NCBI GenBank assembly: GCA_038057845.1 | Contig: JBBUCK010000041.1 | Coordinates: forward strand, 1,042 to 65,041 | Source of the DNA: Patescibacteria group bacterium | GTDB taxonomy: Bacteria; Patescibacteriota; Minisyncoccia; Phycocordibacterales; JAGLPS01 | Reading direction: 5' to 3' | DNA: 64,000 nucleotides | In this document: in pieces, positions 1 to 64,000 of the stretch | How positions within the stretch are numbered: the first letter of the stretch is position 1 | Layout of the letters: the number at the start of each line of letters is the position of its first letter | The notes under the pieces: generated by a model | Told to the model about the DNA's origin: nothing | Seen by the model: only the letters and a program-made list of their open reading frames with translations | The model's database searches: none | Translations under genes and position numbers: made by a program

Positions 1-15
1 ATTCTTGTTGCTACT

Positions 16-333
16 ATGCCACACTTGGGTTTTCCAAGCAGTGTGGACACGTTTCTCTATGCGCTAATTGGACTTGCTATTGCTCTCATTTCTTTTTTAT
101 TTCGTGATTTCAAAAAATCAATCAAACTTCGTTCTCCTAAAAAGGAACAAGAGGGAGCGTTTGTAGAGAATTCTCTGGCAGAATTAGCAGAGAAAAAACG
201 CGCGTTTCGAAGAAAGCCAAAAATAGTTCATTCTCCCGTATCGGGAGTATCTCCTTTGATTTCTGATATTACTCCACCAAAAAATTCAGAAAATATAGAT
301 ACCACCAAGCATGAATCGTCCCAGAATTTCTAA
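16..333 (+). CDS. hypothetical membrane protein; frame is open to the window edge so may be 5'-truncated
   Basis: ORF with one hydrophobic helix (FLYALIGLAIALISFLF) then K/E-rich tail; no recognisable family. Confidence 0.3.
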   Translation: MPHLGFPSSVDTFLYALIGLAIALISFLFRDFKKSIKLRSPKKEQEGAFVENSLAELAEKKRAFRRKPKIVHSPVSGVSPLISDITPPKNSENIDTTKHESSQNF

Positions 334-1480
334 GGGGTTTTATATTATCCTAGGTTTTGTACCTATAGGGTTTCTGGTACTCCTTTATCTTGGAATGTCG
401 CAACTATTCTCTTTTTCCTATGTAGGAGAGAATACTATTTTAGATTTTTCTCTCGTGGAAAAGAAAAAAGAATTTATTGCTACTCATGTAAAAATTCCTG
501 AAGCGGTTAAGGCTGTATATATGTCGGCATGTGCCGCCAGTGCTTCCTCTTTTCGTGATTCTATTGTCCCTCTTATTGAAGACACAGAACTCAATGCTGT
601 TGTCATCGACATAAAGGACTATAGTGGCTCTATTTCCTTTGCGACGGGTGACAGTCGTTTTGATAAACTTCTTAAAAAAGGATGTTTTGTTCCCGATATG
701 CGTGAATTCATCGCTTCTCTTCATGCCAAAGGCATTTATGTTATTGGCAGAATTACAGTTTTCCAAGACCCTCAAATGGCGAATGCCCGCCCTGATTTGG
801 CAGTGCAAAAGAAAGATAAAACTGTCTGGAAAGATTTTAAGGGTTTAAGTTTCATTGATGTTGGCGCAAGTGAATTTTGGGATTACATTGTTGCACTTGG
901 CATAAGCTCTTACAAAGCGGGCTTTGACGAACTTAATTTTGACTACATTCGGTTTCCATCGGACGGAAACATGAATGATATTTATTATCCCTTAAGCGAA
1001 GAACGCTTGCTCACCGACCCTGATTTTGGAAAGGCGCATGTTCTTGAGGAATTTTTCTCGTATCTTAAAGACCATCTTGCGGGAACTGGCGTTGTCATTT
1101 CTGCCGACCTCTTTGGTATGACGACGACTAATACGGATGACCTTAATATCGGACAAGTACTCGAGCGCGCGCTTCCTTATTTTGACTATATTGCGCCGAT
1201 GGTCTATCCTTCCCATTACCCCAAAACTTTTCTTAATCTGCAAAATCCAGCGGCACACCCATACGAAGTCGTGAAGTTCTCCCTTGATTCGGCGGTAACG
1301 CGCGCAAGCACAACCTCGCAGAAAATTCGACCTTGGCTTCAGGATTTTGATTTGGGAGCGGTGTATACGAAGGAAATGGTGCGCGCGCAAATACAAGCAA
1401 CGTATGATGCAGGACTAACCAGCTGGATGCTCTGGGATGCTGCTAATACTTATACTGAAGATGCTTTACTTCCTAATTAA
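311..1480 (+). CDS. putative glycoside-hydrolase-like TIM-barrel protein (DUF4015/GHL-like), N-terminal TM anchor
   Basis: 389 aa; N-terminal TM helix, motifs DIKDYSGSISF / FDELNFDYIRFP reminiscent of GH-like (DUF4015) proteins; assignment by eye only. Confidence 0.45.
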   Translation: MNRPRISKGFYIILGFVPIGFLVLLYLGMSQLFSFSYVGENTILDFSLVEKKKEFIATHVKIPEAVKAVYMSACAASASSFRDSIVPLIEDTELNAVVIDIKDYSGSISFATGDSRFDKLLKKGCFVPDMREFIASLHAKGIYVIGRITVFQDPQMANARPDLAVQKKDKTVWKDFKGLSFIDVGASEFWDYIVALGISSYKAGFDELNFDYIRFPSDGNMNDIYYPLSEERLLTDPDFGKAHVLEEFFSYLKDHLAGTGVVISADLFGMTTTNTDDLNIGQVLERALPYFDYIAPMVYPSHYPKTFLNLQNPAAHPYEVVKFSLDSAVTRASTTSQKIRPWLQDFDLGAVYTKEMVRAQIQATYDAGLTSWMLWDAANTYTEDALLPN

Positions 1481-1672
1481 TGGATGTCTTGCCCGCCTAA
1501 GTTTTGCTTCGCAAAATTTTAGCGGGTGAAGGATGCGGCAAATACTTACACAAAAGAAGCACTTCTTCCTAATTAGGCTGGATGCCTTGCCCACCTAAGT
1601 TTTGCTTCGCAAAATTTAGGCGGGTGGAGGACATTGTGAACACATACACAAGAGAGGCACTTGAAGTGCAGT
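1444..1672. repeat. tandem imperfect repeat (~95 bp x ~2.5) that re-copies the last ~35 nt of the upstream CDS; each unit carries a hairpin (1491-1528, 1589-1627) with UUCG-type loop
   Basis: aatacttatactgaagatgctttacttcctaatta...gcccgcctaagttttgcttcgcaaaattttagcggg repeated as cggcaaatacttacacaaaagaagcacttcttcctaattag...gcccacctaagttttgcttcgcaaaatttaggcggg, then a third partial copy. Confidence 0.6.
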
Positions 1673-1738
1673 AGGACTGATTTACTTTGGGTTTTGTTTT
1701 TAAGCTTTAAAATTGTATAATTTGAGTGAATTTCCTTT

Positions 1739-3643
1739 ATGCACGATGAAAATAAAATCGTATATTTCGCCGAGACCGATTCTCGCGGAAAGAAGCAAAA
1801 ATTTGGCATAAAAACCAAAGACCGTTCCCGTCACGTCTATGTTATTGGAAAAACTGGAATGGGAAAATCAACCTTGCTTGAGAACATGGCTGTTCAAGAT
1901 ATTCAGAATGGCGAAGGTATGGCGTTTATTGACCCTCATGGCAAAACAGCTGAACTCCTCTTGGAATATGTGCCTGCATCTCGAATTCAAGATGTTATAT
2001 ATTTTGCCCCTTTTGATACTGACTTCCCTATTTCTTTTAATGTGATGGAAGATGTTGGAGCAGACAAACGCCATCTTGTTGCTAACGGTCTTATGAGCGC
2101 GTTTAAAAAAATCTGGGTGGATGCTTGGTCTGCCCGTATGGAATACATTTTGAATAATATTCTGCTCGCATTGCTCGAATATCCGGATTCAACACTTATC
2201 GGTGTCAACCGTATGCTTGCCGATAAGGATTATCGCAATAAGGTGGTTAACAATATTACCGACCCTTCCGTTAAAGCATTTTGGACTGATGAATTTGCCA
2301 AGTACGGTGACCGATACATGCAAGAAGCCGGTGCCGCCATTCAAAACAAGATTGGACAATTCATCGCGAACCCGCTTGTTCGAAATATCATCGGTCAACC
2401 GAAATCAACCTTTGATTTAAGAAAAGTTATAGACGAGCGAAAAATACTCATTATCAACCTCTCCAAAGGCCGTGTCGGGGAAGCAAATGCAAATCTTTTG
2501 GGAAGTATGTTGATTACCAAAATTTATCTCGGGGCAATGTCAAGAGCCGATACGAGCGAAAAGGAGCTGAATAAACTCCCGCCATTCTATCTTTTTGTTG
2601 ACGAGTTTCAATCTTTTGCCAATGAATCGTTTGCCGATATTCTTTCCGAGGCGCGGAAATATAAGCTCAATCTCACGATGGCGCATCAGTATATAGAGCA
2701 AATGTCCGAGGAGGTGCGCGCGGCTGTTTTTGGCAACGTTGGAACAATGATTATGTTTCGCGTTGGCGCGTATGACGCGGAAGTGCTGGAAAAGGAATTC
2801 GCTCCGGAGTTTACCGCCGAAGATCTGGTAAATTTGGGATTTACTCAAATTTATCTCAAACTTATGATTGATGGTGTCACATCTCATCCATTTTCCGCGA
2901 CATCGCTTCCTCCGATTGAAACTCCTACTATGTCTTCCAAAGATCAAATTATTGAATCTTCTCGAAAAATCTATGCTCGTTCACGCGCTGTTATTGAGGA
3001 ATATATCAGGGATTGGCATGCGCCCATCAAAAAAGAGGAGAAAAGGAGTAATGAGGAGCGGCCGTTTTCTTCACAGAAAGAGATTGTAAAAAACCATCCT
3101 AAGCCCTTTGTGCCGGCGACCCCTTTACCGACCACACAGAATCCTTTCAAGGCAATTGCTTTTGATGAAACAGGGAAGGCGGTGGTCGAAGTAGCGGTGA
3201 AAAAAGCCGCCGAAGGCCCGCATCTTGCGAGGCTCGCCTTCGGCGGCCCGCTTCGCCAGAGCGGTAGCGAGGCGAGCAAGCCTCCCGCAGAGGACGAGAC
3301 TCGCTTCAAGCAGCGCTCTTACGAGCGGGAAGAAAAACCAATTACTGCTCCTCAGGTCTCTCAAACACCAGTCTCTCTTAAAAATCTTAGAGTTGATGAT
3401 CCTAAGAAAAGGAGGGAACAAAAAGGTCCAAGTGAGAAAAATCTCTCGGAACTCAAAGCTGCTCTTGCAGATGTTTTACAATCACACGGTGGAAGTAAAA
3501 AAGAGGAGTCTCTAGAACCAAAGCAGGAAGTGAAAAAAGAAGAGCTTGTAGAAAAAAAGGAAACTTTAGTTTCAAATACTCTAAATAATCCTAAGGAAAT
3601 CTCCGAATCAACACTCAAAAAAATCTTAGAGGTTCCCAAGTAA
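1739..3643 (+). CDS. TraD/TraG/VirD4-like (TrwB/DUF87-type) coupling-protein ATPase with ~200-aa disordered K/E/P-rich C-terminal tail
   Basis: Walker A VIGKTGMGKST, FIDPHGK, Walker B LFVDEFQSF, HQY motif; C-terminal low-complexity region. Confidence 0.55.
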   Translation: MHDENKIVYFAETDSRGKKQKFGIKTKDRSRHVYVIGKTGMGKSTLLENMAVQDIQNGEGMAFIDPHGKTAELLLEYVPASRIQDVIYFAPFDTDFPISFNVMEDVGADKRHLVANGLMSAFKKIWVDAWSARMEYILNNILLALLEYPDSTLIGVNRMLADKDYRNKVVNNITDPSVKAFWTDEFAKYGDRYMQEAGAAIQNKIGQFIANPLVRNIIGQPKSTFDLRKVIDERKILIINLSKGRVGEANANLLGSMLITKIYLGAMSRADTSEKELNKLPPFYLFVDEFQSFANESFADILSEARKYKLNLTMAHQYIEQMSEEVRAAVFGNVGTMIMFRVGAYDAEVLEKEFAPEFTAEDLVNLGFTQIYLKLMIDGVTSHPFSATSLPPIETPTMSSKDQIIESSRKIYARSRAVIEEYIRDWHAPIKKEEKRSNEERPFSSQKEIVKNHPKPFVPATPLPTTQNPFKAIAFDETGKAVVEVAVKKAAEGPHLARLAFGGPLRQSGSEASKPPAEDETRFKQRSYEREEKPITAPQVSQTPVSLKNLRVDDPKKRREQKGPSEKNLSELKAALADVLQSHGGSKKEESLEPKQEVKKEELVEKKETLVSNTLNNPKEISESTLKKILEVPK

Positions 3644-3673
3644 AAATGTTACACGTAGATAAATATTTTTTAA

Positions 3674-5206
3674 ATGAGGTTTCTTAGTAAACTTTTTATT
3701 TCGACGAGCGAGTGGCGCCGTGGCCACGTTTTGATGCGGACATGGCACGCGAGTCGAAGTCTAAACAAAGGCTTAATGGCCTTTATATTTTTTGTTCCTG
3801 TAACTTTTTTCACAACCGTCTCTGCGGCGGTTGTTATCGACGAAATCATGTACGACCTTGACGGCTCGGATACAGATAGGGAATGGGTAGAAATTTTAAA
3901 TGATGGAAACGGGGCAATAGACCTTACCGGCTTCAAATTCGATGATGGAGCAACCTCAAAACATGGTCTGAATGCCCCACCAAAAAACGGCGGTCAAGGC
4001 TCTCTCGTGATTCCGGGTGGCTCATATGCCATCTTTGCGGATAATGCCGCAGTCTTTCTCTCCGAACATCCGGGCTACACGGGGACAGTCATTGATACAC
4101 TCGTTGATTTGGCCAACACAAGTGACACCGTCTCACTTATTGATAGTAATGATAACGTTCTCGAGACGGTAACTTATGACTCGACATGGGGAGCAAAAGA
4201 TGACGGCAATTCGCTCCAGAAGATTAACGGCTTATGGAAGAGCGCTCTTCCCACTCCAGGGACTGTCAGTGTCTCTCCGTTCGCACCAACCACCGACCCC
4301 TCTCCACAGGAGACTCCTCCTGCAAATACTTCAAGCACAACCAGCACCTCTTCGAGTAGCACAGGGAGCAGTTCATCATTTCCTGTAGAACCGCAGATTA
4401 TCGCTTCGGCGGGGGAGAAAAAACGAATTGCAACTGTTGGAGGAAACATTATATTTTCTGGAAAAGTATGGGGTCTTAAAAAAGAGCCGATTGAAAACGC
4501 CCGTATTTTATGGAATTTTGGCGATGGAAGCACGGCGGAAGGGAAAACAGTGTCTCATACGTACCGCTACCCTGGTATATACATCGTCACACTTAACGCT
4601 TCGTCAGGACAATATTCGGCTTCTGATCGAGTAACTGTTGAGGCCATTCCGGCGAATATAATCATTTCTTCGGTTGGAGATTCGCAGTCTTTGCTTGTTG
4701 AACTGCATAATCAATCACATTACGAACTCGACCTCTCTTTTTGGAGTATTCATGCTCCCGATGTTACATTCATTATTCCGGAGTATACATTTGTTGGAGC
4801 GGGAGCAAAAATTAAATTTGCAGGTGAAGTGACTGGTATCACTTCTAACACGTTGGCAGATGTCTTGCTTTATTATCCCAATGGCATGCCTGCATCGGCA
4901 TCTCTCGCCATTGTTTCTGTTCAAGAAGAAATAGTGCAAAAATCTTCACTCGCATCCTCTGTTAGAAAAGAGGAAACAAAGAAGGAAGAATACATTTTAC
5001 CTCCAAAATCTGCTAATATGGCGCCTAACGCTTTCGGGGTCCTTGGAACAACAAGCGAAATTTTGGCGGCAGCGGAAACAGCAAAAGGGAGCGCATTTTC
5101 ACCTTGGATTTCCGGTCTTCTGGCTCTTATCGGCATTCCTCTTATTTCACTTTTTTTCTTACCTAAAAAACAAAAAACGGAAGCGGATGAGATAGAAATT
5201 ATTTAG
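3674..5206 (+). CDS. cell-surface protein: signal peptide, lamin-tail domain (LTD), S/T-rich linker, PKD-like domain, C-terminal TM anchor (probable true start near 3776, MAFIFF...)
   Basis: EIMYDLDGSDTDREWVEILN is the LTD signature; NFGDGSTAEGKTVSHTYRYPGIYIVTLNASS is PKD-like; C-terminal PWISGLLALIGIPLISLFFLPKK. Confidence 0.6.
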   Translation: MRFLSKLFISTSEWRRGHVLMRTWHASRSLNKGLMAFIFFVPVTFFTTVSAAVVIDEIMYDLDGSDTDREWVEILNDGNGAIDLTGFKFDDGATSKHGLNAPPKNGGQGSLVIPGGSYAIFADNAAVFLSEHPGYTGTVIDTLVDLANTSDTVSLIDSNDNVLETVTYDSTWGAKDDGNSLQKINGLWKSALPTPGTVSVSPFAPTTDPSPQETPPANTSSTTSTSSSSTGSSSSFPVEPQIIASAGEKKRIATVGGNIIFSGKVWGLKKEPIENARILWNFGDGSTAEGKTVSHTYRYPGIYIVTLNASSGQYSASDRVTVEAIPANIIISSVGDSQSLLVELHNQSHYELDLSFWSIHAPDVTFIIPEYTFVGAGAKIKFAGEVTGITSNTLADVLLYYPNGMPASASLAIVSVQEEIVQKSSLASSVRKEETKKEEYILPPKSANMAPNAFGVLGTTSEILAAAETAKGSAFSPWISGLLALIGIPLISLFFLPKKQKTEADEIEII

Positions 5207-5240
5207 GAAATTAAGGAGTGAAGCGACTATAATTTACTTA

Positions 5241-5350
5241 ACCCGCCTTAATTTTTGAACATATGAATAACGTAACAGCACAAAAGTATATTAATTTTAC
5301 CACTGCCTTAATAGTGGCGTCTGTATGGTCGAAAATTATGGCGGGCAGGT
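5241..5350. repeat. inverted-repeat element ACCCGCCTTAATTTTT...AAAATTATGGCGGGCAGG enclosing ~75 nt (same family)
   Basis: seen directly; lies at the upstream boundary of the glycan locus. Confidence 0.55.
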
Positions 5351-5382
5351 CTAAAACTCGTTAAAACTCGTTAAGAAAATCC

Positions 5383-6597
5383 ATGAAAAGAATACTTATA
5401 TTTTCGCTCGTCTACTATCCCCGTTTTATCGGCGGAGCGGAAGTTGCCATCAAAGAAATAACAGATCGAATTTCTCCAAAAGAAATTGAATTTGACATGA
5501 TTACTTTGCGTCTTGATTCAAAACTTCCGGCAGTGGAAAAGATTGGCAACATCAATGTTTATCGAGTCGGCTGGTCATCACGGCAGAAACAGTCATCTGA
5601 CTCTCTTCCTTGGCATTTACATCTGAATAAGTATGCCTTGATGTTTACTGGGTTTTTCAAGGCTGTCTCTCTTTCAAGGGTGAAAAAATATGACGCAATC
5701 TGGTCAATAATGGCCACCTACAATTCATTCGCGGCTTTATTTTTCAAGCTGACTCATCTGGATATTCCATTTATTCTTACTCTTCAGGAAGGTGATCCGA
5801 TTCCATACATCAAACGTCGCGCTCTTCCACTCTATCCGCTCTTTAAAATGATCTTTACTCGCGCCGATGCCATTCAGACGATTTCAAATTATTTGGCTAA
5901 CTGGGCAAAAGATATGAATGCGAAATGTCCTATTACAGTCGTGCCAAATGCGGTTGATTGTGATTTATTTTCAACAAGGAAGTTCGCGGAGGAGGAAACA
6001 GCATTGAAGAAACAATTGAACAAGAACGAAGGAGATGTTTTTTTGATTACCACCTCTCGTCTCGTGGTTAAAAACGCGGTCGGTGATATTATTGCCGCGC
6101 TTCAATTTTTGCCTGAGAATATTAAATTACTTATTCTTGGTCAGGGGTATGAGGAAGCGGCTCTTAGGAGGAAGATTGTCGATTTGAAATTGGAGGGACG
6201 GGTGCAATTTTTGGGCTTTGTGCCTCATGCCTCAATGCCGCAGTATTTGCATGTCTCCGATATTTTTGTACGCCCGTCGCTCTCCGAAGGGATGGGTAAT
6301 TCTTTTGTGGAAGCAATGGCAGCAGGGCTTCCTGTTATCGCGACTCAAGAAGGAGGAATCGCCGACTTTCTTTTTGATCCAGAGAGGAATCCAAATAAAT
6401 TACCAACCGGTCGCGCCGTGAACCCAAAGGACCCCAAAGGGATTGCGCGTGCAGTCGAGTTGTATCTTTCTGATAAAAAAAAGACAGAAGAAATTATTAA
6501 AAACGGACAGGGACTTGTATTTGAAAAGTACGAATGGGACAAAGTTGCCCGTGATATGAAAGAAAAAGTTTTCAATACGTTATTTAACCGTATATGA
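5383..6597 (+). CDS. glycosyltransferase family 4
   Basis: C-terminal EGMGNSFVEAMAAGLPVIATQEGG motif (GT4 E-x7-E region). Confidence 0.8.
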   Translation: MKRILIFSLVYYPRFIGGAEVAIKEITDRISPKEIEFDMITLRLDSKLPAVEKIGNINVYRVGWSSRQKQSSDSLPWHLHLNKYALMFTGFFKAVSLSRVKKYDAIWSIMATYNSFAALFFKLTHLDIPFILTLQEGDPIPYIKRRALPLYPLFKMIFTRADAIQTISNYLANWAKDMNAKCPITVVPNAVDCDLFSTRKFAEEETALKKQLNKNEGDVFLITTSRLVVKNAVGDIIAALQFLPENIKLLILGQGYEEAALRRKIVDLKLEGRVQFLGFVPHASMPQYLHVSDIFVRPSLSEGMGNSFVEAMAAGLPVIATQEGGIADFLFDPERNPNKLPTGRAVNPKDPKGIARAVELYLSDKKKTEEIIKNGQGLVFEKYEWDKVARDMKEKVFNTLFNRI

Positions 6598-7748
6598 CAC
6601 CTAAAAAAATTCTCATTGCTACAGGAATATATCCACCCGATATAGGGGGACCTGCCACATATTCAAAACTACTTGCGGACGAATTGCCAAAACACGGCAT
6701 TGAAGTAATGGTACTTACATTTGGTGCAGTGCGGCATCTGCCGAAGGTAATACGACACCTTGCTTATTTTTTTAAAACGCTTTCGCAAGGCAGAGAGGTA
6801 GATATTATTTATGCCCAAGACCCGGTAAGCGTTGGTCTACCGGCTTTATGGGCCGCACGACTGCTTAGAAAACGTTTCCTTCTTCGTTTGGGAGGAGATT
6901 ATGCTTGGGAGCAGGGTGTTGCGCGATTTGGAGTTAAGGATACCCTCGACGAGTTTGTCAAAAAATATGATGCATATCCGTTGTCTGTGCGAATGTTAAA
7001 GAAGATACAAACCTATGTTGCGCAACATGCAGAAACAGTAATTGTTCCAAGTCGGTATCTTGCAAGTATTGTGCAGGTTTGGGGAAGGAAAATAAATGTA
7101 AAAGTAATACATAATGCTTTTTCTCTCAATTCAGTTTCTGACAGTAATACATACACGTCTTATACTTTGACTCTTGTTCCAGAGAGTAAAGACGAACTTC
7201 GTAAAAAACTTAATTTTCAAGGGAAAGTTATTCTTTCTGCGGGTCGATTCGTCCCTTGGAAAGGTTTTGATATGCTTATTGAGATTATGCCTGATTTACG
7301 CAGAGAGGTACCTGATGCCTTTTTATACATTGTCGGTGAGGGTCCTGAACAGCCATTTCTGAAGACTTTAGTAGAAAAACATAATGCTTCAGAATACATA
7401 CATTTTCTTGGCACTCTTCCGCGTATAACACTACTCCAATACATTAAAGCTTCTGACGTATTTGCACTTAATACTGGCTACGAAGGGCTTTCCCATCAGC
7501 TTATTGAAGCGATGTCATTACATACTCCTGTAGTTACAACCAACATCCCAGGAAATAAAGAATTGATAAGAGATGGGATATCAGGAATACTTCTTAGCTA
7601 TAATGACAAAAAAGCGTTTACTGATACTTTGATTCGTGTTCTTTCTGAATTTGATACATCCGAGATCGTTAATCAAGCATTCGAAAAATCCCAGACATTT
7701 ACTTATAGCCGTATGATAAATGAAACAATTGACGCATTAGGCATATGA
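6594..7748 (+). CDS. glycosyltransferase family 4
   Basis: GT4-like two-domain architecture, GxEG...EAM motif; ATGA start/stop overlap with upstream GT. Confidence 0.8.
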   Translation: MTPKKILIATGIYPPDIGGPATYSKLLADELPKHGIEVMVLTFGAVRHLPKVIRHLAYFFKTLSQGREVDIIYAQDPVSVGLPALWAARLLRKRFLLRLGGDYAWEQGVARFGVKDTLDEFVKKYDAYPLSVRMLKKIQTYVAQHAETVIVPSRYLASIVQVWGRKINVKVIHNAFSLNSVSDSNTYTSYTLTLVPESKDELRKKLNFQGKVILSAGRFVPWKGFDMLIEIMPDLRREVPDAFLYIVGEGPEQPFLKTLVEKHNASEYIHFLGTLPRITLLQYIKASDVFALNTGYEGLSHQLIEAMSLHTPVVTTNIPGNKELIRDGISGILLSYNDKKAFTDTLIRVLSEFDTSEIVNQAFEKSQTFTYSRMINETIDALGI

Positions 7749-8848
7749 ACATTATCTCAATAAGCACAGACAGAAATATATGGCAGGAGACAAGTGCAGT
7801 GCGCGCACGGATGATTGAATACGGACAGCTATTTGATTCATTGCATATTATTGTTTTTTCAAAAAAGGGACACGATTTGCAACTCGTTCAATTGTCCGAC
7901 AATGTGTGGGCGTACCCAACAAACTCCTTTAATCAATGGTTGTATATTTTCGATGCTATTCGTCTCGGCAAACAACTCTTTGCTACAAGCTACAAGCTAC
8001 AAGCTACAAGCTGGCTCGTAACTGCTCAAGATCCCTTTGAAACAGGTTTTTGCGCGTGGATACTATCGCGGCTAATCGGCAGTAAATTAAATATTCAGAT
8101 TCATACTGATTTTTTGAGTCCATACTTTGTTAAGGGAAATGTTTTAAACAGAATCCGAGTTTTTTTAGCAGACTTTCTTTTACCGAAAGCTGATGGAATT
8201 AGAGTGGTATCCGATCGTATAAAGTCCTCTCTGCAAGCTACAAGCTACAAGCTAAAAGCTTCCCCCATTGTTCTGCCGATTTTTGTCGATGTGTTAAGTA
8301 TTGAGAATACTCAAATCACATTAGATTTGAAGGAAAAATATTCTCAATTTTCGCACATAATTCTTATGGCGACTCGGTTTGCCAAAGAAAAAAACATTTC
8401 TCTCGCTATTGACGCCTTCATACAGGTACTAGAGAAGCTACCCCGCGCAGGTCTTATCATTGTTGGTTCTGGACCTGAATGGGATAATTTAAGGCTTAAA
8501 GTAAAAGCATATAAGTTGTCAGAGAGTATTATCTTTGAACCATGGATAGGTTTTGAAACATTGATTTCTTACTATAAAACAACCAATTTACTTTTAAATA
8601 CCTCTTTATATGAAGGATACGGCCTCATTTTTGCTGAAGCAGCCGCATGCAATACTCCAATTGTTTCAACCGATGTTGGCATTGCCTCCGAAGTGGGCGC
8701 TACTATAGCCGACCATTCTGCTTCAAGTGTTGCCCAAAAGATTCTTGATGTCTTGGGCAATCCCAATCCCAGTCGACTACTCTATATTATTTCCAAAGAA
8801 GAGTATCTTTTAGATTATAAAAGCGCTTTATTGGGATTAGCAAGATAA
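7745..8848 (+). CDS. glycosyltransferase family 4 carrying two internal heptanucleotide (GCTACAA)n microsatellites
   Basis: EGYGLIFAEAAACNTPIVSTDVG GT4 motif; repeats at 7982-8012 and 8233-8260. Confidence 0.7.
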   Translation: MNIISISTDRNIWQETSAVRARMIEYGQLFDSLHIIVFSKKGHDLQLVQLSDNVWAYPTNSFNQWLYIFDAIRLGKQLFATSYKLQATSWLVTAQDPFETGFCAWILSRLIGSKLNIQIHTDFLSPYFVKGNVLNRIRVFLADFLLPKADGIRVVSDRIKSSLQATSYKLKASPIVLPIFVDVLSIENTQITLDLKEKYSQFSHIILMATRFAKEKNISLAIDAFIQVLEKLPRAGLIIVGSGPEWDNLRLKVKAYKLSESIIFEPWIGFETLISYYKTTNLLLNTSLYEGYGLIFAEAAACNTPIVSTDVGIASEVGATIADHSASSVAQKILDVLGNPNPSRLLYIISKEEYLLDYKSALLGLAR

Positions 8849-9882
8849 TGAAAATTCTGATACTTACACAAAAAATAGACAAAAATGACCCTATCCTCGG
8901 TTTTTTCCACGGATGGCTTATTGAATTTGCGAAGCATTTCGAGCAACTAACCGTTATCTGTTTGCAAAAAGGGGAGTACACTCTTCCAGAAAACATAACA
9001 GTCTTGTCACTTGGGAAGGAAAATACTGTATCCCGTTTTACATACATCATACGTTTCTACGCATACGTATGGCAGGAGCGTAAAAACTACGATGCTGTTT
9101 TTGTGCATATGAACCAAGAGTATATCCTTTTGGGCTCGTTATTGTGGAAACTGCTTGGAAAAAAGATAACACTCTGGAGAAACCATCATGCTGGTAATAT
9201 TCTTACGAATATAGCAGTTTTTTTGTGTGACAAAGTCTTTTGTACCTCCAAGTATTCATATACAGCCAAATTTGTGAATACGATACTTATGCCAGTTGGT
9301 ATTAATACTGACATCTTTCAGAAAGACACTGGAGTAGCAAAGACGCCGAACTCGATACTTTTTCTGGCACGCATCGCTTTCGTAAAAAAACCTCACATAC
9401 TTGTTGAAGCTCTTAAGCTTTTAAAGCAAAAAAATATTCTGTTTACCGCGACCATATATGGTGACCCTCTTCCAAAAGACCATGAATATGAGGAGAGTCT
9501 CAAAAAAATTGTCGAGGAATCAGGACTTCTTAGTTCAGTATTTTTTCATAAAGGTATTCCGAATACAGAAACTGTAAGGGTATATAACAGTCATGAGATT
9601 TTTGTAAACCTCTCATCGAGTGGTATGTATGATAAAACTATATTTGAAGCTATGGCATGTGAGTCACTTACTCTTGCCTCGAACAAAAATCTGGTTGATA
9701 TTGTTGACCAGAAGTTCATTTTTGAAGAGAATGATGCAAATGGTCTTGCTCAAAAGCTTGAGCACCTACTTACTCTTTCACTAGATGAAAAAATAAAGCA
9801 GGGGAATACACTTCGTAAAGTTGTTATCGAACATCATTCCCTCAAAGGTCTTGCTATAAAGCTGGCCTCGGCCTTATCGTAA
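8848..9882 (+). CDS. glycosyltransferase (GT4/GT1-like)
   Basis: C-terminal DKTIFEAMACESLTLASN resembles GT4 catalytic region. Confidence 0.6.
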   Translation: MKILILTQKIDKNDPILGFFHGWLIEFAKHFEQLTVICLQKGEYTLPENITVLSLGKENTVSRFTYIIRFYAYVWQERKNYDAVFVHMNQEYILLGSLLWKLLGKKITLWRNHHAGNILTNIAVFLCDKVFCTSKYSYTAKFVNTILMPVGINTDIFQKDTGVAKTPNSILFLARIAFVKKPHILVEALKLLKQKNILFTATIYGDPLPKDHEYEESLKKIVEESGLLSSVFFHKGIPNTETVRVYNSHEIFVNLSSSGMYDKTIFEAMACESLTLASNKNLVDIVDQKFIFEENDANGLAQKLEHLLTLSLDEKIKQGNTLRKVVIEHHSLKGLAIKLASALS

Positions 9883-9899
9883 AGGTATGGATCCCGATA

Positions 9900-10640
9900 G
9901 TGTTAACAGTTTTATTATGTTTATGTTGTTGTTTGTACTGTGCAGGAAGTATTAAAATGAGAGATAGCCATATTACCAAATTAAACACTATCGGGATGGA
10001 CGTAAAACAATTTGAAAATAAGAGGTGGCAAAGGGAAGATCAAGCGCTTCAATTTCGGCACAGAGCCGCGCTCTCCATGATTGATTCTGGGACGGTTCTT
10101 GACCTTGGTTCAGGCGACGGTTTGCTCCTTGCCCTCCTACGTCAAAAAGGCGTCATAGGGAGAGGCCTTGATTTAGCGGAAGAGGGTGTAAGGAAAGCGA
10201 ATGCCAAGGGTCTTGATACACAAGTTTTCGACTTTGGAAACGAAAGGCTTCCATTTCCAGATAACAGTTTTGACACAGTTGTAATGCTCGATATTCTGGA
10301 ACATCTCTATGATCCGGAATTTGTACTCGGAGAGGCAACACGAGTTTCAAAAAAGAATCTTATCGTCGGTGTACCAAACTTCAGCTCTCTTCCTGCAAGA
10401 CTCCAGGTTCTTTTTGGTTCTGTGCCTGAAAACAACAGCCCTAAAAAAGGACATGTCTATTGGTTTAATTACGGCATATTGGTTTCAATGCTTTCAAAAC
10501 ACGGGCTTATTGTTGATCAACTCAAATCAAATACATTTTTTGAGCACGTTCCGGTAGTTGGATTGATTACTCGCTTTTTTGCTACTCTTTTCCCAAATCT
10601 GTTCGGTCTTTCATTTGTTATTAAAGTAACAAAAGTTTAA
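9900..10640 (+). CDS. class I SAM-dependent methyltransferase (likely true start ~9957)
   Basis: VLDLGSGDGLL motif I, DTVVMLDILEHL. Confidence 0.75.
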   Translation: MLTVLLCLCCCLYCAGSIKMRDSHITKLNTIGMDVKQFENKRWQREDQALQFRHRAALSMIDSGTVLDLGSGDGLLLALLRQKGVIGRGLDLAEEGVRKANAKGLDTQVFDFGNERLPFPDNSFDTVVMLDILEHLYDPEFVLGEATRVSKKNLIVGVPNFSSLPARLQVLFGSVPENNSPKKGHVYWFNYGILVSMLSKHGLIVDQLKSNTFFEHVPVVGLITRFFATLFPNLFGLSFVIKVTKV

Positions 10641-11791
10641 TTTTCCTTTTCAAGAATTTTTTTATAGAGTGCAAGATACTCCTCATACATTTTTTTGGAA
10701 GAGAAATTGTTCACTATTCTTTCTCTTGCTTTTTTACTCATGAGCTCATAGTCAGCTTTTGAGAGATGTAAAATATACTCGATACCTGTTTTTGCGCTTT
10801 CTATGTTTCCATACTCCGCGACATAACCAACAATTTTATGCAGTACAATCTCTGGAAGAGCATCGGTACTGTACGTAACAACAGGTGTACCGCAGGAAAG
10901 GGCCTCGGCGCTTATAAGGCCGAAGGTGTCACCCTTTGTTGGATAGAAAAAAACATCGGCTGCTGAAAGGTATTGGCGAAGAAGTTTCTTTTCTTCTGTG
11001 TAAGGAAAATTTCTAAAATTTTTGTTTTCCGTTTTAATGTGTGAATGTCCTATTTCTATAAAAAAAATATCATTATTGCCCACATAATCGTCAATAATTT
11101 TATTTGAATCTTCCGATCCCTTTATTCCGAGCGCAACAATCTTTTTATCAAGTGGTAGTCCAAGTTCTTTTCTCGCAAGGATTTTGTCATAAGGTTTGAA
11201 TATTTCTGTATCAATGCCGTTATAAATACGTGTGACGGATTGTTTGCCGAGAATACTTTTTAGAACCTCTTTTTTAAGCCACTCTGATACAGTCACAATA
11301 TAGAGTTTTGATTTTTCGTATATCTTCTTTTTTATACGGAGAAGGTGTTCGGTATTGTCCCAAAGAAAAAGCAGGAACTTTTTTTTGTTTGGGTTTTTGA
11401 GAGTAAAACTATCGCTTGCAAAGCCAGTAAATGCCCATATATCGTGAAGTGTCCATACTACAGGTTTTTCAAGCGACATCTTTTGAAGAGTCCTTAGGTC
11501 AAAAAAGTTACTATGGAGATTGTGACAATGAATAATATCCGCCTCCTTGAATTCTTTTGTTCCAAGAAGGTAGTCAGTTCCCGCAAACATGAGGTCATTT
11601 GCAAAAAGTTTAACGAGCCAGTCTTGATAGCGCTTGCGAGGAATAGCGAATACGTCAGGCTCATTTGAGTATTTATAGCGTACAAAAGTTGTTACCTCAT
11701 GCCCATCAGCCTTTAACCTCTTTCTAAGCTCCCACGACACTCCAGCAGCGCCACCCCTGTTATCTATTGTTCCTACAACAAAGATTTTCAT
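10637..11791 (-). CDS. glycosyltransferase family 4
   Basis: N-terminal GGAAGVSWEL, C-terminal DTFGLISAEALSCGTPVV. Confidence 0.75.
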   Translation of the reverse strand: MKIFVVGTIDNRGGAAGVSWELRKRLKADGHEVTTFVRYKYSNEPDVFAIPRKRYQDWLVKLFANDLMFAGTDYLLGTKEFKEADIIHCHNLHSNFFDLRTLQKMSLEKPVVWTLHDIWAFTGFASDSFTLKNPNKKKFLLFLWDNTEHLLRIKKKIYEKSKLYIVTVSEWLKKEVLKSILGKQSVTRIYNGIDTEIFKPYDKILARKELGLPLDKKIVALGIKGSEDSNKIIDDYVGNNDIFFIEIGHSHIKTENKNFRNFPYTEEKKLLRQYLSAADVFFYPTKGDTFGLISAEALSCGTPVVTYSTDALPEIVLHKIVGYVAEYGNIESAKTGIEYILHLSKADYELMSKKARERIVNNFSSKKMYEEYLALYKKILEKEN

Positions 11792-12838
11792 TTATTTATT
11801 GAAGCAATCCATAACAAATTCCTTAGCTAATTGTCTGGAAGTAAGTTTTTCTTTATAGAGCTCTCGACCCTGTAAAGCTATTTTTTCAAGTGTGTCAGGA
11901 TTGTTTTTGAGGAAGAGAATTTTTTGAGCTAAGTCATCAGCATTGCCTGGTAGAACTGCAAAGCATGTTTCATTTTCTTTTAAAAGCTCAAGTACCCCCG
12001 CATTTCTGCCGGTAAGGTAGGGAAGGCCCAGTGCCAAACTTTCAAAGAGTTTACACGGAAGAGTACGGGAAAGTCTCGGGTGGTCTGCAAGTTGACCTAA
12101 AGAAATGTGGCACTGAAGCATTTTTTCACGGAGCTTCTCAATAGGGAGTTTTTCGTTAATCATTTCAATATTTTTGGGCGCAAGTTTTTCCATTAGCGCA
12201 TTTACTTCTCTGTACATAAAGCCGTGGCCGATAATAAGAAATTGCACATCTTTATCTTCCAGTTTTTTTGCCGCTTCTATAACTGTAAGTATTCCGGATT
12301 CCGGAAGAAATCTTCCTCTAAAAAGTGCCGTAAATTTTTGGTTTTTCTCTATATTAGAATCACGAAAGAATACTTCTTCATCAACTCCCATCCATGAAAG
12401 TATAAGTTTATTTTTTGAGACAAGAAAATATTTACGAACAAAGTTAATTTGTGCATTGCTCTCAAGGAGAATCTTAGATGAAAAGTGAAATGAAATGAAA
12501 TCTACAAGCCACCACTTTAGTGCAATTAATGACCATGGACCATCGGTGCTTCGGGATATTATATTAGCTTCATACTGCGAGGAGACTGCATTGAAGATTA
12601 TTTTTTGGAGTGACATAAATCGGACAATAGGCACCAAAAAAGGCAAACCGTAGCCCACAATAATAACGTCAAAGGAGTATTTATTTTTCCAAAAACGATG
12701 CGTGAAATTAATATATTTACTTAGTCCTTGTTCGTTCTCAATTAGCTCAAAAACCTCCTGCCCGTTTTCTCTAAGGCCGTCTACAAGGTGTTTATCAGGG
12801 GGGTATTTATTCCCTGTGTTTATATACAAAAACTTCAT
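11792..12838 (-). CDS. glycosyltransferase family 4
   Basis: FESLALGLPYLTGRNAG motif. Confidence 0.7.
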   Translation of the reverse strand: MKFLYINTGNKYPPDKHLVDGLRENGQEVFELIENEQGLSKYINFTHRFWKNKYSFDVIIVGYGLPFLVPIVRFMSLQKIIFNAVSSQYEANIISRSTDGPWSLIALKWWLVDFISFHFSSKILLESNAQINFVRKYFLVSKNKLILSWMGVDEEVFFRDSNIEKNQKFTALFRGRFLPESGILTVIEAAKKLEDKDVQFLIIGHGFMYREVNALMEKLAPKNIEMINEKLPIEKLREKMLQCHISLGQLADHPRLSRTLPCKLFESLALGLPYLTGRNAGVLELLKENETCFAVLPGNADDLAQKILFLKNNPDTLEKIALQGRELYKEKLTSRQLAKEFVMDCFNK

Positions 12839-12848
12839 TATTTTGGCT

Positions 12849-12884
12849 TCAAGTATATCACTAAATTTGCTATAATCGTTATTA
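12849..12884 (+). promoter_or_regulatory. candidate sigma70-type promoter (TTCAAG-17-TGcTATAAT) for the methyltransferase/GT operon starting 12965
   Basis: extended -10 tgcTATAAT with -35-like TTCAAG at 17-nt spacing in divergent intergenic region. Confidence 0.35.
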
Positions 12885-12964
12885 CTTTATGACCAAAAAG
12901 GGCTTTACTAGACTCAATATTTATAGGAGTTTTCGGTGAAGAAACTTGATTTTGAAAGATTAGT

Positions 12965-13597
12965 TTGGGTGTTATCGCGCTATTTAGTAAAAATGAAATG
13001 GAAAGAGGTAAATATAAAAAATTTATAGATGAAAAAATTGCTGAAATCGCAAAAGAAAAAATAGTGTTAGATATTGGTGGTGGAGAGCGTTTCACTAAAT
13101 GGTTGTCAGAATACAAACACCTATTTGGTAATTGTGACTATAGAACTATGGACTATGACGGCTCTACGGGGGCTGATGTAGTGGGTGATATACACAAAAT
13201 ACCATTAGAAAATGGGTCGATTGACGCAGCTATTTGTTGCTCAGTTTTGGAACACATTGCTAATCCAACTATCGCCTTGGGAGAAATATATAGAATATTA
13301 AAAAGGGGTGGAAAAGTATTTGTATATGTACCCTCAATCTATCCTTATCATGCACGAGTAGGGCATTATCCTGATTATTGGAGGTTTTTTGATGACACAA
13401 TAGAGATATTATTTAAGGATTTTTCAAAAGTAGAATTTGTGAAAAGGGGTGGTTATTTTAAGGCTCTGTTTTTTTTCTTACCATTACAGCATCGTATACG
13501 GTTTATCATAGACCCTCTCGCGGAATTTTTAGATTGGTTACTGAAAACTGAAAATAGGAGCACGACCTCCGGCTATTATATTTATGCCGTAAAATAA
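12965..13597 (+). CDS. class I SAM-dependent methyltransferase
   Basis: VLDIGGGERF, CCSVLEHIANP. Confidence 0.7.
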   Translation: MGVIALFSKNEMERGKYKKFIDEKIAEIAKEKIVLDIGGGERFTKWLSEYKHLFGNCDYRTMDYDGSTGADVVGDIHKIPLENGSIDAAICCSVLEHIANPTIALGEIYRILKRGGKVFVYVPSIYPYHARVGHYPDYWRFFDDTIEILFKDFSKVEFVKRGGYFKALFFFLPLQHRIRFIIDPLAEFLDWLLKTENRSTTSGYYIYAVK

Positions 13598-15177
13598 TGC
13601 CAACCACTAAGAAAATAATATATTTTACCAGTACCAGATTTCCGACGGAAAAAGCTCATGGTTTGGCCACAGTCAAAATTTGCTCAGCTTTTGTTAATCA
13701 TGGCTACGAAGTCGACGTTATCGCTCCACGTCTTTGGATAAAAGATACGGACGACACTTTTAGTTATTACAATGTAAAAAATAATTTTCGAATATTTAAA
13801 ATACCATGCATAGATTTTGTTTCATTTGGAATTTTAGCTAAGCCAGCATTTATTTTACAATCATTCACCTTTTCGTTTTTAGCTACACTATTTATCATCA
13901 TCAAATATAGACGAGAATTACATAATATAATCATTTTTTCTCATGATTATATACCTCTATATTTTGTTTCTTTTTTCCCCGTTAGGGTTTTTTATGATAT
14001 TCATCATTTCCCAGGGAATAATTTTATGTACCAAAGAGTTATGAAAAAATCCTTTGGATTTGCTGTTCAAACTAAATGGAAAATAAAAGAACTCGCAGAA
14101 AAATTTGGAATTTTGTCAAAGCGCATTATTTATTGGCCAAATGGTACTGATGTAATGGAATTTCATATAGAAAAACCGAAAATAGAAGTTAGAAAAGAAC
14201 TTGGGATACCCCTAGATAAAAAAATTGTCATGTACACTGGCCAGCTTTTTGGATGGAAAGGGGTAGACTCTCTTTTACAGTCAGTTTCTATACTATCTCC
14301 CGATACTCTGGTCTATCTTGTTGGTGGAGCAAAAGAAGATGTAGACAGATGCAAAAAAGAAATACCCGAAGCTAACGATAAGAGAGTGTTTTTTGTCCCA
14401 TTTCAGCCGCATGCCAAAATACCTTTGTGGCTCAATTCCGCCGATGTTCTCGTTCTTCCCAATACAGGGAGACAAAAAGTTTCTCTTTATTACACCTCCC
14501 CCATGAAGCTTTTTGAATATATGGCCAGTGGCGTTCCAATAGTCGCTTCAAGGATTCCATCAATAGAAGAGATTGTCACAGAGGCAGAGGTTTTTTTTGT
14601 TGAAGCTGATAATGCCAAGTCTTTTGCCGAGGGAATAAAGAAAGCAGTGACAGAGTCGGAAGAAGCCCAAAAACGGGCCGAACGGGCTTATGTAAAAGTT
14701 TTGCAATTCACATGGAATCGACGAGCAGAGGAAATTGTTTCTTTTATGGAGCGGACCAGTGGCAATCCTCCCTTTTCTTATAAGGTGCGGTTATTATTCT
14801 TGGCACGTTATCTCTTTTCTGGTCTTTTAGCCTTTACGACGAGCTTAACACTTCTTTTTATATTTAAAAATTATTTTCATTTATGGTATTTAACTGCTTC
14901 AACCTTTGCTTTTATGATTTCAATTATTGTGAGTTTTCTTGCTCAAAAACTTATAACATTTCGTGACAAATCTACACATCGGGCACACTACCAGTTCGCT
15001 TTGTTTATTGTCATCACACTGTTTAATATAATTGCAAATGGAGGACTCATGTTTTCTTTTGTTGATATTTTACATATTCCATATATGTTGGCACAGGTAT
15101 TTTCTGCCGGTATTATTGCCGTATGGAATTTAGTAGTGTATCGTTATGTTGTATTCGCACATGCTAAAATTTTTTAA
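13597..15177 (+). CDS. GT4 glycosyltransferase fused to C-terminal GtrA-like 4-TM flippase domain
   Basis: GT4 core then four hydrophobic helices typical of GtrA. Confidence 0.65.
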   Translation: MPTTKKIIYFTSTRFPTEKAHGLATVKICSAFVNHGYEVDVIAPRLWIKDTDDTFSYYNVKNNFRIFKIPCIDFVSFGILAKPAFILQSFTFSFLATLFIIIKYRRELHNIIIFSHDYIPLYFVSFFPVRVFYDIHHFPGNNFMYQRVMKKSFGFAVQTKWKIKELAEKFGILSKRIIYWPNGTDVMEFHIEKPKIEVRKELGIPLDKKIVMYTGQLFGWKGVDSLLQSVSILSPDTLVYLVGGAKEDVDRCKKEIPEANDKRVFFVPFQPHAKIPLWLNSADVLVLPNTGRQKVSLYYTSPMKLFEYMASGVPIVASRIPSIEEIVTEAEVFFVEADNAKSFAEGIKKAVTESEEAQKRAERAYVKVLQFTWNRRAEEIVSFMERTSGNPPFSYKVRLLFLARYLFSGLLAFTTSLTLLFIFKNYFHLWYLTASTFAFMISIIVSFLAQKLITFRDKSTHRAHYQFALFIVITLFNIIANGGLMFSFVDILHIPYMLAQVFSAGIIAVWNLVVYRYVVFAHAKIF

Positions 15178-16543
15178 ACAGCACAAAATAGAGTTCGCTG
15201 TTTTTTTTGTTGCCGTTATCGCACGGTTGGTTTTTTTCTTTATCTGTCTCAACGCTAACGGGGGGAATTTAATAAACACAATACATGGTCAAGATGGTTA
15301 TTTTGAATTAAGTAAAAACTTACTTCTTGGTAATGGTTTTAGCATAAATCCGACCCCTCCTTTTTTTGAGTATTCTTACGGAGTGCCGATGTATCCTTTT
15401 TTTCTAGCTTTTCTTTTATGGGCAACTCAAAGCTATGCTGCGACTGCGATGATTCAGCTTCTGCTCGCTGCTCTAACTCCTCTCATAGGAATGCATCTTA
15501 CGCGTCTTGTGTTACCATCCCATCCTCTGTTTGACCATGCACCACTTGTTGTCGGTATATTACTTGCCATAGTTCCTTATCAAATGCTATTTTCTTTCTC
15601 TTTTTATACCGAGACATTATTTATACTGGTTTTTTGGATTTTTCTTATTTTATTTCTTAATTTTTTGAAAACCCCATCAACTCGACTTGCTGTTTGGTCT
15701 GGACTATTTCTTGGATTAGCTACTCTTACCAAACCAACCGTCCAATACATTGTAGTAGTGGCAATTGTTTTTGCATTATGGCACTTTAGAAATGAGTTGC
15801 GTAGAGACATTATGTTAAAACTTGCCTCTTTTTCTCTGATATTTTTTATAGTTTTAGCACCGTGGCTGTATAGAAATTACCAGACTTTCAATATGATTAA
15901 TCTGGGATCACAAGTGCCATTTAATCTCTATGAAGTTTTATTACCTTCAGTTCTTGCTATAGAGAATCAAACAAGCTTTGCCCTGGAACAACAAAAATTA
16001 CCACTTAAAGCTGCAGATATTTTCTTTGATACGCCAGAATCTCTTTTAGGAGAAGCTTTAACTGAAATATTGCGTCACCCCTTAGCTCTGATTAAACTTT
16101 CGATATTAAACTCTGTCACTTTCTTTACTCATGACGGCATGCTGACATTTTTACAAAACGCTGGGGTTAAACAAGATGCAAATCTTGGAAAACCAGCATT
16201 GCTCTTGTTCTTGAGTTCACCAGTAGAATTTGCTAAAGTAGTTTGGCCGTATATGCGTACCCCTATGGCCTTTGTGTTCTTCGCCAGATTATTTGGGATT
16301 GTTGTAACAGTATTTTTTGGCCTAGGTTTATATAAACTCTGGCACCTTAAACTTTTCTCACCGCGCTTACTGTTCGTCACCATAATTGTCCTTTATTTCA
16401 TGCTCACAACAATGATAAACGGATTGGCAGTAAATGCTAGATTTCGTATGCCCGTTGAACCAATAATTTTCGCCATAGCTTATGTCGGTTTTTCTTTTTC
16501 TTGGGAGCGTATTAAGAAAAAGCCTACTAAACAAATCTCTTAA
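15146..16543 (+). CDS. polytopic membrane glycosyltransferase, GT-C fold (GT39/ArnT/PMT-like)
   Basis: ~12 TM helices, 465 aa, adjacent to GtrA/GtrB-type genes. Confidence 0.55.
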   Translation: MLYSHMLKFFKQHKIEFAVFFVAVIARLVFFFICLNANGGNLINTIHGQDGYFELSKNLLLGNGFSINPTPPFFEYSYGVPMYPFFLAFLLWATQSYAATAMIQLLLAALTPLIGMHLTRLVLPSHPLFDHAPLVVGILLAIVPYQMLFSFSFYTETLFILVFWIFLILFLNFLKTPSTRLAVWSGLFLGLATLTKPTVQYIVVVAIVFALWHFRNELRRDIMLKLASFSLIFFIVLAPWLYRNYQTFNMINLGSQVPFNLYEVLLPSVLAIENQTSFALEQQKLPLKAADIFFDTPESLLGEALTEILRHPLALIKLSILNSVTFFTHDGMLTFLQNAGVKQDANLGKPALLLFLSSPVEFAKVVWPYMRTPMAFVFFARLFGIVVTVFFGLGLYKLWHLKLFSPRLLFVTIIVLYFMLTTMINGLAVNARFRMPVEPIIFAIAYVGFSFSWERIKKKPTKQIS

Positions 16544-16583
16544 GAAATGAGAAATAAAACGGGGGAAAAATAAATATTTAAAG

Positions 16584-17300
16584 ATGAACATTCCTAAGTT
16601 ATCAATCATTATTCCAGTATTCAATGAGGAACGGACAGTTGGAATTGTCACAGAGCGTATTCTTGCTACTAAATTTCCTGGCTGGGAGATAGAGGTTATT
16701 GCGGTTAATGACGGCTCTGCCGATAATACAGCTTCTGTGCTGAACAGTTTTTCGTCAAAAATTAAAGTAATTAATCTTCTAAAAAACGTCGGAAAGGGAA
16801 GTGCGGTTAAGGCGGGGATAGAGGCAGCAACTGGAGATTTTGCAATCATTCAAGACGCAGACCTTGAATGCAAACCTGAAGAGATCCCTCTTTTGTTAGA
16901 GGCACTTAAAAAATTTCCCAGAGATGCAAAAATAGCTGTTATGGGGTCTAGAGAATTACATGGTAGAAAGGACCACGAAAGCTTGTTTTTTCACCGGCTC
17001 GGTTCTTTATCAATAACCAAACTCATAAATGTTCTGTATGGCGCTTCTCTTACAGATACACTCATGTGTTATAAGCTTTTCCCTAGAGCTACATTTAGCT
17101 ATTTTCAAGCCGGGGGTTTTGATTCCGAAATGATTTTTTTGACTCGCTTACTTGCTGAGGGGTATCGTATTGTTGAGGTACCAGTGTCGTACACACCCCG
17201 CAGTACAAAAGAGGGGAAAAAAATAAGTTACAAACACGGTATTAAAATTATTTTTAAAATAGTAACCTTTTGGCTGAAAAGTCACTTTGTACGGAAATAA
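16584..17300 (+). CDS. GT2 polyprenyl-phosphate glycosyltransferase (GtrB/DPM1-like)
   Basis: LSIIIPVFNEE...VIAVNDGSADNT...IQDADLE. Confidence 0.8.
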   Translation: MNIPKLSIIIPVFNEERTVGIVTERILATKFPGWEIEVIAVNDGSADNTASVLNSFSSKIKVINLLKNVGKGSAVKAGIEAATGDFAIIQDADLECKPEEIPLLLEALKKFPRDAKIAVMGSRELHGRKDHESLFFHRLGSLSITKLINVLYGASLTDTLMCYKLFPRATFSYFQAGGFDSEMIFLTRLLAEGYRIVEVPVSYTPRSTKEGKKISYKHGIKIIFKIVTFWLKSHFVRK

Positions 17301-18015
17301 GATGAATAAAGATATTTTCAAATTATCAAGCATTTCCTTTTTTTGTCCGGCATATAATGATGCGCTTAATCTCCCAGAACTTATTCCTAATGTATCAAAA
17401 TTTCTTGAAAAACATACTTCTCTATATGAAATTGTCATTATAGAAGATGGTAGCCCAGATAAGACGGGGGAGGTAGCAGATACGCTCTCAAGGCAGTTCC
17501 CTCACGTGCGGGTTATTCACCATGAAAAAAATAGGGGTTATAGCGCGACCTTAAAAGAAGGCTTTGAAAAGGCTTCTTACGATTATGTAATGTATACAGA
17601 TGGGGATAACCAATACAACGTCTTTGATTTCGAACCGTATTTGCAACTTCTTGAACAGAATGATGTAATTGCTGGGTATGCCGTTACTAAAGCGGTATCC
17701 TCCTTTCGTCGATTTCAATCCTTTGTGCATAATTTTTTAATTTCAATTCTCTTTCTCACTCATTTCAAAGATATTAATTGTTCTATGAAAATCTTTAAGA
17801 AAAAGGTTTTACAAGAGATAGAAATCAAAAGTAACCCCTCCGGCGCGTTTATTGATGCAGAACTTATTCTCAAAGCGAGGCAAAAAGGATTTAAAATAAG
17901 ACAATTTCCTGTAGTTCATTATGCAAGGCGAAATGGTATTGCTTCTGGGTCAAAACCGAGCCTTATTTTAAACACTGTAAAAGATATGGTAAAGTTCAGA
18001 CTCGGTTTACTATAA
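17287..18015 (+). CDS. GT2 glycosyltransferase (DPM1/GtrB-like paralog)
   Basis: FFCPAYNDALNLPELIP...IIEDGSPDKT...YTDGDNQ. Confidence 0.75.
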   Translation: MYGNKMNKDIFKLSSISFFCPAYNDALNLPELIPNVSKFLEKHTSLYEIVIIEDGSPDKTGEVADTLSRQFPHVRVIHHEKNRGYSATLKEGFEKASYDYVMYTDGDNQYNVFDFEPYLQLLEQNDVIAGYAVTKAVSSFRRFQSFVHNFLISILFLTHFKDINCSMKIFKKKVLQEIEIKSNPSGAFIDAELILKARQKGFKIRQFPVVHYARRNGIASGSKPSLILNTVKDMVKFRLGLL

Positions 18016-18022
18016 ATCCACC

Positions 18023-18925
18023 ATGCTTCATAAAAGTGATAGAACGGTTATAACTGGTAGTGGCGGTATGCTTGGCGAAGCAGTATTTGAGGTCTTTAAA
18101 GATATCTGCCATGTCTACGCTTCAGACATTAACCTCAATACTTCATGGTTAGAGCATCTCGACGTTTCATCTGCTAAAGATGTCGCCACTTATCTTCATA
18201 ACATAAAACCCAATTACATAATTCATTTGGCAGCTTTGACTGATATGGAATATTGCGAACTCAATTCCGAAGAGGCCTATGCCACAAATATGGGAGGGGT
18301 CAAAAATGTCGCAGAGTATGCAAGAGAACATAACATTCCTCTCGTGTATATTTCAACCGCAGGTATTTTTGATGGTATAAAGGATGGATATATGGAAATT
18401 GACACACCGAATCCTTTGAGTATTTATGGAAAATCAAAGTACGGTGGTGAATTGATTGCTAAGACTCTTCCCAAAGCAATCATCATCCGGGCCGGATGGA
18501 TGATGGGAGGAGGTCCTAAGAAAGATAAGAAATTTATAAATAAAATCATAAAACAACTCCAGGCAGGAGTCACAGAGGTGGCAGTGGTCAATGATAAATT
18601 TGGCACACCATGCTATACCTACGACCTTGCTCAATCAATCAGGTACCTTCTTGACCATGAGGCGTATGGGCTTTATCATGGCGCTTGTGATGGTGGAGGA
18701 AGCAGAGCCGATATTGCACGTTTCCTACTTGAATGTTTTGGTCTAACGGACCAAATAAAGGTTCGGGAAGTTGATTCAAATTTTTTTAAGGAGAATTTCT
18801 TTGCTTTTCGTCCGCGTTCTGAAAAACTCATTAATATTGAATTAAAGAAAAAAGCATCGCACTTAACGAGAGACTGGAAAATATGTCTCAAGGAATACAC
18901 TGAGAGATTTAATTGGAATCTGTAG
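18023..18925 (+). CDS. RmlD-like NAD(P)-dependent sugar-nucleotide reductase (paralog of 37115-37957)
   Basis: ITGSGGMLG Rossmann motif, YGKSKYGGE catalytic Y-x3-K. Confidence 0.6.
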   Translation: MLHKSDRTVITGSGGMLGEAVFEVFKDICHVYASDINLNTSWLEHLDVSSAKDVATYLHNIKPNYIIHLAALTDMEYCELNSEEAYATNMGGVKNVAEYAREHNIPLVYISTAGIFDGIKDGYMEIDTPNPLSIYGKSKYGGELIAKTLPKAIIIRAGWMMGGGPKKDKKFINKIIKQLQAGVTEVAVVNDKFGTPCYTYDLAQSIRYLLDHEAYGLYHGACDGGGSRADIARFLLECFGLTDQIKVREVDSNFFKENFFAFRPRSEKLINIELKKKASHLTRDWKICLKEYTERFNWNL

Positions 18926-18956
18926 GATCTCAATACCCTGGGAATAAAAGGGACTT

Positions 18957-21242
18957 TTATCTGAAATATACCTCCTCCACAAAAGTTTTTTTTGTTTCCG
19001 GAATATATAGAGTAAGATTTGAGATTTTTTCAGAAAGGGAATAAGTATAAAGTTGTAAAAGATTTGTTTCAATATGGTATAAACGCTTACCATCTTTTAC
19101 TATATAAGGAGTGTAATCGTCTACTCTTATTTTCCCCAATTTTTCCTCTATACCAAAATCATTCTTAAAAGATAAAGAAAGTACCAAGTTGCCTTTCGTG
19201 TCATCAGTGTAGAGAGAAAATCCGAGTGTGTTCTTTTTTTCTGGATCAAACTCTTTCTTTTGTATGACAATTTCTTTATTTTCATTCAGAGTGATTGATT
19301 GTGTGGATGTGTCCTGTACAACAACAGTCTCATAGCGCATTAAACTCAATGAGTTGTAGTAGGACCTTATAACAAGAGATTTCTTTAAGGCCTCTTTAAA
19401 TTCCTTGCTTGTTGAGGCACGGAGACTTGATACTGTAGTAACAATATGGGTTTTAGAATCTTGAGCCATCTCACTATTTTGTATAAGCTGTATCGGCATT
19501 TTCTTATTGAAAAAAACTAGGTAATTAGCAAGTGAAAATCCTGGCATTGGTTCAAATATGTTTTCACCAGAGAGATTTGGTATCAACAGAGGAGCCCCTT
19601 GTTTACTTAGTATAGATAGTTCCGACAATAAATTTTTATCCAAATTTATGATAGCTTCTTTTCTTAATTTCGCCTCTTCTGTAAGGCGGACAGCGTGGAA
19701 ACTAAAAGCTTGTTGAGCAGAAAAAATCACAATAACAATTGGTATTATAATTTTGACAGCGTAATCTTTTTTTGTTTTTAGCAATAAAGAAGCAAAGAGA
19801 GTTAAACATATAGAATAAAAATAAAATGGCATCCCAGTATATCTATAGTCAAAATCAGGAATTGCTTCATGGTTTGGTCTTGCTAAGATGACCATGGAGA
19901 TAGTGATAAACATACCTACCATCAAAAAAATAATAAATTTCCTTTCCCTATTCTCTGCGTACCTAAAAGCAAGCCAGAATAGTATCGCATTCACAGCTAA
20001 GATTATTATTTCTACAATCGGCCAAAGAGATTTCGCACTATCTCTTACTACAGGATGGGTTAAAATTTTCACTATATTCGGAGCAAATAGAGGTATGGAT
20101 ATCCCAGATGTGAAAAAAGACAAGAAGTTAGCTGTTAGGGGAGCTAATTTCCAATCCGCGTCTCTGTTCTCTAGTGAAGGAAACCCTTCTGTACCGTATC
20201 CTGATGAGGAGAGAAAAGTGTTTGGCTGTATGACAGTGAATGTGTAGATAAAGAAAATTGCAAAGGCAATAGTAATTCCACTGGTAAGCAATAACGGGGT
20301 TTTATTTTCTTTTAGAAAATTTCCCACATCCGTTTTCTTTATTTTAAATGTTTCATTTTTCATCCAGTAGGTACATATCATTAAGAAAAATATTGCAGGA
20401 AGAACCCATATTCCAGGCAAATCAATTGTAACTGCACAAATAATTGAAGCAGTAAAAAAGGCCATATATTTTTTTTCTTTTGTTTGTGCCCATGCTACAT
20501 ATGCCCATAATGCTATGGAGAAAAATAATATTATTTGCGTGTATGTAGACATAATATTAAAACCAGTAAGTATGTCAGCCCAGCCAGTTGCCCCGCTAAA
20601 GATTATTAAAAAGACAGTAAAGCTCAACATGCCAAGTCTCAATCTTTTAAAAGTAAGGAATGTAAAGAAGGGGATAAGCGCGAAAAGAATAAAAACAAAT
20701 CCGTTGTATACATTTTGATTTAGGCCGAACACGGAATCAATCGCTCTCATTTCTGCCATAAAAAGCGGCATCGTGTGGTCGTTGCCGTGTGGAATAAGTA
20801 ATGATTCTCGGAATGAAGTGGTGTGATTAATTCCTATTATTTCAAAATCATCCATATTGAAATAACCATTCATTATGTTTGGAGCGTGACTTGCAAAAGT
20901 AAATGCTATGCAGATTGCCAGAATGAGAATATTTTTCTTAGTGTTGCTCAGTGAGGTGTAAAAATGTCTCAGATATGATTGGACCTTGCTAAAATATTTA
21001 CCCAAAAGTAAAGAAGATAAAAAAGACATAAGAAGTATAACCATTGCTACAATGAGGCCGTTTTTTATACCGGTAAAATAAATTTGGGCGACAGGACCAA
21101 AGGTATTGAGCCGAGTTGTATCAAATTGTGTAACAATCGTTAGGGCGCATATAGATAACATAACGGCGCTGCTCAAAATGAAGAGATGTATATTACGCAA
21201 AATGAACCCAGTTAGGTTGTTTTTATTGTCCATAGAATTCAA
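18957..21242 (-). CDS. large polytopic membrane protein, YfhO-like/GT-C-like candidate glycosyltransferase
   Basis: 761 aa, >12 TM helices N-terminal, soluble C-terminal domain. Confidence 0.4.
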   Translation of the reverse strand: MNSMDNKNNLTGFILRNIHLFILSSAVMLSICALTIVTQFDTTRLNTFGPVAQIYFTGIKNGLIVAMVILLMSFLSSLLLGKYFSKVQSYLRHFYTSLSNTKKNILILAICIAFTFASHAPNIMNGYFNMDDFEIIGINHTTSFRESLLIPHGNDHTMPLFMAEMRAIDSVFGLNQNVYNGFVFILFALIPFFTFLTFKRLRLGMLSFTVFLIIFSGATGWADILTGFNIMSTYTQIILFFSIALWAYVAWAQTKEKKYMAFFTASIICAVTIDLPGIWVLPAIFFLMICTYWMKNETFKIKKTDVGNFLKENKTPLLLTSGITIAFAIFFIYTFTVIQPNTFLSSSGYGTEGFPSLENRDADWKLAPLTANFLSFFTSGISIPLFAPNIVKILTHPVVRDSAKSLWPIVEIIILAVNAILFWLAFRYAENRERKFIIFLMVGMFITISMVILARPNHEAIPDFDYRYTGMPFYFYSICLTLFASLLLKTKKDYAVKIIIPIVIVIFSAQQAFSFHAVRLTEEAKLRKEAIINLDKNLLSELSILSKQGAPLLIPNLSGENIFEPMPGFSLANYLVFFNKKMPIQLIQNSEMAQDSKTHIVTTVSSLRASTSKEFKEALKKSLVIRSYYNSLSLMRYETVVVQDTSTQSITLNENKEIVIQKKEFDPEKKNTLGFSLYTDDTKGNLVLSLSFKNDFGIEEKLGKIRVDDYTPYIVKDGKRLYHIETNLLQLYTYSLSEKISNLTLYIPETKKTFVEEVYFR

Positions 21243-21442
21243 TTTTAATTAGTTTTTCTTAGTCGAAATGCACAGAATGGCTCTTCCATTATAAAGTAAA
21301 AGAACTGAATATCCCACTTTGAGAGTCGATAACGATCTCGGTTTGTGGGAAGTGTTTTTCGACGCTCAAGGGGGTTCATTTTCGTTTGTTTTTTGTTGTA
21401 AATATGGTATCTTAACAAAATTGCTAGTATCTTTTAATTAAT

Positions 21443-22372
21443 ATGAAAATCTTGATTACAGGAGGCGGAGGATTTCAGGGAAGTCATTTAGCGGAATTTT
21501 TCCTACAAAATGGCCACAGTGTTTCGGTGCTAAATACGTATTCTGAAATTTCCCGCGCTAATCTGTCCAATGTTTTAGATAAAGTTAATCTTATTTGGGG
21601 AAGTGTAACTGACAAAGAAATTGTTGATAAAAGTGTGCGTGGCCATGATGTCGTTTTTCACATGGCCGCTCGCATTAATGTCGACGAGTCGCTTCAAGAC
21701 CCACTAGCCTTTTTTCAGGTGAATATTTTAGGCACTTATAATGTTCTTGAAGCAATTAGAAAATACAAAAATCGACTTATTCTGATTTCCACCTGCGAGG
21801 TATATGGGGATGGCCACACAATCAAAGAAGGGGAGAGGTTGAACGAAGGAGCAGAACTAAAACCAAATAGTCCTTATGCTGCATCTAAAGCTGCAGCTGA
21901 CAGAATTAGTTATTCTTATTTTAAATCGTTTGATTTGGACATAACCATTATCAGACCGTTTAATCTTTATGGTGAAAGGCAAAAAAGTGGTTTGTTCGGA
22001 GCACTCATTCCTATCATGGTTGGGAAAGCAATGCGTGGTGAAGACCTCACTGTTTTCGGCGATGGCAGTGCTAAGAGAGACTATTGCTATATAAGCGACA
22101 TAATAGAGGCATATAATCTAGTTTTCAATAGTAACCAACTTAAAGGTAAAACAATCAACTTTGCCAGTGGTCAAGATACAGCAGTTAAGGATATTGTAGA
22201 ACACATCGCCAAGAAATTTAACGTAAAAATAGTTCATGGTGAAGCCCGTAGGGGTGAGGTTATGCGTTTTCCAGCGGACATTTCTTTGGCCAAAAGTCTT
22301 GGGTTTTCACCTAAGGTTTCAATTTGGGAGGGAATTGATCGCTATATTGAGTGGGCTAAACAAAACAAGTAA
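21443..22372 (+). CDS. NAD-dependent epimerase/dehydratase (UDP-sugar 4-epimerase/4,6-dehydratase-like)
   Basis: MKILITGGGGFQGSHL, YAASKAAAD (Y-x3-K). Confidence 0.8.
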   Translation: MKILITGGGGFQGSHLAEFFLQNGHSVSVLNTYSEISRANLSNVLDKVNLIWGSVTDKEIVDKSVRGHDVVFHMAARINVDESLQDPLAFFQVNILGTYNVLEAIRKYKNRLILISTCEVYGDGHTIKEGERLNEGAELKPNSPYAASKAAADRISYSYFKSFDLDITIIRPFNLYGERQKSGLFGALIPIMVGKAMRGEDLTVFGDGSAKRDYCYISDIIEAYNLVFNSNQLKGKTINFASGQDTAVKDIVEHIAKKFNVKIVHGEARRGEVMRFPADISLAKSLGFSPKVSIWEGIDRYIEWAKQNK

Positions 22373-22408
22373 ACTAACGGGGGGCTATGATATGTGGTTA
22401 AATTTTTG

Positions 22409-23359
22409 TTAGTAATGTACGACGCTTGAGTACTTGTTTTCAAAGAAGGCCACTTTGTCTTCGTAGTAGTCCCAGTCAATAGCCTCATTCTTGAATATTA
22501 TGTGAGGAACATCTCCATACCATGACGCGAATGCTCCAAAGCTCGAATCAGAGCCTAGGATACAGTCGGTCTTTGAGAGGATAAAAAGGTCTGTGACTGA
22601 ATTTTCCTTTGAGATATATATATTTAAATCTTTGAAAGCGCTTTCATTAATTGGTCCATCAGAGGTAATAAGAAAAGAGGTCTTGTCCGCAGTCATCTTT
22701 TTCTCAATCATGTATTCATGTACGATATCACGTATCCTTTTTTGGTCTATGAAGTATTTTCCCCCTTTAAATGTCTTATAATCTGCTTGGCGGATGTGAA
22801 TACCAATAACCTTTTCATTTTTTTGACGGAGTGAAGATATAATAGCATTTACTTTAATCTCTATTTCTTCAATTGGCGTGAAGACTTTGATGAGTTCATT
22901 CCTGAATTTTTTTAAGCCGATGGGGTTTCTCCAAAGCCAACCGAGAAAATATATCGTATCGCACAGATTTGAGGGCTCGAGAAGGTTTTGTGTCGGTGGG
23001 AGGTAAAACACTTCATTCTTCTTGTTTTCAGAAGAAAGGACACAGTGCGTATGGGTTTTTGCGATAAGTTTCGATATGAGTGAGTATTTGAGGCGAGCAA
23101 GTCTGTTTACAATATGGGCTCGTCTTCGGATTGTCCGAAAGAAGAACGAAAACCATTTCGTGAGTAAATCCTCTTGTGGAAGAAATCTGAAAAAAGAATG
23201 ATACTCGAAAAAAGAGGGGTTTTTTATTTCAACACCAATTAGAAGACTATAGGCATAGACGCTCATATAATTCCAAAGCTGATTAGCCAACTCTCCTCCG
23301 CCATGTTTGAGAATAACGATTTTTTTCATATGTTTTTTGGGCGAGCTTCTACAAAACAT
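22409..23359 (-). CDS. GT11-like alpha-1,2-fucosyltransferase (probable start 23329)
   Basis: HGGGELANQLWNYMSVYAYS (motif I-like) and C-terminal SDSSFGAFASWYG. Confidence 0.5.
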   Translation of the reverse strand: MFCRSSPKKHMKKIVILKHGGGELANQLWNYMSVYAYSLLIGVEIKNPSFFEYHSFFRFLPQEDLLTKWFSFFFRTIRRRAHIVNRLARLKYSLISKLIAKTHTHCVLSSENKKNEVFYLPPTQNLLEPSNLCDTIYFLGWLWRNPIGLKKFRNELIKVFTPIEEIEIKVNAIISSLRQKNEKVIGIHIRQADYKTFKGGKYFIDQKRIRDIVHEYMIEKKMTADKTSFLITSDGPINESAFKDLNIYISKENSVTDLFILSKTDCILGSDSSFGAFASWYGDVPHIIFKNEAIDWDYYEDKVAFFENKYSSVVHY

Positions 23360-24153
23360 CGCCCGTCCTTCTCCTCTTTGAGAATCTCTAACTCATAGGA
23401 GAGCGAAGAAAAGAACAAGACAATATTGAACATATTGAGCATTGAATGGACTTCAAGAAGTATAAGTGGCCGATGTTTTCTTATTGTTTCTTCTGCGCCT
23501 TTAAGGACGAGTGATTCTGCACCCTCAACATCTATTTTGATAAGATCGGGAATTTCTAGTATTCCCAACTCTTTCTTAAAGAGATCAAGGGGCACTGTTT
23601 TTACTTTTATATCAGTAAATTTTCTTTGTCTGAAAGTTTCTCTGTCCCATATAGTATCAGCAGTATTAATAAAACTTCCAGAGCTTCTTCCACTCTCTAT
23701 GTCCTCACTCATACTGAATTCCTCAGTGCCCAAAACATCTGACACGGCAACATCAAAGATAGAAATAGTGTCTCTCATGTTATCATTCTTATCTCGTATG
23801 AACCTGAATCGCTCAATATTTTTTGGATTAGGTTCAAAGGCATATACTTTTCCTTTAGGTCCCACAAGTCGAGCAAAATAAAGAGAATGAAATCCTATAT
23901 GCGCTCCAATATCAAAAATAACTTTTCCTTGCAGCGTCTCAGCATTTAGGCGCTCAAAAAGAAACGTATCGTAGCTATTATTAAGAATCATTTTCTGCCA
24001 CGGACCCATAGGGTCAAAAAATATCTGTATGCCATCAACTGGTGTGTAGGTGAGAGTGTTCCATATTGGGGAGAATATTCTAGGTTTAACCAGAAGCTTC
24101 TTTAAGAACTCGTATAGGATCGGCGGGGTGATTTTTTTAATTAATTGCTTCAT
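23326..24153 (-). CDS. FkbM-family methyltransferase
   Basis: IFDIGAHIGFHSLYFA...VYAFEPNPKN. Confidence 0.7.
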   Translation of the reverse strand: MKQLIKKITPPILYEFLKKLLVKPRIFSPIWNTLTYTPVDGIQIFFDPMGPWQKMILNNSYDTFLFERLNAETLQGKVIFDIGAHIGFHSLYFARLVGPKGKVYAFEPNPKNIERFRFIRDKNDNMRDTISIFDVAVSDVLGTEEFSMSEDIESGRSSGSFINTADTIWDRETFRQRKFTDIKVKTVPLDLFKKELGILEIPDLIKIDVEGAESLVLKGAEETIRKHRPLILLEVHSMLNMFNIVLFFSSLSYELEILKEEKDGRCFVEARPKNI

Positions 24154-24905
24154 ATACTTTTTCTTTCGGCCAGATAATTGGTAGTGAATAAAAGTTCAGT
24201 AATTTTTTCAGAGTTTTTAATCTCATAGAGTCCGTCTTTTAGTACACGATAGATTTTATAGTCAGAAAGAAAATTAAATATATCCCTGAAATATGTTCGC
24301 GAATCTCTACTTGAAACACTAAATTCGAACTGAATGTATTTAATGTTTAGTAACATCTGCTCTGCGCCCCTAAGGCAAGCAAGTTCATTACCCTCAACAT
24401 CAAGTTTTAGCAAAGTAATATTTTTGATGCCATTCAATGTGCAAAAGCTGTCTATTGTTTGAATTTTCACCTTTTCACTTTCATTAAATCCATCATGAGG
24501 CTTAAAGAGAGAGCTTAATCCACTCCCATTATGAGGGTAGTAAAGAGTTGTTTCACCCTCAGTGTCTCCCAAAGCACTTTTTACTATAGTTACCTTCTCA
24601 CCAAGTTCTTTTTCAAGAATTTTATAATCTCTTAAACATGGCTCAAAAGCATATATCTTTGCCTTACCTTTTGTGAAATAAAATATTTCTTTAATGTAGT
24701 CTCCTCCTTGTGCACCGACGTCAAAAATAATAGGGGTCAGTTCTTTAGACAAAGCATATTTGGCGGTAAATAATTCCCCATTTTTATGGGGGCTACTTCC
24801 GCCTGTCCCAATGTTCATACCTTCTATTGAGATATCAAATAGTCTTCTAAAGAATGCCTGAAGCATTTTTTTCCCAAAGAATATTTTTTTAATTAAGTTG
24901 TTCAC
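24150..24905 (-). CDS. FkbM-family methyltransferase
   Basis: IFDVGAQGGDY...IYAFEP. Confidence 0.7.
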   Translation of the reverse strand: MNNLIKKIFFGKKMLQAFFRRLFDISIEGMNIGTGGSSPHKNGELFTAKYALSKELTPIIFDVGAQGGDYIKEIFYFTKGKAKIYAFEPCLRDYKILEKELGEKVTIVKSALGDTEGETTLYYPHNGSGLSSLFKPHDGFNESEKVKIQTIDSFCTLNGIKNITLLKLDVEGNELACLRGAEQMLLNIKYIQFEFSVSSRDSRTYFRDIFNFLSDYKIYRVLKDGLYEIKNSEKITELLFTTNYLAERKSI

Positions 24906-24940
24906 GTTTTTGAAATTGTGACAGACTACTCAAAAAGAAC

Positions 24941-25846
24941 TCAAACAAGATAAGAAGAAGCCTGCTTTTTAAAGGGATTATTTTGTGTATCAAAGTCAAT
25001 ATACCATTCTCGTTTGTAGAAAGGGAAGAGAACAAAGAATAAAATTCGTGTAATGACACCCTTCGGGTTTAGCTTTAAGAAACGTCTCGATAAGAAGAAA
25101 AAAAGAACCCTCTTTTCGAGAATAAAATTATGGGGAGCTATTTTTTCCTGCTCGAGTTGATACGCACCAAATCTGGTGCTTAATTGTCCTTCGTGTTTAC
25201 GGAACACGCTTACACGCTTATTAAACGACCAGAGTGACGCATATTGGGCAAACGTAATCCAAAGCGCATAGTCGCCTGCAAAATGAAGGGAAGCGATATC
25301 TGGACAAGCTTTTTTCCACAAAGACCCCCTCCAGAAAACACTCTCTTGCTGAACAAAATATGCACTTCGTCCGTAGATACCTTTTTCAAGCCATGGGCGT
25401 CGGTAGAGTGAACATACTCCTTCCGATATAATATTTCCTTTTTCATCACACGTAGTATTGATACCTTTTGCCCATTCTACATCAGGGTAAGAAGTAAAAA
25501 TTGCATTGACAGTTGAAAAAGCTTTTGGGAGGTATGCATCATTTGCATTGATATAGGCGTAAATGTTCCCAGTAGCATGTGCAAATCCTTTTTCTATAGC
25601 ATCATACATACCCAAATCTTTTTCTGAAAACCACCGGAAGGTTATTTTCTTACAGCGAATAGGATATTGTCCTGCATTTATAATTTTTTCGTACGATTTT
25701 ACTATCTCAAGGGTTTTGTCGGTAGATAGGCCATCTTCAATAATATAATCAACCTCAAAATCTCCCTCTTGGGATAGTACACTCTCTATAGTTTCTTTTA
25801 TATACTCCTCTCCGTTGTATACAGGGGTGACAATACTCAATTTCAT
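24941..25846 (-). CDS. GT2 glycosyltransferase
   Basis: KLSIVTPVYNGEEYIKETIESVLSQ. Confidence 0.7.
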   Translation of the reverse strand: MKLSIVTPVYNGEEYIKETIESVLSQEGDFEVDYIIEDGLSTDKTLEIVKSYEKIINAGQYPIRCKKITFRWFSEKDLGMYDAIEKGFAHATGNIYAYINANDAYLPKAFSTVNAIFTSYPDVEWAKGINTTCDEKGNIISEGVCSLYRRPWLEKGIYGRSAYFVQQESVFWRGSLWKKACPDIASLHFAGDYALWITFAQYASLWSFNKRVSVFRKHEGQLSTRFGAYQLEQEKIAPHNFILEKRVLFFFLSRRFLKLNPKGVITRILFFVLFPFYKREWYIDFDTQNNPFKKQASSYLV

Positions 25847-25866
25847 ATTAGGTTCTTTTAGAAGAT

Positions 25867-26646
25867 TTAACGGCGAAACTTTAGGGAATCTCCGCTTTTA
25901 GGAGTAGTCCATTCTCCCGATGAAGCAACAAATTTTATTGGTGCAGTAGAACATATAAATACAGAGTGGAAAGGTGAAATGTACCGTTCTTTCACTTCAA
26001 ATCCGGCACAGTTAAGCATTGATTCAAGGGAACTAGGAGTTAAGCCCCAAAACCAATTCCCATAACCACTTTCCGGCTCATACGCCCCCGTGATGGCCTT
26101 TTGACTACCTATTCCTCTATTCCAAATTTTTCTTTGTTCTTTATTAAGAAATGGGTAAAAAATAGCTCCATTTGAAACACCGTGCATTTCGGGAATAGAT
26201 GCAGTATTAAGTATCAGCGTTTCTTTACAGATAGATCGAAGGCGTGTGAGAAGATGAACAGGGTCAGGTGTATGATACAAAACCCCAGAACACAGCACAA
26301 TATCACAGATACCTATTTTCTCTGTTGTCTCTAAGAGATTAATGTCACCTTGTACGAATGTTACTTTAGAATTTCTTTTTTCTTTATCCTCTAGAAATTC
26401 TTTGCTCTCAGGGTATACATCAACAGCCATAACTCTTGTTGCCCCTACTTCCTCTGCGATAAAAGAATTAAGTCCATTTACTCCCCATAAGCAACCAATG
26501 TCAGCAAATGATTTTTCAGGCGCGTACGTTCTTACAAGCGAAACATTATCGGGGAGATCTCTATGTGGAATTAACGCATTGATTTTGCGCAGCACTCTTT
26601 TGATAAGTGGGTTGTTGAGAGCGAGTACTTTCCATGTATAAAACAT
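25867..26646 (-). CDS. class I SAM-dependent methyltransferase
   Basis: FADIGCLWGVNG motif I. Confidence 0.6.
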   Translation of the reverse strand: MFYTWKVLALNNPLIKRVLRKINALIPHRDLPDNVSLVRTYAPEKSFADIGCLWGVNGLNSFIAEEVGATRVMAVDVYPESKEFLEDKEKRNSKVTFVQGDINLLETTEKIGICDIVLCSGVLYHTPDPVHLLTRLRSICKETLILNTASIPEMHGVSNGAIFYPFLNKEQRKIWNRGIGSQKAITGAYEPESGYGNWFWGLTPSSLESMLNCAGFEVKERYISPFHSVFICSTAPIKFVASSGEWTTPKSGDSLKFRR

Positions 26647-26739
26647 TTTGTAGAATTTCTAATTACTTTTTACTAAAATTTTTATCTGTTTCAACATTGT
26701 ACAACTTCCCTAAAAATTGTAAAACTTCAGTATTGTTGC

Positions 26740-27624
26740 TCAGGAAGGATGTTTTACTTCGCTTTTCGCGTGTGCTTCTACATACTCATCGATGCTATTG
26801 GTGTATCTCGGATTTTGTACTTTTACCTGCCACATATAGAGCGGAATAAAGAATACAAAACTATTTTTGAATGTTTCCGCAACTTGAAAATTGAAATCTT
26901 TGTCAGCACCTCGGCCCATAAATGATGGCCATACACGCTCCGAAAGTTTTCTAAATTTTACTTTTTCAATCACTTCTCGTTTGAAGAGGGGAGAGTTACC
27001 CGCACCTGGGTAATTTTCAAGTGACCCAAAAAAAAGTTTATTGATTATTTTCTTTCTTTTTATATAAAATGGCACTACTCCATTAAATGTTTTAGAAATT
27101 TTTGCAATAAATCCCTTTGACCTTTGAGACATTTGATACAATTCTTCAGGTAGTAGTGTTTTAATGTTTTCGAGATACGAGGATACTTCAAGATTTTTGC
27201 CAATATATTTTTCATCAAATTGAATCCAGTCAAGCGTGACGTGGTGTGCTCGGTACTTTTTTAGAAGTTCATATTGCACCTCAATTCGATTAAGAAAAGA
27301 AGCGTCATCTGCATCTTGAAAGGTAATTAATTCTCCCTGTGCTTCTCTAAAGCCTGCATTTCTTGCAGAAAACCCTGCATTAACGTTTCGGTTAAGTTTT
27401 GTGTCAAAACGATAGGGGTCATCTTCTCCTTCCACTAATTTTATTCTATTATCCTTGCTGGCAATGGCTTTGACAATATTTTTTGTATTATCAGTACTTG
27501 TATCATCAATGACAATAATTTCAAGATTTTTGTATGTCTGATTGGCGATTGAGTTAATTGCAATAGCAACAGTTTTTTCACAGTTGTAGACGGGGATAAT
27601 GACACTAATAAGAGGCTCACTCAT
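26740..27624 (-). CDS. GT2 glycosyltransferase
   Basis: LISVIIPVYNCEKTVAIAINSIANQTYKNLEIIVIDDTSTDNT. Confidence 0.8.
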   Translation of the reverse strand: MSEPLISVIIPVYNCEKTVAIAINSIANQTYKNLEIIVIDDTSTDNTKNIVKAIASKDNRIKLVEGEDDPYRFDTKLNRNVNAGFSARNAGFREAQGELITFQDADDASFLNRIEVQYELLKKYRAHHVTLDWIQFDEKYIGKNLEVSSYLENIKTLLPEELYQMSQRSKGFIAKISKTFNGVVPFYIKRKKIINKLFFGSLENYPGAGNSPLFKREVIEKVKFRKLSERVWPSFMGRGADKDFNFQVAETFKNSFVFFIPLYMWQVKVQNPRYTNSIDEYVEAHAKSEVKHPS

Positions 27625-28772
27625 AATTTTAATATTTCTTCAATAAAATGCTTATAGGCCGTGCTGAATGATTCTCTTGTGTAGTGCTCTCGTGCGTACT
27701 TCCAGATTTTTTTTGAAAACTCCCGCACTTTTTCTTCTGGCATATTGGAAAATTCTTGTACCTTTTGCATGATAGATTCGGGAGTTGGATTTTCAAGTGG
27801 AATGTAGCCGGCAGTTTCTTGTATACCAGTCTCATGAGTGATGATAGGGATAAGTCCCGCATGCATTGCTTGAACTACTGCGCCGGATGATCCTTCACCG
27901 AAAGATGGGTACACAACGGCGGCACAAGTGTTAAGTATTGAAGCAAACTGTTCGCCCCCTACGTCTATTCTTCCGTATACGTGAATATTCGCTGTCTCCT
28001 CGAGTTCTTTTTTATATTCCTCAACAAAATCCTTTTCAGCATATATTGGTCCACATACATGAAGATGAAGATCAGGCGTTAGACTGAAAGCCTCAAGAGC
28101 AATGTCCAATCCCTTAAGTACTGCCCCACCCCCTCCTACCCATAAAAAATGTTTTCGTGCTTTTTCAAAATCCTTATCTTTGGGAAAATCAAATTGAACA
28201 ACAACTGAAATTGGGATAAAAAATATTGGTTTATTAAATTGTTTGAATGTATTAAATATAGTTTTATTACCAAATCCTTCTAGATAATCTGTAAGTTCAG
28301 CGTTTCGCGACGGGAGCATTTTTCGTCTAGGCAATAAACGGACACCACGTCTTTGTTCAAGCGCATCTAGCCTTGATTCCTCCGCATCGTTATACGCTTT
28401 CCAATGAGAAATAAGTATTGGAAACACCGTCTTACATTCTTTTGGTAAATGCGGCAAGAATCTCTCTAGGTTATTATCTGAATCAAAACATACAACGTAA
28501 GGTTTTTTTGGTATGAACGTGTGATTGCTCGCATTTATAATATCTACTGAATATCCCTTTTCGCTAAAAAGTCGTGCAATTTCATAACATTCCCATGTAT
28601 TAGTATGGAAATTTGAAAAAGATTCCCAAGGGGCTAATGTAAATGGTTCGGTGATGTAAGAGATGAGAATATCACCCTTTTTCCTCCCTTCTGCCTTCAT
28701 GTGAACAATCCCCCAAAGTTTGTTGGTAATTTTATTTTTATACGCCGAATAGATGTCTCTTAGTTTATTCAT
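27621..28772 (-). CDS. glycosyltransferase (GT4/GT1-like)
   Basis: FGEGSSGAVVQAMHAGLIPIITHETG. Confidence 0.6.
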   Translation of the reverse strand: MNKLRDIYSAYKNKITNKLWGIVHMKAEGRKKGDILISYITEPFTLAPWESFSNFHTNTWECYEIARLFSEKGYSVDIINASNHTFIPKKPYVVCFDSDNNLERFLPHLPKECKTVFPILISHWKAYNDAEESRLDALEQRRGVRLLPRRKMLPSRNAELTDYLEGFGNKTIFNTFKQFNKPIFFIPISVVVQFDFPKDKDFEKARKHFLWVGGGGAVLKGLDIALEAFSLTPDLHLHVCGPIYAEKDFVEEYKKELEETANIHVYGRIDVGGEQFASILNTCAAVVYPSFGEGSSGAVVQAMHAGLIPIITHETGIQETAGYIPLENPTPESIMQKVQEFSNMPEEKVREFSKKIWKYAREHYTRESFSTAYKHFIEEILKL

Positions 28773-30534
28773 GGTATTTTTGGTGAAATTTAAACCATAA
28801 TGCTAGGCAAAGGAGGGACCAAATTTTATATTGAGCAGCATCGTTATGTTTTTGATAGAAATTATTAACTATATCCAGTATCTTTTCCTTTTTAAAGATT
28901 CTATATAATTCCGAATTTTCACTTAATGTTTTTTCTACAAATTTTTTTACTGTTTCTATTCGCAGCCATTCCTTAACAGGAGCACCGAATCCTTGTTTTT
29001 TCCTATATACAAAATCTTTTGGCATAATTTCACAGAGTATTTCTTTGAGAATTATTTTTCCGTTTTTCCTATCCATTTTGTATTTTTCAGGTAGATTATA
29101 GACAAATTCTGCAAGTGCATGGTCAAGGAAAGGTGATCGAATCTCAAGAGAATGCATCATGCTTGTCCGGTCTATTTTTGTGAGGAGTTGCCCAGGTAAA
29201 TATGTAGTAAGGTCGAAGAAGTTTATTTGTTGGGTACCATTTCCTTTAATTTTCCCAACATATTTTTTTTCAATACTGTCACTCAAAAATGAGATGTCTT
29301 TCCATAAGTCAAAACGATCTTTTTTTGAAAATATTGCTACATATTTTAAATGTTCTTTAAATTGATTTGAAACAAATATATTTTTTAGACGAACTATTTT
29401 GCGAGTATGCCAATATTTCCAATACCAGCCATAACCCATAAATAATTCATCAGCTCCGTCACCAGACATTGCTACTTTTACCTTCGACGATGCAAGTTCT
29501 GATATTAAGTGTTGAGAAAGATTGGATGAATCGGCATGTGGCTCATCCATGTATTCTATGACTTTTTCGAGCTCATGAGTTAATTCGCCCTTTACTTCTA
29601 AGGTGTAGTGGTCAGTTCCAATTTTTTTTGAAGCAAGTGAAGCATAGGGAAGTTCGTTTATATAATTTTCATATCCGACAGAAAATGTTTTAAGGGGATG
29701 CGTAGCATATTTCTGTGCATATGCAGTCACTAAAGTTGAGTCAACGCCTCCAGAAAGTAGACTTCCTATTTCAACATCAGCTACCATTCTTTTTTTTACC
29801 GCTTCATCAAAAAGTCTTTTTATTTCTTTTTTCGCATTATCATACGATATATTGATTGACTTGTTTTCAAGTTGCCAGTACTCCCAGGTTTCTAATTTTC
29901 CATTTTTTACGATACCTGCATGTGCTGGTAGAAGGGTATGAATATTTGAATATACAGTTTTCCATGGTGGTATATACATAAGTTGTAGGTAATTATCAAT
30001 TGCTATGAAATCAATCTTACCCTTAACTTCACCACTAGCAAAAAGCGCTTTAATTTCTGAAGCTCCCCAAAACATATCACCAACCCATGTGTAGTAGAAT
30101 GGTTTTTTACCAAATCTGTCACGTGCTATAAAAAGTTCCTGCTTAGACTCATTCCAAATAGCAAATGCGAACATTCCATCCAAATACTCTGGACACTTTC
30201 TTCCATATTCTGTATATGCTTTTAATATAACTTCAGTATCGGAATTAGTACTAAATATATGTCCTAATTCTTCAAGTTTTTTCCGAGTATCTTTATAACC
30301 ATAAATTTCTCCGTTGAAGACTATAGTGTACGGATGAGCGGTATCTTTCATTGGCTGATGTCCGCCTGAAATATCAAGAATAGAAAGACGAGTTTGAGCA
30401 AGGGTGCAGTTATCATATGTACACACACCTGTATCATCTGGGCCGCGTTTTGAAAGGGAAGAGAGCATGGAATCAATTTTTTCTTTTTCCAAATTTCCCG
30501 CAGTTTTCCCTACAATTGCAATTATTCCGCACAT
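28765..30534 (-). CDS. asnB: asparagine synthase (glutamine-hydrolysing)-type amidotransferase, likely sugar-amidating (WbpS-like) given context
   Basis: MCGIIAIVG N-terminal nucleophile Cys, SGGVDS PP-loop. Confidence 0.85.
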   Translation of the reverse strand: MCGIIAIVGKTAGNLEKEKIDSMLSSLSKRGPDDTGVCTYDNCTLAQTRLSILDISGGHQPMKDTAHPYTIVFNGEIYGYKDTRKKLEELGHIFSTNSDTEVILKAYTEYGRKCPEYLDGMFAFAIWNESKQELFIARDRFGKKPFYYTWVGDMFWGASEIKALFASGEVKGKIDFIAIDNYLQLMYIPPWKTVYSNIHTLLPAHAGIVKNGKLETWEYWQLENKSINISYDNAKKEIKRLFDEAVKKRMVADVEIGSLLSGGVDSTLVTAYAQKYATHPLKTFSVGYENYINELPYASLASKKIGTDHYTLEVKGELTHELEKVIEYMDEPHADSSNLSQHLISELASSKVKVAMSGDGADELFMGYGWYWKYWHTRKIVRLKNIFVSNQFKEHLKYVAIFSKKDRFDLWKDISFLSDSIEKKYVGKIKGNGTQQINFFDLTTYLPGQLLTKIDRTSMMHSLEIRSPFLDHALAEFVYNLPEKYKMDRKNGKIILKEILCEIMPKDFVYRKKQGFGAPVKEWLRIETVKKFVEKTLSENSELYRIFKKEKILDIVNNFYQKHNDAAQYKIWSLLCLALWFKFHQKYHE

Positions 30535-30540
30535 ATATTA

Positions 30541-30650
30541 AAAGTCTATAAAGTTCATAAAGTTTGTAAAGTCTATAAAGTCCATGAGAGTCTTAAAGTT
30601 CATAAAGTCGAAAGTCTATAAAGTCTTTATAAAACCGGAAAGCAATCTAG
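30541..30650. repeat. array of ~9 (C/T)ATAAAGTC-type short repeats
   Basis: aaagtctataaagttcataaagtttgtaaagtctataaagtcc...cataaagtcgaaagtctataaagtct. Confidence 0.7.
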
Positions 30651-30960
30651 AAATTTCAATGCATAAATTATAATATTTTTCGTATTGTTCTTTACTTATG
30701 TATTTAAGGTCTAAAGCTAGATATAACATTGACCTAATTTCTCCGCACGAACCTTTGGCAACAAATAAAAAATGTTTTAATTCCTTATCACCCCTTCTTT
30801 CAAAGCCCTCGGCAATATTATTCATTATCGATACGGATGCTCTTTGTATTTGATCCCTAAAACCAAAATCTTCACTGCCCTTAAATGTTTTATAAATAGA
30901 TAATGTTAATTCCATTGCTTTCTGCCAAGCTATAATATCTTCAAATTTTTCTATTTTCAT
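30616..30960 (-). CDS. four-helix-bundle protein (PF05635; '23S rRNA intervening-sequence protein'/Avd-like), copy A
   Basis: MKIEKFEDIIAW...IMNNIAEGFERRGDKE...KGSCGEIRSMLYLA; 86% identical to copy at 35728-36072. Confidence 0.8.
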   Translation of the reverse strand: MKIEKFEDIIAWQKAMELTLSIYKTFKGSEDFGFRDQIQRASVSIMNNIAEGFERRGDKELKHFLFVAKGSCGEIRSMLYLALDLKYISKEQYEKYYNLCIEISRLLSGFIKTL

Positions 30961-31003
30961 AAGACTTTTGACTTTAAAGACTTTACGGACATTTGACTTA
31001 TAG
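30961..31003. repeat. inverted-orientation GACTTT(A/T) repeat array upstream of 4HB copy A
   Basis: aagacttttgactttaaagactttacggacatttgactta. Confidence 0.65.
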
Positions 31004-31891
31004 TTTTATCCACTCTTTTGGCATAAGGTCCCTAATATCGTTTTTTGGAGCACCCTCAAACCATTTTTGTGGAGCGACCACAATCTTATCTTTTCGCGGA
31101 TTAAGCCACGCGCCCCACCAACTGAAGCTTGAATTGGCGATGATATGGTTTTTACATTGAGACATTAATATCATATCCTCATGATTTTTTTCCTTTCCGT
31201 TTCCTACCAGAGTGAAGGGATATTTAAGAGTTTTGAATGTTTCCGCAGCCCATTCATAATTGTCTGAGAAAATAAAAAAATGAGGAGATTTCACATGCTT
31301 GACTATGTGCTCTATAGCACGTTCGTAGTACTCGGGTGAGCATAAACTATGCCATGGTTTATGTTTTGACTCTGTATCGAAACGTGTATCGAAACGTCTT
31401 ACATGAATTGATACGGATTGCGTTTTTTGTATCTCCTCCTGTATTTTTTGGCTCTGCGGAGAGAGAGCAGCTTTCAGGGTTATTTCTTTACGCACATCAT
31501 CCTCTATGTTTTTAAAATACTTTTCTGTCTGCCAGAAACCGTCGAAATACGTTGTCCCTTTGCGTGAAAAAACATTTTGGTCGTACATAAAAGTTTTTTC
31601 CATGTAATACCAAAGACGCAGGATTTTATTAAACTTTAGGCGATGGTAAATAAAATTAAAGAATGTATTATGTTTGCGTAACCACACGAAACCAAACATG
31701 TCAGTTTCTTTTGCAATGTGCTCCTGTATATTGAATTTCGATAATTCGTAGGAGTCGGATTTGTAGTATGTATGGAAAGGAGTTACATCAAGTCGGAAGT
31801 TAGTTTTCGTGCTTACAGAGACTCCTCGCGCAAAAGCGTATTGGAATAGTTGATTGCCAAGACCGCCATTGAGTTTGACAATGATTGTCAT
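30998..31891 (-). CDS. GT11 alpha-1,2-fucosyltransferase
   Basis: KLNGGLGNQLFQYAF motif I; C-terminal IIANSSFSWWGAWLN. Confidence 0.8.
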   Translation of the reverse strand: MTIIVKLNGGLGNQLFQYAFARGVSVSTKTNFRLDVTPFHTYYKSDSYELSKFNIQEHIAKETDMFGFVWLRKHNTFFNFIYHRLKFNKILRLWYYMEKTFMYDQNVFSRKGTTYFDGFWQTEKYFKNIEDDVRKEITLKAALSPQSQKIQEEIQKTQSVSIHVRRFDTRFDTESKHKPWHSLCSPEYYERAIEHIVKHVKSPHFFIFSDNYEWAAETFKTLKYPFTLVGNGKEKNHEDMILMSQCKNHIIANSSFSWWGAWLNPRKDKIVVAPQKWFEGAPKNDIRDLMPKEWIKL

Positions 31892-32802
31892 GATGCCTTT
31901 TTAGTAAATATACGCTTAATGAAGCTTTTTAAGCTTCTCTCTTTAACGTGAATGATAAATGCACGGGGGAGTCGTATAAGAAGTAGCAAAGCGGTGAGAG
32001 GACGATAAGGAGTTCCCCGTAAAGCCTCCATGTGCCCCCCGAAGTAACTTTTAAATCGTCCAAATGGGAACATTTGGTTCTTTTCAGGATTTACAAATCC
32101 CATCTCTGTAACCTGATTTTGCCGGTTGGTAAGACTCAATTGCGGACTTGAATATCCTCCAAGGCGTTTTTTAAAGAGCATTTTCGGATCAACCATAACT
32201 CCAAAACGGCTTATGGCGGCAAGACCAATATGGTAATCTTGTCCCCACACACGTCGCTGTGGGTATGCCTGCCATATAGCCTTCGCAGCTTCAGTTCTGT
32301 AGAGCACGTATAGAAGGTTATTTTTGCCGAACCCTTCTGGTTCTAGCACATAACGTGCTACCTGCATATAACTTGGTTTGCCAGAGAGGTTCACCATCCA
32401 CGGTGACTCTAGTACTGTTCTCCCAAATGAATCTATCGTTTTGTTGCATGTAGTCGCTACTCCAATACCCTTATCTTTTTCCAAGTACTCAACACAGGTT
32501 TGCAAGTAGTCTTTTTCCCACATGTCATCTTGAGCTGCCCACATGAAATATTCGCTGTCCCCACGGTCGAGTGTAAATTTGAAATTGGCAAATAGACCAA
32601 GATTTTTCTCTTGTTTAATATACTTGATTCGAGCATCTTTTCTTGCGTATTCCTCACAGATTGCCTGCGTCCTATCTTTTGATGTGTCATCAGAAATAAG
32701 CATGACCCAATCGGTGTAAGTTTGTCCTATTAACGATTCAATCGCTTGACTGATGAACCGCTCCCCATTGTATGCAGGCATTCCTATAAATATTTTTGTC
32801 AT
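31888..32802 (-). CDS. GT2 glycosyltransferase
   Basis: IFIGMPAYNGERFISQAIESLIGQTYTDWVMLISDDTSKDRT. Confidence 0.7.
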   Translation of the reverse strand: MTKIFIGMPAYNGERFISQAIESLIGQTYTDWVMLISDDTSKDRTQAICEEYARKDARIKYIKQEKNLGLFANFKFTLDRGDSEYFMWAAQDDMWEKDYLQTCVEYLEKDKGIGVATTCNKTIDSFGRTVLESPWMVNLSGKPSYMQVARYVLEPEGFGKNNLLYVLYRTEAAKAIWQAYPQRRVWGQDYHIGLAAISRFGVMVDPKMLFKKRLGGYSSPQLSLTNRQNQVTEMGFVNPEKNQMFPFGRFKSYFGGHMEALRGTPYRPLTALLLLIRLPRAFIIHVKERSLKSFIKRIFTKKAS

Positions 32803-32803
32803 A

Positions 32804-33673
32804 TTAAATGAGTGATTTTTTAAAGCTAATCATTATTTCCTCCAATCTCTCATTATCTATAGCAGGGAGGTGCAACCCCAATGATGTAGCTTTGGCATTG
32901 GATAACACACAGTTAGTTCGTTTTGCTTTCGTGATCCCTCCCTCACCCTCCAGTTCTTCAAGTGAAATAATGGTATATGTGTGGTGGGGGTTGACTATTT
33001 TTTTGTAGGATTCCAAAATTTGCTGATGATCTATGTAGCCACTGTTAGTTATATTCAAAATTCCATGTGGTTGTAAAAAGGCCAGTTTTTCCAGAGCGGC
33101 CCACAAATCTTCAACCAGGGTTACCGAATTAGGCATGGAAATCACCTTAGGATAAGAAACAATTTTGTTTATTAAGTTTCGCGGATGGGAAAATGTGGCT
33201 ATCGGCAGTCTGATTCTTACTTGCAAAACAGGTAGTTTTTCCAATGCCTTTTGCATGACAATGCGCATTTGTGAATAAAAACTGCCAAAAAAATTAGGCT
33301 CATCCTCTTCGGTAAAAGCGGTTTCCTTACTACCGGTATATAGACATCCTGTGGAGATTTGGATGGGGTAAACACCAGTTTCTAGGGCCGCCAGTGTGAC
33401 ATTTAATACTCCGCCAACATTGATTTTTACAGTTTCTGCTTTGTTGTCTTCACACCAATCAATAGTTGGATAAGCTTTTGCTCCGGAAAGATTAATAACT
33501 ACTTCAGGCCTTACTTTTTTAAATGTAGCTATCAAAGTAGGAAAATCGGTAACATCAATTCTAGAAGTGAAAACTTGATGCCCACGTTTTTTTAAATAGT
33601 TGGCCATTCCTTCACCCAAAAAACCACTTGCTCCAAGAATATAAAATTTTATTGGTTTAATATTTTCTAGCAT
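32804..33673 (-). CDS. NAD(P)-dependent sugar-nucleotide epimerase/reductase (SDR family)
   Basis: ILGASGFLGEGMANYL Rossmann motif. Confidence 0.6.
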   Translation of the reverse strand: MLENIKPIKFYILGASGFLGEGMANYLKKRGHQVFTSRIDVTDFPTLIATFKKVRPEVVINLSGAKAYPTIDWCEDNKAETVKINVGGVLNVTLAALETGVYPIQISTGCLYTGSKETAFTEEDEPNFFGSFYSQMRIVMQKALEKLPVLQVRIRLPIATFSHPRNLINKIVSYPKVISMPNSVTLVEDLWAALEKLAFLQPHGILNITNSGYIDHQQILESYKKIVNPHHTYTIISLEELEGEGGITKAKRTNCVLSNAKATSLGLHLPAIDNERLEEIMISFKKSLI

Positions 33674-33748
33674 AAAATTTTTTTAAAAAATGAAGCCAAG
33701 GTAACCAGAAATCGGTATTTTCCGTTTAGTTTTCATAATAAATTATAA

Positions 33749-34432
33749 TCAACCAACTCTTTTTAAATAACCGTTTACATTAAAAGTAGCGTTTTTCCCG
33801 AACATATCGCAGTATTTTCTGTCGGAAGTAAAGTTTTCATTTGATTCAAGAAACTCACGTATCGCTTTAAGTGGTCCACCATGAAAACCCTCCTCACGTC
33901 TCAATGTGCTCACTATTCCATCCTCTACAATATAGTACGACCCTATACTCACAAGAGGAGAGAACGTATATAGTGCTTCAAGGCTGTCTTCGTACATATG
34001 AGAAGCATCCTCAATCACAAGTATTTTTTTGAAAACTTTTGCTTCATTAATATCATAATTTTTGAAACCTCCAGTGAATAATTTTATACGAGGATGCATT
34101 GCAACTATATCGGAGGTTTTCTTTTCAATATCTATACTATGTATTGTCCCGTGACCGAGAATATTCATCATGTCAGCGATATATAATGTAGTTCCGCCAA
34201 GATTAGTTCCTATTTCAATGACAAGATCTGGTTTTATTTCAGAAATAATCATTTGGTACATGACATAATCAAATGGACAGCGAAGAGCGGGAATACCCCG
34301 ATATAGCACATTAAAAGTTCCCGAGTAGATCGTTCTGGCATTAAAAAGAACTTTTTCCTCGTCTGGAACGTGTAGAAGTCTTCTTCTTATCAGTTTGATG
34401 GCTGTTTTAGCTTTTTTGAAAGGGTTAAACAT
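33749..34432 (-). CDS. CmcI/cephalosporin-hydroxylase-family class I methyltransferase (sugar O-methyltransferase-like)
   Basis: LVIEIGTNLGGTTLYIADMM and overall CmcI-like layout. Confidence 0.6.
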   Translation of the reverse strand: MFNPFKKAKTAIKLIRRRLLHVPDEEKVLFNARTIYSGTFNVLYRGIPALRCPFDYVMYQMIISEIKPDLVIEIGTNLGGTTLYIADMMNILGHGTIHSIDIEKKTSDIVAMHPRIKLFTGGFKNYDINEAKVFKKILVIEDASHMYEDSLEALYTFSPLVSIGSYYIVEDGIVSTLRREEGFHGGPLKAIREFLESNENFTSDRKYCDMFGKNATFNVNGYLKRVG

Positions 34433-34438
34433 CGTATT

Positions 34439-35704
34439 TTATTCTATATCCCACTTAAGGCGCGGCCTTACTACACCTGGAATGCGTTGATTGAAATCCA
34501 TTTTCTTTGTGTGCTCTATATCCTCAACCACTTGAAAGGTGATGGCCTCGCGTTCATAAAGGTGTATTTTAAGAGGCATCATAGTTGAGATAGCGACGCC
34601 GACTATATACGTACCATCATTAAGAAGGTCTTTCGGTATCCATGCTGTTGTTTTATGTATTCCCACATTATCAAGCTTCTCATGAAAATCAGCGTGACTT
34701 ATGAAAGCGTACTCTTCTCTATTTGTGAAGACATGAATATTGGGAGTGGGGGAGAAGCTTTTTTGTAGAACTTCATACACAATTTCAACCCCAACTTCTT
34801 GATTTGAGTAGGCGTAGGGGGCAGACTTACCCTCTGTGTTAATGAGTCTCACTGAATTGAGGTGAACAATTTCGTTTCCAGGACGTTCCCGCTCTTTCCA
34901 AATCGTTTCTGTGTCGTTTGAATTTGTGCTATTGAGGTAGTAATTGACGACTTCCTCCGTCTTTCCAAACATTTCTACTTGCCCTTTTTTGAGCAAAATG
35001 GTTTTCGAACAAAGTCGCTGAATTGCTGCCATATTATGGCTCACGAAGAGAATTGTGCGTCCTTTCTTACTTGTGACCTCTTCCATTTTGCCGAGACATT
35101 TTTTTTGAAATTCTGCATCACCGACAGCGAGGACTTCATCAACAAGGAGAATGTCTGGTTCCATATGAGCAGCCACAGAGAAAGCAAGGCGGACATACAT
35201 ACCACTCGAGTAATATTTCACAGGGGTGTCAAGGAATTTTTCAATACCAGAAAAGGCGACAATTTCGTCAAATTTCTTCACAATTTCTTTTTTGGTCATA
35301 CCGAGAATAGCACCGTTAAGAAAGATATTTTCTCGTCCGGTAAGCTCAGGGTGAAAGCCGGTGCCGATTTCAAGAAGCGAGGCGACTTTTCCGTGCATAA
35401 CGATTTCACCCTCGGTCGGTGGAGTGATGCCTGTGAGAATTTTCAAAAGTGTGGATTTTCCGGCCCCATTTCTCCCAATAATACCGATTATTTCGCCCTG
35501 TTTAATTTGAAGGTTAATGTTCTTGAGTGCCCAAAATTCTTCTTTTTTTTCAAGTCCTACCACCTGTTTCACTTTATTTTTTGCAAACCGAAAAGGATTT
35601 TTAAAAACATTTGTAAGCACATCACGCAACGCAATATATCCACCTCGTCCCCGTGTGATATTATATTTTTTCCCTACGTTTTTTATTTCAATGATAGAGT
35701 CCAT
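34439..35704 (-). CDS. wzt: ABC transporter ATP-binding protein, Wzt/TagH/KpsT-type with C-terminal extension (putative glycan-binding domain)
   Basis: GIIGRNGAGKST Walker A, LSGGQ-like YSSGM, ILLVDEVLAVGD; 421 aa (~170-aa C-terminal extra domain). Confidence 0.8.
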   Translation of the reverse strand: MDSIIEIKNVGKKYNITRGRGGYIALRDVLTNVFKNPFRFAKNKVKQVVGLEKKEEFWALKNINLQIKQGEIIGIIGRNGAGKSTLLKILTGITPPTEGEIVMHGKVASLLEIGTGFHPELTGRENIFLNGAILGMTKKEIVKKFDEIVAFSGIEKFLDTPVKYYSSGMYVRLAFSVAAHMEPDILLVDEVLAVGDAEFQKKCLGKMEEVTSKKGRTILFVSHNMAAIQRLCSKTILLKKGQVEMFGKTEEVVNYYLNSTNSNDTETIWKERERPGNEIVHLNSVRLINTEGKSAPYAYSNQEVGVEIVYEVLQKSFSPTPNIHVFTNREEYAFISHADFHEKLDNVGIHKTTAWIPKDLLNDGTYIVGVAISTMMPLKIHLYEREAITFQVVEDIEHTKKMDFNQRIPGVVRPRLKWDIE

Positions 35705-35742
35705 AAAGTTTGTAAAGTCATTAAAGTCTATAAAGTCTTGAT
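35701..35742. repeat. ATAAAGTC-type repeat array downstream of 4HB copy B
   Basis: ccataaagtttgtaaagtcattaaagtctataaagtcttg. Confidence 0.65.
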
Positions 35743-36072
35743 AAATCCCGAAAGCAACCTTGAGATTTCAACAGATAAATTATAATACTTTTCGTATTCT
35801 TCTTTATTTATATATTCAAGACTTAGAGCCAAATATAACATTGACCTAACTTCTCCACATGACCCCTTCGCAATAAATAAGAAATGTTTGAATTCTTTAT
35901 CACCTCTCCTTTCAAACCCCTCGGCAATATTATTCATTATTGACACAGACGCTCTTTGTATTTGGTCTCTAAATCCAAAATCTTTACTACTTATGAACGC
36001 TTTATAAATAAGTAGCGTTAATTCTTTTGCCTTTTCCCATGCTATGATATCTTCAAATTTTTCTATTTTCAT
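35728..36072 (-). CDS. four-helix-bundle protein (PF05635/Avd-like), copy B, located between wzm and wzt
   Basis: 98/114 aa identical to copy A; ~60 bp of 3' flank and 5' flank also conserved between copies. Confidence 0.8.
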   Translation of the reverse strand: MKIEKFEDIIAWEKAKELTLLIYKAFISSKDFGFRDQIQRASVSIMNNIAEGFERRGDKEFKHFLFIAKGSCGEVRSMLYLALSLEYINKEEYEKYYNLSVEISRLLSGFIKTL

Positions 36073-36117
36073 ATAACTTTTGACTTTACGGACTTTATAG
36101 ACCTTTGACTTTTTACT
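36073..36117. repeat. inverted-orientation GACTTT(A/T) repeat array upstream of 4HB copy B
   Basis: ataacttttgactttacggactttatagacctttgacttttt. Confidence 0.65.
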
Positions 36118-36939
36118 CTATATGATATCAGCGAAATATCGTTCAACTTTTTTGAAATAAATTATGCCAATAGTGAAAAGCACAGCACATGCGGCAAAAG
36201 AAATTGAAACAAGTGCAAAATTAATAGGCGCTGTGCCGAGGAGCCCTGCGCGTGCAGTTTGAATGACGCCCATCATTGGATTGAATGCGAGGATCCATGA
36301 ATATTTTCCTGCGATACTCGCTGGATAAATAACAGGGGTAATAAAGAGAAGAATTTGGATGAAAAAGGGAAGTATGTAACGAACATCGCGATATTTTACA
36401 TTGACTGCGGCGAGGAAAAGCCCACCCCCGACTGCTGCCATGAAAGTAATCATAAGAAGGATGGGGAGAATGAGAACCCCTGCTAGGTGTGGTGCATAGC
36501 CATAATAGACCATCATCCCTACGAGGATGACCGAGGAAATAGCGAAATCAACAAACTTTGTCGCCACTGCTGAAAGAGGGAGAATAAGGCGAGGGAAATA
36601 GACTTTGGTGATAATTGATTGGTTGCTAATGAGAACATTGCTTGTTTCTGAAAGAGCACTTGAAAAAAATTGCCAAAAGAGGAGGCCTGTGTAGACAAAA
36701 ATTGGGTAAGGAATCCCATCGGAGGGAATCTTAAGAAGTGTGCCAAAAAAGAAACTAAAAACAACCATTGTCATAAACGGTTGAAAAACTGCCCATAGAA
36801 CGCCGATGACAGTTTGTTTGTAGCGTACCTTAAAATCACGCCAGGTAAAAAAATAGAGAAGCTCTTTGTAACGCCAAACCTCTTTCAGGTCCTCAAAGCT
36901 GAATACTTTTTTCGGTTTTATAACGGTAACTTTACTCAT
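36118..36939 (-). CDS. wzm: ABC-2 type transporter permease (Wzm/TagG-like)
   Basis: 6 TM helices, 273 aa, adjacent to wzt-type ATPase. Confidence 0.75.
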   Translation of the reverse strand: MSKVTVIKPKKVFSFEDLKEVWRYKELLYFFTWRDFKVRYKQTVIGVLWAVFQPFMTMVVFSFFFGTLLKIPSDGIPYPIFVYTGLLFWQFFSSALSETSNVLISNQSIITKVYFPRLILPLSAVATKFVDFAISSVILVGMMVYYGYAPHLAGVLILPILLMITFMAAVGGGLFLAAVNVKYRDVRYILPFFIQILLFITPVIYPASIAGKYSWILAFNPMMGVIQTARAGLLGTAPINFALVSISFAACAVLFTIGIIYFKKVERYFADII

Positions 36940-36984
36940 AATTTAAAATTCTCTTTGGACCATTTGTACGTTCATGATATCAGA

Positions 36985-37090
36985 ACTATTATAATGCTCT
37001 ATAGATTTCGTACGGGATTCTATGTTTGTTATCATAATAAAACAAAATAGCAAGAAGTGTCAATAGGTATCAAAAGGTATCACCAGATTA
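36985..37090. repeat. ~100-bp intergenic repeat shared with 43550-43660 (the right flank of the 43.4-kb structured element), lacking the GC-rich core
   Basis: tttcgtacgggattctatgtttgttatcataataaaacaaaatagcaagaagtgtcaatagg vs tttcgtaaacttctaacgggattccatatgtagtatcataataaggcaagatagcaagaagtgtcaacagg. Confidence 0.55.
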
Positions 37091-37114
37091 AGAATCTTTT
37101 TGGAGCGCTCCTAC

Positions 37115-37957
37115 CTATTTTGTAGGCTTCCATTCAGTAGTAAGGTATTCAGTCAGAGCTTCTTTCCAAGGACGCATAAGGTTGACTTTTGATTTTGCCG
37201 ATTCATTTCCTACACGGCGTGCAGGCAGATTAAAATAGCTTGAATCAACGGCAACGACCTTAGTTTCCGGCTTCATAAACTCAACAATATGTTTCGCAAT
37301 GTCATAGCGGCTACAGATACCTTTATTAGTGAGATGGAAAATTCCTTTCGCATTTTTCAAAATAAGTTTTTTAAGTGTCGCTATTAAGTCTTTGGCAAAT
37401 GTAGGCGAACCTATGACATCATCAAGAGCCTTTATTTCGAGGATATCTTTGTTTCCAAGTTGCGTAATAATTTTAGCCACGAACTTTTTATCTCGACTCG
37501 GTCCACCGCCAAACATCCATCCCGACCTCGCGATAATATAATCTTTAAGCAAGGCCTGCACAATGAGTTCCCCAGCATATTTTGAGTGGCCATAATAATT
37601 TTGAGGGTTCGGGGTGTCGCTTTCTGTGTACGGTCCTTTTTTTGTACCGTCAAATACGCCTATTGAAGATACGTATACAAATTTAGCTTCGACTGCTTGA
37701 GCGGCTAACGCCATATTATATGTGCCAATAGTATTTACCTCATAGGCATACGATGGGTTTTTTTCTTGAGCATCGAGATCAGTCAATGCTGCAAGATGAA
37801 TAATAACTTTAGGTTTGTGCCTTTTAACAACAGCAAAAACTTCATTCAGGTTCGTTACGTCAAGCGACTCTCTATCTGTTTTTATTCCAAAGTCGACATA
37901 GGACCCAACCATGCCGTCTGCCCCTGTGATAAGGGTTTTTGGGATTTTATTTTTCAT
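37115..37957 (-). CDS. rmlD: dTDP-4-dehydrorhamnose reductase-like (ORF track extends to 38053; start at MKNKIPKT more likely)
   Basis: ITGADGMVGS, YGHSKYAGE (Y-x3-K). Confidence 0.65.
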   Translation of the reverse strand: MKNKIPKTLITGADGMVGSYVDFGIKTDRESLDVTNLNEVFAVVKRHKPKVIIHLAALTDLDAQEKNPSYAYEVNTIGTYNMALAAQAVEAKFVYVSSIGVFDGTKKGPYTESDTPNPQNYYGHSKYAGELIVQALLKDYIIARSGWMFGGGPSRDKKFVAKIITQLGNKDILEIKALDDVIGSPTFAKDLIATLKKLILKNAKGIFHLTNKGICSRYDIAKHIVEFMKPETKVVAVDSSYFNLPARRVGNESAKSKVNLMRPWKEALTEYLTTEWKPTK

Positions 37958-38684
37958 TTTTCCGCTGCTTTTTTGCCAAGAAAATGCCTGCTTCAAGGAG
38001 TGAGTCGATGGTACCCGCGTCAAGCCAAAATCCGGAGACAAAAGAAAAATCAAGTCTATTGTGCTTTAAATACATATTATTTAAATCGGTAACTTCAAGT
38101 TCTCCACGAGAAGAGGGTTTAAGTTTTTTTATATACGAGAAAATACTGGAATCATAGAGATAAAATCCTGTCTGAGCATAGGGCGATTTCGGTTTCTTTG
38201 GTTTTTCTTCTATTGCAATAATTTTTTTACCGGTTTTATCAAATACAGGAACTCCATATCGTTTTGCATCTGGTACTTTTTTTAGAAAAATTGTTGCGCC
38301 CGTTTCAAACTTTTTAATTGCTTTCAAAAAGTCATTTTCGAAAATATTGTCTCCCAATATAACAGCAATGTTACCGTTTTCTGCAAAATCCTGAGCGTAG
38401 GAAAGAGCATCTGAAATACCACCATTGTCCTTGTCTTGTAATGCGTAGGAAAACTCTACACCGTATTCCTTTCCGGAACCTAAAAAATTCATAAAATGAC
38501 CGGCATGCTCGCGACCACACACTATCATAATTTCTTTCAATCCTGACCGCCGCAATGTTTCAATGCTATAGAGAATCATCGGTTTGTTGTAGACCGGAAG
38601 AAGGTGTTTATTCGTGATCTTTGTGAGGGGGGAAAGTCGTGTTCCCAAACCCCCCGCCAAAATTACTCCTTTGATTTTTTCCAT
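37947..38684 (-). CDS. rmlA: sugar-1-phosphate nucleotidylyltransferase, RmlA-like (short form)
   Basis: GVILAGGLGTRLSPLTKITNKHLLPV. Confidence 0.65.
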   Translation of the reverse strand: MEKIKGVILAGGLGTRLSPLTKITNKHLLPVYNKPMILYSIETLRRSGLKEIMIVCGREHAGHFMNFLGSGKEYGVEFSYALQDKDNGGISDALSYAQDFAENGNIAVILGDNIFENDFLKAIKKFETGATIFLKKVPDAKRYGVPVFDKTGKKIIAIEEKPKKPKSPYAQTGFYLYDSSIFSYIKKLKPSSRGELEVTDLNNMYLKHNRLDFSFVSGFWLDAGTIDSLLEAGIFLAKKQRKNEK

Positions 38685-38715
38685 TTTGATTTTTTAATTG
38701 GCAGCTTCACAGAGT

Positions 38716-39873
38716 TTAACTTCGAATTCTTCGTCCTTGAGAGCGAGGAGTAAGAGATGAGGGATGTTTTTTTAATCGGCCTCCACCCGAATGTAGTGTT
38801 TCAGTATGGGCGGGGACTTTATTGTTTAATTTATATGCTCTCCACAAGTCAATGTGGGGATTAAAGACGCCTGTTTTCTTTCTTATACGATCAATCCATT
38901 TTGGATTATCAATATACCATTGCAGGGTTTTAGCGAAAGCTTTTTCAAAAGAATACATCGGTCTCCATCCAAGTTCGGAAGTTATTTTTGTCGAGTCTAT
39001 GGAATATCGACGGTCATGTCCCGGCCGATCACCCACATATTCTATCCATGATTCGTCACGGTTAAAGTATTTCAAAATACGTTTCGCGATGTCGGTGTTA
39101 TCAAGTTCATTATCCGCACCAATGTGATATACACCACCCGGGGTTCCTTTGAGAAGACAGAGCTCTAAGGCATGGCAATGGTCAAGTACATACACCCAAT
39201 CTCTTACATGCCTACCATCACCATAGAGGGGCAATTTTTTATCCTCAAGCATACGCAACACAAAAAAAGGAATGATTTTTTCTGGATACTGATAGGGGCC
39301 ATAGTTGTTCGAACAATGTGTCACAACTATCGGCACCTTCCATGTTGAAAAATAGGACCGACACAAAAGGTCTCCCCCCGCTTTAGTTGCAGCATAAGGA
39401 ACATTGGGCGCGAAAAGTGTGTATTCATGAAAACGTTCTTTGGAATCGAGCGGCAGACTACCGTGGACTTCATCTGTTGAGACCTGAACATATTTTATAA
39501 CTGATACATTAGCCTTCACCGCTTCAGCTATATTAAAAACCCCCTCAATGTTGGTTTTTATAAATTCAAGCGATGCGCCATGAATACTCCGGTCGACATG
39601 CGTTTCAGCAGCAAAGTTTATAACATAATCAGGTTTGTGCTTTTTGAAAACTGCATCAACCGCTTTTTTATTGACGATATCACCTTTCACAAAGCGATAA
39701 TCAAGAGTGGGATTTTTGGAGATATCTTTATTGTTGTCGAGGTTTCCCGAATAGGTTAACTTATCGAAGTTAATAATTTTGACCGTAGGATATTTAGAAA
39801 AAATATACCGTATGAAATTCGAGCCTATAAAACCCGCTCCTCCACAAACTAAAATTGTCTTTTTATTGAAATT
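38716..39873 (-). CDS. rmlB: dTDP-glucose 4,6-dehydratase (ORF track start 39948; MNFNKK start more likely); unusual ~40-aa C-terminal tail
   Basis: ILVCGGAGFIGSNF, YAATKAGGD (Y-x3-K), HGASLEFIKTNIEG. Confidence 0.8.
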   Translation of the reverse strand, partial: NFNKKTILVCGGAGFIGSNFIRYIFSKYPTVKIINFDKLTYSGNLDNNKDISKNPTLDYRFVKGDIVNKKAVDAVFKKHKPDYVINFAAETHVDRSIHGASLEFIKTNIEGVFNIAEAVKANVSVIKYVQVSTDEVHGSLPLDSKERFHEYTLFAPNVPYAATKAGGDLLCRSYFSTWKVPIVVTHCSNNYGPYQYPEKIIPFFVLRMLEDKKLPLYGDGRHVRDWVYVLDHCHALELCLLKGTPGGVYHIGADNELDNTDIAKRILKYFNRDESWIEYVGDRPGHDRRYSIDSTKITSELGWRPMYSFEKAFAKTLQWYIDNPKWIDRIRKKTGVFNPHIDLWRAYKLNNKVPAHTETLHSGGGRLKKHPSSLTPRSQGRRIRS

Positions 39874-39895
39874 CATAGTTGTAATTATACTTGCA

Positions 39896-40837
39896 CTATT
39901 CTTTATTTTCTTGATTTTTATACCACTCATATGTGGATGTGATGCCATCTTTGAGGTCTATAGTGTGTTTCCAGCCAAGTTCGTGCAGCTTTGAAACATC
40001 AAGCAATTTTCTAGGTGTACCATCAGGTTTGGTTTGATCCCAGATGATTTTTCCCTCGAAGCCTACAATTTCTTTAATCAATTCTGCCAACGATTTTATG
40101 CTGATATCTTCACCAGTTCCGATATTGACGATTGAAGAATCATTGTAATTATTCATAAGAAAAAAACAAGCACTGGCTAAATCGTCTACATGTAGAAATT
40201 CTCGCAGAGCACGTCCTGTCCCCCAGACAACAACTTCACTATGACTATTTATTTTTGCTTCATGAAATTTACGTATAAGCGCGGGTAAGACATGTGAGTT
40301 TTTTAAGTCGAAATTGTCATGCGGACCATATAAATTAGTTGGCATAACTGAAATAAAATTTGTTCCGTATTGTTTGTTATATGACTGGCACATGATAATC
40401 CCAGCAATTTTAGCGATAGCATAGGCTGTATTGGTTGGTTCAAGTGAGCCTGTTAAAAGATATTCTTCTTTAATTGGCTGCTCTGCAAGTCGTGGGTAAA
40501 TGCATGAACTTCCTAGGAAAATAAGTTTCTTTACTTTATTAACATACGCGGCATTAATAATATTTGCCTCAATAAGTATATTTTCGTAGATGAAAGATGC
40601 TGGGTAGGTACTGTTTGCATGAATACCACCCACCTTCGCTGCGGCAATAAAAACATATTCTGGTTTCTCTTCTTCAAAAAAAGCACTTACTGCTTTCTGG
40701 TCAAGTAAATCAAGTTCCTTGCGAGTTCTTAATAGGAGATTGCCATATCCATCTTTCTCCAGCCTACGGACAATCGAAGAACCCACAAGCCCTCGATGGC
40801 CCGCCACATAAATTTTAGACTTCTTGTCCATTGCCAT
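39896..40837 (-). CDS. fcl: GDP-L-fucose synthase (GDP-4-keto-6-deoxymannose 3,5-epimerase/4-reductase)
   Basis: [28 protein letters not shown]. Confidence 0.85.
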
Positions 40838-40845
40838 ATATATTT

Positions 40846-43062
40846 TTATTCGCTATTTTTACTCTCGTGTTCCAAATCTGCCATTACCATAAGCTTTGCC
40901 AATTCCTTAAATGTGACGTTTGGCTTCCAGCCGAGTTTATTTTTTGCTTTTGAGTAGTCTCCTAAAAGTATATCAACTTCTGCTGGTCTAAAATATTTCA
41001 GGTCAACTTCAATAATAGTTTTACCTGTCTTTCTATCAATACCTTTTTCATTGAGACCTTTGCCTTTCCAGACAATGTCCATATCAAGATATTTTGCCGT
41101 TTCCTCAATAAATTCCCGAACAGTGTGCGTTTCGTTTGTCGCGAGAATGAAATCATCGGGGTTTTTGTGCTGGAGAATAAGCCACATACCATAGACAAAA
41201 TCTTTCGCGTAACCCCAGTCTCGCTTCGCGTCCAAATTACCCAAGTAGAGTTTCTTCTCCTTGCCTAATTGTATACGTGAAAGCCCTCGAGTTATTTTTC
41301 GTGTAACGAATGTTTCGCCGCGGCGGGGGGAATTATGCACGCGTGCTTTTCCAATTCCACAATGGAATTCTCCCGAAGAAGTTTCTAAATCGTAAAACCA
41401 ACCATCGTACTTCTGGATTTCCAAAATTTTTTTCACTTCAGAAGGCTCTTTCTTGAGATGGTGCGTGTCGCATGCAAAACCACCATGTTGGATTTTTCTT
41501 ATAAATGTACGCGAGATCCCCGTTATGTGCGCCATTTCTCTTTGTGATACTCCAGTGCCCACGAGTTGTCTTATAGATTGTTCCTTGAATACATTATTTG
41601 TGGTGGTGAGAATATTCAGTGAATAAAATATTCTGCCATCGTCTTTTGTCTCTACAGTGAGGTTAATATTTTGTTGTGTGGTTTTGTCGATAAGATACCA
41701 CAATCCCATGGCTAATGTGGGGGAATTCGTCTTGAAGTTCTTGAATTCATAAGTGCAGGGGTTTGCTTTCAAGCCGTCACATACATTATAGCCGCGCAAG
41801 AACGCAAGCATGACATGCGAAGGGGCGTTCAAAATAACTTTTGGCACGCGCTTAGTCTTATCTTTGTTATAGATATCGATACTGCGTAGCCAATTATTGC
41901 CACCAGCTAGTTGTAGCTGTCCTACGATATTTTTCTGATTAAAACCTGAACGGGAAGGATAGTATAGTGTGTGACCGCCAGTAACCTTTTTCCATAACAT
42001 ATCGAAATGTTGTCGTAATAGTGGATCCGAGTTTGTGAACTTAGCATGGACACCGATGCCTTTGGTGGCGTATGTGGCGGAACCGTCACCTACCATCATA
42101 CCCATAAGCTCCGCCTCTTCTTCGGAATTGGGTAATTGGCGACTTTGCGTATCTGGTTTAGGAAGATCAATGGAGTCAATACAGTCTCCGATTGCAATGT
42201 TCCCAGTTTCTTTTTCTTCTCCCCCTTTCATAAATACAACATGACTGGAAGTTGCCATGAATGCACCAGATCGTGCATTGATAAAGCGCGGATGTTTATT
42301 CTCCCTTTCAGTATCGTGCGGATAGGCGGAAGCAAATGTCACATCAACCCATCCCTGTTTGCTCCATACTTGCACCCCCGAAACTTCTTTTGATTGATAA
42401 TGCTTAAGAGATTCGTTGAATGTTACTATTTCTCGAATTGGTTTTATGTTAAATTCATTCGAACCGGTTTCTTTGCAAAACATAGGCATAAAAGATGACA
42501 CTGTCTCGTGATTGAATAAAATTCCGTTTGAAGCAAACATCCCATACGCTTCTCGATAGTTTTTTGTTATCCAATAGGCGTAAAGTTTAGCCACGCCGTA
42601 CGGTGAGCGAGGGTGGAAAGGAGTTTTTTCTGTTAACGGTAATTCAACCGTCTTACCGAACATCTCAGAGGATGAGGCTTGGTAAAACTTAGTTTTAGTT
42701 AGTCCGGTTTCGCGCATTGCGTCCAGAAGGCGAAGTGTACCAAGTCCTGTGACATCCCCAGTGTATTCCGGCATATCAAAGCTAACACGTACATGGCTCT
42801 GCGCACCTAAATGATAGATTTCATTAGGTTTAATTTCACTTAAAATACGGTTAAGATTACTCCCATCAGACAGATCTCCATAATGGAGAAATAATTTGAT
42901 GTTGTTTATATGGGGATCTTTATAGAGATGGTCAATCCTATCAGTATTAAACGTACTTGCTCGTCTGATAATGCCATGAACTTCATATCCTTTTTCAAGA
43001 AGGAGTTCAGCCAAATAAGACCCGTCCTGTCCGGTGATGCCTGTAATAAGAGCTTTTTTCAT
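40846..43062 (-). CDS. gmd: GDP-mannose 4,6-dehydratase interrupted by a ~391-aa intein (precursor 738 aa)
   Basis: N-extein [22 protein letters not shown]...ILFNHE and C-extein [16 protein letters not shown] match the conserved Gmd NHESPRRG region split by an insertion. Confidence 0.85.
41332..42504 (-). mobile_element. intein with LAGLIDADG homing-endonuclease domain inserted in gmd
   Basis: block B ATSSHVV (TxxH); two LAGLIDADG motifs [10 protein letters not shown] and [12 protein letters not shown]; block [25 protein letters not shown] ending HN + Ser(+1); N-terminal boundary uncertain (residue after NHE is Thr; a Cys lies 9 aa downstream). Confidence 0.7.
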
Positions 43063-43170
43063 AAAGTTTATAAAGTCGAAAGTCTATAAAGTCCTTAAAG
43101 CCATAAAGTTCCTGAAGCTCAAAAGCGGTAGTGGTGTACTTTACGAACTTTTAACTTTCAGACTTTTGAC
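43063..43170. repeat. bipartite inverted array: ATAAAGT(C/T) repeats (43063-43115) then GACTTT-type repeats (43135-43170) around a short central spacer, immediately upstream of gmd
   Basis: cataaagtttataaagtcgaaagtctataaagtccttaaagccataaagttcc...ctttacgaacttttaactttcagacttttgacta. Confidence 0.65.
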
Positions 43171-43178
43171 TATTTTTC

Positions 43179-43427
43179 CTACCATTTATTAATTTTAGTA
43201 ACAACTTTTTTCTTAATCGTCAAGTAGGAGTTTGTTGCCGCTTTTTCCATGTTAGGCGAAATAAGACGAAGAATTTCTTTTCCCAAAATTCGGTATTGAC
43301 CGCCAACTTTGTTTGCTCTAATAAGCCCCTTTTTAAGAAAGCGTTTTATAGTGCTCTCGCTTACCTTCAGAAATTGTTGTGTTTCCAAGGAGGTATATAC
43401 AGCATTTGGTTTTATCTCTTGTTCCAT
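43179..43427 (-). CDS. small helix-turn-helix DNA-binding protein, excisionase/MerR-like (HTH_17-type)
   Basis: VYTSLETQQFLKVSESTIKRFLKKGLIRANKVGGQYRI resembles excisionase-family HTH. Confidence 0.5.
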   Translation of the reverse strand: MEQEIKPNAVYTSLETQQFLKVSESTIKRFLKKGLIRANKVGGQYRILGKEILRLISPNMEKAATNSYLTIKKKVVTKINKW

Positions 43428-43578
43428 CCCGTTAGAAGTTTATGTTTATAATAATTTTGCGCAGTGCGTCTGCCGAATAGGCAGTTCCCGTTATGGGCGA
43501 AGCGCTGCGCCCCGAAAGGGATGGAGCTATTCGCTCCTCGCGCTTCGCGTAGTTACTGTTTCGTAAACTTCTAACGGG
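43428..43578. ncRNA. GC-rich, multi-hairpin structured element closed by 15-bp perfect terminal inverted repeats (candidate ncRNA / 5' leader / MITE-like element)
   Basis: cccgttagaagtttA...TAAACTTCTAACGGG outer stem; inner hairpins GUCUGCC-GAAUA-GGCAG, GCGAAGCGC...GCGCUUCGC (9 bp) enclosing CCC-GAAA-GGG and GGAGC-UAUU-CGCUCC; abuts the start codon of the HTH gene. Confidence 0.4.
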
Positions 43579-43770
43579 ATTCCATATGTAGTATCATAAT
43601 AAGGCAAGATAGCAAGAAGTGTCAACAGGCTTCAACACACACCATCTATTTCTGTCAGATTCTATTCGACCAAATGATACTATGTTCAATTTTTCATATT
43701 GCTTGACTAGAGTTGCTACTTTTTTCCAAAATTAATGGGTATCTTTTAATTCGTCTGCTATAATTGCCCA

Positions 43771-45936
43771 ATGACTAATATGTATGCAATTTTAAAATAT
43801 ATTATTTACACGGGTCTTTTTGCCGCTCTTTTTCTACCGTTTTATATTGATGGAACAATGTTCTTTCCTTTTATAACAGGAAAAGGCTTTGCTTTTAGAA
43901 TTATTGTTGAAATTATTACTTTCGCATGGATTATCCTCTTTCTACAAGACAAAACATATCGACCAAAATTCTCATGGATAGTTGTCACGTTTGCCGCATT
44001 CGCTCTTTCCTTAGGTGTTTCCACTATTCTTTCTGAAAATCCTTACAAAAGTTTTTGGAGCAATTTCGAAAGAATGGAAGGGTTTATAACCGTTCTTCAT
44101 CTTTTCGCGTATTTTCTTGTAGCAGGTGTGATGTTGTCGACTCAAAAACTTTGGACGCGGTTTTTCAATACGTCTCTCATTGCAAGTTTTGGTATTGCTC
44201 TATACAGCTTCGCTCAACTTGCTGGAAAAATTCCCATTAATCAGGGGGGGGTGCGTGTGGATGCGACATTCGGTAATGCAACATATCTGGCGATTTATCT
44301 TGTTTTTCATATTTTTCTCGCACTCTTCCTCCTTCTTCGTAGAGATAATAAGCTCTATCGATTAGCCTATGGTTCGTTAGCTTTTGTCCATATGTTTCTT
44401 CTCTATGAGACACAAACTCGAGGTGCGATACTGGGTTTTTTGGGAGGATTTTTTATTACCGCAATACTCATTGCTCTGACGGAAAAAGAAAATACACATC
44501 TTCGTAAGATATCCTGGGGAATTATCGGCGGTATCATTCTTCTTATCATCGGATTTATTTCGGTCAAAGAAACTTCATTTGTTCGAAATAATTCCACACT
44601 TGTGCGTTTTGCGGAAATTTCATTAACAAAAGACCAAGCGAGGACCTATGTATGGCCAATGGCCATTAAAGGGTTTGTGGAACGGCCGGTCTTCGGATGG
44701 GGACAGGAAAGTTTTAATTACGTCTTCAATAAATACTACGACCCGCGTATGTACAATCATGAGCAATGGTTTGACCGTACGCACAATGTTATTCTCGACT
44801 GGCTTGTCGCGGGCGGAATATTGGGTCTCTCGCTCTATCTTCTCCTATTTATTTTCGGTTTAAGATATCTATGGAAAACGGACAATCTCTCTTCCGTGGA
44901 AAAAAGTGTTCTCACCGGTCTTTTTGCTGCCTATTTTTTCCACAATCTTTTCGTGTTTGATAATCTGATAAGTTATCTTCTCTTCTTTTCTCTCCTTGCC
45001 TATATCCATTCATCTTCCGGAAAAGAGTGGAAAATTTCCACGTTTGACATAAGTTTACGCGTTCAACAAATTGTTTCCGCCTTGGTTATTGCCGCGTTTC
45101 TGTTTATTTTATACACAGCGAACATTATTCCGATAAAGGCGAACAAAAAACTTATTGAAGCGATTTCTCCCCGGCAAGACGGAAATATTTCCCTTAATCT
45201 CGAAGCCTTTAAGAAGGCGCTCTCTTATCATTCTTTTGGCGATGCCGAAACGCGAGAACAACTTGCTCAGATAACAAATAATATGGTAAAAGCTCCTTCT
45301 GTTTCAAATGAATTGAAAATTCAGTTTGCTGAACTTTCCATGTCGGAATTGCAAAAACAACTTACGTTAACGCCCGAAGATACTAGATATCAAATATTCG
45401 CCGCTGTTTCCGCAAATGGGTTCGGTAATTACGAGCAAGGTCTCATCTACGCCCTTCAAACGGTAAAAAGCTCTCCGAGAAAACAGACGGCTTACTTTGA
45501 GTTGGGAACCTCATATATAGGAAAAAGGGATTATGAAAACGCGCTTGAGACGTTTAAAAAAGCATACGAATTAGAACCAAGCTTTCAAGACGCGAAAATC
45601 GCCTATACCGTAGGGGCGATATATGCTGGTAAAAAAGATCTCGAGAGGGAGCTCCTCTCTACGCTTCCGGAACAGATTGTATACTTTGACGACCGTCTTT
45701 TTCGGGCCTATGTAGCGAGAGGAGAATACTCGCGTGTTCTTGAAATTCTTGCCAAAAGAATCGAAATCGAACCGGGAAATTCAAGTCATCGCCTTTCCCT
45801 CGCGGCAGTATATCTTGAACTTGGAAAGCGCTCGCAGGCAGTAAAAGAGATTGAGGAAATTATTAAAATCAATCCGGAATTCAAAGAACAAGGGGAGTTC
45901 TATATAAAGGAAATACGGGCGGGGAGAAATCCTTAG
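43771..45936 (+). CDS. O-antigen ligase/polymerase (Wzy_C/RfaL-like, ~10 TM) fused to C-terminal TPR repeats
   Basis: polytopic N-terminal ~400 aa with large periplasmic loop; C-terminal TPR-like repeats (…YENALETFKKAYELEP…). Confidence 0.7.
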   Translation: MTNMYAILKYIIYTGLFAALFLPFYIDGTMFFPFITGKGFAFRIIVEIITFAWIILFLQDKTYRPKFSWIVVTFAAFALSLGVSTILSENPYKSFWSNFERMEGFITVLHLFAYFLVAGVMLSTQKLWTRFFNTSLIASFGIALYSFAQLAGKIPINQGGVRVDATFGNATYLAIYLVFHIFLALFLLLRRDNKLYRLAYGSLAFVHMFLLYETQTRGAILGFLGGFFITAILIALTEKENTHLRKISWGIIGGIILLIIGFISVKETSFVRNNSTLVRFAEISLTKDQARTYVWPMAIKGFVERPVFGWGQESFNYVFNKYYDPRMYNHEQWFDRTHNVILDWLVAGGILGLSLYLLLFIFGLRYLWKTDNLSSVEKSVLTGLFAAYFFHNLFVFDNLISYLLFFSLLAYIHSSSGKEWKISTFDISLRVQQIVSALVIAAFLFILYTANIIPIKANKKLIEAISPRQDGNISLNLEAFKKALSYHSFGDAETREQLAQITNNMVKAPSVSNELKIQFAELSMSELQKQLTLTPEDTRYQIFAAVSANGFGNYEQGLIYALQTVKSSPRKQTAYFELGTSYIGKRDYENALETFKKAYELEPSFQDAKIAYTVGAIYAGKKDLERELLSTLPEQIVYFDDRLFRAYVARGEYSRVLEILAKRIEIEPGNSSHRLSLAAVYLELGKRSQAVKEIEEIIKINPEFKEQGEFYIKEIRAGRNP

Positions 45937-45945
45937 AGAAGTTTT

Positions 45946-46105
45946 TAGCTTTTAGGGATTAGCTTATAGGGGAAGGTTGTAGTTTTTAGCTTATAGCTTG
46001 TAGAAAGATAGAAAGATAGAAAGAGAAGATTCTCCCGTCCCGAATTCAATGATTCCTAGAATTTTTCCTCCTAAAAGCTAACAGCTATAGGCTATAAGCT
46101 ACGCA
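45946..46105. repeat. inverted arrays of TAGCTT(A/T)TAGG motifs flanking an (AGAAAGAT)n-containing spacer
   Basis: gtttttagcttttagggattagcttataggg...gtttttagcttatagcttgtag | agaaagatagaaagatagaaagag... | cctaaaagctaacagctataggctataagctac. Confidence 0.55.
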
Positions 46106-46108
46106 GAG

Positions 46109-46137
46109 TTGCATTTTTTAGTGATTCATGCTATATT
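46109..46137 (+). promoter_or_regulatory. near-consensus sigma70-type promoter TTGCAT-17-TATATT
   Basis: ttgcat (46109-46114), 17-nt spacer, tatatt (46132-46137). Confidence 0.45.
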
Positions 46138-46144
46138 ATCCACG

Positions 46145-46219
46145 TGTGAGTGCATTAAGCACTAGCGACCAAATAAGAATGTCTGCGTAAGCCCCCTCCA
46201 AAAGAGGGGGTTTGCGTTT
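46145..46219 (+). ncRNA. candidate ~75-nt small RNA: 5' hairpin (AGUGC-AUUAA-GCACU), single-stranded middle, intrinsic terminator
   Basis: promoter immediately upstream; terminator CCCCCTC-caaaa-GAGGGGG + TTTGCGTTTG at 46191-46219. Confidence 0.35.
46191..46219 (+). terminator. rho-independent terminator hairpin
   Basis: 7-bp GC stem, 5-nt loop, U-rich tail. Confidence 0.6.
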
Positions 46220-46327
46220 GTAGAGACTATTTTGTTAAAATCTCTCTATATATAGAGTCGTGTTTAGTCACGACGGGCGGCCGCACTCACATTAAGACAT
46301 TTTTGGAGCTAGCACCGCCCGTCATGA

Positions 46328-47377
46328 GTGGATGTGACCCCTATAGAGATTTCCGAAAACACGCCCCTTAAACTTCTTAATACATTTAAGACGGGTGGCA
46401 ACGCTTGTTATTTTGTTGATGTTTCAACAATTAAACAGTTAATACAGGCAGTTTCTTTTGCACAAAAAAGAAGTTTGCCAATTTTTATCCTAGGTGAAGG
46501 TTCTAATATTCTTATTTCAGATGAAGGTTTTGATGGTCTTGTTATACGTATGAAGATTTCCGGTATTACATTCCAAAATGAAACAGAAGAAAAAATCGAG
46601 GTGAGGGTTGGGGCAGGAGAGCATTGGGATTTTTTTGTGGAGCACATGGTTTCAAAAGGTTTGTATGGAATCGAAAATCTTTCTGGTATTCCTGGAAGTG
46701 TTGGTGCAGCACCAGTTCAGAACATTGGTGCCTATGGTGTTGAAGCAAAAGATTCTATTCTCTTTGTTGATGTGTTTGATATAGAAGATACAAAAATAAA
46801 AAAGATTTCTTCTCCTGATTGTAATTTTTCTTATCGTGATAGTATTTTTAAAACCGAAAAAGGTAAAAAATATATTATTGTATCTGTTACGTTCCTCCTA
46901 AAAAAACACAAAAACCTTTCTACGGATTATCGAGACCTTGCCCTTTATCTTAAAGAAAGAGATATAACACATCCTTCCTTGCAGGACATACGGAATGCAA
47001 TTCTTGAAATCCGTAAGCAAAAACTTCCTTCTCTTGCCGATTACGGCACAGCTGGGTCATTTTTTAAAAATATTATTATTCAAGATAGAGAATTTAAGTT
47101 ACTGAAAGAAAGATTTCCCAAAATACCTTCGTTTCTCGCAGAAGTAGGAAAAGTAAAGATTCCTACTGCATGGGTATTTGATAATATTTGTAATTTAAAA
47201 GGCTTACGAGAAGGCAATGTGGGTGTATATGAAAGACAAGCACTTGTTCTTGTGACGTTTGGGAATGCTACTTCTCTTGAAGTAAAAAACTTATCTGATT
47301 TTATTATTGAAGAAGTAAAAAAGAAAACGGGTTTACTTCTCGAGCGCGAGGTGCAACTCGTTGGAATGTTTGATTAA
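46328..47377 (+). CDS. murB: UDP-N-acetylenolpyruvoylglucosamine reductase
   Basis: LKLLNTFKTGGNACYFVDV...IFILGEGSNILISDEGFDGLVI FAD-binding domain; C-terminal MurB domain. Confidence 0.8.
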   Translation: MDVTPIEISENTPLKLLNTFKTGGNACYFVDVSTIKQLIQAVSFAQKRSLPIFILGEGSNILISDEGFDGLVIRMKISGITFQNETEEKIEVRVGAGEHWDFFVEHMVSKGLYGIENLSGIPGSVGAAPVQNIGAYGVEAKDSILFVDVFDIEDTKIKKISSPDCNFSYRDSIFKTEKGKKYIIVSVTFLLKKHKNLSTDYRDLALYLKERDITHPSLQDIRNAILEIRKQKLPSLADYGTAGSFFKNIIIQDREFKLLKERFPKIPSFLAEVGKVKIPTAWVFDNICNLKGLREGNVGVYERQALVLVTFGNATSLEVKNLSDFIIEEVKKKTGLLLEREVQLVGMFD

Positions 47378-47565
47378 ATATTTTTTTGGAAAATAAAGTT
47401 ATCAACATATTTGTGATATAAAACATTGTGTTGCGCATCTTCCTATTTCATAATTAAGACAAGGTCGTAGGAAATTCTATCCTGAATACAACTGAAGGAT
47501 AAAATTTCAAGATCACGCTCTCCAAGCGTTTAGAAGTAATTTTTATCAATCGTACGATTGATTAC

Positions 47566-47646
47566 AAAATAAAAATGGCAAAGAAAAGAAAAGTTGCTAA
47601 AAAGCGAAAGCCAGCAGCAAAGAGAAAGAAAGCAACTAAGAAGAAG
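47566..47646 (+). CDS. 26-aa highly basic micro-protein MAKKRKVAKKRKPAAKRKKATKKKRR (below ORF-track size cutoff)
   Basis: clean ATG..TAG ORF followed 25 nt later by a perfect intrinsic terminator; in an otherwise 525-nt non-coding gap. Confidence 0.35.
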
Positions 47647-47670
47647 CGAAGATAGTTTTCTCTCCTTGGT

Positions 47671-47703
47671 CTAACGCTTAAACAATCCGCCTTCTCGGCG
47701 GAT
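47671..47703 (+). terminator. rho-independent terminator (12-bp perfect stem AAACAATCCGCC/GGCGGATTGTTT, loop TTCTC, T-tract)
   Basis: seen directly. Confidence 0.7.
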
Positions 47704-47736
47704 TGTTTTTTGCTGTTCCTTTTTCTTTTCTTCCAG

Positions 47737-47863
47737 TTAGAGTGAAAATTTGCTTTTCAAAAATCTTGCGGAACCTGATGAAGGCGACCTGCCCGACTTG
47801 CTTCGCAACTCGAAGCGGGCGGGGCAGAGAATCAGCCTGAGGCTGATATCGTGTTTTTGAAAA
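47737..47863. ncRNA. GC-rich hairpin-rich element closed by ~19-bp terminal inverted repeats (AAAATTTGCTTTTCAAAAA / TTTTTGAAAAGCAAAgTTT), 40 nt upstream of secA
   Basis: internal hairpins GCTTCG-caact-CGAAGC, CAGCC-tga-GGCTG, CTGCCCG...CGGGGCAG. Confidence 0.35.
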
Positions 47864-47902
47864 GCAAAGTTTGAGTGGTTAATTAGTCTTAGGGTTTTTT
47901 TT

Positions 47903-50431
47903 GTGGTACAGTTGTCTATCATGTTTTCTTTTCAGAGCCTTTTTGGCACAAAAGAAGCTCGTGAGCTTAAAGCCCTATATCCCATTGTTGCAAAGGTCAA
48001 CGGTCTTGAACCACAAATGGCAGCTTTTTCTGATGATGGTTTAAAAGCTAAAACCCAAGAATTTAAAAATCGTTTAAACCAAGGCGAAATACTCGACAGT
48101 ATTTTGCCAGAAGCATTTGCTGTAGTCCGCGAGGCTTCTAAACGCACACTTGGCGAACGTCACTTTGATGTCCAACTTCTTGGAGGAATGGTTCTTCATC
48201 AAGGAGGTATTGCTGAAATGAAAACGGGAGAAGGGAAGACTCTTGTGGCAACGTTGCCTACGTATCTTAATGCTTTAACAGGGAAAGGAGTTCATGTTGT
48301 TACTGTTAACGATTATCTTTCTCGTCGTGACGCAGTATGGATGGGACAAATTTACTCTTCCCTGGGGCTTTCTGTTGGAGTAATTAATCACGAAACATCT
48401 TATCTCTACGACAAAACTCATACAGAAAAAGATAAGGAGCGTGACCAAGTTGGGTCATTTAAGGTTGTGTATGATTTTTTGAGAGAATGCAATCGTCAGG
48501 AAGCGTATGCTGCGGATATTACGTATGGAACAAATAATGAATTCGGCTTTGATTATCTTCGCGACAATCTTGAAGTTGACGCAAAACGTTTGCGACAAAG
48601 GGAATATCGCTATGCGATAGTTGACGAAATAGACTCTATTCTGATTGATGAAGCGCGTACTCCTTTGATTATCTCTGCGCCAACCGTTGATTCAGAGAAT
48701 TTGTATCATACGTTCGCAAAAATTGGCCGTGAACTGAAAGAAGGAGAAGATTATGAGGTTGACGAAAAACTTAAGGCGATTACATTAACTGATGCTGGTA
48801 TTTCACATGCAGAAAAGATACTTGGCATAGAAAACATTTATACAGAAAAAGGGGTCAAATATGTTCATCACCTCGAGCTTTCTGTGAGAGCAAAAGCACT
48901 TTTTCATAATAATAAAGAATATGTCATTCGAGATGGAGAGGTTGTCATTGTTGATGAATTTACTGGGCGCTTACAGCCTGGAAGACGTTGGTCTGAAGGC
49001 TTGCATCAAGCGATTGAGGCCAAAGAGGGTGTAGAAATACAGAAAGAATCACGTACCTTTGCTTCTATTACCTTTCAAAATTATTTCCGAATGTACAAAA
49101 AACTTTCGGGAATGACTGGTACCGCGCTCACGTCAGCTGAAGAGTTTTATAAAGTTTATGGTCTACCTGTAGTGTCCATTCCGACAAATAAACCTATCGC
49201 TCGAAAAGACCACGATGATTTTATTTTCCAAACTGAAAAGGGAAAGTTTAAGGCGGTAGCGCGTAAAATAAAAGAACTCAACGCTAAAAATCAACCGGTT
49301 CTTATTGGCACAGTTTCAATTGAAAAAAATGAATTACTTTCTGAATATCTGAAACGTGAAGGCGTTTCTCATGAGGTTCTTAATGCCAAAAATAATGAAC
49401 GTGAAGGTGAAATCATTGCCCAAGCGGGCCGCAGGGGCGCGGTAACAATTGCCACGAACATGGCTGGTCGTGGCGTTGACATCAAGCTTGGAGGAAATCC
49501 GGCAACGGAAGAAGAGCGCGCCGAAGTAAGAACCGTCGGTGGACTTTTTGTCATTGGCACTGAACGACATGAAGCTCGTCGTATCGATAACCAGCTTCGC
49601 GGGCGGTCCGGACGACAGGGAGATTCCGGCGAAACGCAGTTTTTTGTTTCTTTAGAAGACTCGCTTATGCGTGTTTTTGCTTCTGACAACATCAAACAAA
49701 TGATGGGGAAATTTGGTATTCCGGAAGATGAGCCAATCCAAAACGGGCTTATTACCCGTTCGCTTGAAGCCGCGCAGAGAAAAATCGAAGGGTTTAATTT
49801 TGATGCCCGAAAGCACATTCTTGAATTTGATGACGTGTTGAATTATCAACGCACTATCATTTACGGTCGCCGTCGGGGAATTCTCGCAGGGGGTGTTTCG
49901 TCAATCGATGACTATCTGCAATCACTCAATGTTGTTGCCACTGACGAACAAAAGGCGGTTATTGAAGAGAAAAGAAAAGAGCTTTCCGATGAACACTTTA
50001 CCTACATGCTTCGCGCGCTTATCTTGCAAGCCATTGATACATTCTGGGTTGACCACCTTGAAATGATGGATTATCTGCGTGGAAGCGTTAATCTTCGCGC
50101 GTACGGCCAAAGAGATCCTTTGGTTGAGTACAAAAGGGAAGGTCTTCAACTTTTTAAGCAGATGGAAGCTTCAGTGAAAGAGCAAGTGCTTCATTTACTT
50201 CCTAATCTTAAAAAAGAAGCAATGACTAATGCTTTACCACAGGAAATGGAGCAAGTTTCTCGTCAGGCCAATTTAATTCTTGGTTCTGAAAGCACAAAGG
50301 CTGTTCCTGCACAGTTCAAAGACACAGGAAGAAATGACCCATGTCCGTGCGGAGCGATTAATCCAGAAACTGGTCAAGTGTATAAATATAAGAAATGTGG
50401 CCTAATCAATGCCCCACATCACAGGAAGTAA
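47903..50431 (+). CDS. secA: preprotein translocase ATPase SecA (with C-terminal Zn-finger CPCG...KCG)
   Basis: MAGRGVDIKLGG, DEIDSILIDEARTPLIIS, full-length collinear SecA. Confidence 0.95.
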   Translation: MVQLSIMFSFQSLFGTKEARELKALYPIVAKVNGLEPQMAAFSDDGLKAKTQEFKNRLNQGEILDSILPEAFAVVREASKRTLGERHFDVQLLGGMVLHQGGIAEMKTGEGKTLVATLPTYLNALTGKGVHVVTVNDYLSRRDAVWMGQIYSSLGLSVGVINHETSYLYDKTHTEKDKERDQVGSFKVVYDFLRECNRQEAYAADITYGTNNEFGFDYLRDNLEVDAKRLRQREYRYAIVDEIDSILIDEARTPLIISAPTVDSENLYHTFAKIGRELKEGEDYEVDEKLKAITLTDAGISHAEKILGIENIYTEKGVKYVHHLELSVRAKALFHNNKEYVIRDGEVVIVDEFTGRLQPGRRWSEGLHQAIEAKEGVEIQKESRTFASITFQNYFRMYKKLSGMTGTALTSAEEFYKVYGLPVVSIPTNKPIARKDHDDFIFQTEKGKFKAVARKIKELNAKNQPVLIGTVSIEKNELLSEYLKREGVSHEVLNAKNNEREGEIIAQAGRRGAVTIATNMAGRGVDIKLGGNPATEEERAEVRTVGGLFVIGTERHEARRIDNQLRGRSGRQGDSGETQFFVSLEDSLMRVFASDNIKQMMGKFGIPEDEPIQNGLITRSLEAAQRKIEGFNFDARKHILEFDDVLNYQRTIIYGRRRGILAGGVSSIDDYLQSLNVVATDEQKAVIEEKRKELSDEHFTYMLRALILQAIDTFWVDHLEMMDYLRGSVNLRAYGQRDPLVEYKREGLQLFKQMEASVKEQVLHLLPNLKKEAMTNALPQEMEQVSRQANLILGSESTKAVPAQFKDTGRNDPCPCGAINPETGQVYKYKKCGLINAPHHRK

Positions 50432-50514
50432 GAGCGACGTCCCGAGCAAAGTCGAGGGACGGAAGTGGAAAGAAGTATAAAAAATGCCATGGTGCATAAG
50501 ACACACACAATTTC

Positions 50515-50817
50515 GTGAAATACAATAAGTTAGTAAGAGACAATATTCCTGATAGTATCCGTAAAAAGGGAGAAAATGTAATTACTCATATTGCGGATGA
50601 AAAAGAGTATTGGCAGAAATTGAAAGAAAAATTAAAAGAAGAAGTTGGAGAGTTTGAGGAAAGTGAAAATATTGAGGAAATTGCCGATATTTTAGAAGTT
50701 CTTGATGCAGTTATAGACTACAAAGGTTTTAATAAAGACGAAATAGAAAAAATAAAAGCAAAGAAGGCAGAGGAGAAAGGAAAATTCAGGAACAGAATTA
50801 TATTGGACGAGTCTTAG
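50515..50817 (+). CDS. MazG-like nucleoside triphosphate pyrophosphohydrolase (small all-alpha NTP-PPase)
   Basis: KLVRDNIPD...EEVGEFEE...EEIADILEVLDAV. Confidence 0.65.
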   Translation: MKYNKLVRDNIPDSIRKKGENVITHIADEKEYWQKLKEKLKEEVGEFEESENIEEIADILEVLDAVIDYKGFNKDEIEKIKAKKAEEKGKFRNRIILDES

Positions 50818-50888
50818 TGTAAATATGAAGATGTGACAGGAGTTAAAGTATATTGACAATCTAACATAAATATGCTTGTATATTGTAG

Positions 50889-50915
50889 GTAATGAAAAGC
50901 AACATAAGGTTGCTT
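50889..50915 (+). terminator. intrinsic terminator AGCAAC-ataag-GTTGCT + T7
   Basis: seen directly. Confidence 0.55.
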
Positions 50916-50956
50916 TTTTTGTTCCTTAACAACTTTTTATTTCAAAAAGGAGGGTA

Positions 50957-52795
50957 GTGCATATGTTTTTGATTCTGCTCGTAATCGCAAGTGTTATCGG
51001 CGGGATAGTGGGTGCCCAATTCCTTCCCAAAAGCCTTAACTGGCTTCGTCCATATGTACGTGGAAGTGGTTTTGCGCTCGCATTAGTATGCGCATTTTCC
51101 ACATCTTTTGTCTACGTTGGGCAGGATGAAGCGGGGCATCGCCACAAGATTTACTTTGGTCAAAGTCTCAAAGACGGCAAAATTATTGCCTATAGTGGTG
51201 AGAATGGTCCTCAAGCGGATATTCTTTCTCCGGGATTTTATTTCGAAACCCTTCTTAATGTCATTTATGATGTTAAGAAGGAAAAAGTTGTAACGGTTCC
51301 GGAAAACCATTATGGATATGTTGTTGCTCGTGACGGAATTCCGTTACGCTCTGATCAAACGTATGCTGATGCGTTTGACCCAAATGATGCAGCCAAGATG
51401 ATGAATGACGCGCAATACTTTCTTACCCATGGAGGTCAGAAAGGTCCGCAGACTTCAGTTCTTACTCCCGGTACGCATCGTCTCAACAAGTTTCTTTGGG
51501 ATGTTGTCTCAAAGCCAGCAACAGCAATTCCAACTGGGTTTGTTGGTGTAATCAAATCGAATGTTCACTCACGAGTGGACTTCGGTAATCTTAAAACCGA
51601 CAAGCCTGAAGATTGTACCCCAACGCACAAGCAAACTATTGGAGGAGGAGAACTTGAAGTTCCCCTTGTTCCTGTAGGATGTATTGGTGTTTGGGATAAA
51701 GCACTCAATCCAGGCAATTACTATATTAACCGGGAGGCTTATGATGTTATTCCGGTTGATACTCGTGTTCAAACATGGGAGTACAAGGGGGGATACACCA
51801 AACGCAGTATTGATTTGAGCGTTAGCCAAAAAGGCGAAATTACGCAAACAGAAAAATCAATTGAGGTGTCAGAACCCGACTATGCCGCAGATCGAGCGAT
51901 TTTGGTAAAAGTTGAAGGATGGGATGTTCCGCAGGAATTACGTGTTCTTGTTCAAGTCACTCCTTCATACGCGCCGTTCGTTGTCGCTTCTGTAGGCGGA
52001 TTGCAGGAAGTAGAAGACCGCATTCTCACTCCCGCAATACGTTCAATTGTTCGTAATGTTGCTGGCGAAACAATTAATATCAAGGTTCCTGTGTCTGACG
52101 CTGATGGAAATGTTGTCCTTGACGAAAAAACAGGACAGCAAAAATTCTCTATCAAGAATCGGACCACGCGGGTACTTGATTTAATTGAAAATCGTTCAGC
52201 ACTCGAAGACGAAGTTGAGAAAATGATTCGTCCGGAAGGCCTCAAAGCTGGTGTCGAAATAAAAGAAGTTCGCTTCGGTGATCCTGTTATTCCACCCGAA
52301 CTTCTTGTTGCTCGCCAACGCGAACAACTTGCACAACAGCTTAAGAAAGCCTACTTCGAGGAGCAAATCGCCCAAACTGAACGGACCAAAACCGAACAGG
52401 CAAAAGCGACCGCTGACCAGCAGGGTCGTCTTGTTGAAGCAGAAATTGACCTGAGACGGTCTGAACAATCTGCCCAAGCTCGCAAAAATGAAGGACTTGG
52501 GGAACGTGACAAGTTGAATCTGATTGCGGAAGGTCAGAAAACACAAGCTGAAGTTCTTGGAGCAGATAAGGTGCTAGAACTTCGAAAGTTCGAACTTGTT
52601 ACGGGTCAACTCTTTGCGTTTCTCGACAAACATCCCGAGGTGCTCACTGAAGGTATAAAGAATGCACATAAGTTTGTTTCCGAGACCAGTATCAGTCTTG
52701 GCCAAGACAGTTCAGGACTTTCCGGGCCTGCAGCAATTTTAGGACAATTGCTTGGAGGAAATATAAAAAGTTCGAGTGCTCCTAAAAAGGAATAA
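50957..52795 (+). CDS. SPFH/band-7 (flotillin-like) membrane protein with C-terminal coiled coil; preceded by strong SD aaggaggg
   Basis: N-terminal TM, SPFH core, Q/E/A-rich coiled-coil region ARQREQLAQQLKKAYFEEQIAQTERTKTEQAK. Confidence 0.65.
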   Translation: MHMFLILLVIASVIGGIVGAQFLPKSLNWLRPYVRGSGFALALVCAFSTSFVYVGQDEAGHRHKIYFGQSLKDGKIIAYSGENGPQADILSPGFYFETLLNVIYDVKKEKVVTVPENHYGYVVARDGIPLRSDQTYADAFDPNDAAKMMNDAQYFLTHGGQKGPQTSVLTPGTHRLNKFLWDVVSKPATAIPTGFVGVIKSNVHSRVDFGNLKTDKPEDCTPTHKQTIGGGELEVPLVPVGCIGVWDKALNPGNYYINREAYDVIPVDTRVQTWEYKGGYTKRSIDLSVSQKGEITQTEKSIEVSEPDYAADRAILVKVEGWDVPQELRVLVQVTPSYAPFVVASVGGLQEVEDRILTPAIRSIVRNVAGETINIKVPVSDADGNVVLDEKTGQQKFSIKNRTTRVLDLIENRSALEDEVEKMIRPEGLKAGVEIKEVRFGDPVIPPELLVARQREQLAQQLKKAYFEEQIAQTERTKTEQAKATADQQGRLVEAEIDLRRSEQSAQARKNEGLGERDKLNLIAEGQKTQAEVLGADKVLELRKFELVTGQLFAFLDKHPEVLTEGIKNAHKFVSETSISLGQDSSGLSGPAAILGQLLGGNIKSSSAPKKE

Positions 52796-52810
52796 AAAGT
52801 TAATTAGTAA

Positions 52811-52850
52811 GGGCGCGTATGATTTTTATACGCGCCCTTTTCTTTTTGAT
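52811..52850 (+). terminator. strong intrinsic terminator GGGCGCGTA-tgattttta-TACGCGCCC + TTTTCTTTTT
   Basis: seen directly. Confidence 0.75.
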
Positions 52851-52863
52851 ATGATAAGTAAAC

Positions 52864-53511
52864 ATGATTGCAAGCGTTATTACTTTTATGCAGACATATC
52901 TTCTTCCGCTTGGCGGGGGGGGAGTTTTTTTGGCTACGATTATTGAGGAAGTTATTGCGCCAATTCCTTCAGCTCTTGTTGTTTTAACGGCTGCATTTTT
53001 TCTTCCCATACATGGCGGATGGTCTCCCGAGTTTTTCTCCAGCCTATTTTTCATTGTTGTAATTCCTTCCGCCCTTGGCGTAGCAATTGGCTCTCTTGCG
53101 GTATATGGACTTGCGTATGTAAGTGGTAAACCTGCGATTGAAAAATGGGGAAAGTGGCTTGGGGTGAGCTGGCAGGATATTGAAAAAGCGCAAGAAAAGT
53201 TAAAAACTACAAAAAAAGATGAAATTACAATTCTCATTCTTCGCGCAATTCCACTCGTACCTTCAGTAGTTATTTCAGCTTTTTGCGGTGTTACTCGTAT
53301 GGCTCTATGGTCTTACCTCATCGTTTCCTTTATCGGTGCCGCTATTCGCGCTTTTATTCTTGGACTTATTGGGTCAAAAGTGGGGGAGCTTTATTTTCTA
53401 TATGCACAGTATTTCGAACGTTTTGAAAAAATAGTTCTTACGATTGTTGTTTTAGTGGTTGTAACTTTTGTACTTTTCCGAATTAAGAAACAAAAAAAGG
53501 TTTCCATCTAG
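52864..53511 (+). CDS. DedA/TVP38 (VTT-domain) membrane protein; contains G8-T7 homopolymer pair at 52915-52931
   Basis: ...RAIPLVPSVVISAFCGVTRM...AAIRAFILGLIGSKVG. Confidence 0.7.
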   Translation: MIASVITFMQTYLLPLGGGGVFLATIIEEVIAPIPSALVVLTAAFFLPIHGGWSPEFFSSLFFIVVIPSALGVAIGSLAVYGLAYVSGKPAIEKWGKWLGVSWQDIEKAQEKLKTTKKDEITILILRAIPLVPSVVISAFCGVTRMALWSYLIVSFIGAAIRAFILGLIGSKVGELYFLYAQYFERFEKIVLTIVVLVVVTFVLFRIKKQKKVSI

Positions 53512-53624
53512 CCTGCCCGCCAAACTTTATTACAGAAATGCAGGTAATAGAGAGTGAAGTATACTTTTAAGATAAACTTTCTTTAATTGCTTGTATCCAA
53601 TTCGACGATAAAGTTAGGCGGGTC
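53512..53624. repeat. inverted-repeat element CCTGCCCGCCAAACTTTAT...ATAAAGTTAGGCGGGTC enclosing ~75 nt; same terminus family as 5241-5350 and the 1491-1627 hairpins
   Basis: terminal ~17-bp imperfect IRs sharing the CCCGCC-(t/a)AA(g/c)TTT motif. Confidence 0.55.
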
Positions 53625-53783
53625 TTGTACTGTTGTTAAAAGCTCTATAATATAGGCGTATATGTATCCCGTTCCCGTCCGTAGTTACGTAATACGTTAA
53701 GTCATATGTATGAATACAAGTCGAGTAAATTTTTACAAGAATAAACACACGGGACAGGAAGAGCGCGTCCTGTCTCTAATGGA

Positions 53784-54158
53784 ATGAAAAAATACATTGT
53801 TCCCATTATCGTTATTCTTGTTGCTATTTCAGTTACGGTTGTTCTTATGGTAGCTCCGGAGAAAACAGGAAAACTTGACCAATTCGCAACATGTCTTAAA
53901 GAAAAGGGCGCACAATTTTACGGAGCGTTTTGGTGTCCTCACTGTCAAAATCAAAAGGCCCTTTTTGGACGTTCCGCAAAGAAACTTCCCTATATTGAGT
54001 GTTCAATGCCAGATACCAAAAGTCAGCTTCAGATTTGTAAAGACAAAGGCATTGCCACATATCCGACATGGGATTTCGCGAATGGCGAACGGATAACGGG
54101 TGTCATTAATCTCGAGTCTTTGTCGCAGAAAACAGGCTGTGAACTTCCTCAAGAATAA
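53784..54158 (+). CDS. thioredoxin-fold thiol-disulfide oxidoreductase (DsbA/BdbD-like), N-terminal TM anchor
   Basis: FWCPHCQNQ CxxC motif. Confidence 0.6.
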   Translation: MKKYIVPIIVILVAISVTVVLMVAPEKTGKLDQFATCLKEKGAQFYGAFWCPHCQNQKALFGRSAKKLPYIECSMPDTKSQLQICKDKGIATYPTWDFANGERITGVINLESLSQKTGCELPQE

Positions 54159-54703
54159 TGTTTACTTCTCCTTTTCTTAGCGTTCAAATTCTTTCTTCAC
54201 TCATTCTATTGGGCGATATTCTTTTTTTTGTTCTTCTCCTTTTGTTTTTCTTCGGTAAGGGTGAAATATATAAAAAAGTTTTCAGTTTTTTGGGGCATTA
54301 CGCTCTCCATGCGGGCACTTTGATTTCTTTCGGGGCTTTGGCGGGCTCTCTCTTGTTTTCAAATGCAATTGGTTTTGTCCCGTGCGAGCTTTGTTGGGTT
54401 CAGCGTATTTTCATTTATCCTCAAGCACTCCTTTTTGCCATCGCTCTGTATAAAAAAGATGAAGCGGTAGTTGATTACAGTTTAGCTCTTTCTTCTCTCG
54501 GTTTGATTGTTGCGCTCTATCATTCATACATTCAGTGGGGAGGGGGCTCTCTTATTCCATGCACAGCCGAAGGTGCCGAATGCTCAAAAATTTTCTTTAT
54601 GGAATTTGGATATATTACTATTCCCGTAATGTCCTTAACGGCATTTGCCTACCTACTTCTTCTTATGTTTATTCGTAAGCGTTTTTCTGCGGGAAAGATC
54701 TGA
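54158..54703 (+). CDS. disulfide bond formation protein B-like (DsbB/BdbC family)
   Basis: 4 TM, PCELCWVQRIFIY and second Cys pair CTAEGAEC. Confidence 0.6.
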   Translation: MFTSPFLSVQILSSLILLGDILFFVLLLLFFFGKGEIYKKVFSFLGHYALHAGTLISFGALAGSLLFSNAIGFVPCELCWVQRIFIYPQALLFAIALYKKDEAVVDYSLALSSLGLIVALYHSYIQWGGGSLIPCTAEGAECSKIFFMEFGYITIPVMSLTAFAYLLLLMFIRKRFSAGKI

Positions 54704-54731
54704 TTTCTTGTGATATTATTTAGAGATTCTT

Positions 54732-55787
54732 ATGCCGACCGAAAATAATATCCATCGGCTTCAGTTATATTTTTTCTTTAGCCTTATTTTAGGAGCATCT
54801 CTCCTAACGTTTTTTATTTTTAAACCATATTTGCCAATTCTATTTCTCGCCCTTGTTTTTGCGGTTGTGTTTGAACCAATCCATAAATATATCGTTCGTC
54901 TAACAGGTAAAAGAGAGGGAATTGCTGCGTTTATTTCTGTCGTTCTTATTTTTCTTCTCATTCTTATTCCTCTTATTTTCTTTGGTATTCTTCTTTTCCA
55001 GGAGGCGAGCAATGTCTATGTAGAACTTGAAACAAGTACGGGTGTAAGTACTCTTGATGTCGCGCTCAACAAAGTGGAGGTGTTTGTCGAAGACCTTATT
55101 CCAAATTTATCGTGGAATGTTAAAGAACACATAGATTTTCGTAATTATGCAGAACAGGGACTATTGTGGGTGTTGGATAATTTTGGCCCATTCTTTTCCG
55201 GAGTGCTCCGTGGTCTCATCGGACTTTTTTTTCTAATGATTGCTCTTTTCTATTTTTTGAAGGATGGAAGATGGTTTCTTGATAGTCTCATATCCATAAG
55301 TCCACTGCCGAACGGTAGTGACAGAGAGATTCTGCAAAAGTTAAAACGGGCAGTGCGTTCGGTTGTGAACGGTTACCTTCTTATTGCTGTACTCCAAGGA
55401 CTTCTTACTGGTATTGGCTTTGCAATATTTTCTGTACCAAATCCTGTGTTGTGGTCTTTCGTTACCATGATCGTGTCTTTTCTTCCTCTTATTGGTATTA
55501 GCCTTGTTTTTGCGCCTGCAATTGTTATTCTTCTCCTTGCGGGGAATATTTTCGCAGCATTCGGCCTTTTTCTTTGGTCTGTATGTATTGTTGGTATTGT
55601 TGATAATATTCTTGGCCCAATATTTATTGAGCGGGGTGTTAATATTCATCCTTTCCTTATTCTTGTTTCAATCGTTGGTGGACTTGAAGTCTTTGGTCCG
55701 GTCGGATTTATCGCTGGACCAGTAGTATTGAGCCTATTGTTCGCATTACTTGAAATGCATGTTTTAATGTTTAAAAAGAGAATATAA
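54732..55787 (+). CDS. AI-2E family transporter (PerM/YhhT, UPF0118)
   Basis: 8 TM topology, FFLMIALFYFLKDG. Confidence 0.7.
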   Translation: MPTENNIHRLQLYFFFSLILGASLLTFFIFKPYLPILFLALVFAVVFEPIHKYIVRLTGKREGIAAFISVVLIFLLILIPLIFFGILLFQEASNVYVELETSTGVSTLDVALNKVEVFVEDLIPNLSWNVKEHIDFRNYAEQGLLWVLDNFGPFFSGVLRGLIGLFFLMIALFYFLKDGRWFLDSLISISPLPNGSDREILQKLKRAVRSVVNGYLLIAVLQGLLTGIGFAIFSVPNPVLWSFVTMIVSFLPLIGISLVFAPAIVILLLAGNIFAAFGLFLWSVCIVGIVDNILGPIFIERGVNIHPFLILVSIVGGLEVFGPVGFIAGPVVLSLLFALLEMHVLMFKKRI

Positions 55788-55795
55788 CAATTGTT

Positions 55796-58528
55796 ATGGA
55801 AGATAAATCCCTATTAAAGACTACGTGGCACAGTAAGGGCGTTAAGGAGGTTATTGAATTACTATCTTCTTCAGAAGAGGGCATAAAAGAAGAAGAAGCC
55901 ATTAAGCGACTTAAAAGTGAAGGGGAAAATAAACTTCCAGAATCAAAAAGTGAGAGCATTGTCACTATCTTTTTTCGTCAGTTTCAAAGTCCACTTATTT
56001 ATATTCTCCTTATTTCTTCTCTTATAGTTTTCTTTATTGGTGAAAAAAGCGATAGCGTTATTATTCTTTTTGTCCTTATTGCTAATGCAATTATTGGTGC
56101 TGTCCAAGAGGGTAAGGCACAAAATACGTTGCGGGCATTGCAACATTTTACAAAAACAAACACCCAAGTTCTTCGTGCAGGTAGGGAATATGTTGTTGAG
56201 GATACTCACGTTGTTCCCGGGGACGTAATTCTTTTGAGAGAAGGAGACAAAGTGCCTGCGGATGCGCGCATTATAGAAATTTATAACTTCAAAGTTAATG
56301 AATCTGCGTTGACCGGTGAGTCAGAACCCATTCTTAAGAACTCTGACACATTGCACAATGAAAAGCTCCCTACTGCTGACCAGAAAAACATGGTATTCAA
56401 GGGTACGTTTGTAGTTCTTGGTACTGCGAAGGCTATAGTTATCGGCACCGGATTAAATACTGTGATAGGTACAATTGCCAAAGAACTTGCCTCCATTAAT
56501 TCTGATGTTCCTCTCAAGGATGATATTAAAAACCTTTCCAAAATTTTAAGTCTTACTATTCTTGCGACAAGCTTCTTTATTTTTATTATAGGTGTGCTTG
56601 GAGGAGTGAGTCTTAAAGAAATGTTCTTGACCGCGGTTGCAATTGCTGTGTCCGTGATTCCTGAAGGACTTCCGATTGTTATCACACTTATTCTTGCAAC
56701 CGGAGTGTATCGAATGGGCAAACAAAATGCGCTTGTCAAAAAACTTCAGGCAGTTGATGCGCTCGGGTATGCGAGTATTATTGCCGTCGATAAGACAGGT
56801 ACTGTAACCAAAAACGAGCTTATGGTCGAATCTGTGTATGTTTCTGATAAAGAATTTGAAGTAAGGGGAAACGGCTATGAGCCTCTCGGTAGTATCGCCT
56901 TCGCAGGGCAAGTGATAGACCCTCTCAATCATCCGGAACTTCTTTTTGCTGGGAAAGTAGCTTCACTAGGTTCTTCGGCGCACGTTTTTCTTTCTGAAGA
57001 AGAGAATCAATGGAAAATTACTGGAGAGCCAACAGAGGCAGCGATTCTTGTTTTCGGACAAAAAATTGGTTTTCATAAAGGTGAGCTTGAAAAAGAGACC
57101 CCTCTTATCCTTGATATTCCAGTAAGTGCGGGAATAAATTATCACAGCACACTCCATGATATGAACGGAGATGCTTTTCTTACTGTGCTCGGTGCTCCAG
57201 AGAAAATTTTTGAATTTTGTGATCACGTATGGGTTAATGGCAAGATAGAAAAATTGAGTGAAAAGGAAAAGGGAGCCTTTGAAAATATGGTTGAAAAAAT
57301 GTCAGCAAAAGGTCTACGAGTTATTGCTGGTGGAGTTTTGGAGCATGCTCCAAAGGAAATGGGAGGCAATTTCATGCCACGCCTCACACTTCTTTCACTT
57401 TATGGAATGAGTGATGTCTTACGTGAAGGAGTCAAAGAATCCATTGCAGAAGCAAAAGAAGGGGGTGTTAAGGTCGTGATGATTACGGGGGACCATAAAG
57501 TGACTGCTCGGGCAATTGCTAAAGAAGCAGGAATATGGAAAGAGGGAGATGAGATTGTGACCGGAAAAGATTTACTTGAAATGAATGAAAAAGAGCTTCT
57601 TTTAAAGATAAAAAAGACAACAGTATTTGCTCGAGTTACTCCAGAGCATAAACTGGCCATTATTGAAGGCTATCGTAAAAATGGCGAAATAATCGCTATG
57701 ACAGGTGATGGGGTCAATGACGCTCTCTCGCTTGTTGCGGCTGATTTGGGTGTTGCCATGGGCAAAATAGGAACTGAAGTGACTAAAGAAGCTGCTGACA
57801 TTGTTCTACTTGACGATAATTTCCGAAGTATTGTTTTGGCAATGGAAGAGGGGAGAAATATTTATCGAACAATTAAAAAAGTACTTCTTTACCTTTTTTC
57901 AACAGGTGTTGGAGAATTGTTTACTATTGTGTTTGCACTTTTTCTTGCCTTACCTCTTCCACTTTTACCGACGCAAATTCTTTGGCTTAATCTTATTACT
58001 GACGGCTTTCTTGTTGTCGCTATGGCTATGGAACCGAAGGAAAAACTTACTCGTTTAAAAGCGCAAAAACGAAACCGATTTCTTGTCGATTCATTAATGA
58101 TTCATCGAATTGTCCTTTTAGGTTTTACCATGACCCTTGGAACTCTCTTTCTCTTTAGCAATTTTTACGAAGCTGATTTTGTTAAGGGCTCAACTATTGC
58201 CCTCACAGCACTCGCAGTATTTCAATGGTTGAACATTTGGAATTGTCGTTCTGAAGAATCTTCAATATTTTCTACAAATCTTTTCTCCAATCCTTACCTT
58301 ATTTTGTCGACAATCGCTGTAATTGCATTGCAGCTTGTCGCAATTTATCATCCTGTCGCTCAAACCCTTCTTCATACTACGGCACTATCACTTTCTGAGT
58401 GGGCACTTATTATTATCGTTGCTTCCTCTGTTATTTTTGTTGAGGAAATAAGAAAATTTATATATCGCAATTTCAATCGTGTGCCCGGGGAGCAACATAT
58501 GCAAAAGCAAACTATCGCATCAAGATAA
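55796..58528 (+). CDS. cation-transporting P-type ATPase (P2-type, Ca2+/Mg2+-like)
   Basis: DKTGTVT, TGES, MITGDHKVTA, MTGDGVNDALSL. Confidence 0.9.
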   Translation: MEDKSLLKTTWHSKGVKEVIELLSSSEEGIKEEEAIKRLKSEGENKLPESKSESIVTIFFRQFQSPLIYILLISSLIVFFIGEKSDSVIILFVLIANAIIGAVQEGKAQNTLRALQHFTKTNTQVLRAGREYVVEDTHVVPGDVILLREGDKVPADARIIEIYNFKVNESALTGESEPILKNSDTLHNEKLPTADQKNMVFKGTFVVLGTAKAIVIGTGLNTVIGTIAKELASINSDVPLKDDIKNLSKILSLTILATSFFIFIIGVLGGVSLKEMFLTAVAIAVSVIPEGLPIVITLILATGVYRMGKQNALVKKLQAVDALGYASIIAVDKTGTVTKNELMVESVYVSDKEFEVRGNGYEPLGSIAFAGQVIDPLNHPELLFAGKVASLGSSAHVFLSEEENQWKITGEPTEAAILVFGQKIGFHKGELEKETPLILDIPVSAGINYHSTLHDMNGDAFLTVLGAPEKIFEFCDHVWVNGKIEKLSEKEKGAFENMVEKMSAKGLRVIAGGVLEHAPKEMGGNFMPRLTLLSLYGMSDVLREGVKESIAEAKEGGVKVVMITGDHKVTARAIAKEAGIWKEGDEIVTGKDLLEMNEKELLLKIKKTTVFARVTPEHKLAIIEGYRKNGEIIAMTGDGVNDALSLVAADLGVAMGKIGTEVTKEAADIVLLDDNFRSIVLAMEEGRNIYRTIKKVLLYLFSTGVGELFTIVFALFLALPLPLLPTQILWLNLITDGFLVVAMAMEPKEKLTRLKAQKRNRFLVDSLMIHRIVLLGFTMTLGTLFLFSNFYEADFVKGSTIALTALAVFQWLNIWNCRSEESSIFSTNLFSNPYLILSTIAVIALQLVAIYHPVAQTLLHTTALSLSEWALIIIVASSVIFVEEIRKFIYRNFNRVPGEQHMQKQTIASR

Positions 58529-58629
58529 AGTAATGAAGTTTCTCACAATAAGCTTTCGGGGAATTTCGCGTTTAAATTAAAATACCTTGCACCTTAATGC
58601 GAGACAGTTTATAATTATCCTCTCTAAAC

Positions 58630-58974
58630 ATGAATATTATTTTTACATGGATTCTTACCGCACTCACTCTGCTTTTAGCGCCGTACCTTCTTACAGGAAT
58701 TAAAGTAGGAAATTTTTATACAGCTCTCATTGTTTCCTTCTTTTGGGGTCTTATGAACGTTTTGGTTAAGCCAGTTATTATTCTTTTAACACTCCCTATA
58801 AACATTCTCACACTCGGGCTCTTTACTTTTGTTATAAATGGTTTTCTATTTTGGCTCATCTCAACATTTGTCCCAGGCTTTGGTGTAGCAAGTTTCTTAG
58901 ACGCAGTATTAGCAACACTTCTTATTTCTGCTGTAAGTTTTTTTGCGCAGAGAATTATTAAGAAGGAGGAATAA
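58630..58974 (+). CDS. small 4-TM membrane protein (phage-holin-4 / YvlD-like family)
   Basis: 114 aa, four hydrophobic helices, K/E tail. Confidence 0.45.
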   Translation: MNIIFTWILTALTLLLAPYLLTGIKVGNFYTALIVSFFWGLMNVLVKPVIILLTLPINILTLGLFTFVINGFLFWLISTFVPGFGVASFLDAVLATLLISAVSFFAQRIIKKEE

Positions 58975-58989
58975 TTTAGAACGTAAATA

Positions 58990-59871
58990 ATGGTTACCGT
59001 TGTTACACATAGCGGACGTTTTCATGCTGATGAAGTTTTAGCCCTTGCGGTGCTTCGCCTCGTTCTTAAAGAGCTAAATGTTCTTCGTACACGGGACACA
59101 AACACGATTGAAAAAGCTGATTATGTTGTTGATGTGGGACGAATATATAATCCAGAAAAAAACCGTTTTGACCATCATCAAGAGGGTGGCGCGGGAGCAC
59201 GCCTCGATGGCATACCATATGCTTCTTTCGGTCTTGTGTGGAAAAAATTTGGTGCTACCCTTTGCGGTAGTAAAGAAGCTGCGGCTATTATTGAAAAGAA
59301 AATTGTTGAACCGGTTGATGCTAATGATAATGGAGTTTCTCTATGTGACTGCCCTAAAGACATTATTCCGTACAGATTTCAGGAGGTAATATTTTCATTG
59401 AGTCCGACATGGAAAGAATCTGAACATGATATTGACGTAGCTTTCCTTGATGCGGTCTCTATTTCTGAACGTGTTCTTTTACGTGAAATTAAAAAAGCGC
59501 AGGATAGTGTCGAGGGGTCAAAAATTGTTGAACGAATGCACGAGGATGCTTCCGATAAGAGAATTCTTGTAATGGATACGCATTATCCATATGAAGAAAT
59601 TACGCAAAAACTTCCTGAACTGCTCTACGTTGTGTACCCTGATTCTCAAGGGAATGGTTGGAAAGTTCAGGCAGTGCCAGATGATATAAAAGCATATACT
59701 TCCCGTAAACAATTTCCTTTAACTTGGGCTGGAAAAGAAGGAGAGGAACTTGCTGCTATTTCTGGAGTTTCCGATGCTTCTTTCTGTCATAACGCGAGAT
59801 TTCTTGCGGTAGCAAAATCAAAAGAAGGTGCACTTAAACTTGCAGAACTTGCCCTCGCGTCAGAAGATTAA
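58990..59871 (+). CDS. MYG1-family metal-dependent phosphohydrolase (UPF0160)
   Basis: THSGRFHADEVLA N-terminal signature. Confidence 0.8.
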   Translation: MVTVVTHSGRFHADEVLALAVLRLVLKELNVLRTRDTNTIEKADYVVDVGRIYNPEKNRFDHHQEGGAGARLDGIPYASFGLVWKKFGATLCGSKEAAAIIEKKIVEPVDANDNGVSLCDCPKDIIPYRFQEVIFSLSPTWKESEHDIDVAFLDAVSISERVLLREIKKAQDSVEGSKIVERMHEDASDKRILVMDTHYPYEEITQKLPELLYVVYPDSQGNGWKVQAVPDDIKAYTSRKQFPLTWAGKEGEELAAISGVSDASFCHNARFLAVAKSKEGALKLAELALASED

Positions 59872-59909
59872 GTAGACTTTCCCTCCCTAAATCTATAGAC
59901 TATTTTTAT

Positions 59910-60887
59910 ATGGCATTTATTGACGAAATTCGTCTTTTCCTTAAAGCGGGAAATGGTGGCGACGGTGTTGTTCGTTGGCTCCACGAAAGAGGAAAAGAAT
60001 TTGGCGGTCCTTCCGGTGGTGATGGTGGAAAGGGAGGTAATGTCTACGCGCACGCACTGCGCGATTTAAGTGTGCTCTCACGTTATCGTTTTATACGAGA
60101 CCTTAAAGCCGAAAATGGTGGTGCGGGGGCAAAAGTAAAAAGGCACGGCGCTAACGGCAAAGACCTTATTGTCGAAGTACCTATTGGAACAGTGATTACT
60201 AATTTGAATACCGGTAGCGTTCGCTCACTTATGAAAGAAGGTGACTCCGTTCTTTTACTCGAAGGAGGAAAGGGTGGGTGGGGGAATGATCGTTTCAAAT
60301 CATCCACGAATGTTGCTCCGATGGAGGCAACCCCCGGCCTTGTTGGAGAAGAAGCGGAATTTCTTATTGAACTTGAACTTATTGCAGACGCGGGATTTAT
60401 TGGTCTTCCTAATGCAGGTAAATCAAGTCTTCTTAATACATTGACCCGTGCTCATGCAAAAGTAGGTAATTATAATTTCACCACTCTCGAACCCAACCTC
60501 GGAGATCTTTTTGGGTTCATTCTTGCCGATATCCCAGGTTTAATTGAGGGAGCGTCAGAGGGTAAAGGTTTGGGTTTTGCATTTTTACGCCATATTAAAC
60601 GAACTCGCATGCTATTCCATTGTATTTCTGTGGAAAATGAAGATCCTAAAAAGTCCTATAATACAATTAGGAAAGAACTTAAAGACTATGGGCACGACCT
60701 TTCTAGTAAACAAGAGGTGATTATTCTCACAAAAACCGACCTTGTGCCAGAAGAAACTCTCAAAAAAATGATAAAAGTAATGAAAAAACTTTCTCCTCAC
60801 ATTCTTACCGTTTCTATTCACGACCCTAATCTGGTTAAAAGTCTTAAGGATGAAATCATTAAGTTATTAAGATCGTTAGGAAACTAA
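59910..60887 (+). CDS. obg: GTPase Obg (short form lacking C-terminal TGS/OCT domain)
   Basis: GNGGDGVVRW...GGDGGKGGNVY glycine-rich Obg fold; GLPNAGKSSL G1; DIPGLIEGA. Confidence 0.9.
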   Translation: MAFIDEIRLFLKAGNGGDGVVRWLHERGKEFGGPSGGDGGKGGNVYAHALRDLSVLSRYRFIRDLKAENGGAGAKVKRHGANGKDLIVEVPIGTVITNLNTGSVRSLMKEGDSVLLLEGGKGGWGNDRFKSSTNVAPMEATPGLVGEEAEFLIELELIADAGFIGLPNAGKSSLLNTLTRAHAKVGNYNFTTLEPNLGDLFGFILADIPGLIEGASEGKGLGFAFLRHIKRTRMLFHCISVENEDPKKSYNTIRKELKDYGHDLSSKQEVIILTKTDLVPEETLKKMIKVMKKLSPHILTVSIHDPNLVKSLKDEIIKLLRSLGN

Positions 60888-60895
60888 AATATGTA

Positions 60896-60912
60896 CAAAG
60901 GGCGGTCCTTCG
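60896..60912. repeat. REP-like palindromic hairpin (loop GCGGT) upstream of Y1 transposase gene
   Basis: aaagggcggtccttcgt. Confidence 0.55.
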
Positions 60913-60930
60913 TCTATATTAAATAATGTA

Positions 60931-61656
60931 ATGGAGAGAAAGTTCAAATTTTCACTGGGAGAATATTATCACATTTACAACAGGGGAAATGATAAGAGGT
61001 TAATTTTTCTGGATGATCACGACAGTAGACGATTCGTCCTGTTGCTGTATCTTTGTAATAGTATGGAGCCATTAGACATGCGTACTTATTTCAACGAAGG
61101 GCGGTCCTTCGTTGATCTGTTTAGTATTGCTAGAAAGAGAACATTTGTTGATATTGGTGCCTATTGCTTAATGCCAAACCATTTTCATATTCTTGTTAAA
61201 GAAAAGATTGAAAACGGTATAACAAAATTTATCGGTAAATTATTGACTGCATATTCAATGTACTTCAATAAAAGACAACAAAGAACTGGTTCTTTGTTTG
61301 AAGGAAGATTTAAAGCCAGACATGTTGATAGTGATGAATATCTTAAATATCTATTTTCTTATATACACTTAAATCCGATTAAACTTATTGATAAAGAGTG
61401 GAGGGAGAACAATATTCCAGATAGAATCAAGGCGCATAAATATCTTCAAGAATATCCTTATTCAAGCCATCTTGACTACCACCAAATCATCGTAAGGAAA
61501 GAAACAGTGATCTTAAACAAAAGCGCTTTTCCGGAGTATTTTTTACAACCAAAAGAATTCGATGCTTTTATTAGTGACTGGCTTTCTATAAAAGAATCGT
61601 TTTTACAAACAGATCTAACAAGTAAAAAAACGAAGGACCGCCCTTCGTTTGTGTGA
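60931..61656 (+). CDS. HUH Y1 tyrosine transposase, RayT/IS200-like (PF01797)
   Basis: HIYNRGNDK, YCLMPNHFHILVKE (HuH), YLFSYIHLNPIK (catalytic Tyr region). Confidence 0.75.
   Translation: MERKFKFSLGEYYHIYNRGNDKRLIFLDDHDSRRFVLLLYLCNSMEPLDMRTYFNEGRSFVDLFSIARKRTFVDIGAYCLMPNHFHILVKEKIENGITKFIGKLLTAYSMYFNKRQQRTGSLFEGRFKARHVDSDEYLKYLFSYIHLNPIKLIDKEWRENNIPDRIKAHKYLQEYPYSSHLDYHQIIVRKETVILNKSAFPEYFLQPKEFDAFISDWLSIKESFLQTDLTSKKTKDRPSFV
61093..61114. repeat. internal copy of REP-like hairpin (same orientation as 5' copy) inside the transposase CDS
   Basis: caacgaagggcggtccttcgttg. Confidence 0.5.
61630..61649. repeat. REP-like hairpin in inverted orientation (loop ACCGC) overlapping transposase stop
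   Basis: acgaaggaccgcccttcgtt = reverse complement of the 5' copy. Confidence 0.55.
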
Positions 61657-63067
61657 ACCAATGAAATATATACCAACAATAGGTCTAGAAATACACGCCG
61701 AGCTTAAAACGCAGACAAAAATGTTCTGTAATTCAAAGAATGACAGCGAGGAAAAGAGGCCCAACGTCAATATATGCCCTATTTGCACGGGCCATCCCGG
61801 CACCCTTCCAGTCATTAATAAAGAGGCGGTTAAACACGTCTTAAAACTAGGACTTGCTGTGAATGGCGCACTCGCCAACTTCACGGAATTTGACCGTAAA
61901 AATTACTTTTATCCAGACATTCCTAAGGGATATCAGATTAGCCAGTATAAGCACCCCCTTGTTCTTGGTGGAGAAATTAGAGGTATTGCACTTACTCGTA
62001 TTCACCTCGAAGAAGATACTGCACGTTCTACCCATCATGGCGATTACAGCCTAGTGGATTTTAACCGTGCCGGTGTGCCTTTAATGGAACTTGTTACAGA
62101 ACCCGTTATCCACAGCGGTGGAGAGGCAGTCCTTTTCGCGCGTGAACTTCAGCTTCTCTTGCAATATCTCCACGCAGGAAATGCCAATATGGAAAAAGGT
62201 GAAATGCGTGTTGAAGCAAATATTTCGGTAAGTACTAATAAAACACTTGGGACAAAGGTGGAAGTTAAAAATCTCAACTCATTTCGTGCAGTGGAACGAG
62301 CGATTGAATATGAAATTAACCGTCAGAGCAAACTCCTTGAACAAAAGGAGAAGATTATTCAAGAGACTCGCGGTTGGGATGAAGGGAAGGGGATAACATT
62401 TTCACAACGCGCAAAAGAAGACTCTCACGACTACCGATATTTTCCTGACCCCGACATCCCTAAATTATTTATTTCTGAAGTCCCTGAATTTAATAAAGAA
62501 AAACTCTCAAAGGAACTTTCAGAGTTGCCATGGCAGAAGCGAAAACGATACTTGGAAGTTTTTGGTTTGAAAGAAACTGACGTAGAAATATTCATTCACC
62601 AAAAAGAATGGTGTGAGTTGTTTGAACAAACAATAGTAAATTTCAAAGACGACAAAAAATTAATTCAGCTTACTTCAAACTATATTGTAAGTGATTTGGC
62701 GGGACTTTCTAAAACGGGGAATACTCTTGGAAACATCACCTCCGATTCTTTGGCTTCTTTAATTCACATGATTGGAAAAGGAGAAGTGTCTTCCCGAGGC
62801 GGAAAAGATATTCTCAAAGTTCTCTATGAGAAAGGGGGGGACCCGAGAGAGCTTGCAAAAGAGATGGATTTAATCCAAAAAAGTGATGAGAACACGCTTA
62901 CTCTAATAGTCAAAAAAGTCCTAAAAAGTCATCCAAACGTTGTTGCCGAGTATAGGTCAGGAAAGGAAAATGCCCTGCAGTTTCTTATCGGTCAAGGTAT
63001 GAAGGAAAGTCAGGGAGGGGCAAATCCAGAAATTCTTTCAGAGCTTTTCAGAAAGATATTAAGTTAG
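61649..63067 (+). CDS. gatB: Asp-tRNA(Asn)/Glu-tRNA(Gln) amidotransferase subunit B
   Basis: IGLEIHAELKT...NRAGVPLMELVTEP...C-terminal YqeY-like domain. Confidence 0.9.
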   Translation: MCEPMKYIPTIGLEIHAELKTQTKMFCNSKNDSEEKRPNVNICPICTGHPGTLPVINKEAVKHVLKLGLAVNGALANFTEFDRKNYFYPDIPKGYQISQYKHPLVLGGEIRGIALTRIHLEEDTARSTHHGDYSLVDFNRAGVPLMELVTEPVIHSGGEAVLFARELQLLLQYLHAGNANMEKGEMRVEANISVSTNKTLGTKVEVKNLNSFRAVERAIEYEINRQSKLLEQKEKIIQETRGWDEGKGITFSQRAKEDSHDYRYFPDPDIPKLFISEVPEFNKEKLSKELSELPWQKRKRYLEVFGLKETDVEIFIHQKEWCELFEQTIVNFKDDKKLIQLTSNYIVSDLAGLSKTGNTLGNITSDSLASLIHMIGKGEVSSRGGKDILKVLYEKGGDPRELAKEMDLIQKSDENTLTLIVKKVLKSHPNVVAEYRSGKENALQFLIGQGMKESQGGANPEILSELFRKILS

Positions 63068-63102
63068 TCAAAAGTCTTAAAACAGAGACTTTATGAGTCT
63101 AT

Positions 63103-63141
63103 AGGTTTGGAAAAGTCATCTCGGGTACCCGAGATGACTTT
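63103..63141 (+). terminator. strong intrinsic terminator (14-bp stem AAAGTCATCTCGGG-ta-CCCGAGATGACTTT + GTTTT)
   Basis: seen directly after gatB. Confidence 0.75.
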
Positions 63142-63463
63142 GTTTTAAGACATATTTTACTCTTAATCTTCTATACTTAATAAAAGGCAGCCTGTTTGTC
63201 GACAGGTAGGCTTGCTACAGGGATTAAGGTGTAATGAAAACTTTTCCTAAACCCTGCACTCTTCAGAAAGAGCTAAGGGGGTATTTGGCTACCGAAAAAA
63301 GGAAATTAAGACACTCTACAGCAAACCATGCCGAGTACAAAAGGGTTTCATTAACCTTAACACTTTTGATCTTTTACTCACCCGAGATGACCTTTATTAT
63401 CAACACTTTTATTTGTATATCTGTTTCATCTCTTTTTCTAAAGAGATATACTTTAAGTAATGT

Positions 63464-64000
63464 CAGATAATCTCATTATAAGAGGAGAAAAGTATATCTC
63501 GGCTAGACGAGCCGGTGAAATTGTAAAATATCAGAGGGACTATATCGGCCAACTTTGTCGTGCTGGTAAAGTCGAATGTTCATTTATTGGGCGTGGATGG
63601 TTTGTAAGCGAACGTTCCATCGTTAATCATAAAAATTATTATGCCCCTGAAAATGCTCCTTCTCGCATACCAATAAATAAAATCGTTCCAGTTCAAGTTC
63701 AAACCAACTCTTTTAACGAAGAAGAACAGATTCCTGTTAAAACAACTATCCCAGAAATTACATCACAAGAAGATGTCTCTCAAAATGAAGAAAGAACCCA
63801 ACCTGCAGAGGGTCTTTCTATTCCTGTTTCAGAACAAATTCCAGAACAAAATTTAGCGCTGCAAGAAACCCCCGATATCCTTTCCCAAGTTTCTCAAGCT
63901 TTATCTGGGATTATCCAAGATGTTGAAATATCTGCGCCCAAACATCATCAATCCTTTTTTCCGACTGTTTCTTTTTCTAATGCTCTTGCAACTTTTATCA
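63464..64000 (+). CDS. hypothetical protein, 3'-truncated by window end (MSDNLIIRGEKYISARRAGEIVKYQRDYIGQLCRAGKVECSFIGRGWFVSERSI...)
   Basis: open frame from ATG at 63464 to window end (>178 aa); not in ORF track because no stop; N-terminal ~50 aa looks like a small DNA-binding-type domain, rest low complexity Q/E/P-rich. Confidence 0.4.

What the first reader, a model, noticed from the sequence alone, without database searches (positions are those of the whole stretch)
7982..8260. Two heptanucleotide (GCTACAA)n microsatellites inside a GT4 glycosyltransferase CDS
(GCTACAA)4 at 7982-8012 and gcaa(GCTACAA)2GCTAAAA at 8233-8260, both in frame, give ATSYKLQATSYKLQ and QATSYKLKAS peptide inserts in loop regions of the GT4 N-terminal domain. 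A 7-nt unit is not a multiple of 3, so gain or loss of one unit frameshifts the gene. That is the classic slipped-strand phase-variation design for surface-glycan genes. The two tracts are also direct repeats 252 bp (84 codons) apart and could mediate an in-frame deletion.
Basis: partly seen in the sequence, partly recalled or inferred. Interest (0 to 1): 0.6.

Follow-up and report, generated by a model that had tools for sequence, protein, structure and literature searches.

The report
Conserved heptamer frameshift tracts in glycosyltransferases
The two 7-base repeats are real, and relatives across the Patescibacteria carry 7-base repeats of different sequence at the same four loop positions of this sugar-transferase family, which most likely act as built-in frameshift-prone weak points that can switch the gene off and on, although direct switching has not been seen.

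Summary
Both tracts exist as described: (GCTACAA)4.4 at 7982-8012 and 3.9 copies at 8234-8260. They lie in frame in a 367-aa GT4 gene (7745-8848). The new result is comparative. In 146 non-redundant homologues from Patescibacteria MAGs, TRF finds 84 period-7 arrays, against 0.05 expected after codon shuffling. All map to four loop positions (residues ~40-49, 80-89, 160-169, 250-259), and the window tracts are sites B and C. Unit sequences differ almost randomly between lineages, so the 7-nt periodicity is conserved and the sequence or peptide is not. Array density is about 60 times higher in GT4 genes than in neighbouring non-GT4 genes. Close relatives keep array length but change every unit in parallel (GCTACAA / ACTACAA / ACTACCC). 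Two natural null alleles trace to array dynamics: one array is exactly 7 nt short, and one has a unit replacement that creates an in-frame TGA. Against classic phase variation, arrays have only 4-5 copies. No copy-number polymorphism appeared among near-identical sequences, and consensus assemblies are almost always in frame. Best reading: position-conserved, slippage-prone frameshift hot spots, a low-copy variant of contingency loci that my searches did not find described for this phylum. The proposed deletion between the two tracts is incidental.

The parts
7745..8848 (+). GT4 (GT-B fold) glycosyltransferase gene, 367 aa, which hosts the tracts
   Evidence: ORF list. Pfam Glycos_transf_1 at 1.2e-23. 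AlphaFold model with pLDDT 90.9. Foldseek top hits are MshA and BshA, E about 1e-17. E290 and E298 (EX7E) are invariant in the alignment. 100% identical to NCBI MAG protein 'Patescibacteria group bacterium'.
7982..8012 (+). Heptamer array, family site B: (GCTACAA)4.4, encoding ATSYKLQATS (residues 80-89)
   Evidence: TRF score 62, 100% matches. Helix end plus the loop between a helix and the next strand; lowest-confidence block of the model, pLDDT 64. 23 homologues carry a period-7/14 array at this position. Adding or removing one unit gives a 100-aa or 89-aa product.
8234..8260 (+). Heptamer array, family site C: CAA(GCTACAA)2 GCTAAAA GCT, encoding QATSYKLKAS (residues 164-173)
   Evidence: TRF 3.9 copies, 95% matches. 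Lies in the loop after helix 157-165. 32 homologues carry an array here. Adding or removing one unit gives a 188-aa or 167-aa product. The null alleles L167 and L172 arose at this site in relatives.
7859..7891 (+). Family site A (residues 39-49, SKKGHDLQLVQ): no array in this genome
   Evidence: 15 homologues carry arrays at this position. No lag-7 signal here in the window gene.
8489..8527 (+). Family site D (residues 249-261, LRLKVKAYKLSES): no detectable array here, only a KxKxYKL-like peptide that resembles the read-out of (AAAAGCT)n arrays in relatives
   Evidence: 35 homologues carry arrays at this position. Lag-7 score is below threshold in the window. Peptide comparison. 'Decayed array' is an inference.
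45977..46004 (-). Intergenic heptamer-like array related to the GT tracts (reverse complement TCTACAAGCTATAAGCTAAAAACTACAA)
   Evidence: Three overlapping matches with 2 mismatches each on the minus strand; sequence read. Its relation to the GT tracts is unproven.
46071..46102 (+). Intergenic heptamer-like array in sense orientation (CTAAAAGCTAACAGCTATAGGCTATAAGCTAC)
   Evidence: TRF period 7, 4.4 copies, 79% matches. Folding the region with the left arm gives z = -0.99, not significant. No Rfam match.

Best explanation
The two tracts are the site-B and site-C members of a set of up to four position-conserved heptanucleotide SSR arrays. These arrays are built into loops between a helix and the following strand in a Patescibacteria GT4 glycosyltransferase family, and into the equivalent loops of paralogous GT4 genes.

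Shown: the conserved feature is tandem repetition with a 7-nt period, not the DNA sequence or the peptide.

Inferred mechanism: replication slippage adds or removes 7-nt units, which shifts the frame and truncates the enzyme before its catalytic domain. Back-slippage, or replacement of the array by recombination, restores the frame. Repeated off-and-on cycles homogenise the units, which explains the concerted unit changes at constant length. The loops lie on the face away from the active-site cleft, so they tolerate whatever peptide the repeat encodes.

The arrays therefore act as localised, reversible loss-of-function hot spots for individual glycan-building enzymes. This is a low-copy, probably low-rate, form of contingency locus. 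Whether the switching is adaptive is inferred only from the strong restriction to GT4 genes.
For: 1. Real and non-random; 10 matches against 0.45 expected.
2. Family-wide: 84 period-7 and 23 period-14 arrays in 146 non-redundant homologues, against 0.05 and 0.85 in codon-shuffled genes. 58 of 146 genes carry at least one array.
3. Positions: all but about 5 of roughly 110 arrays fall at residues 40-49, 80-89, 160-169 or 250-259. These are helix ends plus the loops leading to the next strand. Paralogous GT4 genes carry arrays at the equivalent positions.
4. Period specificity: periods 5, 6 and 8 are essentially absent.
5. Sequence independence: same-site unit distance is 2.5-3.0 of 7, against 3.27 for random heptamers. 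The peptides are three-frame read-outs of unrelated units.
6. GT4 specificity: 0.68 arrays/kb in the family, 0.153 in other GT-B ORFs and 0.011 in non-GT ORFs. A sample of 110 non-GT4 neighbours, which includes epimerases, dehydrogenases and methyltransferases, has no true period-7 array.
7. Concerted change at constant length: window GCTACAA x4.4, L085 ACTACAA x3 plus GCTACAA, L086 ACTACCC x3. GCTACCA against ACTACCA within 90% clusters. CTAAAAA against CTATCGA in L018/L105.
8. (AGCTAAA)n arrays keep the ORF open through a single TAA-to-TAT/TAC/TTA variant unit.
9. Natural null alleles: in L167 the site-C array is exactly 7 nt short (32 instead of 39 nt between the SL and LPIF anchors), and the rest of the gene is intact in another frame. 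In L172 the TAT unit is replaced by a copy of its neighbour, giving an in-frame TGA, and the rest of the gene is intact.
10. In L018 and L105, which are otherwise 99-100% identical, the three replaced patches of about 75-130 nt are each centred on an array.
11. An independent assembly of the L006 strain has an N gap running exactly from array A to array B.
Against: - Copy number is low. The median array is 31 nt (10th-90th percentile 26-35), far below experimentally phase-variable SSRs.
- Array length is essentially invariant. Longer arrays are rare even though the loops tolerate longer inserts: L101 has a 59-nt array, and some alleles carry hairpin insertions.
- No copy-number difference was seen in near-identical pairs or in 90% clusters.
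- 0 of about 250 arrays in 167 loci is out of frame at consensus level. This sample is biased towards intact genes.
- Only two array-derived null alleles were found, and both came from a targeted search for truncated proteins.
- Heptamer arrays also occur in some intergenic spacers, including rplV-rpsC, where frameshifting is irrelevant.
- Some divergent orthologues keep nearly the same array (L003/L125: 5% divergence in the array against 36% outside), which pure drift plus slippage does not predict.
- No read-level data could be examined.
Confidence: 0.5

Rival explanations
1. Non-adaptive by-product. These lineages have a heptamer-biased slippage or duplication process, and the arrays simply accumulate wherever 30-35 nt of sequence is unconstrained and occasional gene loss is tolerated. 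They have no role as switches.
For: - Arrays also occur in intergenic spacers and inter-domain linkers at 0.118/kb, including a ribosomal-protein operon spacer.
- Copy number stays at 4-5, with no sign of selection for longer, more mutable tracts.
- Consensus alleles are nearly always in frame.
Against: - Neighbouring glycan-pathway genes, several of them Rossmann-fold enzymes and presumably just as dispensable, have essentially no arrays (0.011/kb).
- The four loops are about 12% of the gene. Per unconstrained base, the density in GT4 loops is therefore about 50 times that outside long ORFs (my calculation).
- Arrays impose a frameshift load and should be purged or interrupted, yet many are 100% pure.
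Confidence: 0.25
2. Cis-acting nucleic-acid element. The 7-nt periodic stretch is read as DNA or RNA, for example by a periodic RNA- or DNA-binding protein or an antisense RNA, or it serves as a homology or break site that directs patch-wise recombination. Frameshifting would then be a side effect.
For: - Periodicity is conserved at fixed positions, and array length is tightly distributed around 31 nt.
- Arrays are present in non-coding spacers next to genes.
- Some divergent orthologues conserve the array far better than the rest of the gene (L003/L125).
- Recombination patches are centred on arrays.
- The window holds an intergenic array that is 25/28 complementary to tract 1 by my manual alignment of the sequences.
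Against: - Units are close to random between lineages and between sites of one gene, so no conserved sequence-specific reader fits.
- Units are not shared within a locus more than between loci (10.7% against 8.4%; 402 of 2000 permutations reach the observed value), which argues against a genome-specific partner RNA or protein.
- The intergenic inverted arrays do not fold better than shuffles (z = -0.99) and match no Rfam family.
- In the two mosaics examined, patch borders lie outside the arrays rather than at them.
Confidence: 0.15
3. Protein-level feature: the inserts are functional peptide repeats or linkers, selected for their amino-acid sequence.
For: SYKLKA-like peptides recur at sites B, C and D in many homologues.
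Against: - Other lineages have unrelated peptides at the same sites (TRYSLLATR, SNVKCQMSNV, FNFQLSTFN, IENWKLEIGN). All of them are read-outs of perfect heptamer DNA repeats.
- Only about 1.5 peptide periods fit in an array.
- Exact nucleotide identity between units, including third codon positions, cannot come from selection on the peptide.
- The model's lowest-confidence segment lies at site B.
Confidence: 0.03
4. The two tracts act as direct repeats for a programmed in-frame deletion of the 78-85 codons between them.
For: The two tracts share the same unit in this genome. Registers 255 nt and 234 nt apart are in frame.
Against: - Most relatives have different units at sites B and C.
- The deletion would remove the invariant QDPFE and HTDF motifs and would be irreversible.
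- No such deleted allele appeared among 167 loci or among the truncated proteins examined.
Confidence: 0.02

Closest known systems
Tetranucleotide contingency loci in LOS/LPS glycosyltransferase genes of Haemophilus influenzae and Neisseria (lgtC GACA, lic2A CAAT, lex2A; PMC2651432)
   Same: A non-triplet SSR inside the reading frame of a glycan glycosyltransferase, where gain or loss of one unit shifts the frame. The organisms have small genomes and few regulators. Several GT genes of one cluster each carry their own tract.
   Different: - Here the unit is always 7 nt.
- There are only 4-5 copies, against 8-38.
- There are up to four arrays per gene, not one near the 5' end.
- Array positions are conserved across deep divergence (40-50% aa identity), in defined structural loops, while the unit sequence turns over.
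- Array length is nearly invariant.
- Switching has not been measured.
Heptanucleotide SSRs of H. influenzae: (TGAAAGA)13-38 in hmw1A/hmw2A promoters, (AACAACC)1-7 upstream of a TonB receptor gene, (AATTTTG)14 inside hmw1A (PMC2651432)
   Same: A 7-nt unit. One case lies inside an ORF and has an observed frameshift.
   Different: Those tracts are long, strain-variable in copy number, and mostly in promoters. They are not position-conserved across a protein family.
Short-repeat frameshift hot spots such as lacI (CTGG)3 in E. coli (from my own knowledge, not checked here)
   Same: A low-copy tandem repeat that raises the local frameshift rate by slippage, without any regulatory machinery.
   Different: The lacI hot spot is an accident of one gene. 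Here the repeats recur at the same four sites in over a hundred genes, with many different units.
Rickettsia palindromic elements (in-frame selfish DNA in protein-coding genes; from my own knowledge)
   Same: Nucleotide-level repeats that sit in frame in structurally tolerant parts of proteins.
   Different: RPEs are 100-150-nt palindromic dispersed elements that lengthen the host protein. The arrays here are not palindromic, do not lengthen the loop relative to array-free homologues, and are not one dispersed sequence family.

Membership tests
SSR-mediated phase-variable (contingency) locus | Tandem repeat with a unit length not divisible by 3, inside the ORF or promoter | tested here: met
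   Period 7, in frame in ORF 7745-8848.
SSR-mediated phase-variable (contingency) locus | Gain or loss of one unit abolishes the full-length product | tested here: met
   In silico, adding or removing one unit gives products of 89, 100, 167 or 188 aa, all lacking the Glycos_transf_1 domain at residues 204-340.
SSR-mediated phase-variable (contingency) locus | Repeat-number polymorphism among closely related strains or within a population | tested here: inconclusive
   No length difference between the window and L085 (94% nt), in other near-identical pairs, or in 90% clusters. Most of these pairs were 100% identical duplicates. One allele in a distant relative is one unit short (L167). Reads were not available.
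SSR-mediated phase-variable (contingency) locus | Tract long enough for a strongly elevated slippage rate (8-38 units listed for H. influenzae loci) | tested here: not met
   4.4 and 3.9 copies in the window; family median 31 nt. Comparison values from PMC2651432.
SSR-mediated phase-variable (contingency) locus | Both ON and OFF alleles found in nature, with the lesion in the tract | tested here: inconclusive
   Two null alleles in relatives arose inside site-C arrays (L167 is 7 nt short; L172 has a unit replacement giving TGA). None was found for the window gene itself. 0 of about 250 arrays in 167 loci were out of frame.
SSR-mediated phase-variable (contingency) locus | Measured reversible switching at high frequency | not testable with these tools
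   Needs cultures, reporters or read-level data.
GT4 / GT-B retaining glycosyltransferase | Glycos_transf_1 C-terminal domain and a two-Rossmann-domain GT-B fold | tested here: met
   Pfam PF00534 at 1.2e-23. AlphaFold model with pLDDT 90.9 and alternating strands and helices in both halves. Foldseek hits to MshA and BshA, E about 1e-17, TM 0.65-0.7.
GT4 / GT-B retaining glycosyltransferase | EX7E motif in the C-domain | tested here: met
   E290 and E298 are invariant in 25 homologues.
GT4 / GT-B retaining glycosyltransferase | A defined donor/acceptor or named orthologous group | tested here: not met
   All NCBIfam matches are far below their cut-offs; the best is BshA at 56 bits against a cut-off of 273.7.
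In-frame selfish palindromic element (RPE-like) | Palindromic dispersed element that adds length to the host protein | tested here: not met
   The arrays are direct repeats, not palindromes. Loop length equals that of array-free homologues. Units are unrelated between sites.
Protein tandem repeat | Repetition at the amino-acid level, with a DNA period that is a multiple of 3 | tested here: not met
   The DNA period is 7 nt. The peptide period would be 7 aa, and only about 1.5 periods are present.

The most novel reading that the evidence does not exclude
Paceibacteria-type Patescibacteria have built a fixed set of four 'designated' heptanucleotide frameshift or recombination hot spots into the GT-B fold of their GT4 glycosyltransferases. 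The sites persist over phylum-scale divergence while the repeat unit itself turns over. If so, this would be the first contingency-locus system described for the CPR. It would also be an architecture not seen elsewhere: several short arrays at conserved structural loops, maintained by off/on cycles and by patch-wise recombination centred on the arrays. The arrays could instead serve a purpose other than switching that depends only on 7-nt periodicity.
Probability: 0.3. Interest if true: 0.85.

Novelty: new variant of a known kind. Interest (0 to 1): 0.72.

Why it matters
Patescibacteria are ultra-small, mostly episymbiotic bacteria with few regulators. How they vary their surface glycans in response to hosts and phages is largely unknown. 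Five full-text searches that combined SSR, contingency, heptanucleotide and phase-variation terms with CPR or Patescibacteria names returned no paper describing such repeats in this phylum.

If the arrays are switches, every GT4 gene in a glycan cluster could be toggled independently. That would give combinatorial glycan diversity from a tiny genome, and it would be testable directly in existing metagenomic reads.

Independently of function, the pattern is an unusually clean natural example of selection or drive acting on repetition itself. Position and period are conserved across 40-50% protein identity, while the sequence is nearly randomised.

There is also a practical point. The arrays coincide with one scaffold gap, so they may fragment assemblies and gene calls in CPR MAGs.

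Tried and rejected
1. Chance: rejected.
2. Peptide-level conservation: rejected, because the units and peptides are unrelated across lineages.
3. Genome-specific 'preferred unit' (the same unit at several sites of one genome). This was suggested by L008, L006, L015, L105 and the window, but the permutation test was not significant (10.7% against 8.4%; 402 of 2000 permutations). Dropped.
4. Antisense or hairpin RNA from the intergenic inverted arrays at 45.98-46.10 kb. The fold z-score is -0.99, there is no Rfam hit and no promoter-like site. Not supported.
5. Arrays as borders of exchanged modules. In window/L085 and L018/L105 the mosaic borders lie outside the arrays, and the arrays sit inside the replaced patches. 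Not supported.
6. Frameshifted alleles among 167 fetched loci: none. The 'best 80' selection favours intact genes.
7. Copy-number variants inside 90% protein clusters: length differences were all due to start-codon choice.
8. Enrichment of truncated proteins ending at site C. Discarded as evidence, because my 170-aa query ended at site C and biases that set.
9. Truncations at sites C and D in L168, L169 and L171 have no array at the breakpoint. Not counted.
10. The L170 frameshift is a 1-nt indel, not a unit change.
11. Logan contigs that break just after array C may be a k=31 artefact.
12. DGR-like adenine-specific mutagenesis: the changes are not restricted to A and are concerted across units. 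Not pursued.
13. The metagenome scan found no relative of the window gene closer than 52% identity, so strain-level variation of this exact gene could be examined only through L085.

Full report
**The observation.** The window holds a perfect (GCTACAA)4.4 array at 7982-8012. A second array of 3.9 copies with one mismatch lies at 8234-8260 (CAA GCTACAA GCTACAA GCTAAAA GCT). Allowing two mismatches, the 14-mer dimer matches 10 times in 64 kb, against 0.45 expected by shuffling. Lag-7 self-identity in the gene reaches 24/24, against 12-14 for neighbouring lags. Both arrays are in frame in ORF 7745-8848, a 367-aa protein with a Glycos_transf_1 domain. It is identical to a MAG protein annotated 'Patescibacteria group bacterium'. 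Two details need correcting. Tract 1 encodes ATSYKLQATS, not two full heptapeptides. The in-frame registers between the tracts are 255 and 234 nt.

**Structure.** An AlphaFold model built on 25 homologues (mean pLDDT 90.9) is a GT-B fold. Its closest solved relatives are MshA and BshA, and E290/E298 form the invariant EX7E pair. Tract 1 covers the end of helix 64-81 and the loop before strand 90-94, which is the least confident block of the model (pLDDT 64). Tract 2 covers the end of helix 157-165 and the loop before residue 175. These loops link a helix to the next strand. By general knowledge of Rossmann folds (an inference here), they lie on the face away from the catalytic cleft.

**The comparative result.** Homologues at about 45-55% identity show SYKLKA-like peptides at both sites. 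Listing the two segments in 120 homologues showed something stranger. Many lineages carry unrelated peptides there: TTYNLQPTTY, TRYSLLATR, SNVKCQMSNV, FNFQLSTFN, DSRFVIHDS, IENWKLEIGN. Each is the three-frame read-out of a different perfect heptamer repeat.

I fetched 80 loci from GTDB genomes and 80 from metagenomes, plus individual contigs. In 146 non-redundant genes, TRF finds 84 period-7 and 23 period-14 arrays, against 0.05 and 0.85 in codon-shuffled controls. Periods 5, 6 and 8 are essentially absent. Mapped onto the alignment, the arrays fall at four positions: residues about 40-49 (site A, 15 arrays), 80-89 (B, 23), 160-169 (C, 32) and 250-259 (D, 35). There are about five strays. The window's tracts are sites B and C, and it has no array at A or D. 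Arrays are 26-35 nt long (10th-90th percentile; median 31).

Units at the same site in different genes are almost as different as random heptamers (mean distance 2.5-3.0, against 3.27). What is conserved is the position and the 7-nt period, not the sequence.

**Gene-class specificity.** Array density is 0.68/kb in the family and 0.153/kb in other GT-B ORFs of the same clusters, where the arrays sit at the equivalent B, C and D positions. It is 0.011/kb in non-GT ORFs and 0.118/kb outside long ORFs. A sample of 110 non-GT4 neighbours includes 16 epimerases/dehydratases, 7 UDP-glucose dehydrogenases and 8 methyltransferases. These are glycan-pathway enzymes, several with Rossmann folds, and none has a true period-7 array. 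Tolerance of loops or dispensability of the pathway alone therefore does not explain the distribution.

**Dynamics.**
- A Logan allele of the window gene (L085, 94% nt identity) and the nearest relative (L086, 81% aa identity) have site-B arrays of exactly the same length but different units: GCTACAA x4.4, ACTACAA x3 plus one GCTACAA, and ACTACCC x3.
- Within 90% clusters, GCTACCA arrays alternate with ACTACCA arrays.
- L018 and L105 are 99-100% identical over about 2 kb, apart from three patches of 75-130 nt. Each patch is centred on an array: site B, site C, and an array in the next GT gene. At site C, CTAAAAA units became CTATCGA while the stop-avoiding CTATAAA unit stayed.
- (AGCTAAA)n arrays always carry one TAA-to-TAT/TAC/TTA unit, exactly where TAA would be in frame.

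In-phase changes in every unit cannot be independent substitutions. They imply unit turnover by slippage or conversion. Each 7-nt step breaks the frame, so turnover at constant length implies passage through null intermediates, or wholesale replacement by recombination.

**Null alleles.** A search with the N-terminal 170 residues returned truncated proteins. At DNA level, L167 has a site-C array exactly 7 nt short: 32 nt instead of the family's 39 nt between the SL and LPIF anchors. The rest of the gene is intact in another frame. L172 has AAAAGCT AAAAGCT GAAAGCT GAAAGCG, in which the usual TAT unit has been replaced by a copy of its neighbour. This gives an in-frame TGA in an otherwise intact gene, while the neighbouring genes are called at normal lengths under code 11. 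An independent assembly of the L006 strain has a scaffold gap running exactly from array A to array B.

**Evidence against classic phase variation.**
- Copy number is 4-5. In H. influenzae, listed tetranucleotide loci have 8-38 units and the hmw heptanucleotide tracts have 13-38 (PMC2651432).
- Array length is nearly invariant, although longer loops are tolerated.
- Near-identical pairs and cluster members show no copy-number difference.
- None of about 250 arrays in 167 loci is out of frame at consensus level. This sample is biased towards intact genes.
- Arrays also occur in some intergenic spacers, including rplV-rpsC.
- One divergent pair keeps almost the same array.

**Interpretation.** Best explanation, confidence about 0.5: the tracts are position-conserved, slippage-prone frameshift hot spots. 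This is a low-copy variant of contingency loci that makes individual GT4 enzymes reversibly inactivatable. The loops are chosen because they tolerate any peptide. Shown: the existence, positions, period, GT4 restriction, concerted change, and two array-derived null alleles. Inferred: slippage as the mechanism, reversibility, and any adaptive value.

Rivals:
- A non-adaptive mutational by-product (0.25). This is weakened by the GT4 restriction.
- A sequence-independent cis element, or a recombination or break site (0.15). This is weakened by the near-random units, by the lack of within-genome unit sharing, and by the negative fold and Rfam tests.
- Peptide function (0.03).
- A programmed B-to-C deletion (0.02).

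**Novelty.** Five full-text searches that paired SSR, contingency, heptanucleotide and phase-variation terms with CPR or Patescibacteria names returned no paper describing such repeats in this phylum. Relative to known contingency loci this is a new variant: a fixed 7-nt period, several short arrays per gene, and positions conserved across deep divergence in defined structural loops. The decisive test is read-level counting of unit number at these arrays, which I could not run.

Noticed in passing
window 45937-46110: The intergenic region lies between a Wzy_C/TPR membrane protein gene (43771-45936) and murB (46328-47377). It holds heptamer-like arrays related to the GT tracts in both orientations (45977-46004 on the minus strand, 46071-46102 on the plus strand), plus an (AGAAAGAT)3 run. 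Folding is not better than shuffles, and there is no Rfam hit.
   Followed up: partly
window 30541-30626, 35694-35738, 43060-43118: There are three arrays of a 9-bp unit, (C/T)ATAAAGT(C/T). Two sit at the 3' ends of paralogous PF05635 '23S rRNA intervening sequence protein' ORFs (30619-31005 and 35731-36117, minus strand). Those two also lie just upstream of an asparagine-synthase-like gene and a Wzt ABC ATPase gene. The third sits at the 5' end of ORF 40849-43083. They could form a small cassette or a set of operator-like iterons.
   Followed up: partly
window 40849-43083 (minus strand): A 745-aa ORF whose GDP-mannose 4,6-dehydratase Pfam match is split into two stretches. This suggests a large insertion (an intein or an extra domain) in the enzyme.
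   Followed up: no
window 1435-1662: A 98-bp unit is tandemly duplicated (81-83% identity). It contains GC-rich hairpin-like sequence and lies between ORFs 299-1477 and 1730-3640.
   Followed up: no
window 46193-46210: A terminator-like hairpin, CCCCTCCAAAAGAGGGGG, followed by a T-rich tail, lies about 120 nt upstream of murB. This suggests a short transcript or leader in the intergenic region.
   Followed up: no
L085:64-1167 compared with window 7745-8848: This is a mosaic allele of the window gene in a Logan assembly from the same aquifer. The first 336 nt are about 88% identical and the remaining 768 nt are 100% identical. That indicates recent recombination within the gene, or a chimeric contig.
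   Followed up: partly
L006 site A, L009 site B, L010 and L031 site C, L170 site B, L101 site C: In several relatives a GC-rich hairpin or G/C-rich insert of 15-35 nt sits inside a heptamer array, with array sequence on both sides. Examples are gtccgccaggcggcgg, ATCCGCCAGCTGGCGGAT and tctccctatgggagatctcccgaagggaga. It looks like a second kind of small element that prefers the arrays.
   Followed up: no
L160:2850-2896, compared with L094, L129 and L066: A (CTCAAAA)6.9 array lies between two GT ORFs in L160. In the other three genomes the two ORFs form a single fused ORF of about 730-746 aa. Arrays also occur in the inter-domain linkers of other fused GTs of 730-816 aa (L015, L033, L069, L075).
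   Followed up: partly
L033:4941-4972 and L013, about 3660-3700: Heptamer arrays (CTAAAAA/CTAAAAG in one genome, AACTTTC-like in the other) occur at the end of rplV and in the rplV-rpsC spacer of two related genomes. The arrays are therefore not strictly confined to glycan clusters.
   Followed up: partly
L081:about 2740-2890: An independent assembly of the L006 strain has a run of N that begins just before array A and ends just after array B of the GT gene.
   Followed up: partly

What the first reader, a model, noticed from the sequence alone, without database searches (positions are those of the whole stretch)
30541..36117. Two 86%-identical four-helix-bundle (PF05635/Avd-like) genes, each sandwiched between inverted TAAAGTC repeat arrays; one sits between wzm and wzt
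Copies at 30616-30960 and 35728-36072 share 98/114 residues plus ~60 bp of conserved flank on each side. Each has an ATAAAGTC-type repeat array on its 3' side and the reverse-complement GACTTT array on its 5' side. Copy B lies between the ABC exporter permease and ATPase genes, an odd place for an unrelated gene. Together the two copies are direct repeats ~5.1 kb apart. They bracket GT11, GT2, epimerase, CmcI-MTase and wzt, so homologous recombination between them would delete or invert-duplicate a glycan-modifying block. PF05635 proteins are the family to which DGR Avd accessory proteins belong, but no RT is visible here.
Basis: partly seen in the sequence, partly recalled or inferred. Interest (0 to 1): 0.7.

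Follow-up and report, generated by a model that had tools for sequence, protein, structure and literature searches.

The report
Hairpin-flanked selfish genes inside a glycan operon
The two small four-helix-bundle genes, and a third gene-less copy nearby, appear to be selfish hairpin elements of the kind known from 23S rRNA "intervening sequences", here wedged exactly between the stop and start codons of neighbouring operon genes; the same design recurs across many bacterial phyla and seems not to have been described.

Summary
Two 114-aa PF05635/TIGR02436 genes (86% identical) sit on the minus strand. Each is bracketed by a purine-rich AAAGTC-type 9-nt array on its 5' side and the complementary GACTTTAT array on its 3' side. 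A third, ORF-less hairpin of the same arrays lies at 43063-43178.

All three fill an intercistronic spacer: GT11|asnB, wzm|wzt and HTH|gmd. Sixty-four of 72 homologous loci from several phyla show the same layout. Distant family members in finished cyanobacterial and Riemerella plasmids, and a genuine 23S rRNA intervening sequence in Azospirillum, keep the chassis but use other 7-9-nt units.

Related genomes have empty wzm|wzt junctions (about 4 nt), and Nostoc plasmids show reciprocal empty and occupied junctions. So these look like mobile, IVS-like single-gene elements.

The proteins are not DGR Avd.

How the elements move, and whether the stem acts as RNA (an RNase III substrate) or as DNA, remain inferred.

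The parts
30961..30997 (-). Element A, 5' arm. On the coding strand it reads GTCAAATGTCCGTAAAGTCTTTAAAGTCAAAAGTCTT. It fills the whole spacer between the GT11 stop codon (30998-31000) and the 4HB start codon (30958-30960).
   Evidence: The MFE fold pairs it with the 3' arm.
30616..30960 (-). Element A ORF: a 114-aa four-helix-bundle protein (PF05635 / TIGR02436). Its last codons and stop (AAG ACT TTA TAG) are themselves a repeat unit.
   Evidence: AF2 model pLDDT 94.9; TM 0.88 to 2GSC. ORF GC 29% against 38.7% for the window.
30541..30626 (-). Element A, 3' arm: about 9.8 units of GACTTTATN on the coding strand. It ends 6 nt before the asnB start codon (30532-30534).
   Evidence: TRF period 9.
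36073..36117 (-). Element B, 5' arm. On the coding strand it reads AGTAAAAAGTCAAAGGTCTATAAAGTCCGTAAAGTCAAAAGTTAT. It fills the spacer between the wzm stop codon (36118-36120) and the 4HB start codon.
   Evidence: It pairs with the 3' arm in the MFE fold, z = -2.8.
35728..36072 (-). Element B ORF: a 114-aa four-helix-bundle protein, 86% identical to A.
   Evidence: It is 88-90% identical to the copies at the same wzm|wzt junction in L093 and L100.
35694..35738 (-). Element B, 3' arm: 5 units of GACTTTATN. It overlaps the ORF's last codons, and the wzt start codon (35702-35704) sits inside a unit (ACTTTATGGAC).
   Evidence: TRF.
43063..43178 (-). ORF-less hairpin of the same arrays: 5' AAAGT-type arm, a loop of about 20 nt, and a 3' ACTTT-type arm. 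It fills the whole spacer between the stop of an 82-aa ORF read by eye as helix-turn-helix (43179-43427) and the gmd start codon (43060-43062).
   Evidence: Fold -29.5 kcal/mol, z = -2.9. Its 3' arm is 92% identical to that of element A over 39 nt.
36118..36939 (-). wzm (ABC-2 permease), the upstream neighbour of element B. Context only, not part of the element.
   Evidence: In about 44 related loci the wzm|wzt junction is empty, with a gap of -4 to 22 nt.
34439..35704 (-). wzt (ABC ATPase with a Wzt_C domain), the downstream neighbour of element B. Context only.

Best explanation
Each locus is an IVS-like selfish hairpin element living in an intercistronic spacer.

Anatomy, on the coding strand:
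- a purine-rich array of short tandem repeats (AAAGTC type here);
- one small ORF, a PF05635 four-helix-bundle "23S rRNA IVS protein";
- the reverse-complement array.

Shown by these analyses:
- The architecture is conserved across phyla.
- The repeat unit differs between lineages while the two arms stay complementary and the 5' arm stays purine-rich.
- A genuine 23S rRNA IVS has the same chassis.
- Orthologous junctions are empty in some relatives and occupied in others.
- ORF-less derivatives exist.
- The protein is under strong purifying selection.

Inferred:
- The element is co-transcribed with the operon.
- The arms pair into a stem that begins about 2 nt after the upstream stop and ends about 7 nt before the downstream start. 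The insertion is therefore folded out of the way. As in Coxiella and Leptospira IVSs, the stem is probably an RNase III substrate that cuts the polycistronic RNA into segments.
- The purine-rich 5' arm doubles as the ORF's ribosome-loading region. The 3' arm can mask it.
- Tandem-repeat arms keep pairing after slippage because any register still pairs.
- By analogy with its fold relative Avd, which binds an RNA stem-loop, the protein may bind the stem and help the element persist or spread.

The step that inserts the DNA is unknown. In this window the three elements cut a ~17-kb glycan operon into four blocks.
For: In the window:
- The two-unit motif occurs 13 times against 0.13 expected, and only at the three sites.
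- MFE folds pair the 5' arm with the 3' arm.

Across 72 homologous loci (Patescibacteria, Bacteroidota, Spirochaetota, Omnitrophota and others; two are cultured isolates):
- AAAGT occurs 4.18 times per 100 nt upstream and ACTTT 4.22 per 100 nt downstream, against 0.2-0.25 in the background. Sixty-four of 72 have at least two of each.
- The arms form a duplex with median z = -5 against shuffles (about 40 bp from 70-nt windows).
- Both neighbours are co-oriented in 62 of 69 loci, with median spacers of 55 nt.
- Restricted to the spacers, the predicted stem (median 28 bp) starts a median of 2 nt after the upstream stop and ends 7 nt before the downstream start.
- The 5' arm is more purine-rich than the 3' arm in 70 of 74 loci.

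Other repeat units on the same chassis:
- TTAGGGA, GTGAAA and AAAATTCA.
- GGGAAAA, GGTTYAA, GGTGACA, AGGAGTC and GGAGATA.
- GGGAGTA and GGGTGTA.

Genuine IVS: locus L172 lies inside the Azospirillum 23S rRNA gene (Rfam LSU match). It has a PF05635-like ORF and GAGGACG/CGTCCTC-type arms.

Mobility:
- The wzm|wzt junction is empty (about 4 nt) in about 44 relatives and occupied in others.
- Two Nostoc plasmids show reciprocal empty and occupied junctions in one operon.
- Identity is 62-69% across phyla.
- ORF GC is 29-31% against 38.7% for the window.
- At least 13 ORF-less hairpins occur in the fetched loci.

Protein: dN/dS 0.056.

Literature:
- Coxiella IVS termini form a stem cut by RNase III, and the IVS is called selfish (PMC4990558).
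- IVP ORFs occur in CPR 16S and 23S insertions (PMC11270868).
- IVP genes sit between cas genes (PMC3936711).
- Avd binds an RNA stem-loop (bioRxiv 10.1101/2023.10.23.563531).
Against: - There is no direct evidence of transcription, cleavage or protein-RNA binding.
- The arms show no sense/antisense (G-U) asymmetry: 32 loci favour sense and 39 antisense, p = 0.25. An RNA-level stem is therefore not distinguished from a DNA-level inverted repeat.
- Stems are A/U-rich. The whole-element fold of copy A is not better than shuffles (z = -1.0).
- No transposase, no conserved termini and no clear target-site duplication were found. Mobility is inferred from distribution only.
- Genes in Patescibacteria are mostly co-oriented anyway, so 62 of 69 is weak evidence.
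- Exceptions exist: L170 and L179 have same-sense arrays on both sides, and L178 lacks a 5' arm.
- Coxiella's IVS protein is reported as probably not made in vivo.
Confidence: 0.6

Rival explanations
1. This is a DNA-level MITE-like transposon. The arrays are terminal inverted repeats made of reiterated binding sites for a transposase or recombinase encoded elsewhere, or for the 4HB protein itself. The 4HB copies are full-length elements and the gene-less hairpin is an internal-deletion derivative. Any RNA hairpin is a by-product.
For: - The arms are inverted, and ORF-less derivatives exist.
- There is no G-U strand asymmetry.
- Orthologous sites are empty in some genomes and occupied in others.
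- In Geobacter metallireducens, similar paired arrays attract IS110 and IS481 insertions at a fixed distance (PMC2700814).
Against: - No transposase lies nearby in the loci examined.
- No clear target-site duplication was found.
- Arm length and unit number vary freely, and the unit sequence is not conserved across the family.
- The ORF always faces away from the purine-rich arm (70 of 74). A symmetric TIR does not require this.
- The element is nearly always in the sense orientation of the operon.
Confidence: 0.15
2. The hairpin came first and the gene is a lodger. Palindromic tandem-array hairpins are an independent intergenic repeat family, of the REP/BIME, STRR or GGGAATC type. Small selfish genes (4HB, GxxExxY nuclease, IS110) later insert into their loops.
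For: - ORF-less hairpins are common.
- Arrays without a described gene link are reported in Xanthomonas, Nostoc, Beggiatoa and Geobacter.
- A different cargo, a PDDEXK_3 ORF, is flanked by its own ATACRAAT/ATTYGTAT arrays at the same wzm|wzt junction.
Against: - Within the 62-88%-identical 4HB subfamily, the AAAGTY unit travels with the gene across phyla.
- In 31 of 77 ORFs the last codons and the stop are themselves a repeat unit. ORF and arms therefore behave as one unit.
- rRNA IVSs carry ORF and arms together.
Confidence: 0.12
3. This is a host-beneficial regulatory module. The hairpin and the 4HB protein are kept because they tune the glycan operon, for example by decoupling wzm and wzt stoichiometry or by stabilising mRNA segments.
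For: - The protein is under strong purifying selection.
- Copy B has been retained at wzm|wzt in several lineages.
- 4HB elements also lie just upstream of wzm in L004 and L025.
Against: - The same element occurs in dozens of unrelated contexts: cas operons, suf genes, conjugation operons and rRNA.
- Most close relatives have an empty, tightly coupled wzm|wzt junction.
- The same junction is also occupied by unrelated cargo: MazF-like, NYN, a PD-(D/E)XK nuclease and an ATPase.
Confidence: 0.08
4. One reading: the two copies are direct repeats that act as substrates for homologous recombination, deleting or duplicating the 5-kb glycan-modifying block (a switch for glycan variation).
For: The copies are in the same orientation, 5.1 kb apart, and bracket GT11, GT2, an epimerase, a methyltransferase and wzt.
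Against: - dS is 1.29, DNA identity is 83% and the longest identical run is 27 bp.
- B is orthologous to copies in other organisms rather than a recent copy of A.
- No deletion junction appears in the four other contigs carrying the exact proteins.
Confidence: 0.03
5. These are orphan accessory proteins (Avd) of a diversity-generating retroelement whose reverse transcriptase lies elsewhere.
For: They share the fold superfamily: TM 0.76-0.79 to Avd structures 4DWL and 8UB7.
Against: - They fail the Avd models: NF033474 scores 24.7 against 80, and PF22296 20.9 against 40.
- Identity to Avd is only 12-14%.
- No RT was found in the window ORFs scanned.
- No template/variable repeat pair is present; the only repeats are the arms.
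Confidence: 0.02

Closest known systems
23S rRNA intervening sequences carrying the S23p/IVP ORF (Leptospira, Coxiella burnetii; here also Azospirillum lipoferum, locus L172)
   Same: They carry the same protein family (PF05635). The ORF is bracketed by complementary termini that form a long stem, and the element has lower GC than its host. The literature regards them as selfish and horizontally spread, and the stem is cut by RNase III in Coxiella (PMC4990558). The Azospirillum IVS arms are also tandem 7-8-nt arrays.
   Different: The window's elements are not in rRNA (no Rfam match). They lie between protein-coding cistrons, so excision would cut an mRNA rather than fragment a ribosomal RNA. 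The arms abut stop and start codons.
Transcribed MITE-like intergenic hairpins (Neisseria Correia elements, enterobacterial ERIC; recalled from my own knowledge, not checked here)
   Same: They are inverted-repeat elements inserted in transcribed intergenic regions, where they form RNA hairpins. Correia hairpins are reported to be RNase III substrates. The ORF-less hairpin at 43063-43178 resembles them.
   Different: Those elements have unique-sequence TIRs and target-site duplications, and they carry no ORF. Here the arms are arrays of 7-9-nt tandem repeats whose unit differs between lineages, no target-site duplication is evident, and many copies carry a conserved gene.
Intergenic short tandem repeat arrays: cyanobacterial STRR/GGGGAYT, Xanthomonas GGGAATC convergent pairs, Beggiatoa TAACTGA, and Geobacter metallireducens paired 7-9-nt repeat sites
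   Same: They are tandem 7-9-nt units in intergenic or intercistronic spacers. They often occur as convergent pairs at variable distance (PMC4692102; PMC2700814). Some end 1 nt before start codons (PMC4679880).
   Different: Those papers interpret the arrays as G-quadruplexes or regulator-binding sites. None mentions a PF05635 gene between the arrays; term searches for S23, four helix and 23S in them returned nothing.
DGR accessory protein Avd
   Same: It has the same four-helix-bundle fold. Avd and the solved relatives 2GSC and 2RLD are pentamers. Avd binds a structured RNA element.
   Different: Identity is 12-14%, below the Avd model cut-offs. There is no RT and no TR/VR, and the genomic setting is different.
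Free-standing homing endonuclease genes inserted between conserved genes (recalled from my own knowledge)
   Same: They are single small selfish genes sitting precisely between conserved neighbours, with presence/absence polymorphism. A PD-(D/E)XK (PDDEXK_3) cargo occupies the same wzm|wzt junction in relatives.
   Different: The 4HB protein has no recognisable nuclease motif, and homing endonuclease genes lack flanking inverted arrays.

Membership tests
PF05635 / TIGR02436 four-helix-bundle (23S rRNA IVS protein) family | Profile score above the curated cut-off | tested here: met
   PF05635 scores 127.1 and 121.1 bits against a cut-off of 33.8. TIGR02436 scores 119.7 and 114.6 against 24.
PF05635 / TIGR02436 four-helix-bundle (23S rRNA IVS protein) family | Four-helix-bundle fold like Xcc0516 (2GSC) and BT_0352 (2RLD) | tested here: met
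   AF2 model pLDDT 94.9 with four helices. Foldseek TM 0.88 to 2GSC and 0.85 to 2RLD. Sequence E-value 2e-12 to 2GSC.
PF05635 / TIGR02436 four-helix-bundle (23S rRNA IVS protein) family | Conserved RxxxSxxxNxxE motif (noted in PMC3936711) | tested here: met
   R40, S44, N48 and E51 are present. S44, N48 and E51 are invariant and R40 is nearly invariant in 56 homologues.
PF05635 / TIGR02436 four-helix-bundle (23S rRNA IVS protein) family | Homopentameric assembly | not tested
   Only the monomer was modelled. 2GSC and 2RLD each hold 5 chains.
rRNA intervening sequence (IVS) element | Located inside a 23S (or 16S) rRNA gene helix | tested here: not met
   No Rfam family matches the window. The flanks are protein-coding genes.
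rRNA intervening sequence (IVS) element | Bordered by complementary sequences able to form a long stem | tested here: met
   for the window. Across 72 loci the median duplex z is -5 and the duplex is about 40 bp.
rRNA intervening sequence (IVS) element | Excised from the transcript by RNase III | not testable with these tools
   This needs RNA end-mapping with and without rnc. It is known for Coxiella (PMC4990558).
DGR accessory protein Avd | Score above the Avd-specific model cut-offs | tested here: not met
   NF033474 scores 24.7 against 80. PF22296 scores 20.9 against 40.
DGR accessory protein Avd | Adjacent reverse transcriptase and a template/variable repeat pair | tested here: not met
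   Pfam scans of 47 ORFs across the window found no RT domain. The only repeats at the loci are the arm arrays.
MITE / TIR transposon | Terminal inverted repeats | tested here: met
   The arms are inverted. However, they are tandem arrays of variable length rather than unique TIRs.
MITE / TIR transposon | Target-site duplication at the insertion | tested here: inconclusive
   Comparing empty with occupied junctions gives at most a possible ATG or TG duplication in one Nostoc case and none at wzm|wzt.
MITE / TIR transposon | A transposase-encoding parent element | tested here: not met
   The only ORF inside is the 114-aa helical bundle. No transposase flanks the window elements.
CRISPR array | Repeats of about 24-48 nt separated by unique spacers | tested here: not met
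   The units are 9 nt and contiguous, with no spacers.

The most novel reading that the evidence does not exclude
PF05635 "IVS proteins" with their inverted tandem-array arms form a large, transposase-less class of mobile elements. They target hairpin loops in rRNA and stop/start junctions in operons. The 4HB pentamer is the factor that recognises the element's own stem and drives its maintenance or spread. The long-puzzling intergenic heptamer-to-nonamer repeat families (cyanobacterial STRR, Xanthomonas GGGAATC pairs, Geobacter paired sites) are largely the arms and ORF-less relics of these elements.
Probability: 0.25. Interest if true: 0.85.

Novelty: new variant of a known kind. Interest (0 to 1): 0.68.

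Why it matters
The origin and purpose of rRNA intervening sequences and of their conserved ORF have been open questions since the early 1990s. So has the meaning of the short tandem repeat arrays that litter cyanobacterial, Xanthomonas and Geobacter intergenic regions.

If the reading here is right, the two puzzles are faces of one element. rRNA IVSs would be the special case of a much commoner intercistronic lodger.

The family is large: phmmer found 16,795 clusters at 50% identity with E <= 0.001. Cultured carriers with finished genomes exist (Nostoc punctiforme, Anabaena sp. 90, Riemerella, Segatella), so the model is directly testable.

Practically, it warns annotators that "four helix bundle protein" genes inside cas, glycan or conjugation operons are probably lodgers, not functional partners. 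It also warns that the hairpins may segment operon mRNAs.

For this Patescibacteria genome, it means a ~17-kb surface-glycan operon is interrupted three times without apparent loss of the flanking genes.

Tried and rejected
- **G-U asymmetry test** to tell an RNA stem from a DNA repeat: no signal.
- **Rfam on the window**: nothing.
- **PADLOC defence models**: nothing.
- **Phage genomes**: no homologue.
- **Plasmid search for the GxxExxY cargo**: nothing.
- **Promoter and terminator scans** over 28-44 kb: counts no higher than in shuffles, and no terminator inside the elements.
- **Recombination-switch idea**: rejected on dS, identity and the lack of variant contigs.
- **Orphan Avd/DGR**: rejected on model scores and absence of an RT.
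- **CRISPR-like array**: rejected because the units are 9 nt with no spacers.
- **Strict protein-to-repeat sequence specificity**: considered and weakened. L076 has a 65%-identical protein but TTAGGGA arms.
- **Whole-element fold of copy A**: not better than shuffles, so fold energy alone does not carry the argument.
- **NJ tree of 94 4HB proteins**: suggests at least four clades at the wzm site, but 114 aa gives little resolution.
- **Ralph & McClelland 1993**: could not be read.
- **Coxiella and Leptospira IVS sequences**: not available in the collections, so the comparison with a true rRNA IVS rests on one Azospirillum example.

Full report
**1. The observation**

- They share 98 of 114 residues.
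- Both are strong members of PF05635 and TIGR02436.

Read on the coding strand, each gene has this layout:
- It is preceded by an array of AAAGTC-type units: 30961-30997 for copy A and 36073-36117 for copy B.
- It is followed by the reverse-complement GACTTTAT array: 30541-30626 (9.8 units) for A and 35694-35738 (5 units) for B.

The single heptamer is hardly enriched (18 against 12.4). Two units in register occur 13 times against 0.13 expected. All 13 lie at the two genes and at a third site near 43.1 kb.

It has the same arrays, first in one sense and then in the other, around a ~20-nt loop with no ORF.
- It folds at -29.5 kcal/mol, z = -2.9.
- Its 3' arm is 92% identical to that of copy A.

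**2. Position**

All three elements fill an intercistronic spacer of one long minus-strand glycan operon.
- Element A runs from the GT11 stop codon to 6 nt before the asnB start.
- Element B runs from the wzm stop to the wzt start, and that start codon lies inside a repeat unit.
- The ORF-less hairpin runs from the stop of an 82-aa ORF, which I read by eye as helix-turn-helix, to the gmd start.

The window is chromosomal DNA of a Patescibacteria MAG. A source names the protein that way, and SecA, MurB, Obg and GatB lie nearby.

**3. Generality**

A scan of one genome per species returned 554 relatives, of which 80 loci were kept. Among 72 usable loci:
- AAAGT occurs 4.18 times per 100 nt upstream and ACTTT 4.22 times per 100 nt downstream. 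The background is 0.2-0.25, and the opposite words are at background.
- Sixty-four loci have at least two of each.

The loci come from Patescibacteria, Bacteroidota, Spirochaetota, Omnitrophota, Neomarinimicrobiota and others. Two are cultured isolates (Segatella hominis and Labilibacter sediminis), so this is not a binning artefact.

Further measurements on these loci:
- The arms pair with median z = -5 against shuffles, about 40 bp.
- Both neighbours are co-oriented with the gene in 62 of 69 loci, with median spacers of 55 nt.
- The predicted inter-arm stem begins a median of 2 nt after the upstream stop and ends 7 nt before the downstream start.
- In 31 of 77 ORFs the last codons and the stop are themselves a repeat unit.
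- At least 13 further ORF-less hairpins of the same arrays occur in the fetched loci.

**4. Same chassis, other repeat units**

More distant family members keep the architecture but change the unit.
- TTAGGGA/TCCCTAA, GTGAAA/TTTCAC and AAAATTCA/TGAATTTT appear in loci already fetched.
- In finished plasmids of cultured organisms the units are GGGAAAA, GGTTYAA, GGTGACA, AGGAGTC, GGAGATA, GGGAGTA and GGGTGTA. The duplex z-scores computed for the later set (L173-L177) run from -4.4 to -11.
- The settings include cas6-4HB-cas4, cas10-4HB-cmr3 and conjugation-type operons.
- Three of fifteen do not fit: L170, L178 and L179.

The 5' arm is the purine-rich one in 70 of 74 loci. It is SD-like (AGGAG, GGAG, GAGG) in cyanobacteria and Azospirillum, and A-rich in Bacteroidota and Patescibacteria.

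Flipping a perfectly symmetric inverted repeat would leave the arms unchanged. A fixed ORF polarity across unrelated units therefore points to a constraint on the transcript. My inference is that the 5' arm serves as the ORF's ribosome-loading region.

**5. Link to rRNA intervening sequences**

One plasmid hit, in Azospirillum lipoferum, lies inside a 23S rRNA gene (Rfam LSU match across the locus). From my memory of the E. coli 23S sequence, the position is helix 45.
- Its PF05635-like ORF is flanked by GAGGACGGATGACAGAGGACGG on one side and CCGTCCTCTGTCTTCTGTCATCCGTC on the other.
- A genuine IVS therefore has the same inverted tandem-array arms.

Published work bears on this:
- Coxiella's IVS termini form a 28-bp stem cut by RNase III, and the element is called selfish (PMC4990558).
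- IVP ORFs occur in CPR 16S and 23S insertions (PMC11270868).

**6. Evidence for mobility**

I fetched 80 metagenomic loci encoding close relatives of this window's Wzm, 68-88% identical. The wzm|wzt junction varies among them.
- In about 44 it is native and tight, typically stop + 4 nt + ATG.
- In others it holds a 4HB element with AAAGTC arrays (L093, L094, L100, L147, L149).
- In others it holds a PDDEXK_3 ORF with its own ATACRAAT/ATTYGTAT arrays (L095, L099, L136, L084), with decayed remnants in L086, L088 and L159.
- Still others hold a PemK/MazF-like gene, an NYN gene or an ATPase.

Two Nostoc plasmids carry 4HB elements at different junctions of the same operon, giving reciprocal empty and occupied sites. 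One reads TAG-GTT-ATG against TAA-[element]-ATG. The other reads TAATG against TAA-[element]-ATG.

Other signs of horizontal spread:
- Cross-phylum identity is 62-69%.
- ORF GC is 29-31% against 38.7% for the window.

No clear target-site duplication and no transposase were found.

**7. The two copies in this window**

- A and B differ by dS = 1.29 with dN/dS = 0.056. Their longest shared exact run is 27 bp.
- B is 88-90% identical to the copies at wzm|wzt in L093 and L100, which is closer than to A.
- Contigs from other samples that carry the exact proteins show the same two contexts.
- One near-identical contig, L002, differs from the window almost only in a 120-bp patch covering the GT11 3' end and the 5' arm. 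That hints at local conversion at the arm.

The copies are therefore old, selected paralogues and poor recombination substrates.

**8. The protein**

- The AF2 model has pLDDT 94.9 and four helices.
- Its best structural matches are 2GSC (TM 0.88) and 2RLD (0.85). Avd follows at TM 0.76-0.79 with 12-14% identity.
- It fails the Avd-specific models.
- It matches no defence model and has no phage homologue.
- The family is large: 16,795 clusters at 50% identity with E <= 0.001.
- Avd binds an RNA stem-loop in the DGR ribonucleoprotein (bioRxiv 10.1101/2023.10.23.563531). That makes binding to the element's own stem a reasonable but untested guess.

**9. Mechanism proposed**

Shown:
- the anatomy;
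- conservation of the architecture;
- complementarity of the arms despite changing units;
- the polarity of the ORF relative to the arms;
- junction-precise placement;
- presence/absence polymorphism;
- purifying selection on the protein.

Inferred:
- co-transcription with the operon;
- formation of a stem that folds the insertion out between stop and start, and that RNase III cuts as in rRNA IVSs;
- the 5' arm acting as a translation start region, maskable by the 3' arm;
- tandem arms being robust to slippage;
- the protein acting on the stem.

Unknown: the DNA insertion step.

The G-U test did not separate RNA from DNA function.

**10. What is known already**

The arrays have been seen before without the gene link:
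- paired inverted 7-9-nt repeats at intercistronic sites such as nifD|nifK in Geobacter metallireducens, interpreted as regulator sites (PMC2700814);
- GGGAATC convergent pairs in Xanthomonas (PMC4692102);
- TAACTGA repeats ending 1 nt before start codons (PMC4679880).

IVP genes inside cas operons were read as functional partners (PMC3936711).

I found no paper in the searchable library that describes PF05635 genes as hairpin-flanked intercistronic elements. Subscription journals are largely outside that library, so novelty is provisional.

**11. Verdict**

- The best reading is an IVS-like selfish hairpin element in operon spacers: a new variant of a known kind.
- Interest is about 0.68.

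Noticed in passing
window 43063-43178: A third, ORF-less hairpin made of the same AAAGT/ACTTT arrays. It fills the spacer between an 82-aa ORF that looks helix-turn-helix by eye and gmd.
   Followed up: yes
window 7982-8012 and 8234-8260 (inside ORF 7745-8848, +): Two same-sense heptanucleotide tracts, (GCTACAA)x4.4 and (CAAGCTA)x3.9, lie about 220 bp apart inside a GT4 glycosyltransferase gene. A 7-nt unit shifts the reading frame, so this could be a slipped-strand phase-variation tract.
   Followed up: no
window 1435-1662: A 98-bp unit is repeated twice in the spacer between a DUF4015 gene and a TraG/VirD4-like ATPase gene. The unit contains a TTTTGC-TTCG-GCAAAA hairpin. A near-identical small hairpin sits in the loop of the ORF-less array hairpin of L147 and L149.
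   Followed up: no
L095 2772-3289, L099 2099-2578, L136 3322-3805, L084 (wzm|wzt junction); remnants in L086, L088, L159: A different cargo, a ~130-aa PDDEXK_3 (GxxExxY-type) nuclease-fold ORF, occupies the same wzm|wzt junction. It is flanked by its own inverted tandem arrays, ATACRAAT upstream and ATTYGTAT downstream. The hairpin chassis is therefore not exclusive to the 4HB gene.
   Followed up: partly
L084, L087, L089, L090, L098, L154, L160, L161, L149 (PemK/MazF-like); L083 (NYN); L151 (AAA ATPase): In related Patescibacteria the wzm|wzt junction is a hotspot for other single-gene insertions that lack obvious arrays. These include solitary PemK/MazF-like toxins with no visible antitoxin.
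   Followed up: partly
window 30978-31096 compared with L002: A contig from another sample is identical to the window over 1.46 kb except for 34 differences packed into the last ~100 nt of GT11 and the 5' arm. L002's arm version resembles the arm of the ORF-less hairpin at 43.07 kb. This suggests conversion between arms.
   Followed up: partly
L156 3320-3332: An otherwise empty wzm|wzt junction has the spacer CTTTATGACTCAT. It looks like a single leftover GACTTTATG unit and could be a scar of a lost element.
   Followed up: no
L165 and L169 (Nostoc plasmids), also L173: Reciprocal empty and occupied junctions occur in one conserved operon of finished plasmids. The 4HB elements there belong to different lineages, with GGGAAAA arms in one and AGGAGTC arms in the other.
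   Followed up: yes
window 40846-43062 (-): The gmd-like ORF is 738 aa and has two GDP-mannose dehydratase/epimerase stretches. It looks like a tandem fusion of two SDR enzymes.
   Followed up: no
Geobacter metallireducens (PMC2700814, supplementary Table S4): Published "global regulator binding sites" are pairs of inverted 7-9-nt tandem repeats at intercistronic sites such as nifD|nifK and trpC|trpB2. IS110 and IS481 elements insert at a fixed distance from them. These look like the same kind of hairpin and may be landing pads for other mobile elements.
   Followed up: partly

Follow-up and report, generated by a model that had tools for sequence, protein, structure and literature searches.

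What is the segment that splits the gene for GDP-mannose 4,6-dehydratase (gmd) in a Patescibacteria group bacterium, and how would a working enzyme be obtained from such a gene? In the window, by which we mean the whole stretch of 64,000 nucleotides that was analysed, the gmd precursor is encoded by an open reading frame at 40846..43062 on the minus strand, as are all other features described here, and its 738 aa (83.9 kDa) hold an N-extein, an intein, and a C-extein in a single frame. We favor, with a probability of roughly 80%, the reading that the inserted segment is a full-length class-1 oxyester intein with Thr1 as its nucleophile, together with a LAGLIDADG endonuclease and a small HTH module. 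Splicing, the use of Thr1 as the nucleophile, and endonuclease activity are what we infer from the comparisons presented below.

The gmd gene and the junctions of the insert

The N-extein (42505..43062) corresponds to Gmd residues 1–186 and ends in GILFNHE, and the C-extein (40846..41331) supplies residues 187–347 of mature Gmd, starting with SPRRGETF, and the stop codon. The insert between them (41332..42504; 1173 bp) covers precursor residues 187–577, with ILFNHE on its N-terminal side and GKARVHN followed by SPRRGETF on its C-terminal side, and the precursor without it has 347 aa. The extein flanks score 552.4 bits against the gmd equivalog model TIGR01472 (cut-off 415), in two stretches that stop and restart at the insert, and the spliced Gmd sequence is 79%–92% identical to 120 intein-less Gmds from Patescibacteria. 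A contiguous NHES[PE]xR motif is present in 118 of 120 Gmd homologues; it is this near-invariant NHESPRRG loop that the insert interrupts. An RNA-level intron was considered and rejected, as the window has no Rfam match at the gathering threshold and the insert stays open in a single frame throughout.

The neighboring gene downstream (39896..40837) belongs to the SDR group, with Pfam matches to Epimerase and GDP_Man_Dehyd, and is syntenic with an fcl-like gene of the related locus L061. It is probably fcl, which would encode GDP-fucose synthase, the next step of the pathway.

The loci L061 and L063 carry intein-less gmd, and the alignment of their DNA with the window runs to the base immediately preceding the insert and restarts at the one immediately following it. 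Such precision, base-exact on both sides, means that the insert is not due to chance. Close relatives with intein-less alleles reach an extein identity of 92% and lack exactly these 1173 bp. When the N-extein is compared with the allele in L061, amino acid identity is 100% and nucleotide identity is 95%, with 28 synonymous differences and no non-synonymous ones. Hence, we are dealing with an in-frame insertion at a conserved host site for which alleles without exactly the insert exist, and the intein-less allele fixes the N-terminal junction of the intein at Thr1. The initial annotation had given the 738-aa reading frame and a 391-aa insert between NHE and SPRRG with coordinates that are exactly right, and had proposed checking relatives for an intein-less allele at the same site, which they do have. 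It had also doubted the N-terminal junction, Thr being non-canonical and a Cys lying 9 aa downstream; this doubt is now settled in favor of Thr1.

Homology to inteins and predicted structure

When the insert is searched alone, its similarity to inteins is faint. LAGLIDADG_3 (PF14528) scores 19.1 bits and does not reach the gathering cut-off of 22.5, no Hint or Intein_splicing match is found in Pfam, and Pfam and NCBIfam together return only sub-threshold matches to LAGLIDADG_3, HTH, and intein-containing PRK models. A phmmer search of the insert against the PDB gives E values of 0.004–0.03. At the level of the family, however, LAGLIDADG_3 is detected in 23 of 27 members (E<=0.01, best 3.9e-13) and Intein_splicing (PF14890) in nine of the 27. 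The family profile matches solved inteins, namely TliVMA (7qss, 6.9e-17), PI-PkoII (7.7e-14), and, over the N-terminal splicing half, MjaTFIIB (1.4e-10), and it retrieves Pfam-confirmed inteins in PolB, RadA/Rad51, subtilase, and other hosts (E 1e-70 to 1e-43). Because these family profiles are significant, we do not take the weak matches of the insert alone as a refutation.

The AlphaFold (AF2) model of the intein (pLDDT 91.1, pTM 0.86) leads to the same assignment. Foldseek aligns it over its full length with 7qss (2.2e-20), PI-PfuI (1e-15), PI-PkoII (4e-15), and PI-SceI (1.6e-10), with partial matches to mini-inteins and, for the endonuclease, with I-SceI, I-DmoI, and I-AniI; on this predicted structure, the insert has a HINT fold. 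The gmd insert is therefore an intein with a homing endonuclease domain. The LAGLIDADG intein that the initial annotation had placed in gmd at NHE/SPRRG (41332–42504) is borne out by profiles, fold, and intein-less alleles, although the comparison with intein HMMs that it proposed succeeds for the family and stays below threshold in Pfam for this sequence alone.

Sequence features of the intein

The intein (391 aa, 44.1 kDa) consists of a HINT splicing domain that is split by the LAGLIDADG endonuclease and the HTH module. Its first residue and proposed N-terminal nucleophile, Thr1 (codon ACA, 42502..42504), opens the 13 residues of block A (42466..42504), in which Pro7 is invariant, in contrast to the non-conserved Cys10. 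Block B (42241..42252) reads T85-S-S-H88 and conforms to TxxH. Block F (18 residues, WFYDLET, 41350..41403) contains D372 as well as H381, and block G, KARVH390N391 with Ser+1 (41329–41331), occupies 41329..41349. Across 27 aligned inteins, T85, H88, D372, and N391 do not vary, and the query also has H390 and Ser+1. The residue at +1 is Ser in all Gmd alleles and Thr in an Rmd-like paralogue. Thus, the residues that mark class 1, namely TxxH, the block F Asp, and a terminal HN with Cys, Ser, or Thr as the next residue (+1), are all found, and residue 1 is of a type that can act as a nucleophile.

Two LAGLIDADG helices end in acidic residues. Motif 1 (14 residues, 42082..42123; model helix 128–140) contains ELMGMMVGD140G and motif 2 (16 residues, 41773..41820; model helix 229–243) contains FLRGYNVCD243G, with the endings GDG and CDG; beta strands follow each helix in the model, in an alpha-beta-beta-alpha-beta-beta-alpha fold. 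An optional three-helix HTH module (41470..41598; model helices 304–315, 321–328, and 332–339) with weak Pfam matches to HTH_19 and HTH_28 lies between the endonuclease and block F, and only part of the intein family has it. The block B TSSH, the two LAGLIDADG helices, block F, the terminal HN, and Ser+1 had all been named in the initial annotation. Some members of the intein family have degenerate endonuclease motifs.

Comparison with known systems

The Ser1 LAGLIDADG inteins of PolB (PI-PkoII/Tko pol-2, PDB 2cw7, and the Tli pol-2 type) resemble the gmd intein in their HINT domain with a two-motif endonuclease, in the oxygen nucleophiles at positions 1 and +1, and in the HN end, with significant profile and fold similarity. 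They differ in residing in a replication protein and starting with Ser, whereas the gmd intein has a sugar-nucleotide dehydratase as host, Thr1, and an additional HTH before block F. The best match by both profile and structure is the Thermococcus litoralis VMA intein (PDB 7qss/7qsu), whose LAGLIDADG motifs and blocks F and G line up with those of the gmd intein, but it is found in V-ATPase subunit A and is only about 19%–20% identical in the structural alignment. Its native first residue is Cys, given that the 7qss structure is a C1A mutant.

The 'cysteine-less' oxyester intein of MjaTFIIB (PDB 5o9i; PMC10189870), which starts with Ser1, aligns with the gmd intein over the N-terminal splicing half. 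In both, a His precedes block B by about 20 residues, and we infer that the two are equivalent in position; the MjaTFIIB chains that were crystallized have 184–195 aa, which is the size of a mini-intein, and their His occurs in SRH rather than in the YPH of the gmd intein. Class 2 (KlbA, Ala1) and class 3 (MP-Be DnaB) inteins likewise have a non-canonical residue 1, but they have no nucleophile at this position. Class 3 is defined by a WCT triplet and a non-nucleophilic residue 1 (PMC2807308), and membership was rejected for the gmd intein: Val90, Asp372, and Val389 occupy the positions of Trp B:12, Cys F:4, and Thr G:5, and residue 1 is Thr.

Among nucleotide-sugar enzymes, we found just one other listed as an intein host, a UDP-glucose/GDP-mannose dehydrogenase of Euryarchaeota (PMC4760082). 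This enzyme is a COG1004 dehydrogenase and not an SDR dehydratase such as Gmd, and its intein is set apart by host and by insertion site. In WhiA (Foldseek E 4e-6), as in the gmd intein, an HTH comes after the LAGLIDADG domain, but WhiA is a stand-alone transcription factor that lacks a HINT domain and has a degenerate LAGLIDADG and a C-terminal HTH; the likeness may reflect the shared endonuclease fold only.

Threonine as the first residue

On steric grounds, Thr is a weaker nucleophile than Ser or Cys, which counts against Thr1 as the working residue of the gmd intein. Perler's definition of class 1 admits Ser1, Thr1, or Cys1 (PMC5222942). Natural Thr1 was nevertheless reported as never observed, though allowed in principle (PMC2807308), and a 2023 review gives only Cys or Ser for position 1 (PMC10663303). 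Our literature searches, the coverage of which is incomplete, found no paper on a Gmd intein, on CPR inteins, or on a natural Thr1 intein, in agreement with the remark in the initial annotation that Gmd was not known as an intein host.

It is conceivable that Thr1 is not the nucleophile and that Ser+1 attacks the Glu(-1)-Thr1 bond directly, as in KlbA-type class 2 inteins, with the branched intermediate formed in one step. The lack of other reports of natural Thr1 would fit this mechanism, as would the dispensability of the N-terminal nucleophile in class 2 inteins (PMC5222942). However, among more than 100 homologues residue 1 is always T, S, or C, and Ala, Pro, and Gln do not occur there, a pattern that does not place the family in class 2. 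Thr1 is also retained through all four of its codons (ACG, ACC, ACA, and ACT), in continuous reading frames. Moreover, the S1T mutant of the related Ser1 intein Tli pol-2 splices (PMC2807308).

A further argument comes from His63 (YPH, 42316..42318). Ser1 oxyester inteins have an NX motif, in which a conserved His, located close to residue 1 and ahead of block B in the sequence, follows Arg or Lys (PMC10189870). In the His63 column, His is retained in 25 of 25 Thr1 members, a His is nearby in all Ser1 members, and 12 of 13 Cys1 members have another residue; Ser1 members of the Eremiobacterota group show Y[RKH]H in this region. His63 is thus a candidate for the equivalent of the NX-motif histidine, although it is preceded by Pro, not by the Arg or Lys of the published motif, and the HMM alignment to the 'RH' of TFIIB is three residues off. 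Retention of a His that is typical of Ser1 oxyester inteins speaks against direct attack by Ser+1, and we regard a class-2-like route as unlikely.

The non-canonical first residue could instead be a disabling mutation, in which case the intein would be decayed and dead for splicing, and this gmd copy would be a non-functional relic or Gmd activity would be lost from the genome. Degenerate endonuclease motifs in some relatives could be seen in the same light. In this precursor, however, the 738-aa reading frame is intact with all splicing residues present, both acidic residues of the LAGLIDADG motifs are kept, and the probable fcl gene lies directly downstream. Thr1 is a conserved state of a whole clade under purifying selection, with an intein dN/dS of 0.05–0.15 in Thr1 pairs, like that of the exteins, and the strong constraint on the exteins is evident from the absence of non-synonymous changes among the 28 differences in the N-extein. 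A splicing-dead intein is accordingly a very improbable explanation.

We give hardly any weight to the view that the insert is a lineage-specific domain, such as a DNA-binding moonlighting domain, that is not excised and stays in mature Gmd. The HTH module and the missing significant Pfam Hint match for the query alone would suit it, but the profile and fold homology to inteins is significant, the splicing residues do not vary, close relatives have or lack the insert sporadically and with exact boundaries, and a retained domain would break the near-invariant NHESPRRG loop. That the true N-terminal junction is at Cys10, the canonical nucleophile nine residues downstream, with TVSSFMPMF left in mature Gmd, is scarcely credible, as the 27 bases in question are absent from the intein-less allele, residues 1–9 align with block A of Ser1 and Cys1 homologues including the invariant Pro7, and F, V, Y, L, or I replaces Cys10 in most relatives, close Thr1 ones included.

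Proposed splicing and homing

If the gmd intein is a class-1 intein that uses Thr1, splicing would be post-translational and would proceed with oxygen nucleophiles only. The Thr1 hydroxyl would attack the Glu(-1) carbonyl in an N-O acyl shift, aided by Thr85/His88, Asp372, and probably His63, and Ser+1 would then accept the N-extein by transesterification. Cyclization of Asn391 with help from His390 would free the 44.1-kDa intein from the 83.9-kDa precursor, and an O-N shift would restore the loop FNHE-SPRRG and thereby an active Gmd enzyme of 39.8 kDa.

Intein-less gmd is the expected substrate of the endonuclease, with cleavage at the sequence that codes for NHE/SPRRG, whereupon repair would copy the intein into the site. 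The 60-bp intein-less site from L061, GCTTCAAACGGAATTTTATTCAATCACGAG/TCGCCCAGACGTGGAGAAACCTTCGTCACA, is the candidate target. Homing of this kind would explain the spread of the intein across phyla, domains, and giant viruses.

Distribution and mobility

The initial annotation had described inteins in general as sparse in CPR-like bacteria. A genome scan with a profile built from nine sequences indicates that gmd inteins of this type are common in CPR genomes. Homologous inteins occupy the same gmd site in CPR bacteria, DPANN archaea, Omnitrophota, Bacteroidota, Eremiobacterota, Actinobacteria, and giant-virus contigs, and they start with Cys, Ser, or Thr. The distribution is sporadic, crosses phyla, and is consistent with homing. 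Inteins that share 62%–72% identity with the query intein are accompanied by C-exteins with an identity of only 52%–68%, and other pairs have discordant intein and extein identities in both directions. Taken together, the gmd intein family shows the pattern of a mobile element.

In trees that were built by neighbor-joining only, all 45 distinct Thr1 inteins fall into one clade, with the Ser1 variant P0076 inside it, and two incomplete Ser1 variants (P0008 and P0026) share block A with this clade. The nearest relatives outside Gmd are Ser1 inteins, for example those of family B DNA polymerases, and many of the close ones are located at the PolB YGD/TDS site and start with SVxxDTP. We lean slightly towards the reading that the Thr1 clade arose once from Ser1 or Cys1 ancestors, is the first recognized natural clade of inteins that start splicing with Thr, resides in the new host Gmd, and has moved between CPR, DPANN, other phyla, and giant viruses.

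Implications

If Thr1 is a working nucleophile, these inteins would be naturally evolved and free of junction cysteines, and they could show what is needed to activate a secondary alcohol. As the Thr1 clade is conserved, selected, and mobile, its use of Thr1 is directly testable, and the T, S, and C versions of one intein at one site are natural controls. The new host is a nucleotide-sugar enzyme, interrupted in its most conserved loop, rather than a replication protein, and slow oxyester splicing might gate the synthesis of GDP-fucose and cell-surface glycans. Through this family, giant viruses are also linked to uncultivated lineages of CPR and DPANN. There is demand for inteins that rely solely on oxygen nucleophiles at their two junctions, for use in protein ligation in oxidizing conditions (PMC10189870, PMC11923092), and the gmd intein family may provide new scaffolds for this application.

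Interrupted gmd genes in public databases

The top match of the spliced extein, the 545-aa Gmd P0094, contains an internal tandem duplication and was for this reason rejected as a further intein case. NCBI annotations truncate several of the intein-bearing gmd genes, and many database proteins of about 310 aa and about 550 aa begin inside the gmd intein. Split or frameshifted genes and split inteins were considered as the source of these short proteins, but the DNA of the three loci that were examined (L001–L003) is one continuous reading frame each, and the short proteins are therefore start-codon mis-calls. Since public pipelines truncate these genes, the gmd intein has become invisible in protein databases.

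Results and discussion

The gmd ORF (window positions 40846..43062, minus strand) encodes 738 aa, and its ends are those of GDP-mannose 4,6-dehydratase (Gmd): TIGR01472 (552 bits, cut-off 415) and PF16363 (490 bits) each match in two stretches that break after residue 186-187. The insert between them (41332..42504, minus strand; protein residues 187-577, 391 aa) follows ...GILFNHE and ends in ...GIGKARVHN/SPRRGETF... at the C-terminal junction, so that the coordinates, length and NHE/SPRRG site proposed in the initial annotation are the same in the ORF sequence. Without the insert, Gmd has 347 aa, and no sharp G+C step crosses the insert. All six cysteines of the precursor lie within the insert, and the 347-aa mature Gmd has none.

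We conclude that this insert is an intein. The LAGLIDADG intein read from the sequence alone was not recovered by Pfam for the query insert (LAGLIDADG_3, 19.1 bits vs a 22.5 cut-off), but it was recovered for the family, as LAGLIDADG_3 matches 23 and Intein_splicing 9 of the 27 sequences in the family alignment. The other matches of the insert alone were likewise weak: PI-PkoII and a VMA intein (E 0.004-0.03) and PRK models that contain inteins. Against 5.8 billion proteins it yielded 93 matches, all Gmd-type with a homologous insert in the same place. In the alignment, T85 and H88 (block B TxxH), D372 (block F) and the terminal N391 are invariant, and the LAGLIDADG glycines and acidic residues are conserved. 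The alignment profile matched the solved inteins TliVMA (6.9e-17), PI-PkoII (7.7e-14) and MjaTFIIB (1.4e-10, N-terminal splicing half) and, more weakly, I-DmoI (about 2e-3), while the AlphaFold2 model predicted from it (pLDDT 91.1, pTM 0.86) matched TliVMA (2.2e-20), PI-PfuI, PI-PkoII and PI-SceI over its whole length in Foldseek. The family profile further gave 8078 matches at E<=1e-3 (485 at E<=1e-30) among 1.84 billion cluster representatives; those outside Gmd are inteins whose hosts include family B DNA polymerases, RadA/Rad51 and a subtilase, with Intein_splicing scores up to 126 bits. Novikova et al. 2016 (PMC4760082) list only a UDP-glucose/GDP-mannose dehydrogenase intein, and our literature search, partial in coverage such that an earlier mention elsewhere is possible, found no Gmd intein described, in agreement with the first reading.

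The N-terminal junction, initially regarded as uncertain, is fixed by an intein-less allele. The best 120 matches of the spliced extein are intein-less Patescibacteria Gmds (344-366 aa, 79-92% identity) from Pace-, Parcu-, Yonath-bacteria and others, and P0095, the closest intein-less one among them, has an N-extein identical to the query's at every residue (100%). These matches place the host among CPR bacteria, as guessed in the first reading. Its DNA (loci L061/L063) matches the window with 95% identity as far as the final base of Glu186, and the alignment restarts at the first base of Ser+1 with 83% identity, so that exactly 1173 bp are absent; the suggested check for an empty site in relatives thus succeeded. 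No alternative register gives NHE-SPRRG, and therefore the first intein residue is Thr (codon ACA) and not the Cys nine residues on, where relatives carry F, V, Y, L or I. Intein residues 1-9 align to block A of Ser1 and Cys1 homologues (named by first residue), with Pro7 invariant. The top-scoring extein match, P0094 (545 aa), has no intein; its extra length is a tandem repeat of its residues about 150-345, which is either genuine or an artefact of assembly.

Divergence from L061 is asymmetric: the N-extein (42505-43062) shares 95% of nucleotides and 100% of amino acids, and the C-extein (40849-41331) 83% of nucleotides. A tract of recombination or co-conversion that stops at the intein may explain this. 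In the region of fcl, the putative GDP-fucose synthase gene, identity is 74% with L061 and 83% with L063. A NUDIX gene follows gmd in L061, L062 and L063, with an fcl-like gene next in L061/L062; the window has no NUDIX gene.

A 2023 review (PMC10663303) gives intein residue 1 as 'either a cysteine or serine', and we found no later report of a natural Thr1 intein in a search of partial coverage, so that earlier mention elsewhere is possible. Across loci, residue 1 is encoded by ACG, ACC, ACA and ACT (Thr), TCN and AGY (Ser) or TGY (Cys). A distance-based neighbour-joining tree built from 104 distinct full-length inteins groups all 45 Thr1 sequences into a single clade of 46 leaves, whose one remaining member is a Ser1 sequence; two partial Ser1 proteins (P0008, P0026) share block A with this clade. 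In 90 representatives with an end-to-end match, Thr1 is confined to Gmd (6 of the 47 SDR hosts), and the 43 in non-SDR hosts are Ser1 (42) or Cys1 (1); Thr1 is therefore a derived state within a mainly Ser1 group of oxyester inteins. Cys382 ('FHCG', window 41359-41361) directly follows the block F His in 23/25 Thr1 inteins from genomes, and position 382 is Ala in Ser1 and Cys1 members and also in the Thr1 members L004 and L023, so this Cys is not obligatory.

With regard to mechanism, a class 3 intein is excluded because the WCT positions that define this class (PMC2807308) hold Val90, Asp372 and Val389, and class 2 is unlikely because position 1 is never a non-nucleophile. Among characterised inteins, the nearest relatives are of the Ser1 type, and an S1T mutant of the Tli pol-2 intein splices (PMC2807308). 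His63 (YPH) is present in 25/25 Thr1 inteins, the same column being non-His in 12/13 Cys1, and Ser1 members have a His close to this column, as Y[RKH]H in those of the Eremiobacterota group. His63 resembles the NX-motif His, reported to be specific to Ser1 oxyester inteins and within hydrogen-bonding distance of Ser1 (PMC10189870), although the TFIIB 'RH' lies three residues off in the alignment, and for this reason their equivalence is only hypothetical. Taken together, these points lead us to propose the standard four-step class-1 pathway, in which Thr1 and Ser+1 would form oxyesters and Asn391 would cyclise.

Both LAGLIDADG helices of the putative homing endonuclease terminate in Asp (D140, D243), and the segment after the second motif is the most conserved stretch of the family. 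A three-helix HTH module (intein residues about 303-345), most likely an accessory DNA-binding domain, is found in 27/45 Thr1, 4/21 Cys1 and 0/38 Ser1 inteins. The predicted target, as reconstructed, departs from the sequence of the natural intein-less allele at 7/60 bases, all on the C-extein side.

In the few Thr1 pairs compared by Nei-Gojobori (many pairs were saturated), intein dN/dS was 0.05 (L026/L027), 0.11 (L011/L015), 0.06 (L009/L010) and 0.15 (L021/L022), comparable to the exteins. The query N-extein differs from the intein-less allele by 28 nucleotides and 0 amino acids, which argues for Gmd being in use and hence for splicing of the intein. Between the query intein and those of Saccharibacteria, Omnitrophota, Planctomycetia and DPANN, identity is 62-72%, but the C-exteins of these genes reach only 52-68% with that of the query, whereas intein-less CPR Gmds reach up to 92%; L005/L013 share 77% in the intein and 56-57% in the exteins, and L052/L057 show the reverse. 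Such discordance shows separate histories for intein and host gene, as homing would predict.

One genome per GTDB species was scanned, and the family intein turned up at 57 loci, in CPR (Saccharibacteria, Lipton-, Peri-, Doudna- and Falkow-bacteria), DPANN archaea (Nano-, Woese-, Pace- and Aenigm-archaeota) and other bacteria (Omnitrophota, Planctomycetia, Bacteroidota/Saprospiraceae, a Cellvibrionaceae, Eremiobacterota, Acidimicrobiia, Rokubacteria and others). IMG/VR added 16 loci, mostly on low-GC contigs, three labelled GVMAG (giant-virus MAG); L065-L075 (GC 21-35%), which include these three, each have a gmd whose Thr1 intein, 340-450 aa long, occupies the same site. Between cellular lineages, large viruses may serve as vectors. 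The frame from N-extein through intein to C-extein is unbroken in nearly all loci. Three proteins (P0001, P0022, P0027) begin inside the intein, two of them named GDP-mannose 4,6-dehydratase by NCBI; the DNA holds one continuous precursor ORF in each case (L001 3392-5647, L002 2801-4972, L003 2696-4951), and they are therefore start-codon mis-calls that hide intein and N-extein. P0030, P0037 and P0042 show a similar truncation pattern at the protein level.

An SDR paralogue in Rokubacteria and Aenigmarchaeota (L051, L053, L058-L060; P0075-P0085) has a homologous Ser1 intein (AFNH/SVGRFTP...LVHN/TGPRRG) one residue upstream of the Gmd site, with Thr+1; by its AFNH/.../TGPRRG junction context, the paralogue resembles an Rmd-type or other Gmd-family enzyme. 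A metagenomic relative, P0069 (669 aa), has a second, unrelated-looking intein in the Gmd C-extein (residues about 197-525; ...DWGHAKDY/CVDLDSE...FVSGN/CEAMYLILQQ), which brings the number of sites for intein insertion in Gmd to two or more.

Downstream of gmd lie an SDR, probably fcl, and a second SDR of dehydratase type; upstream are an HTH_17 ORF and a protein of the O-antigen-ligase/TPR type. Overall, the window has the look of a large region for glycan synthesis. ORFs are closely packed over most of it, and the four examined around gmd contain domains linked to sugar nucleotides or cell-surface glycans. An Rfam search of the whole 64 kb gave no family at gathering score, with no tRNA, rRNA or riboswitch found. 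The dehydratase-type SDR ORF (38716-39948, minus strand, 410 aa) shares 53 bases with the end of the fcl-like gene. Outside its Pfam domain it has about 30 extra residues at the N-terminus and, at the C-terminus, a basic tail of about 60 residues; its true start codon is therefore probably further downstream.
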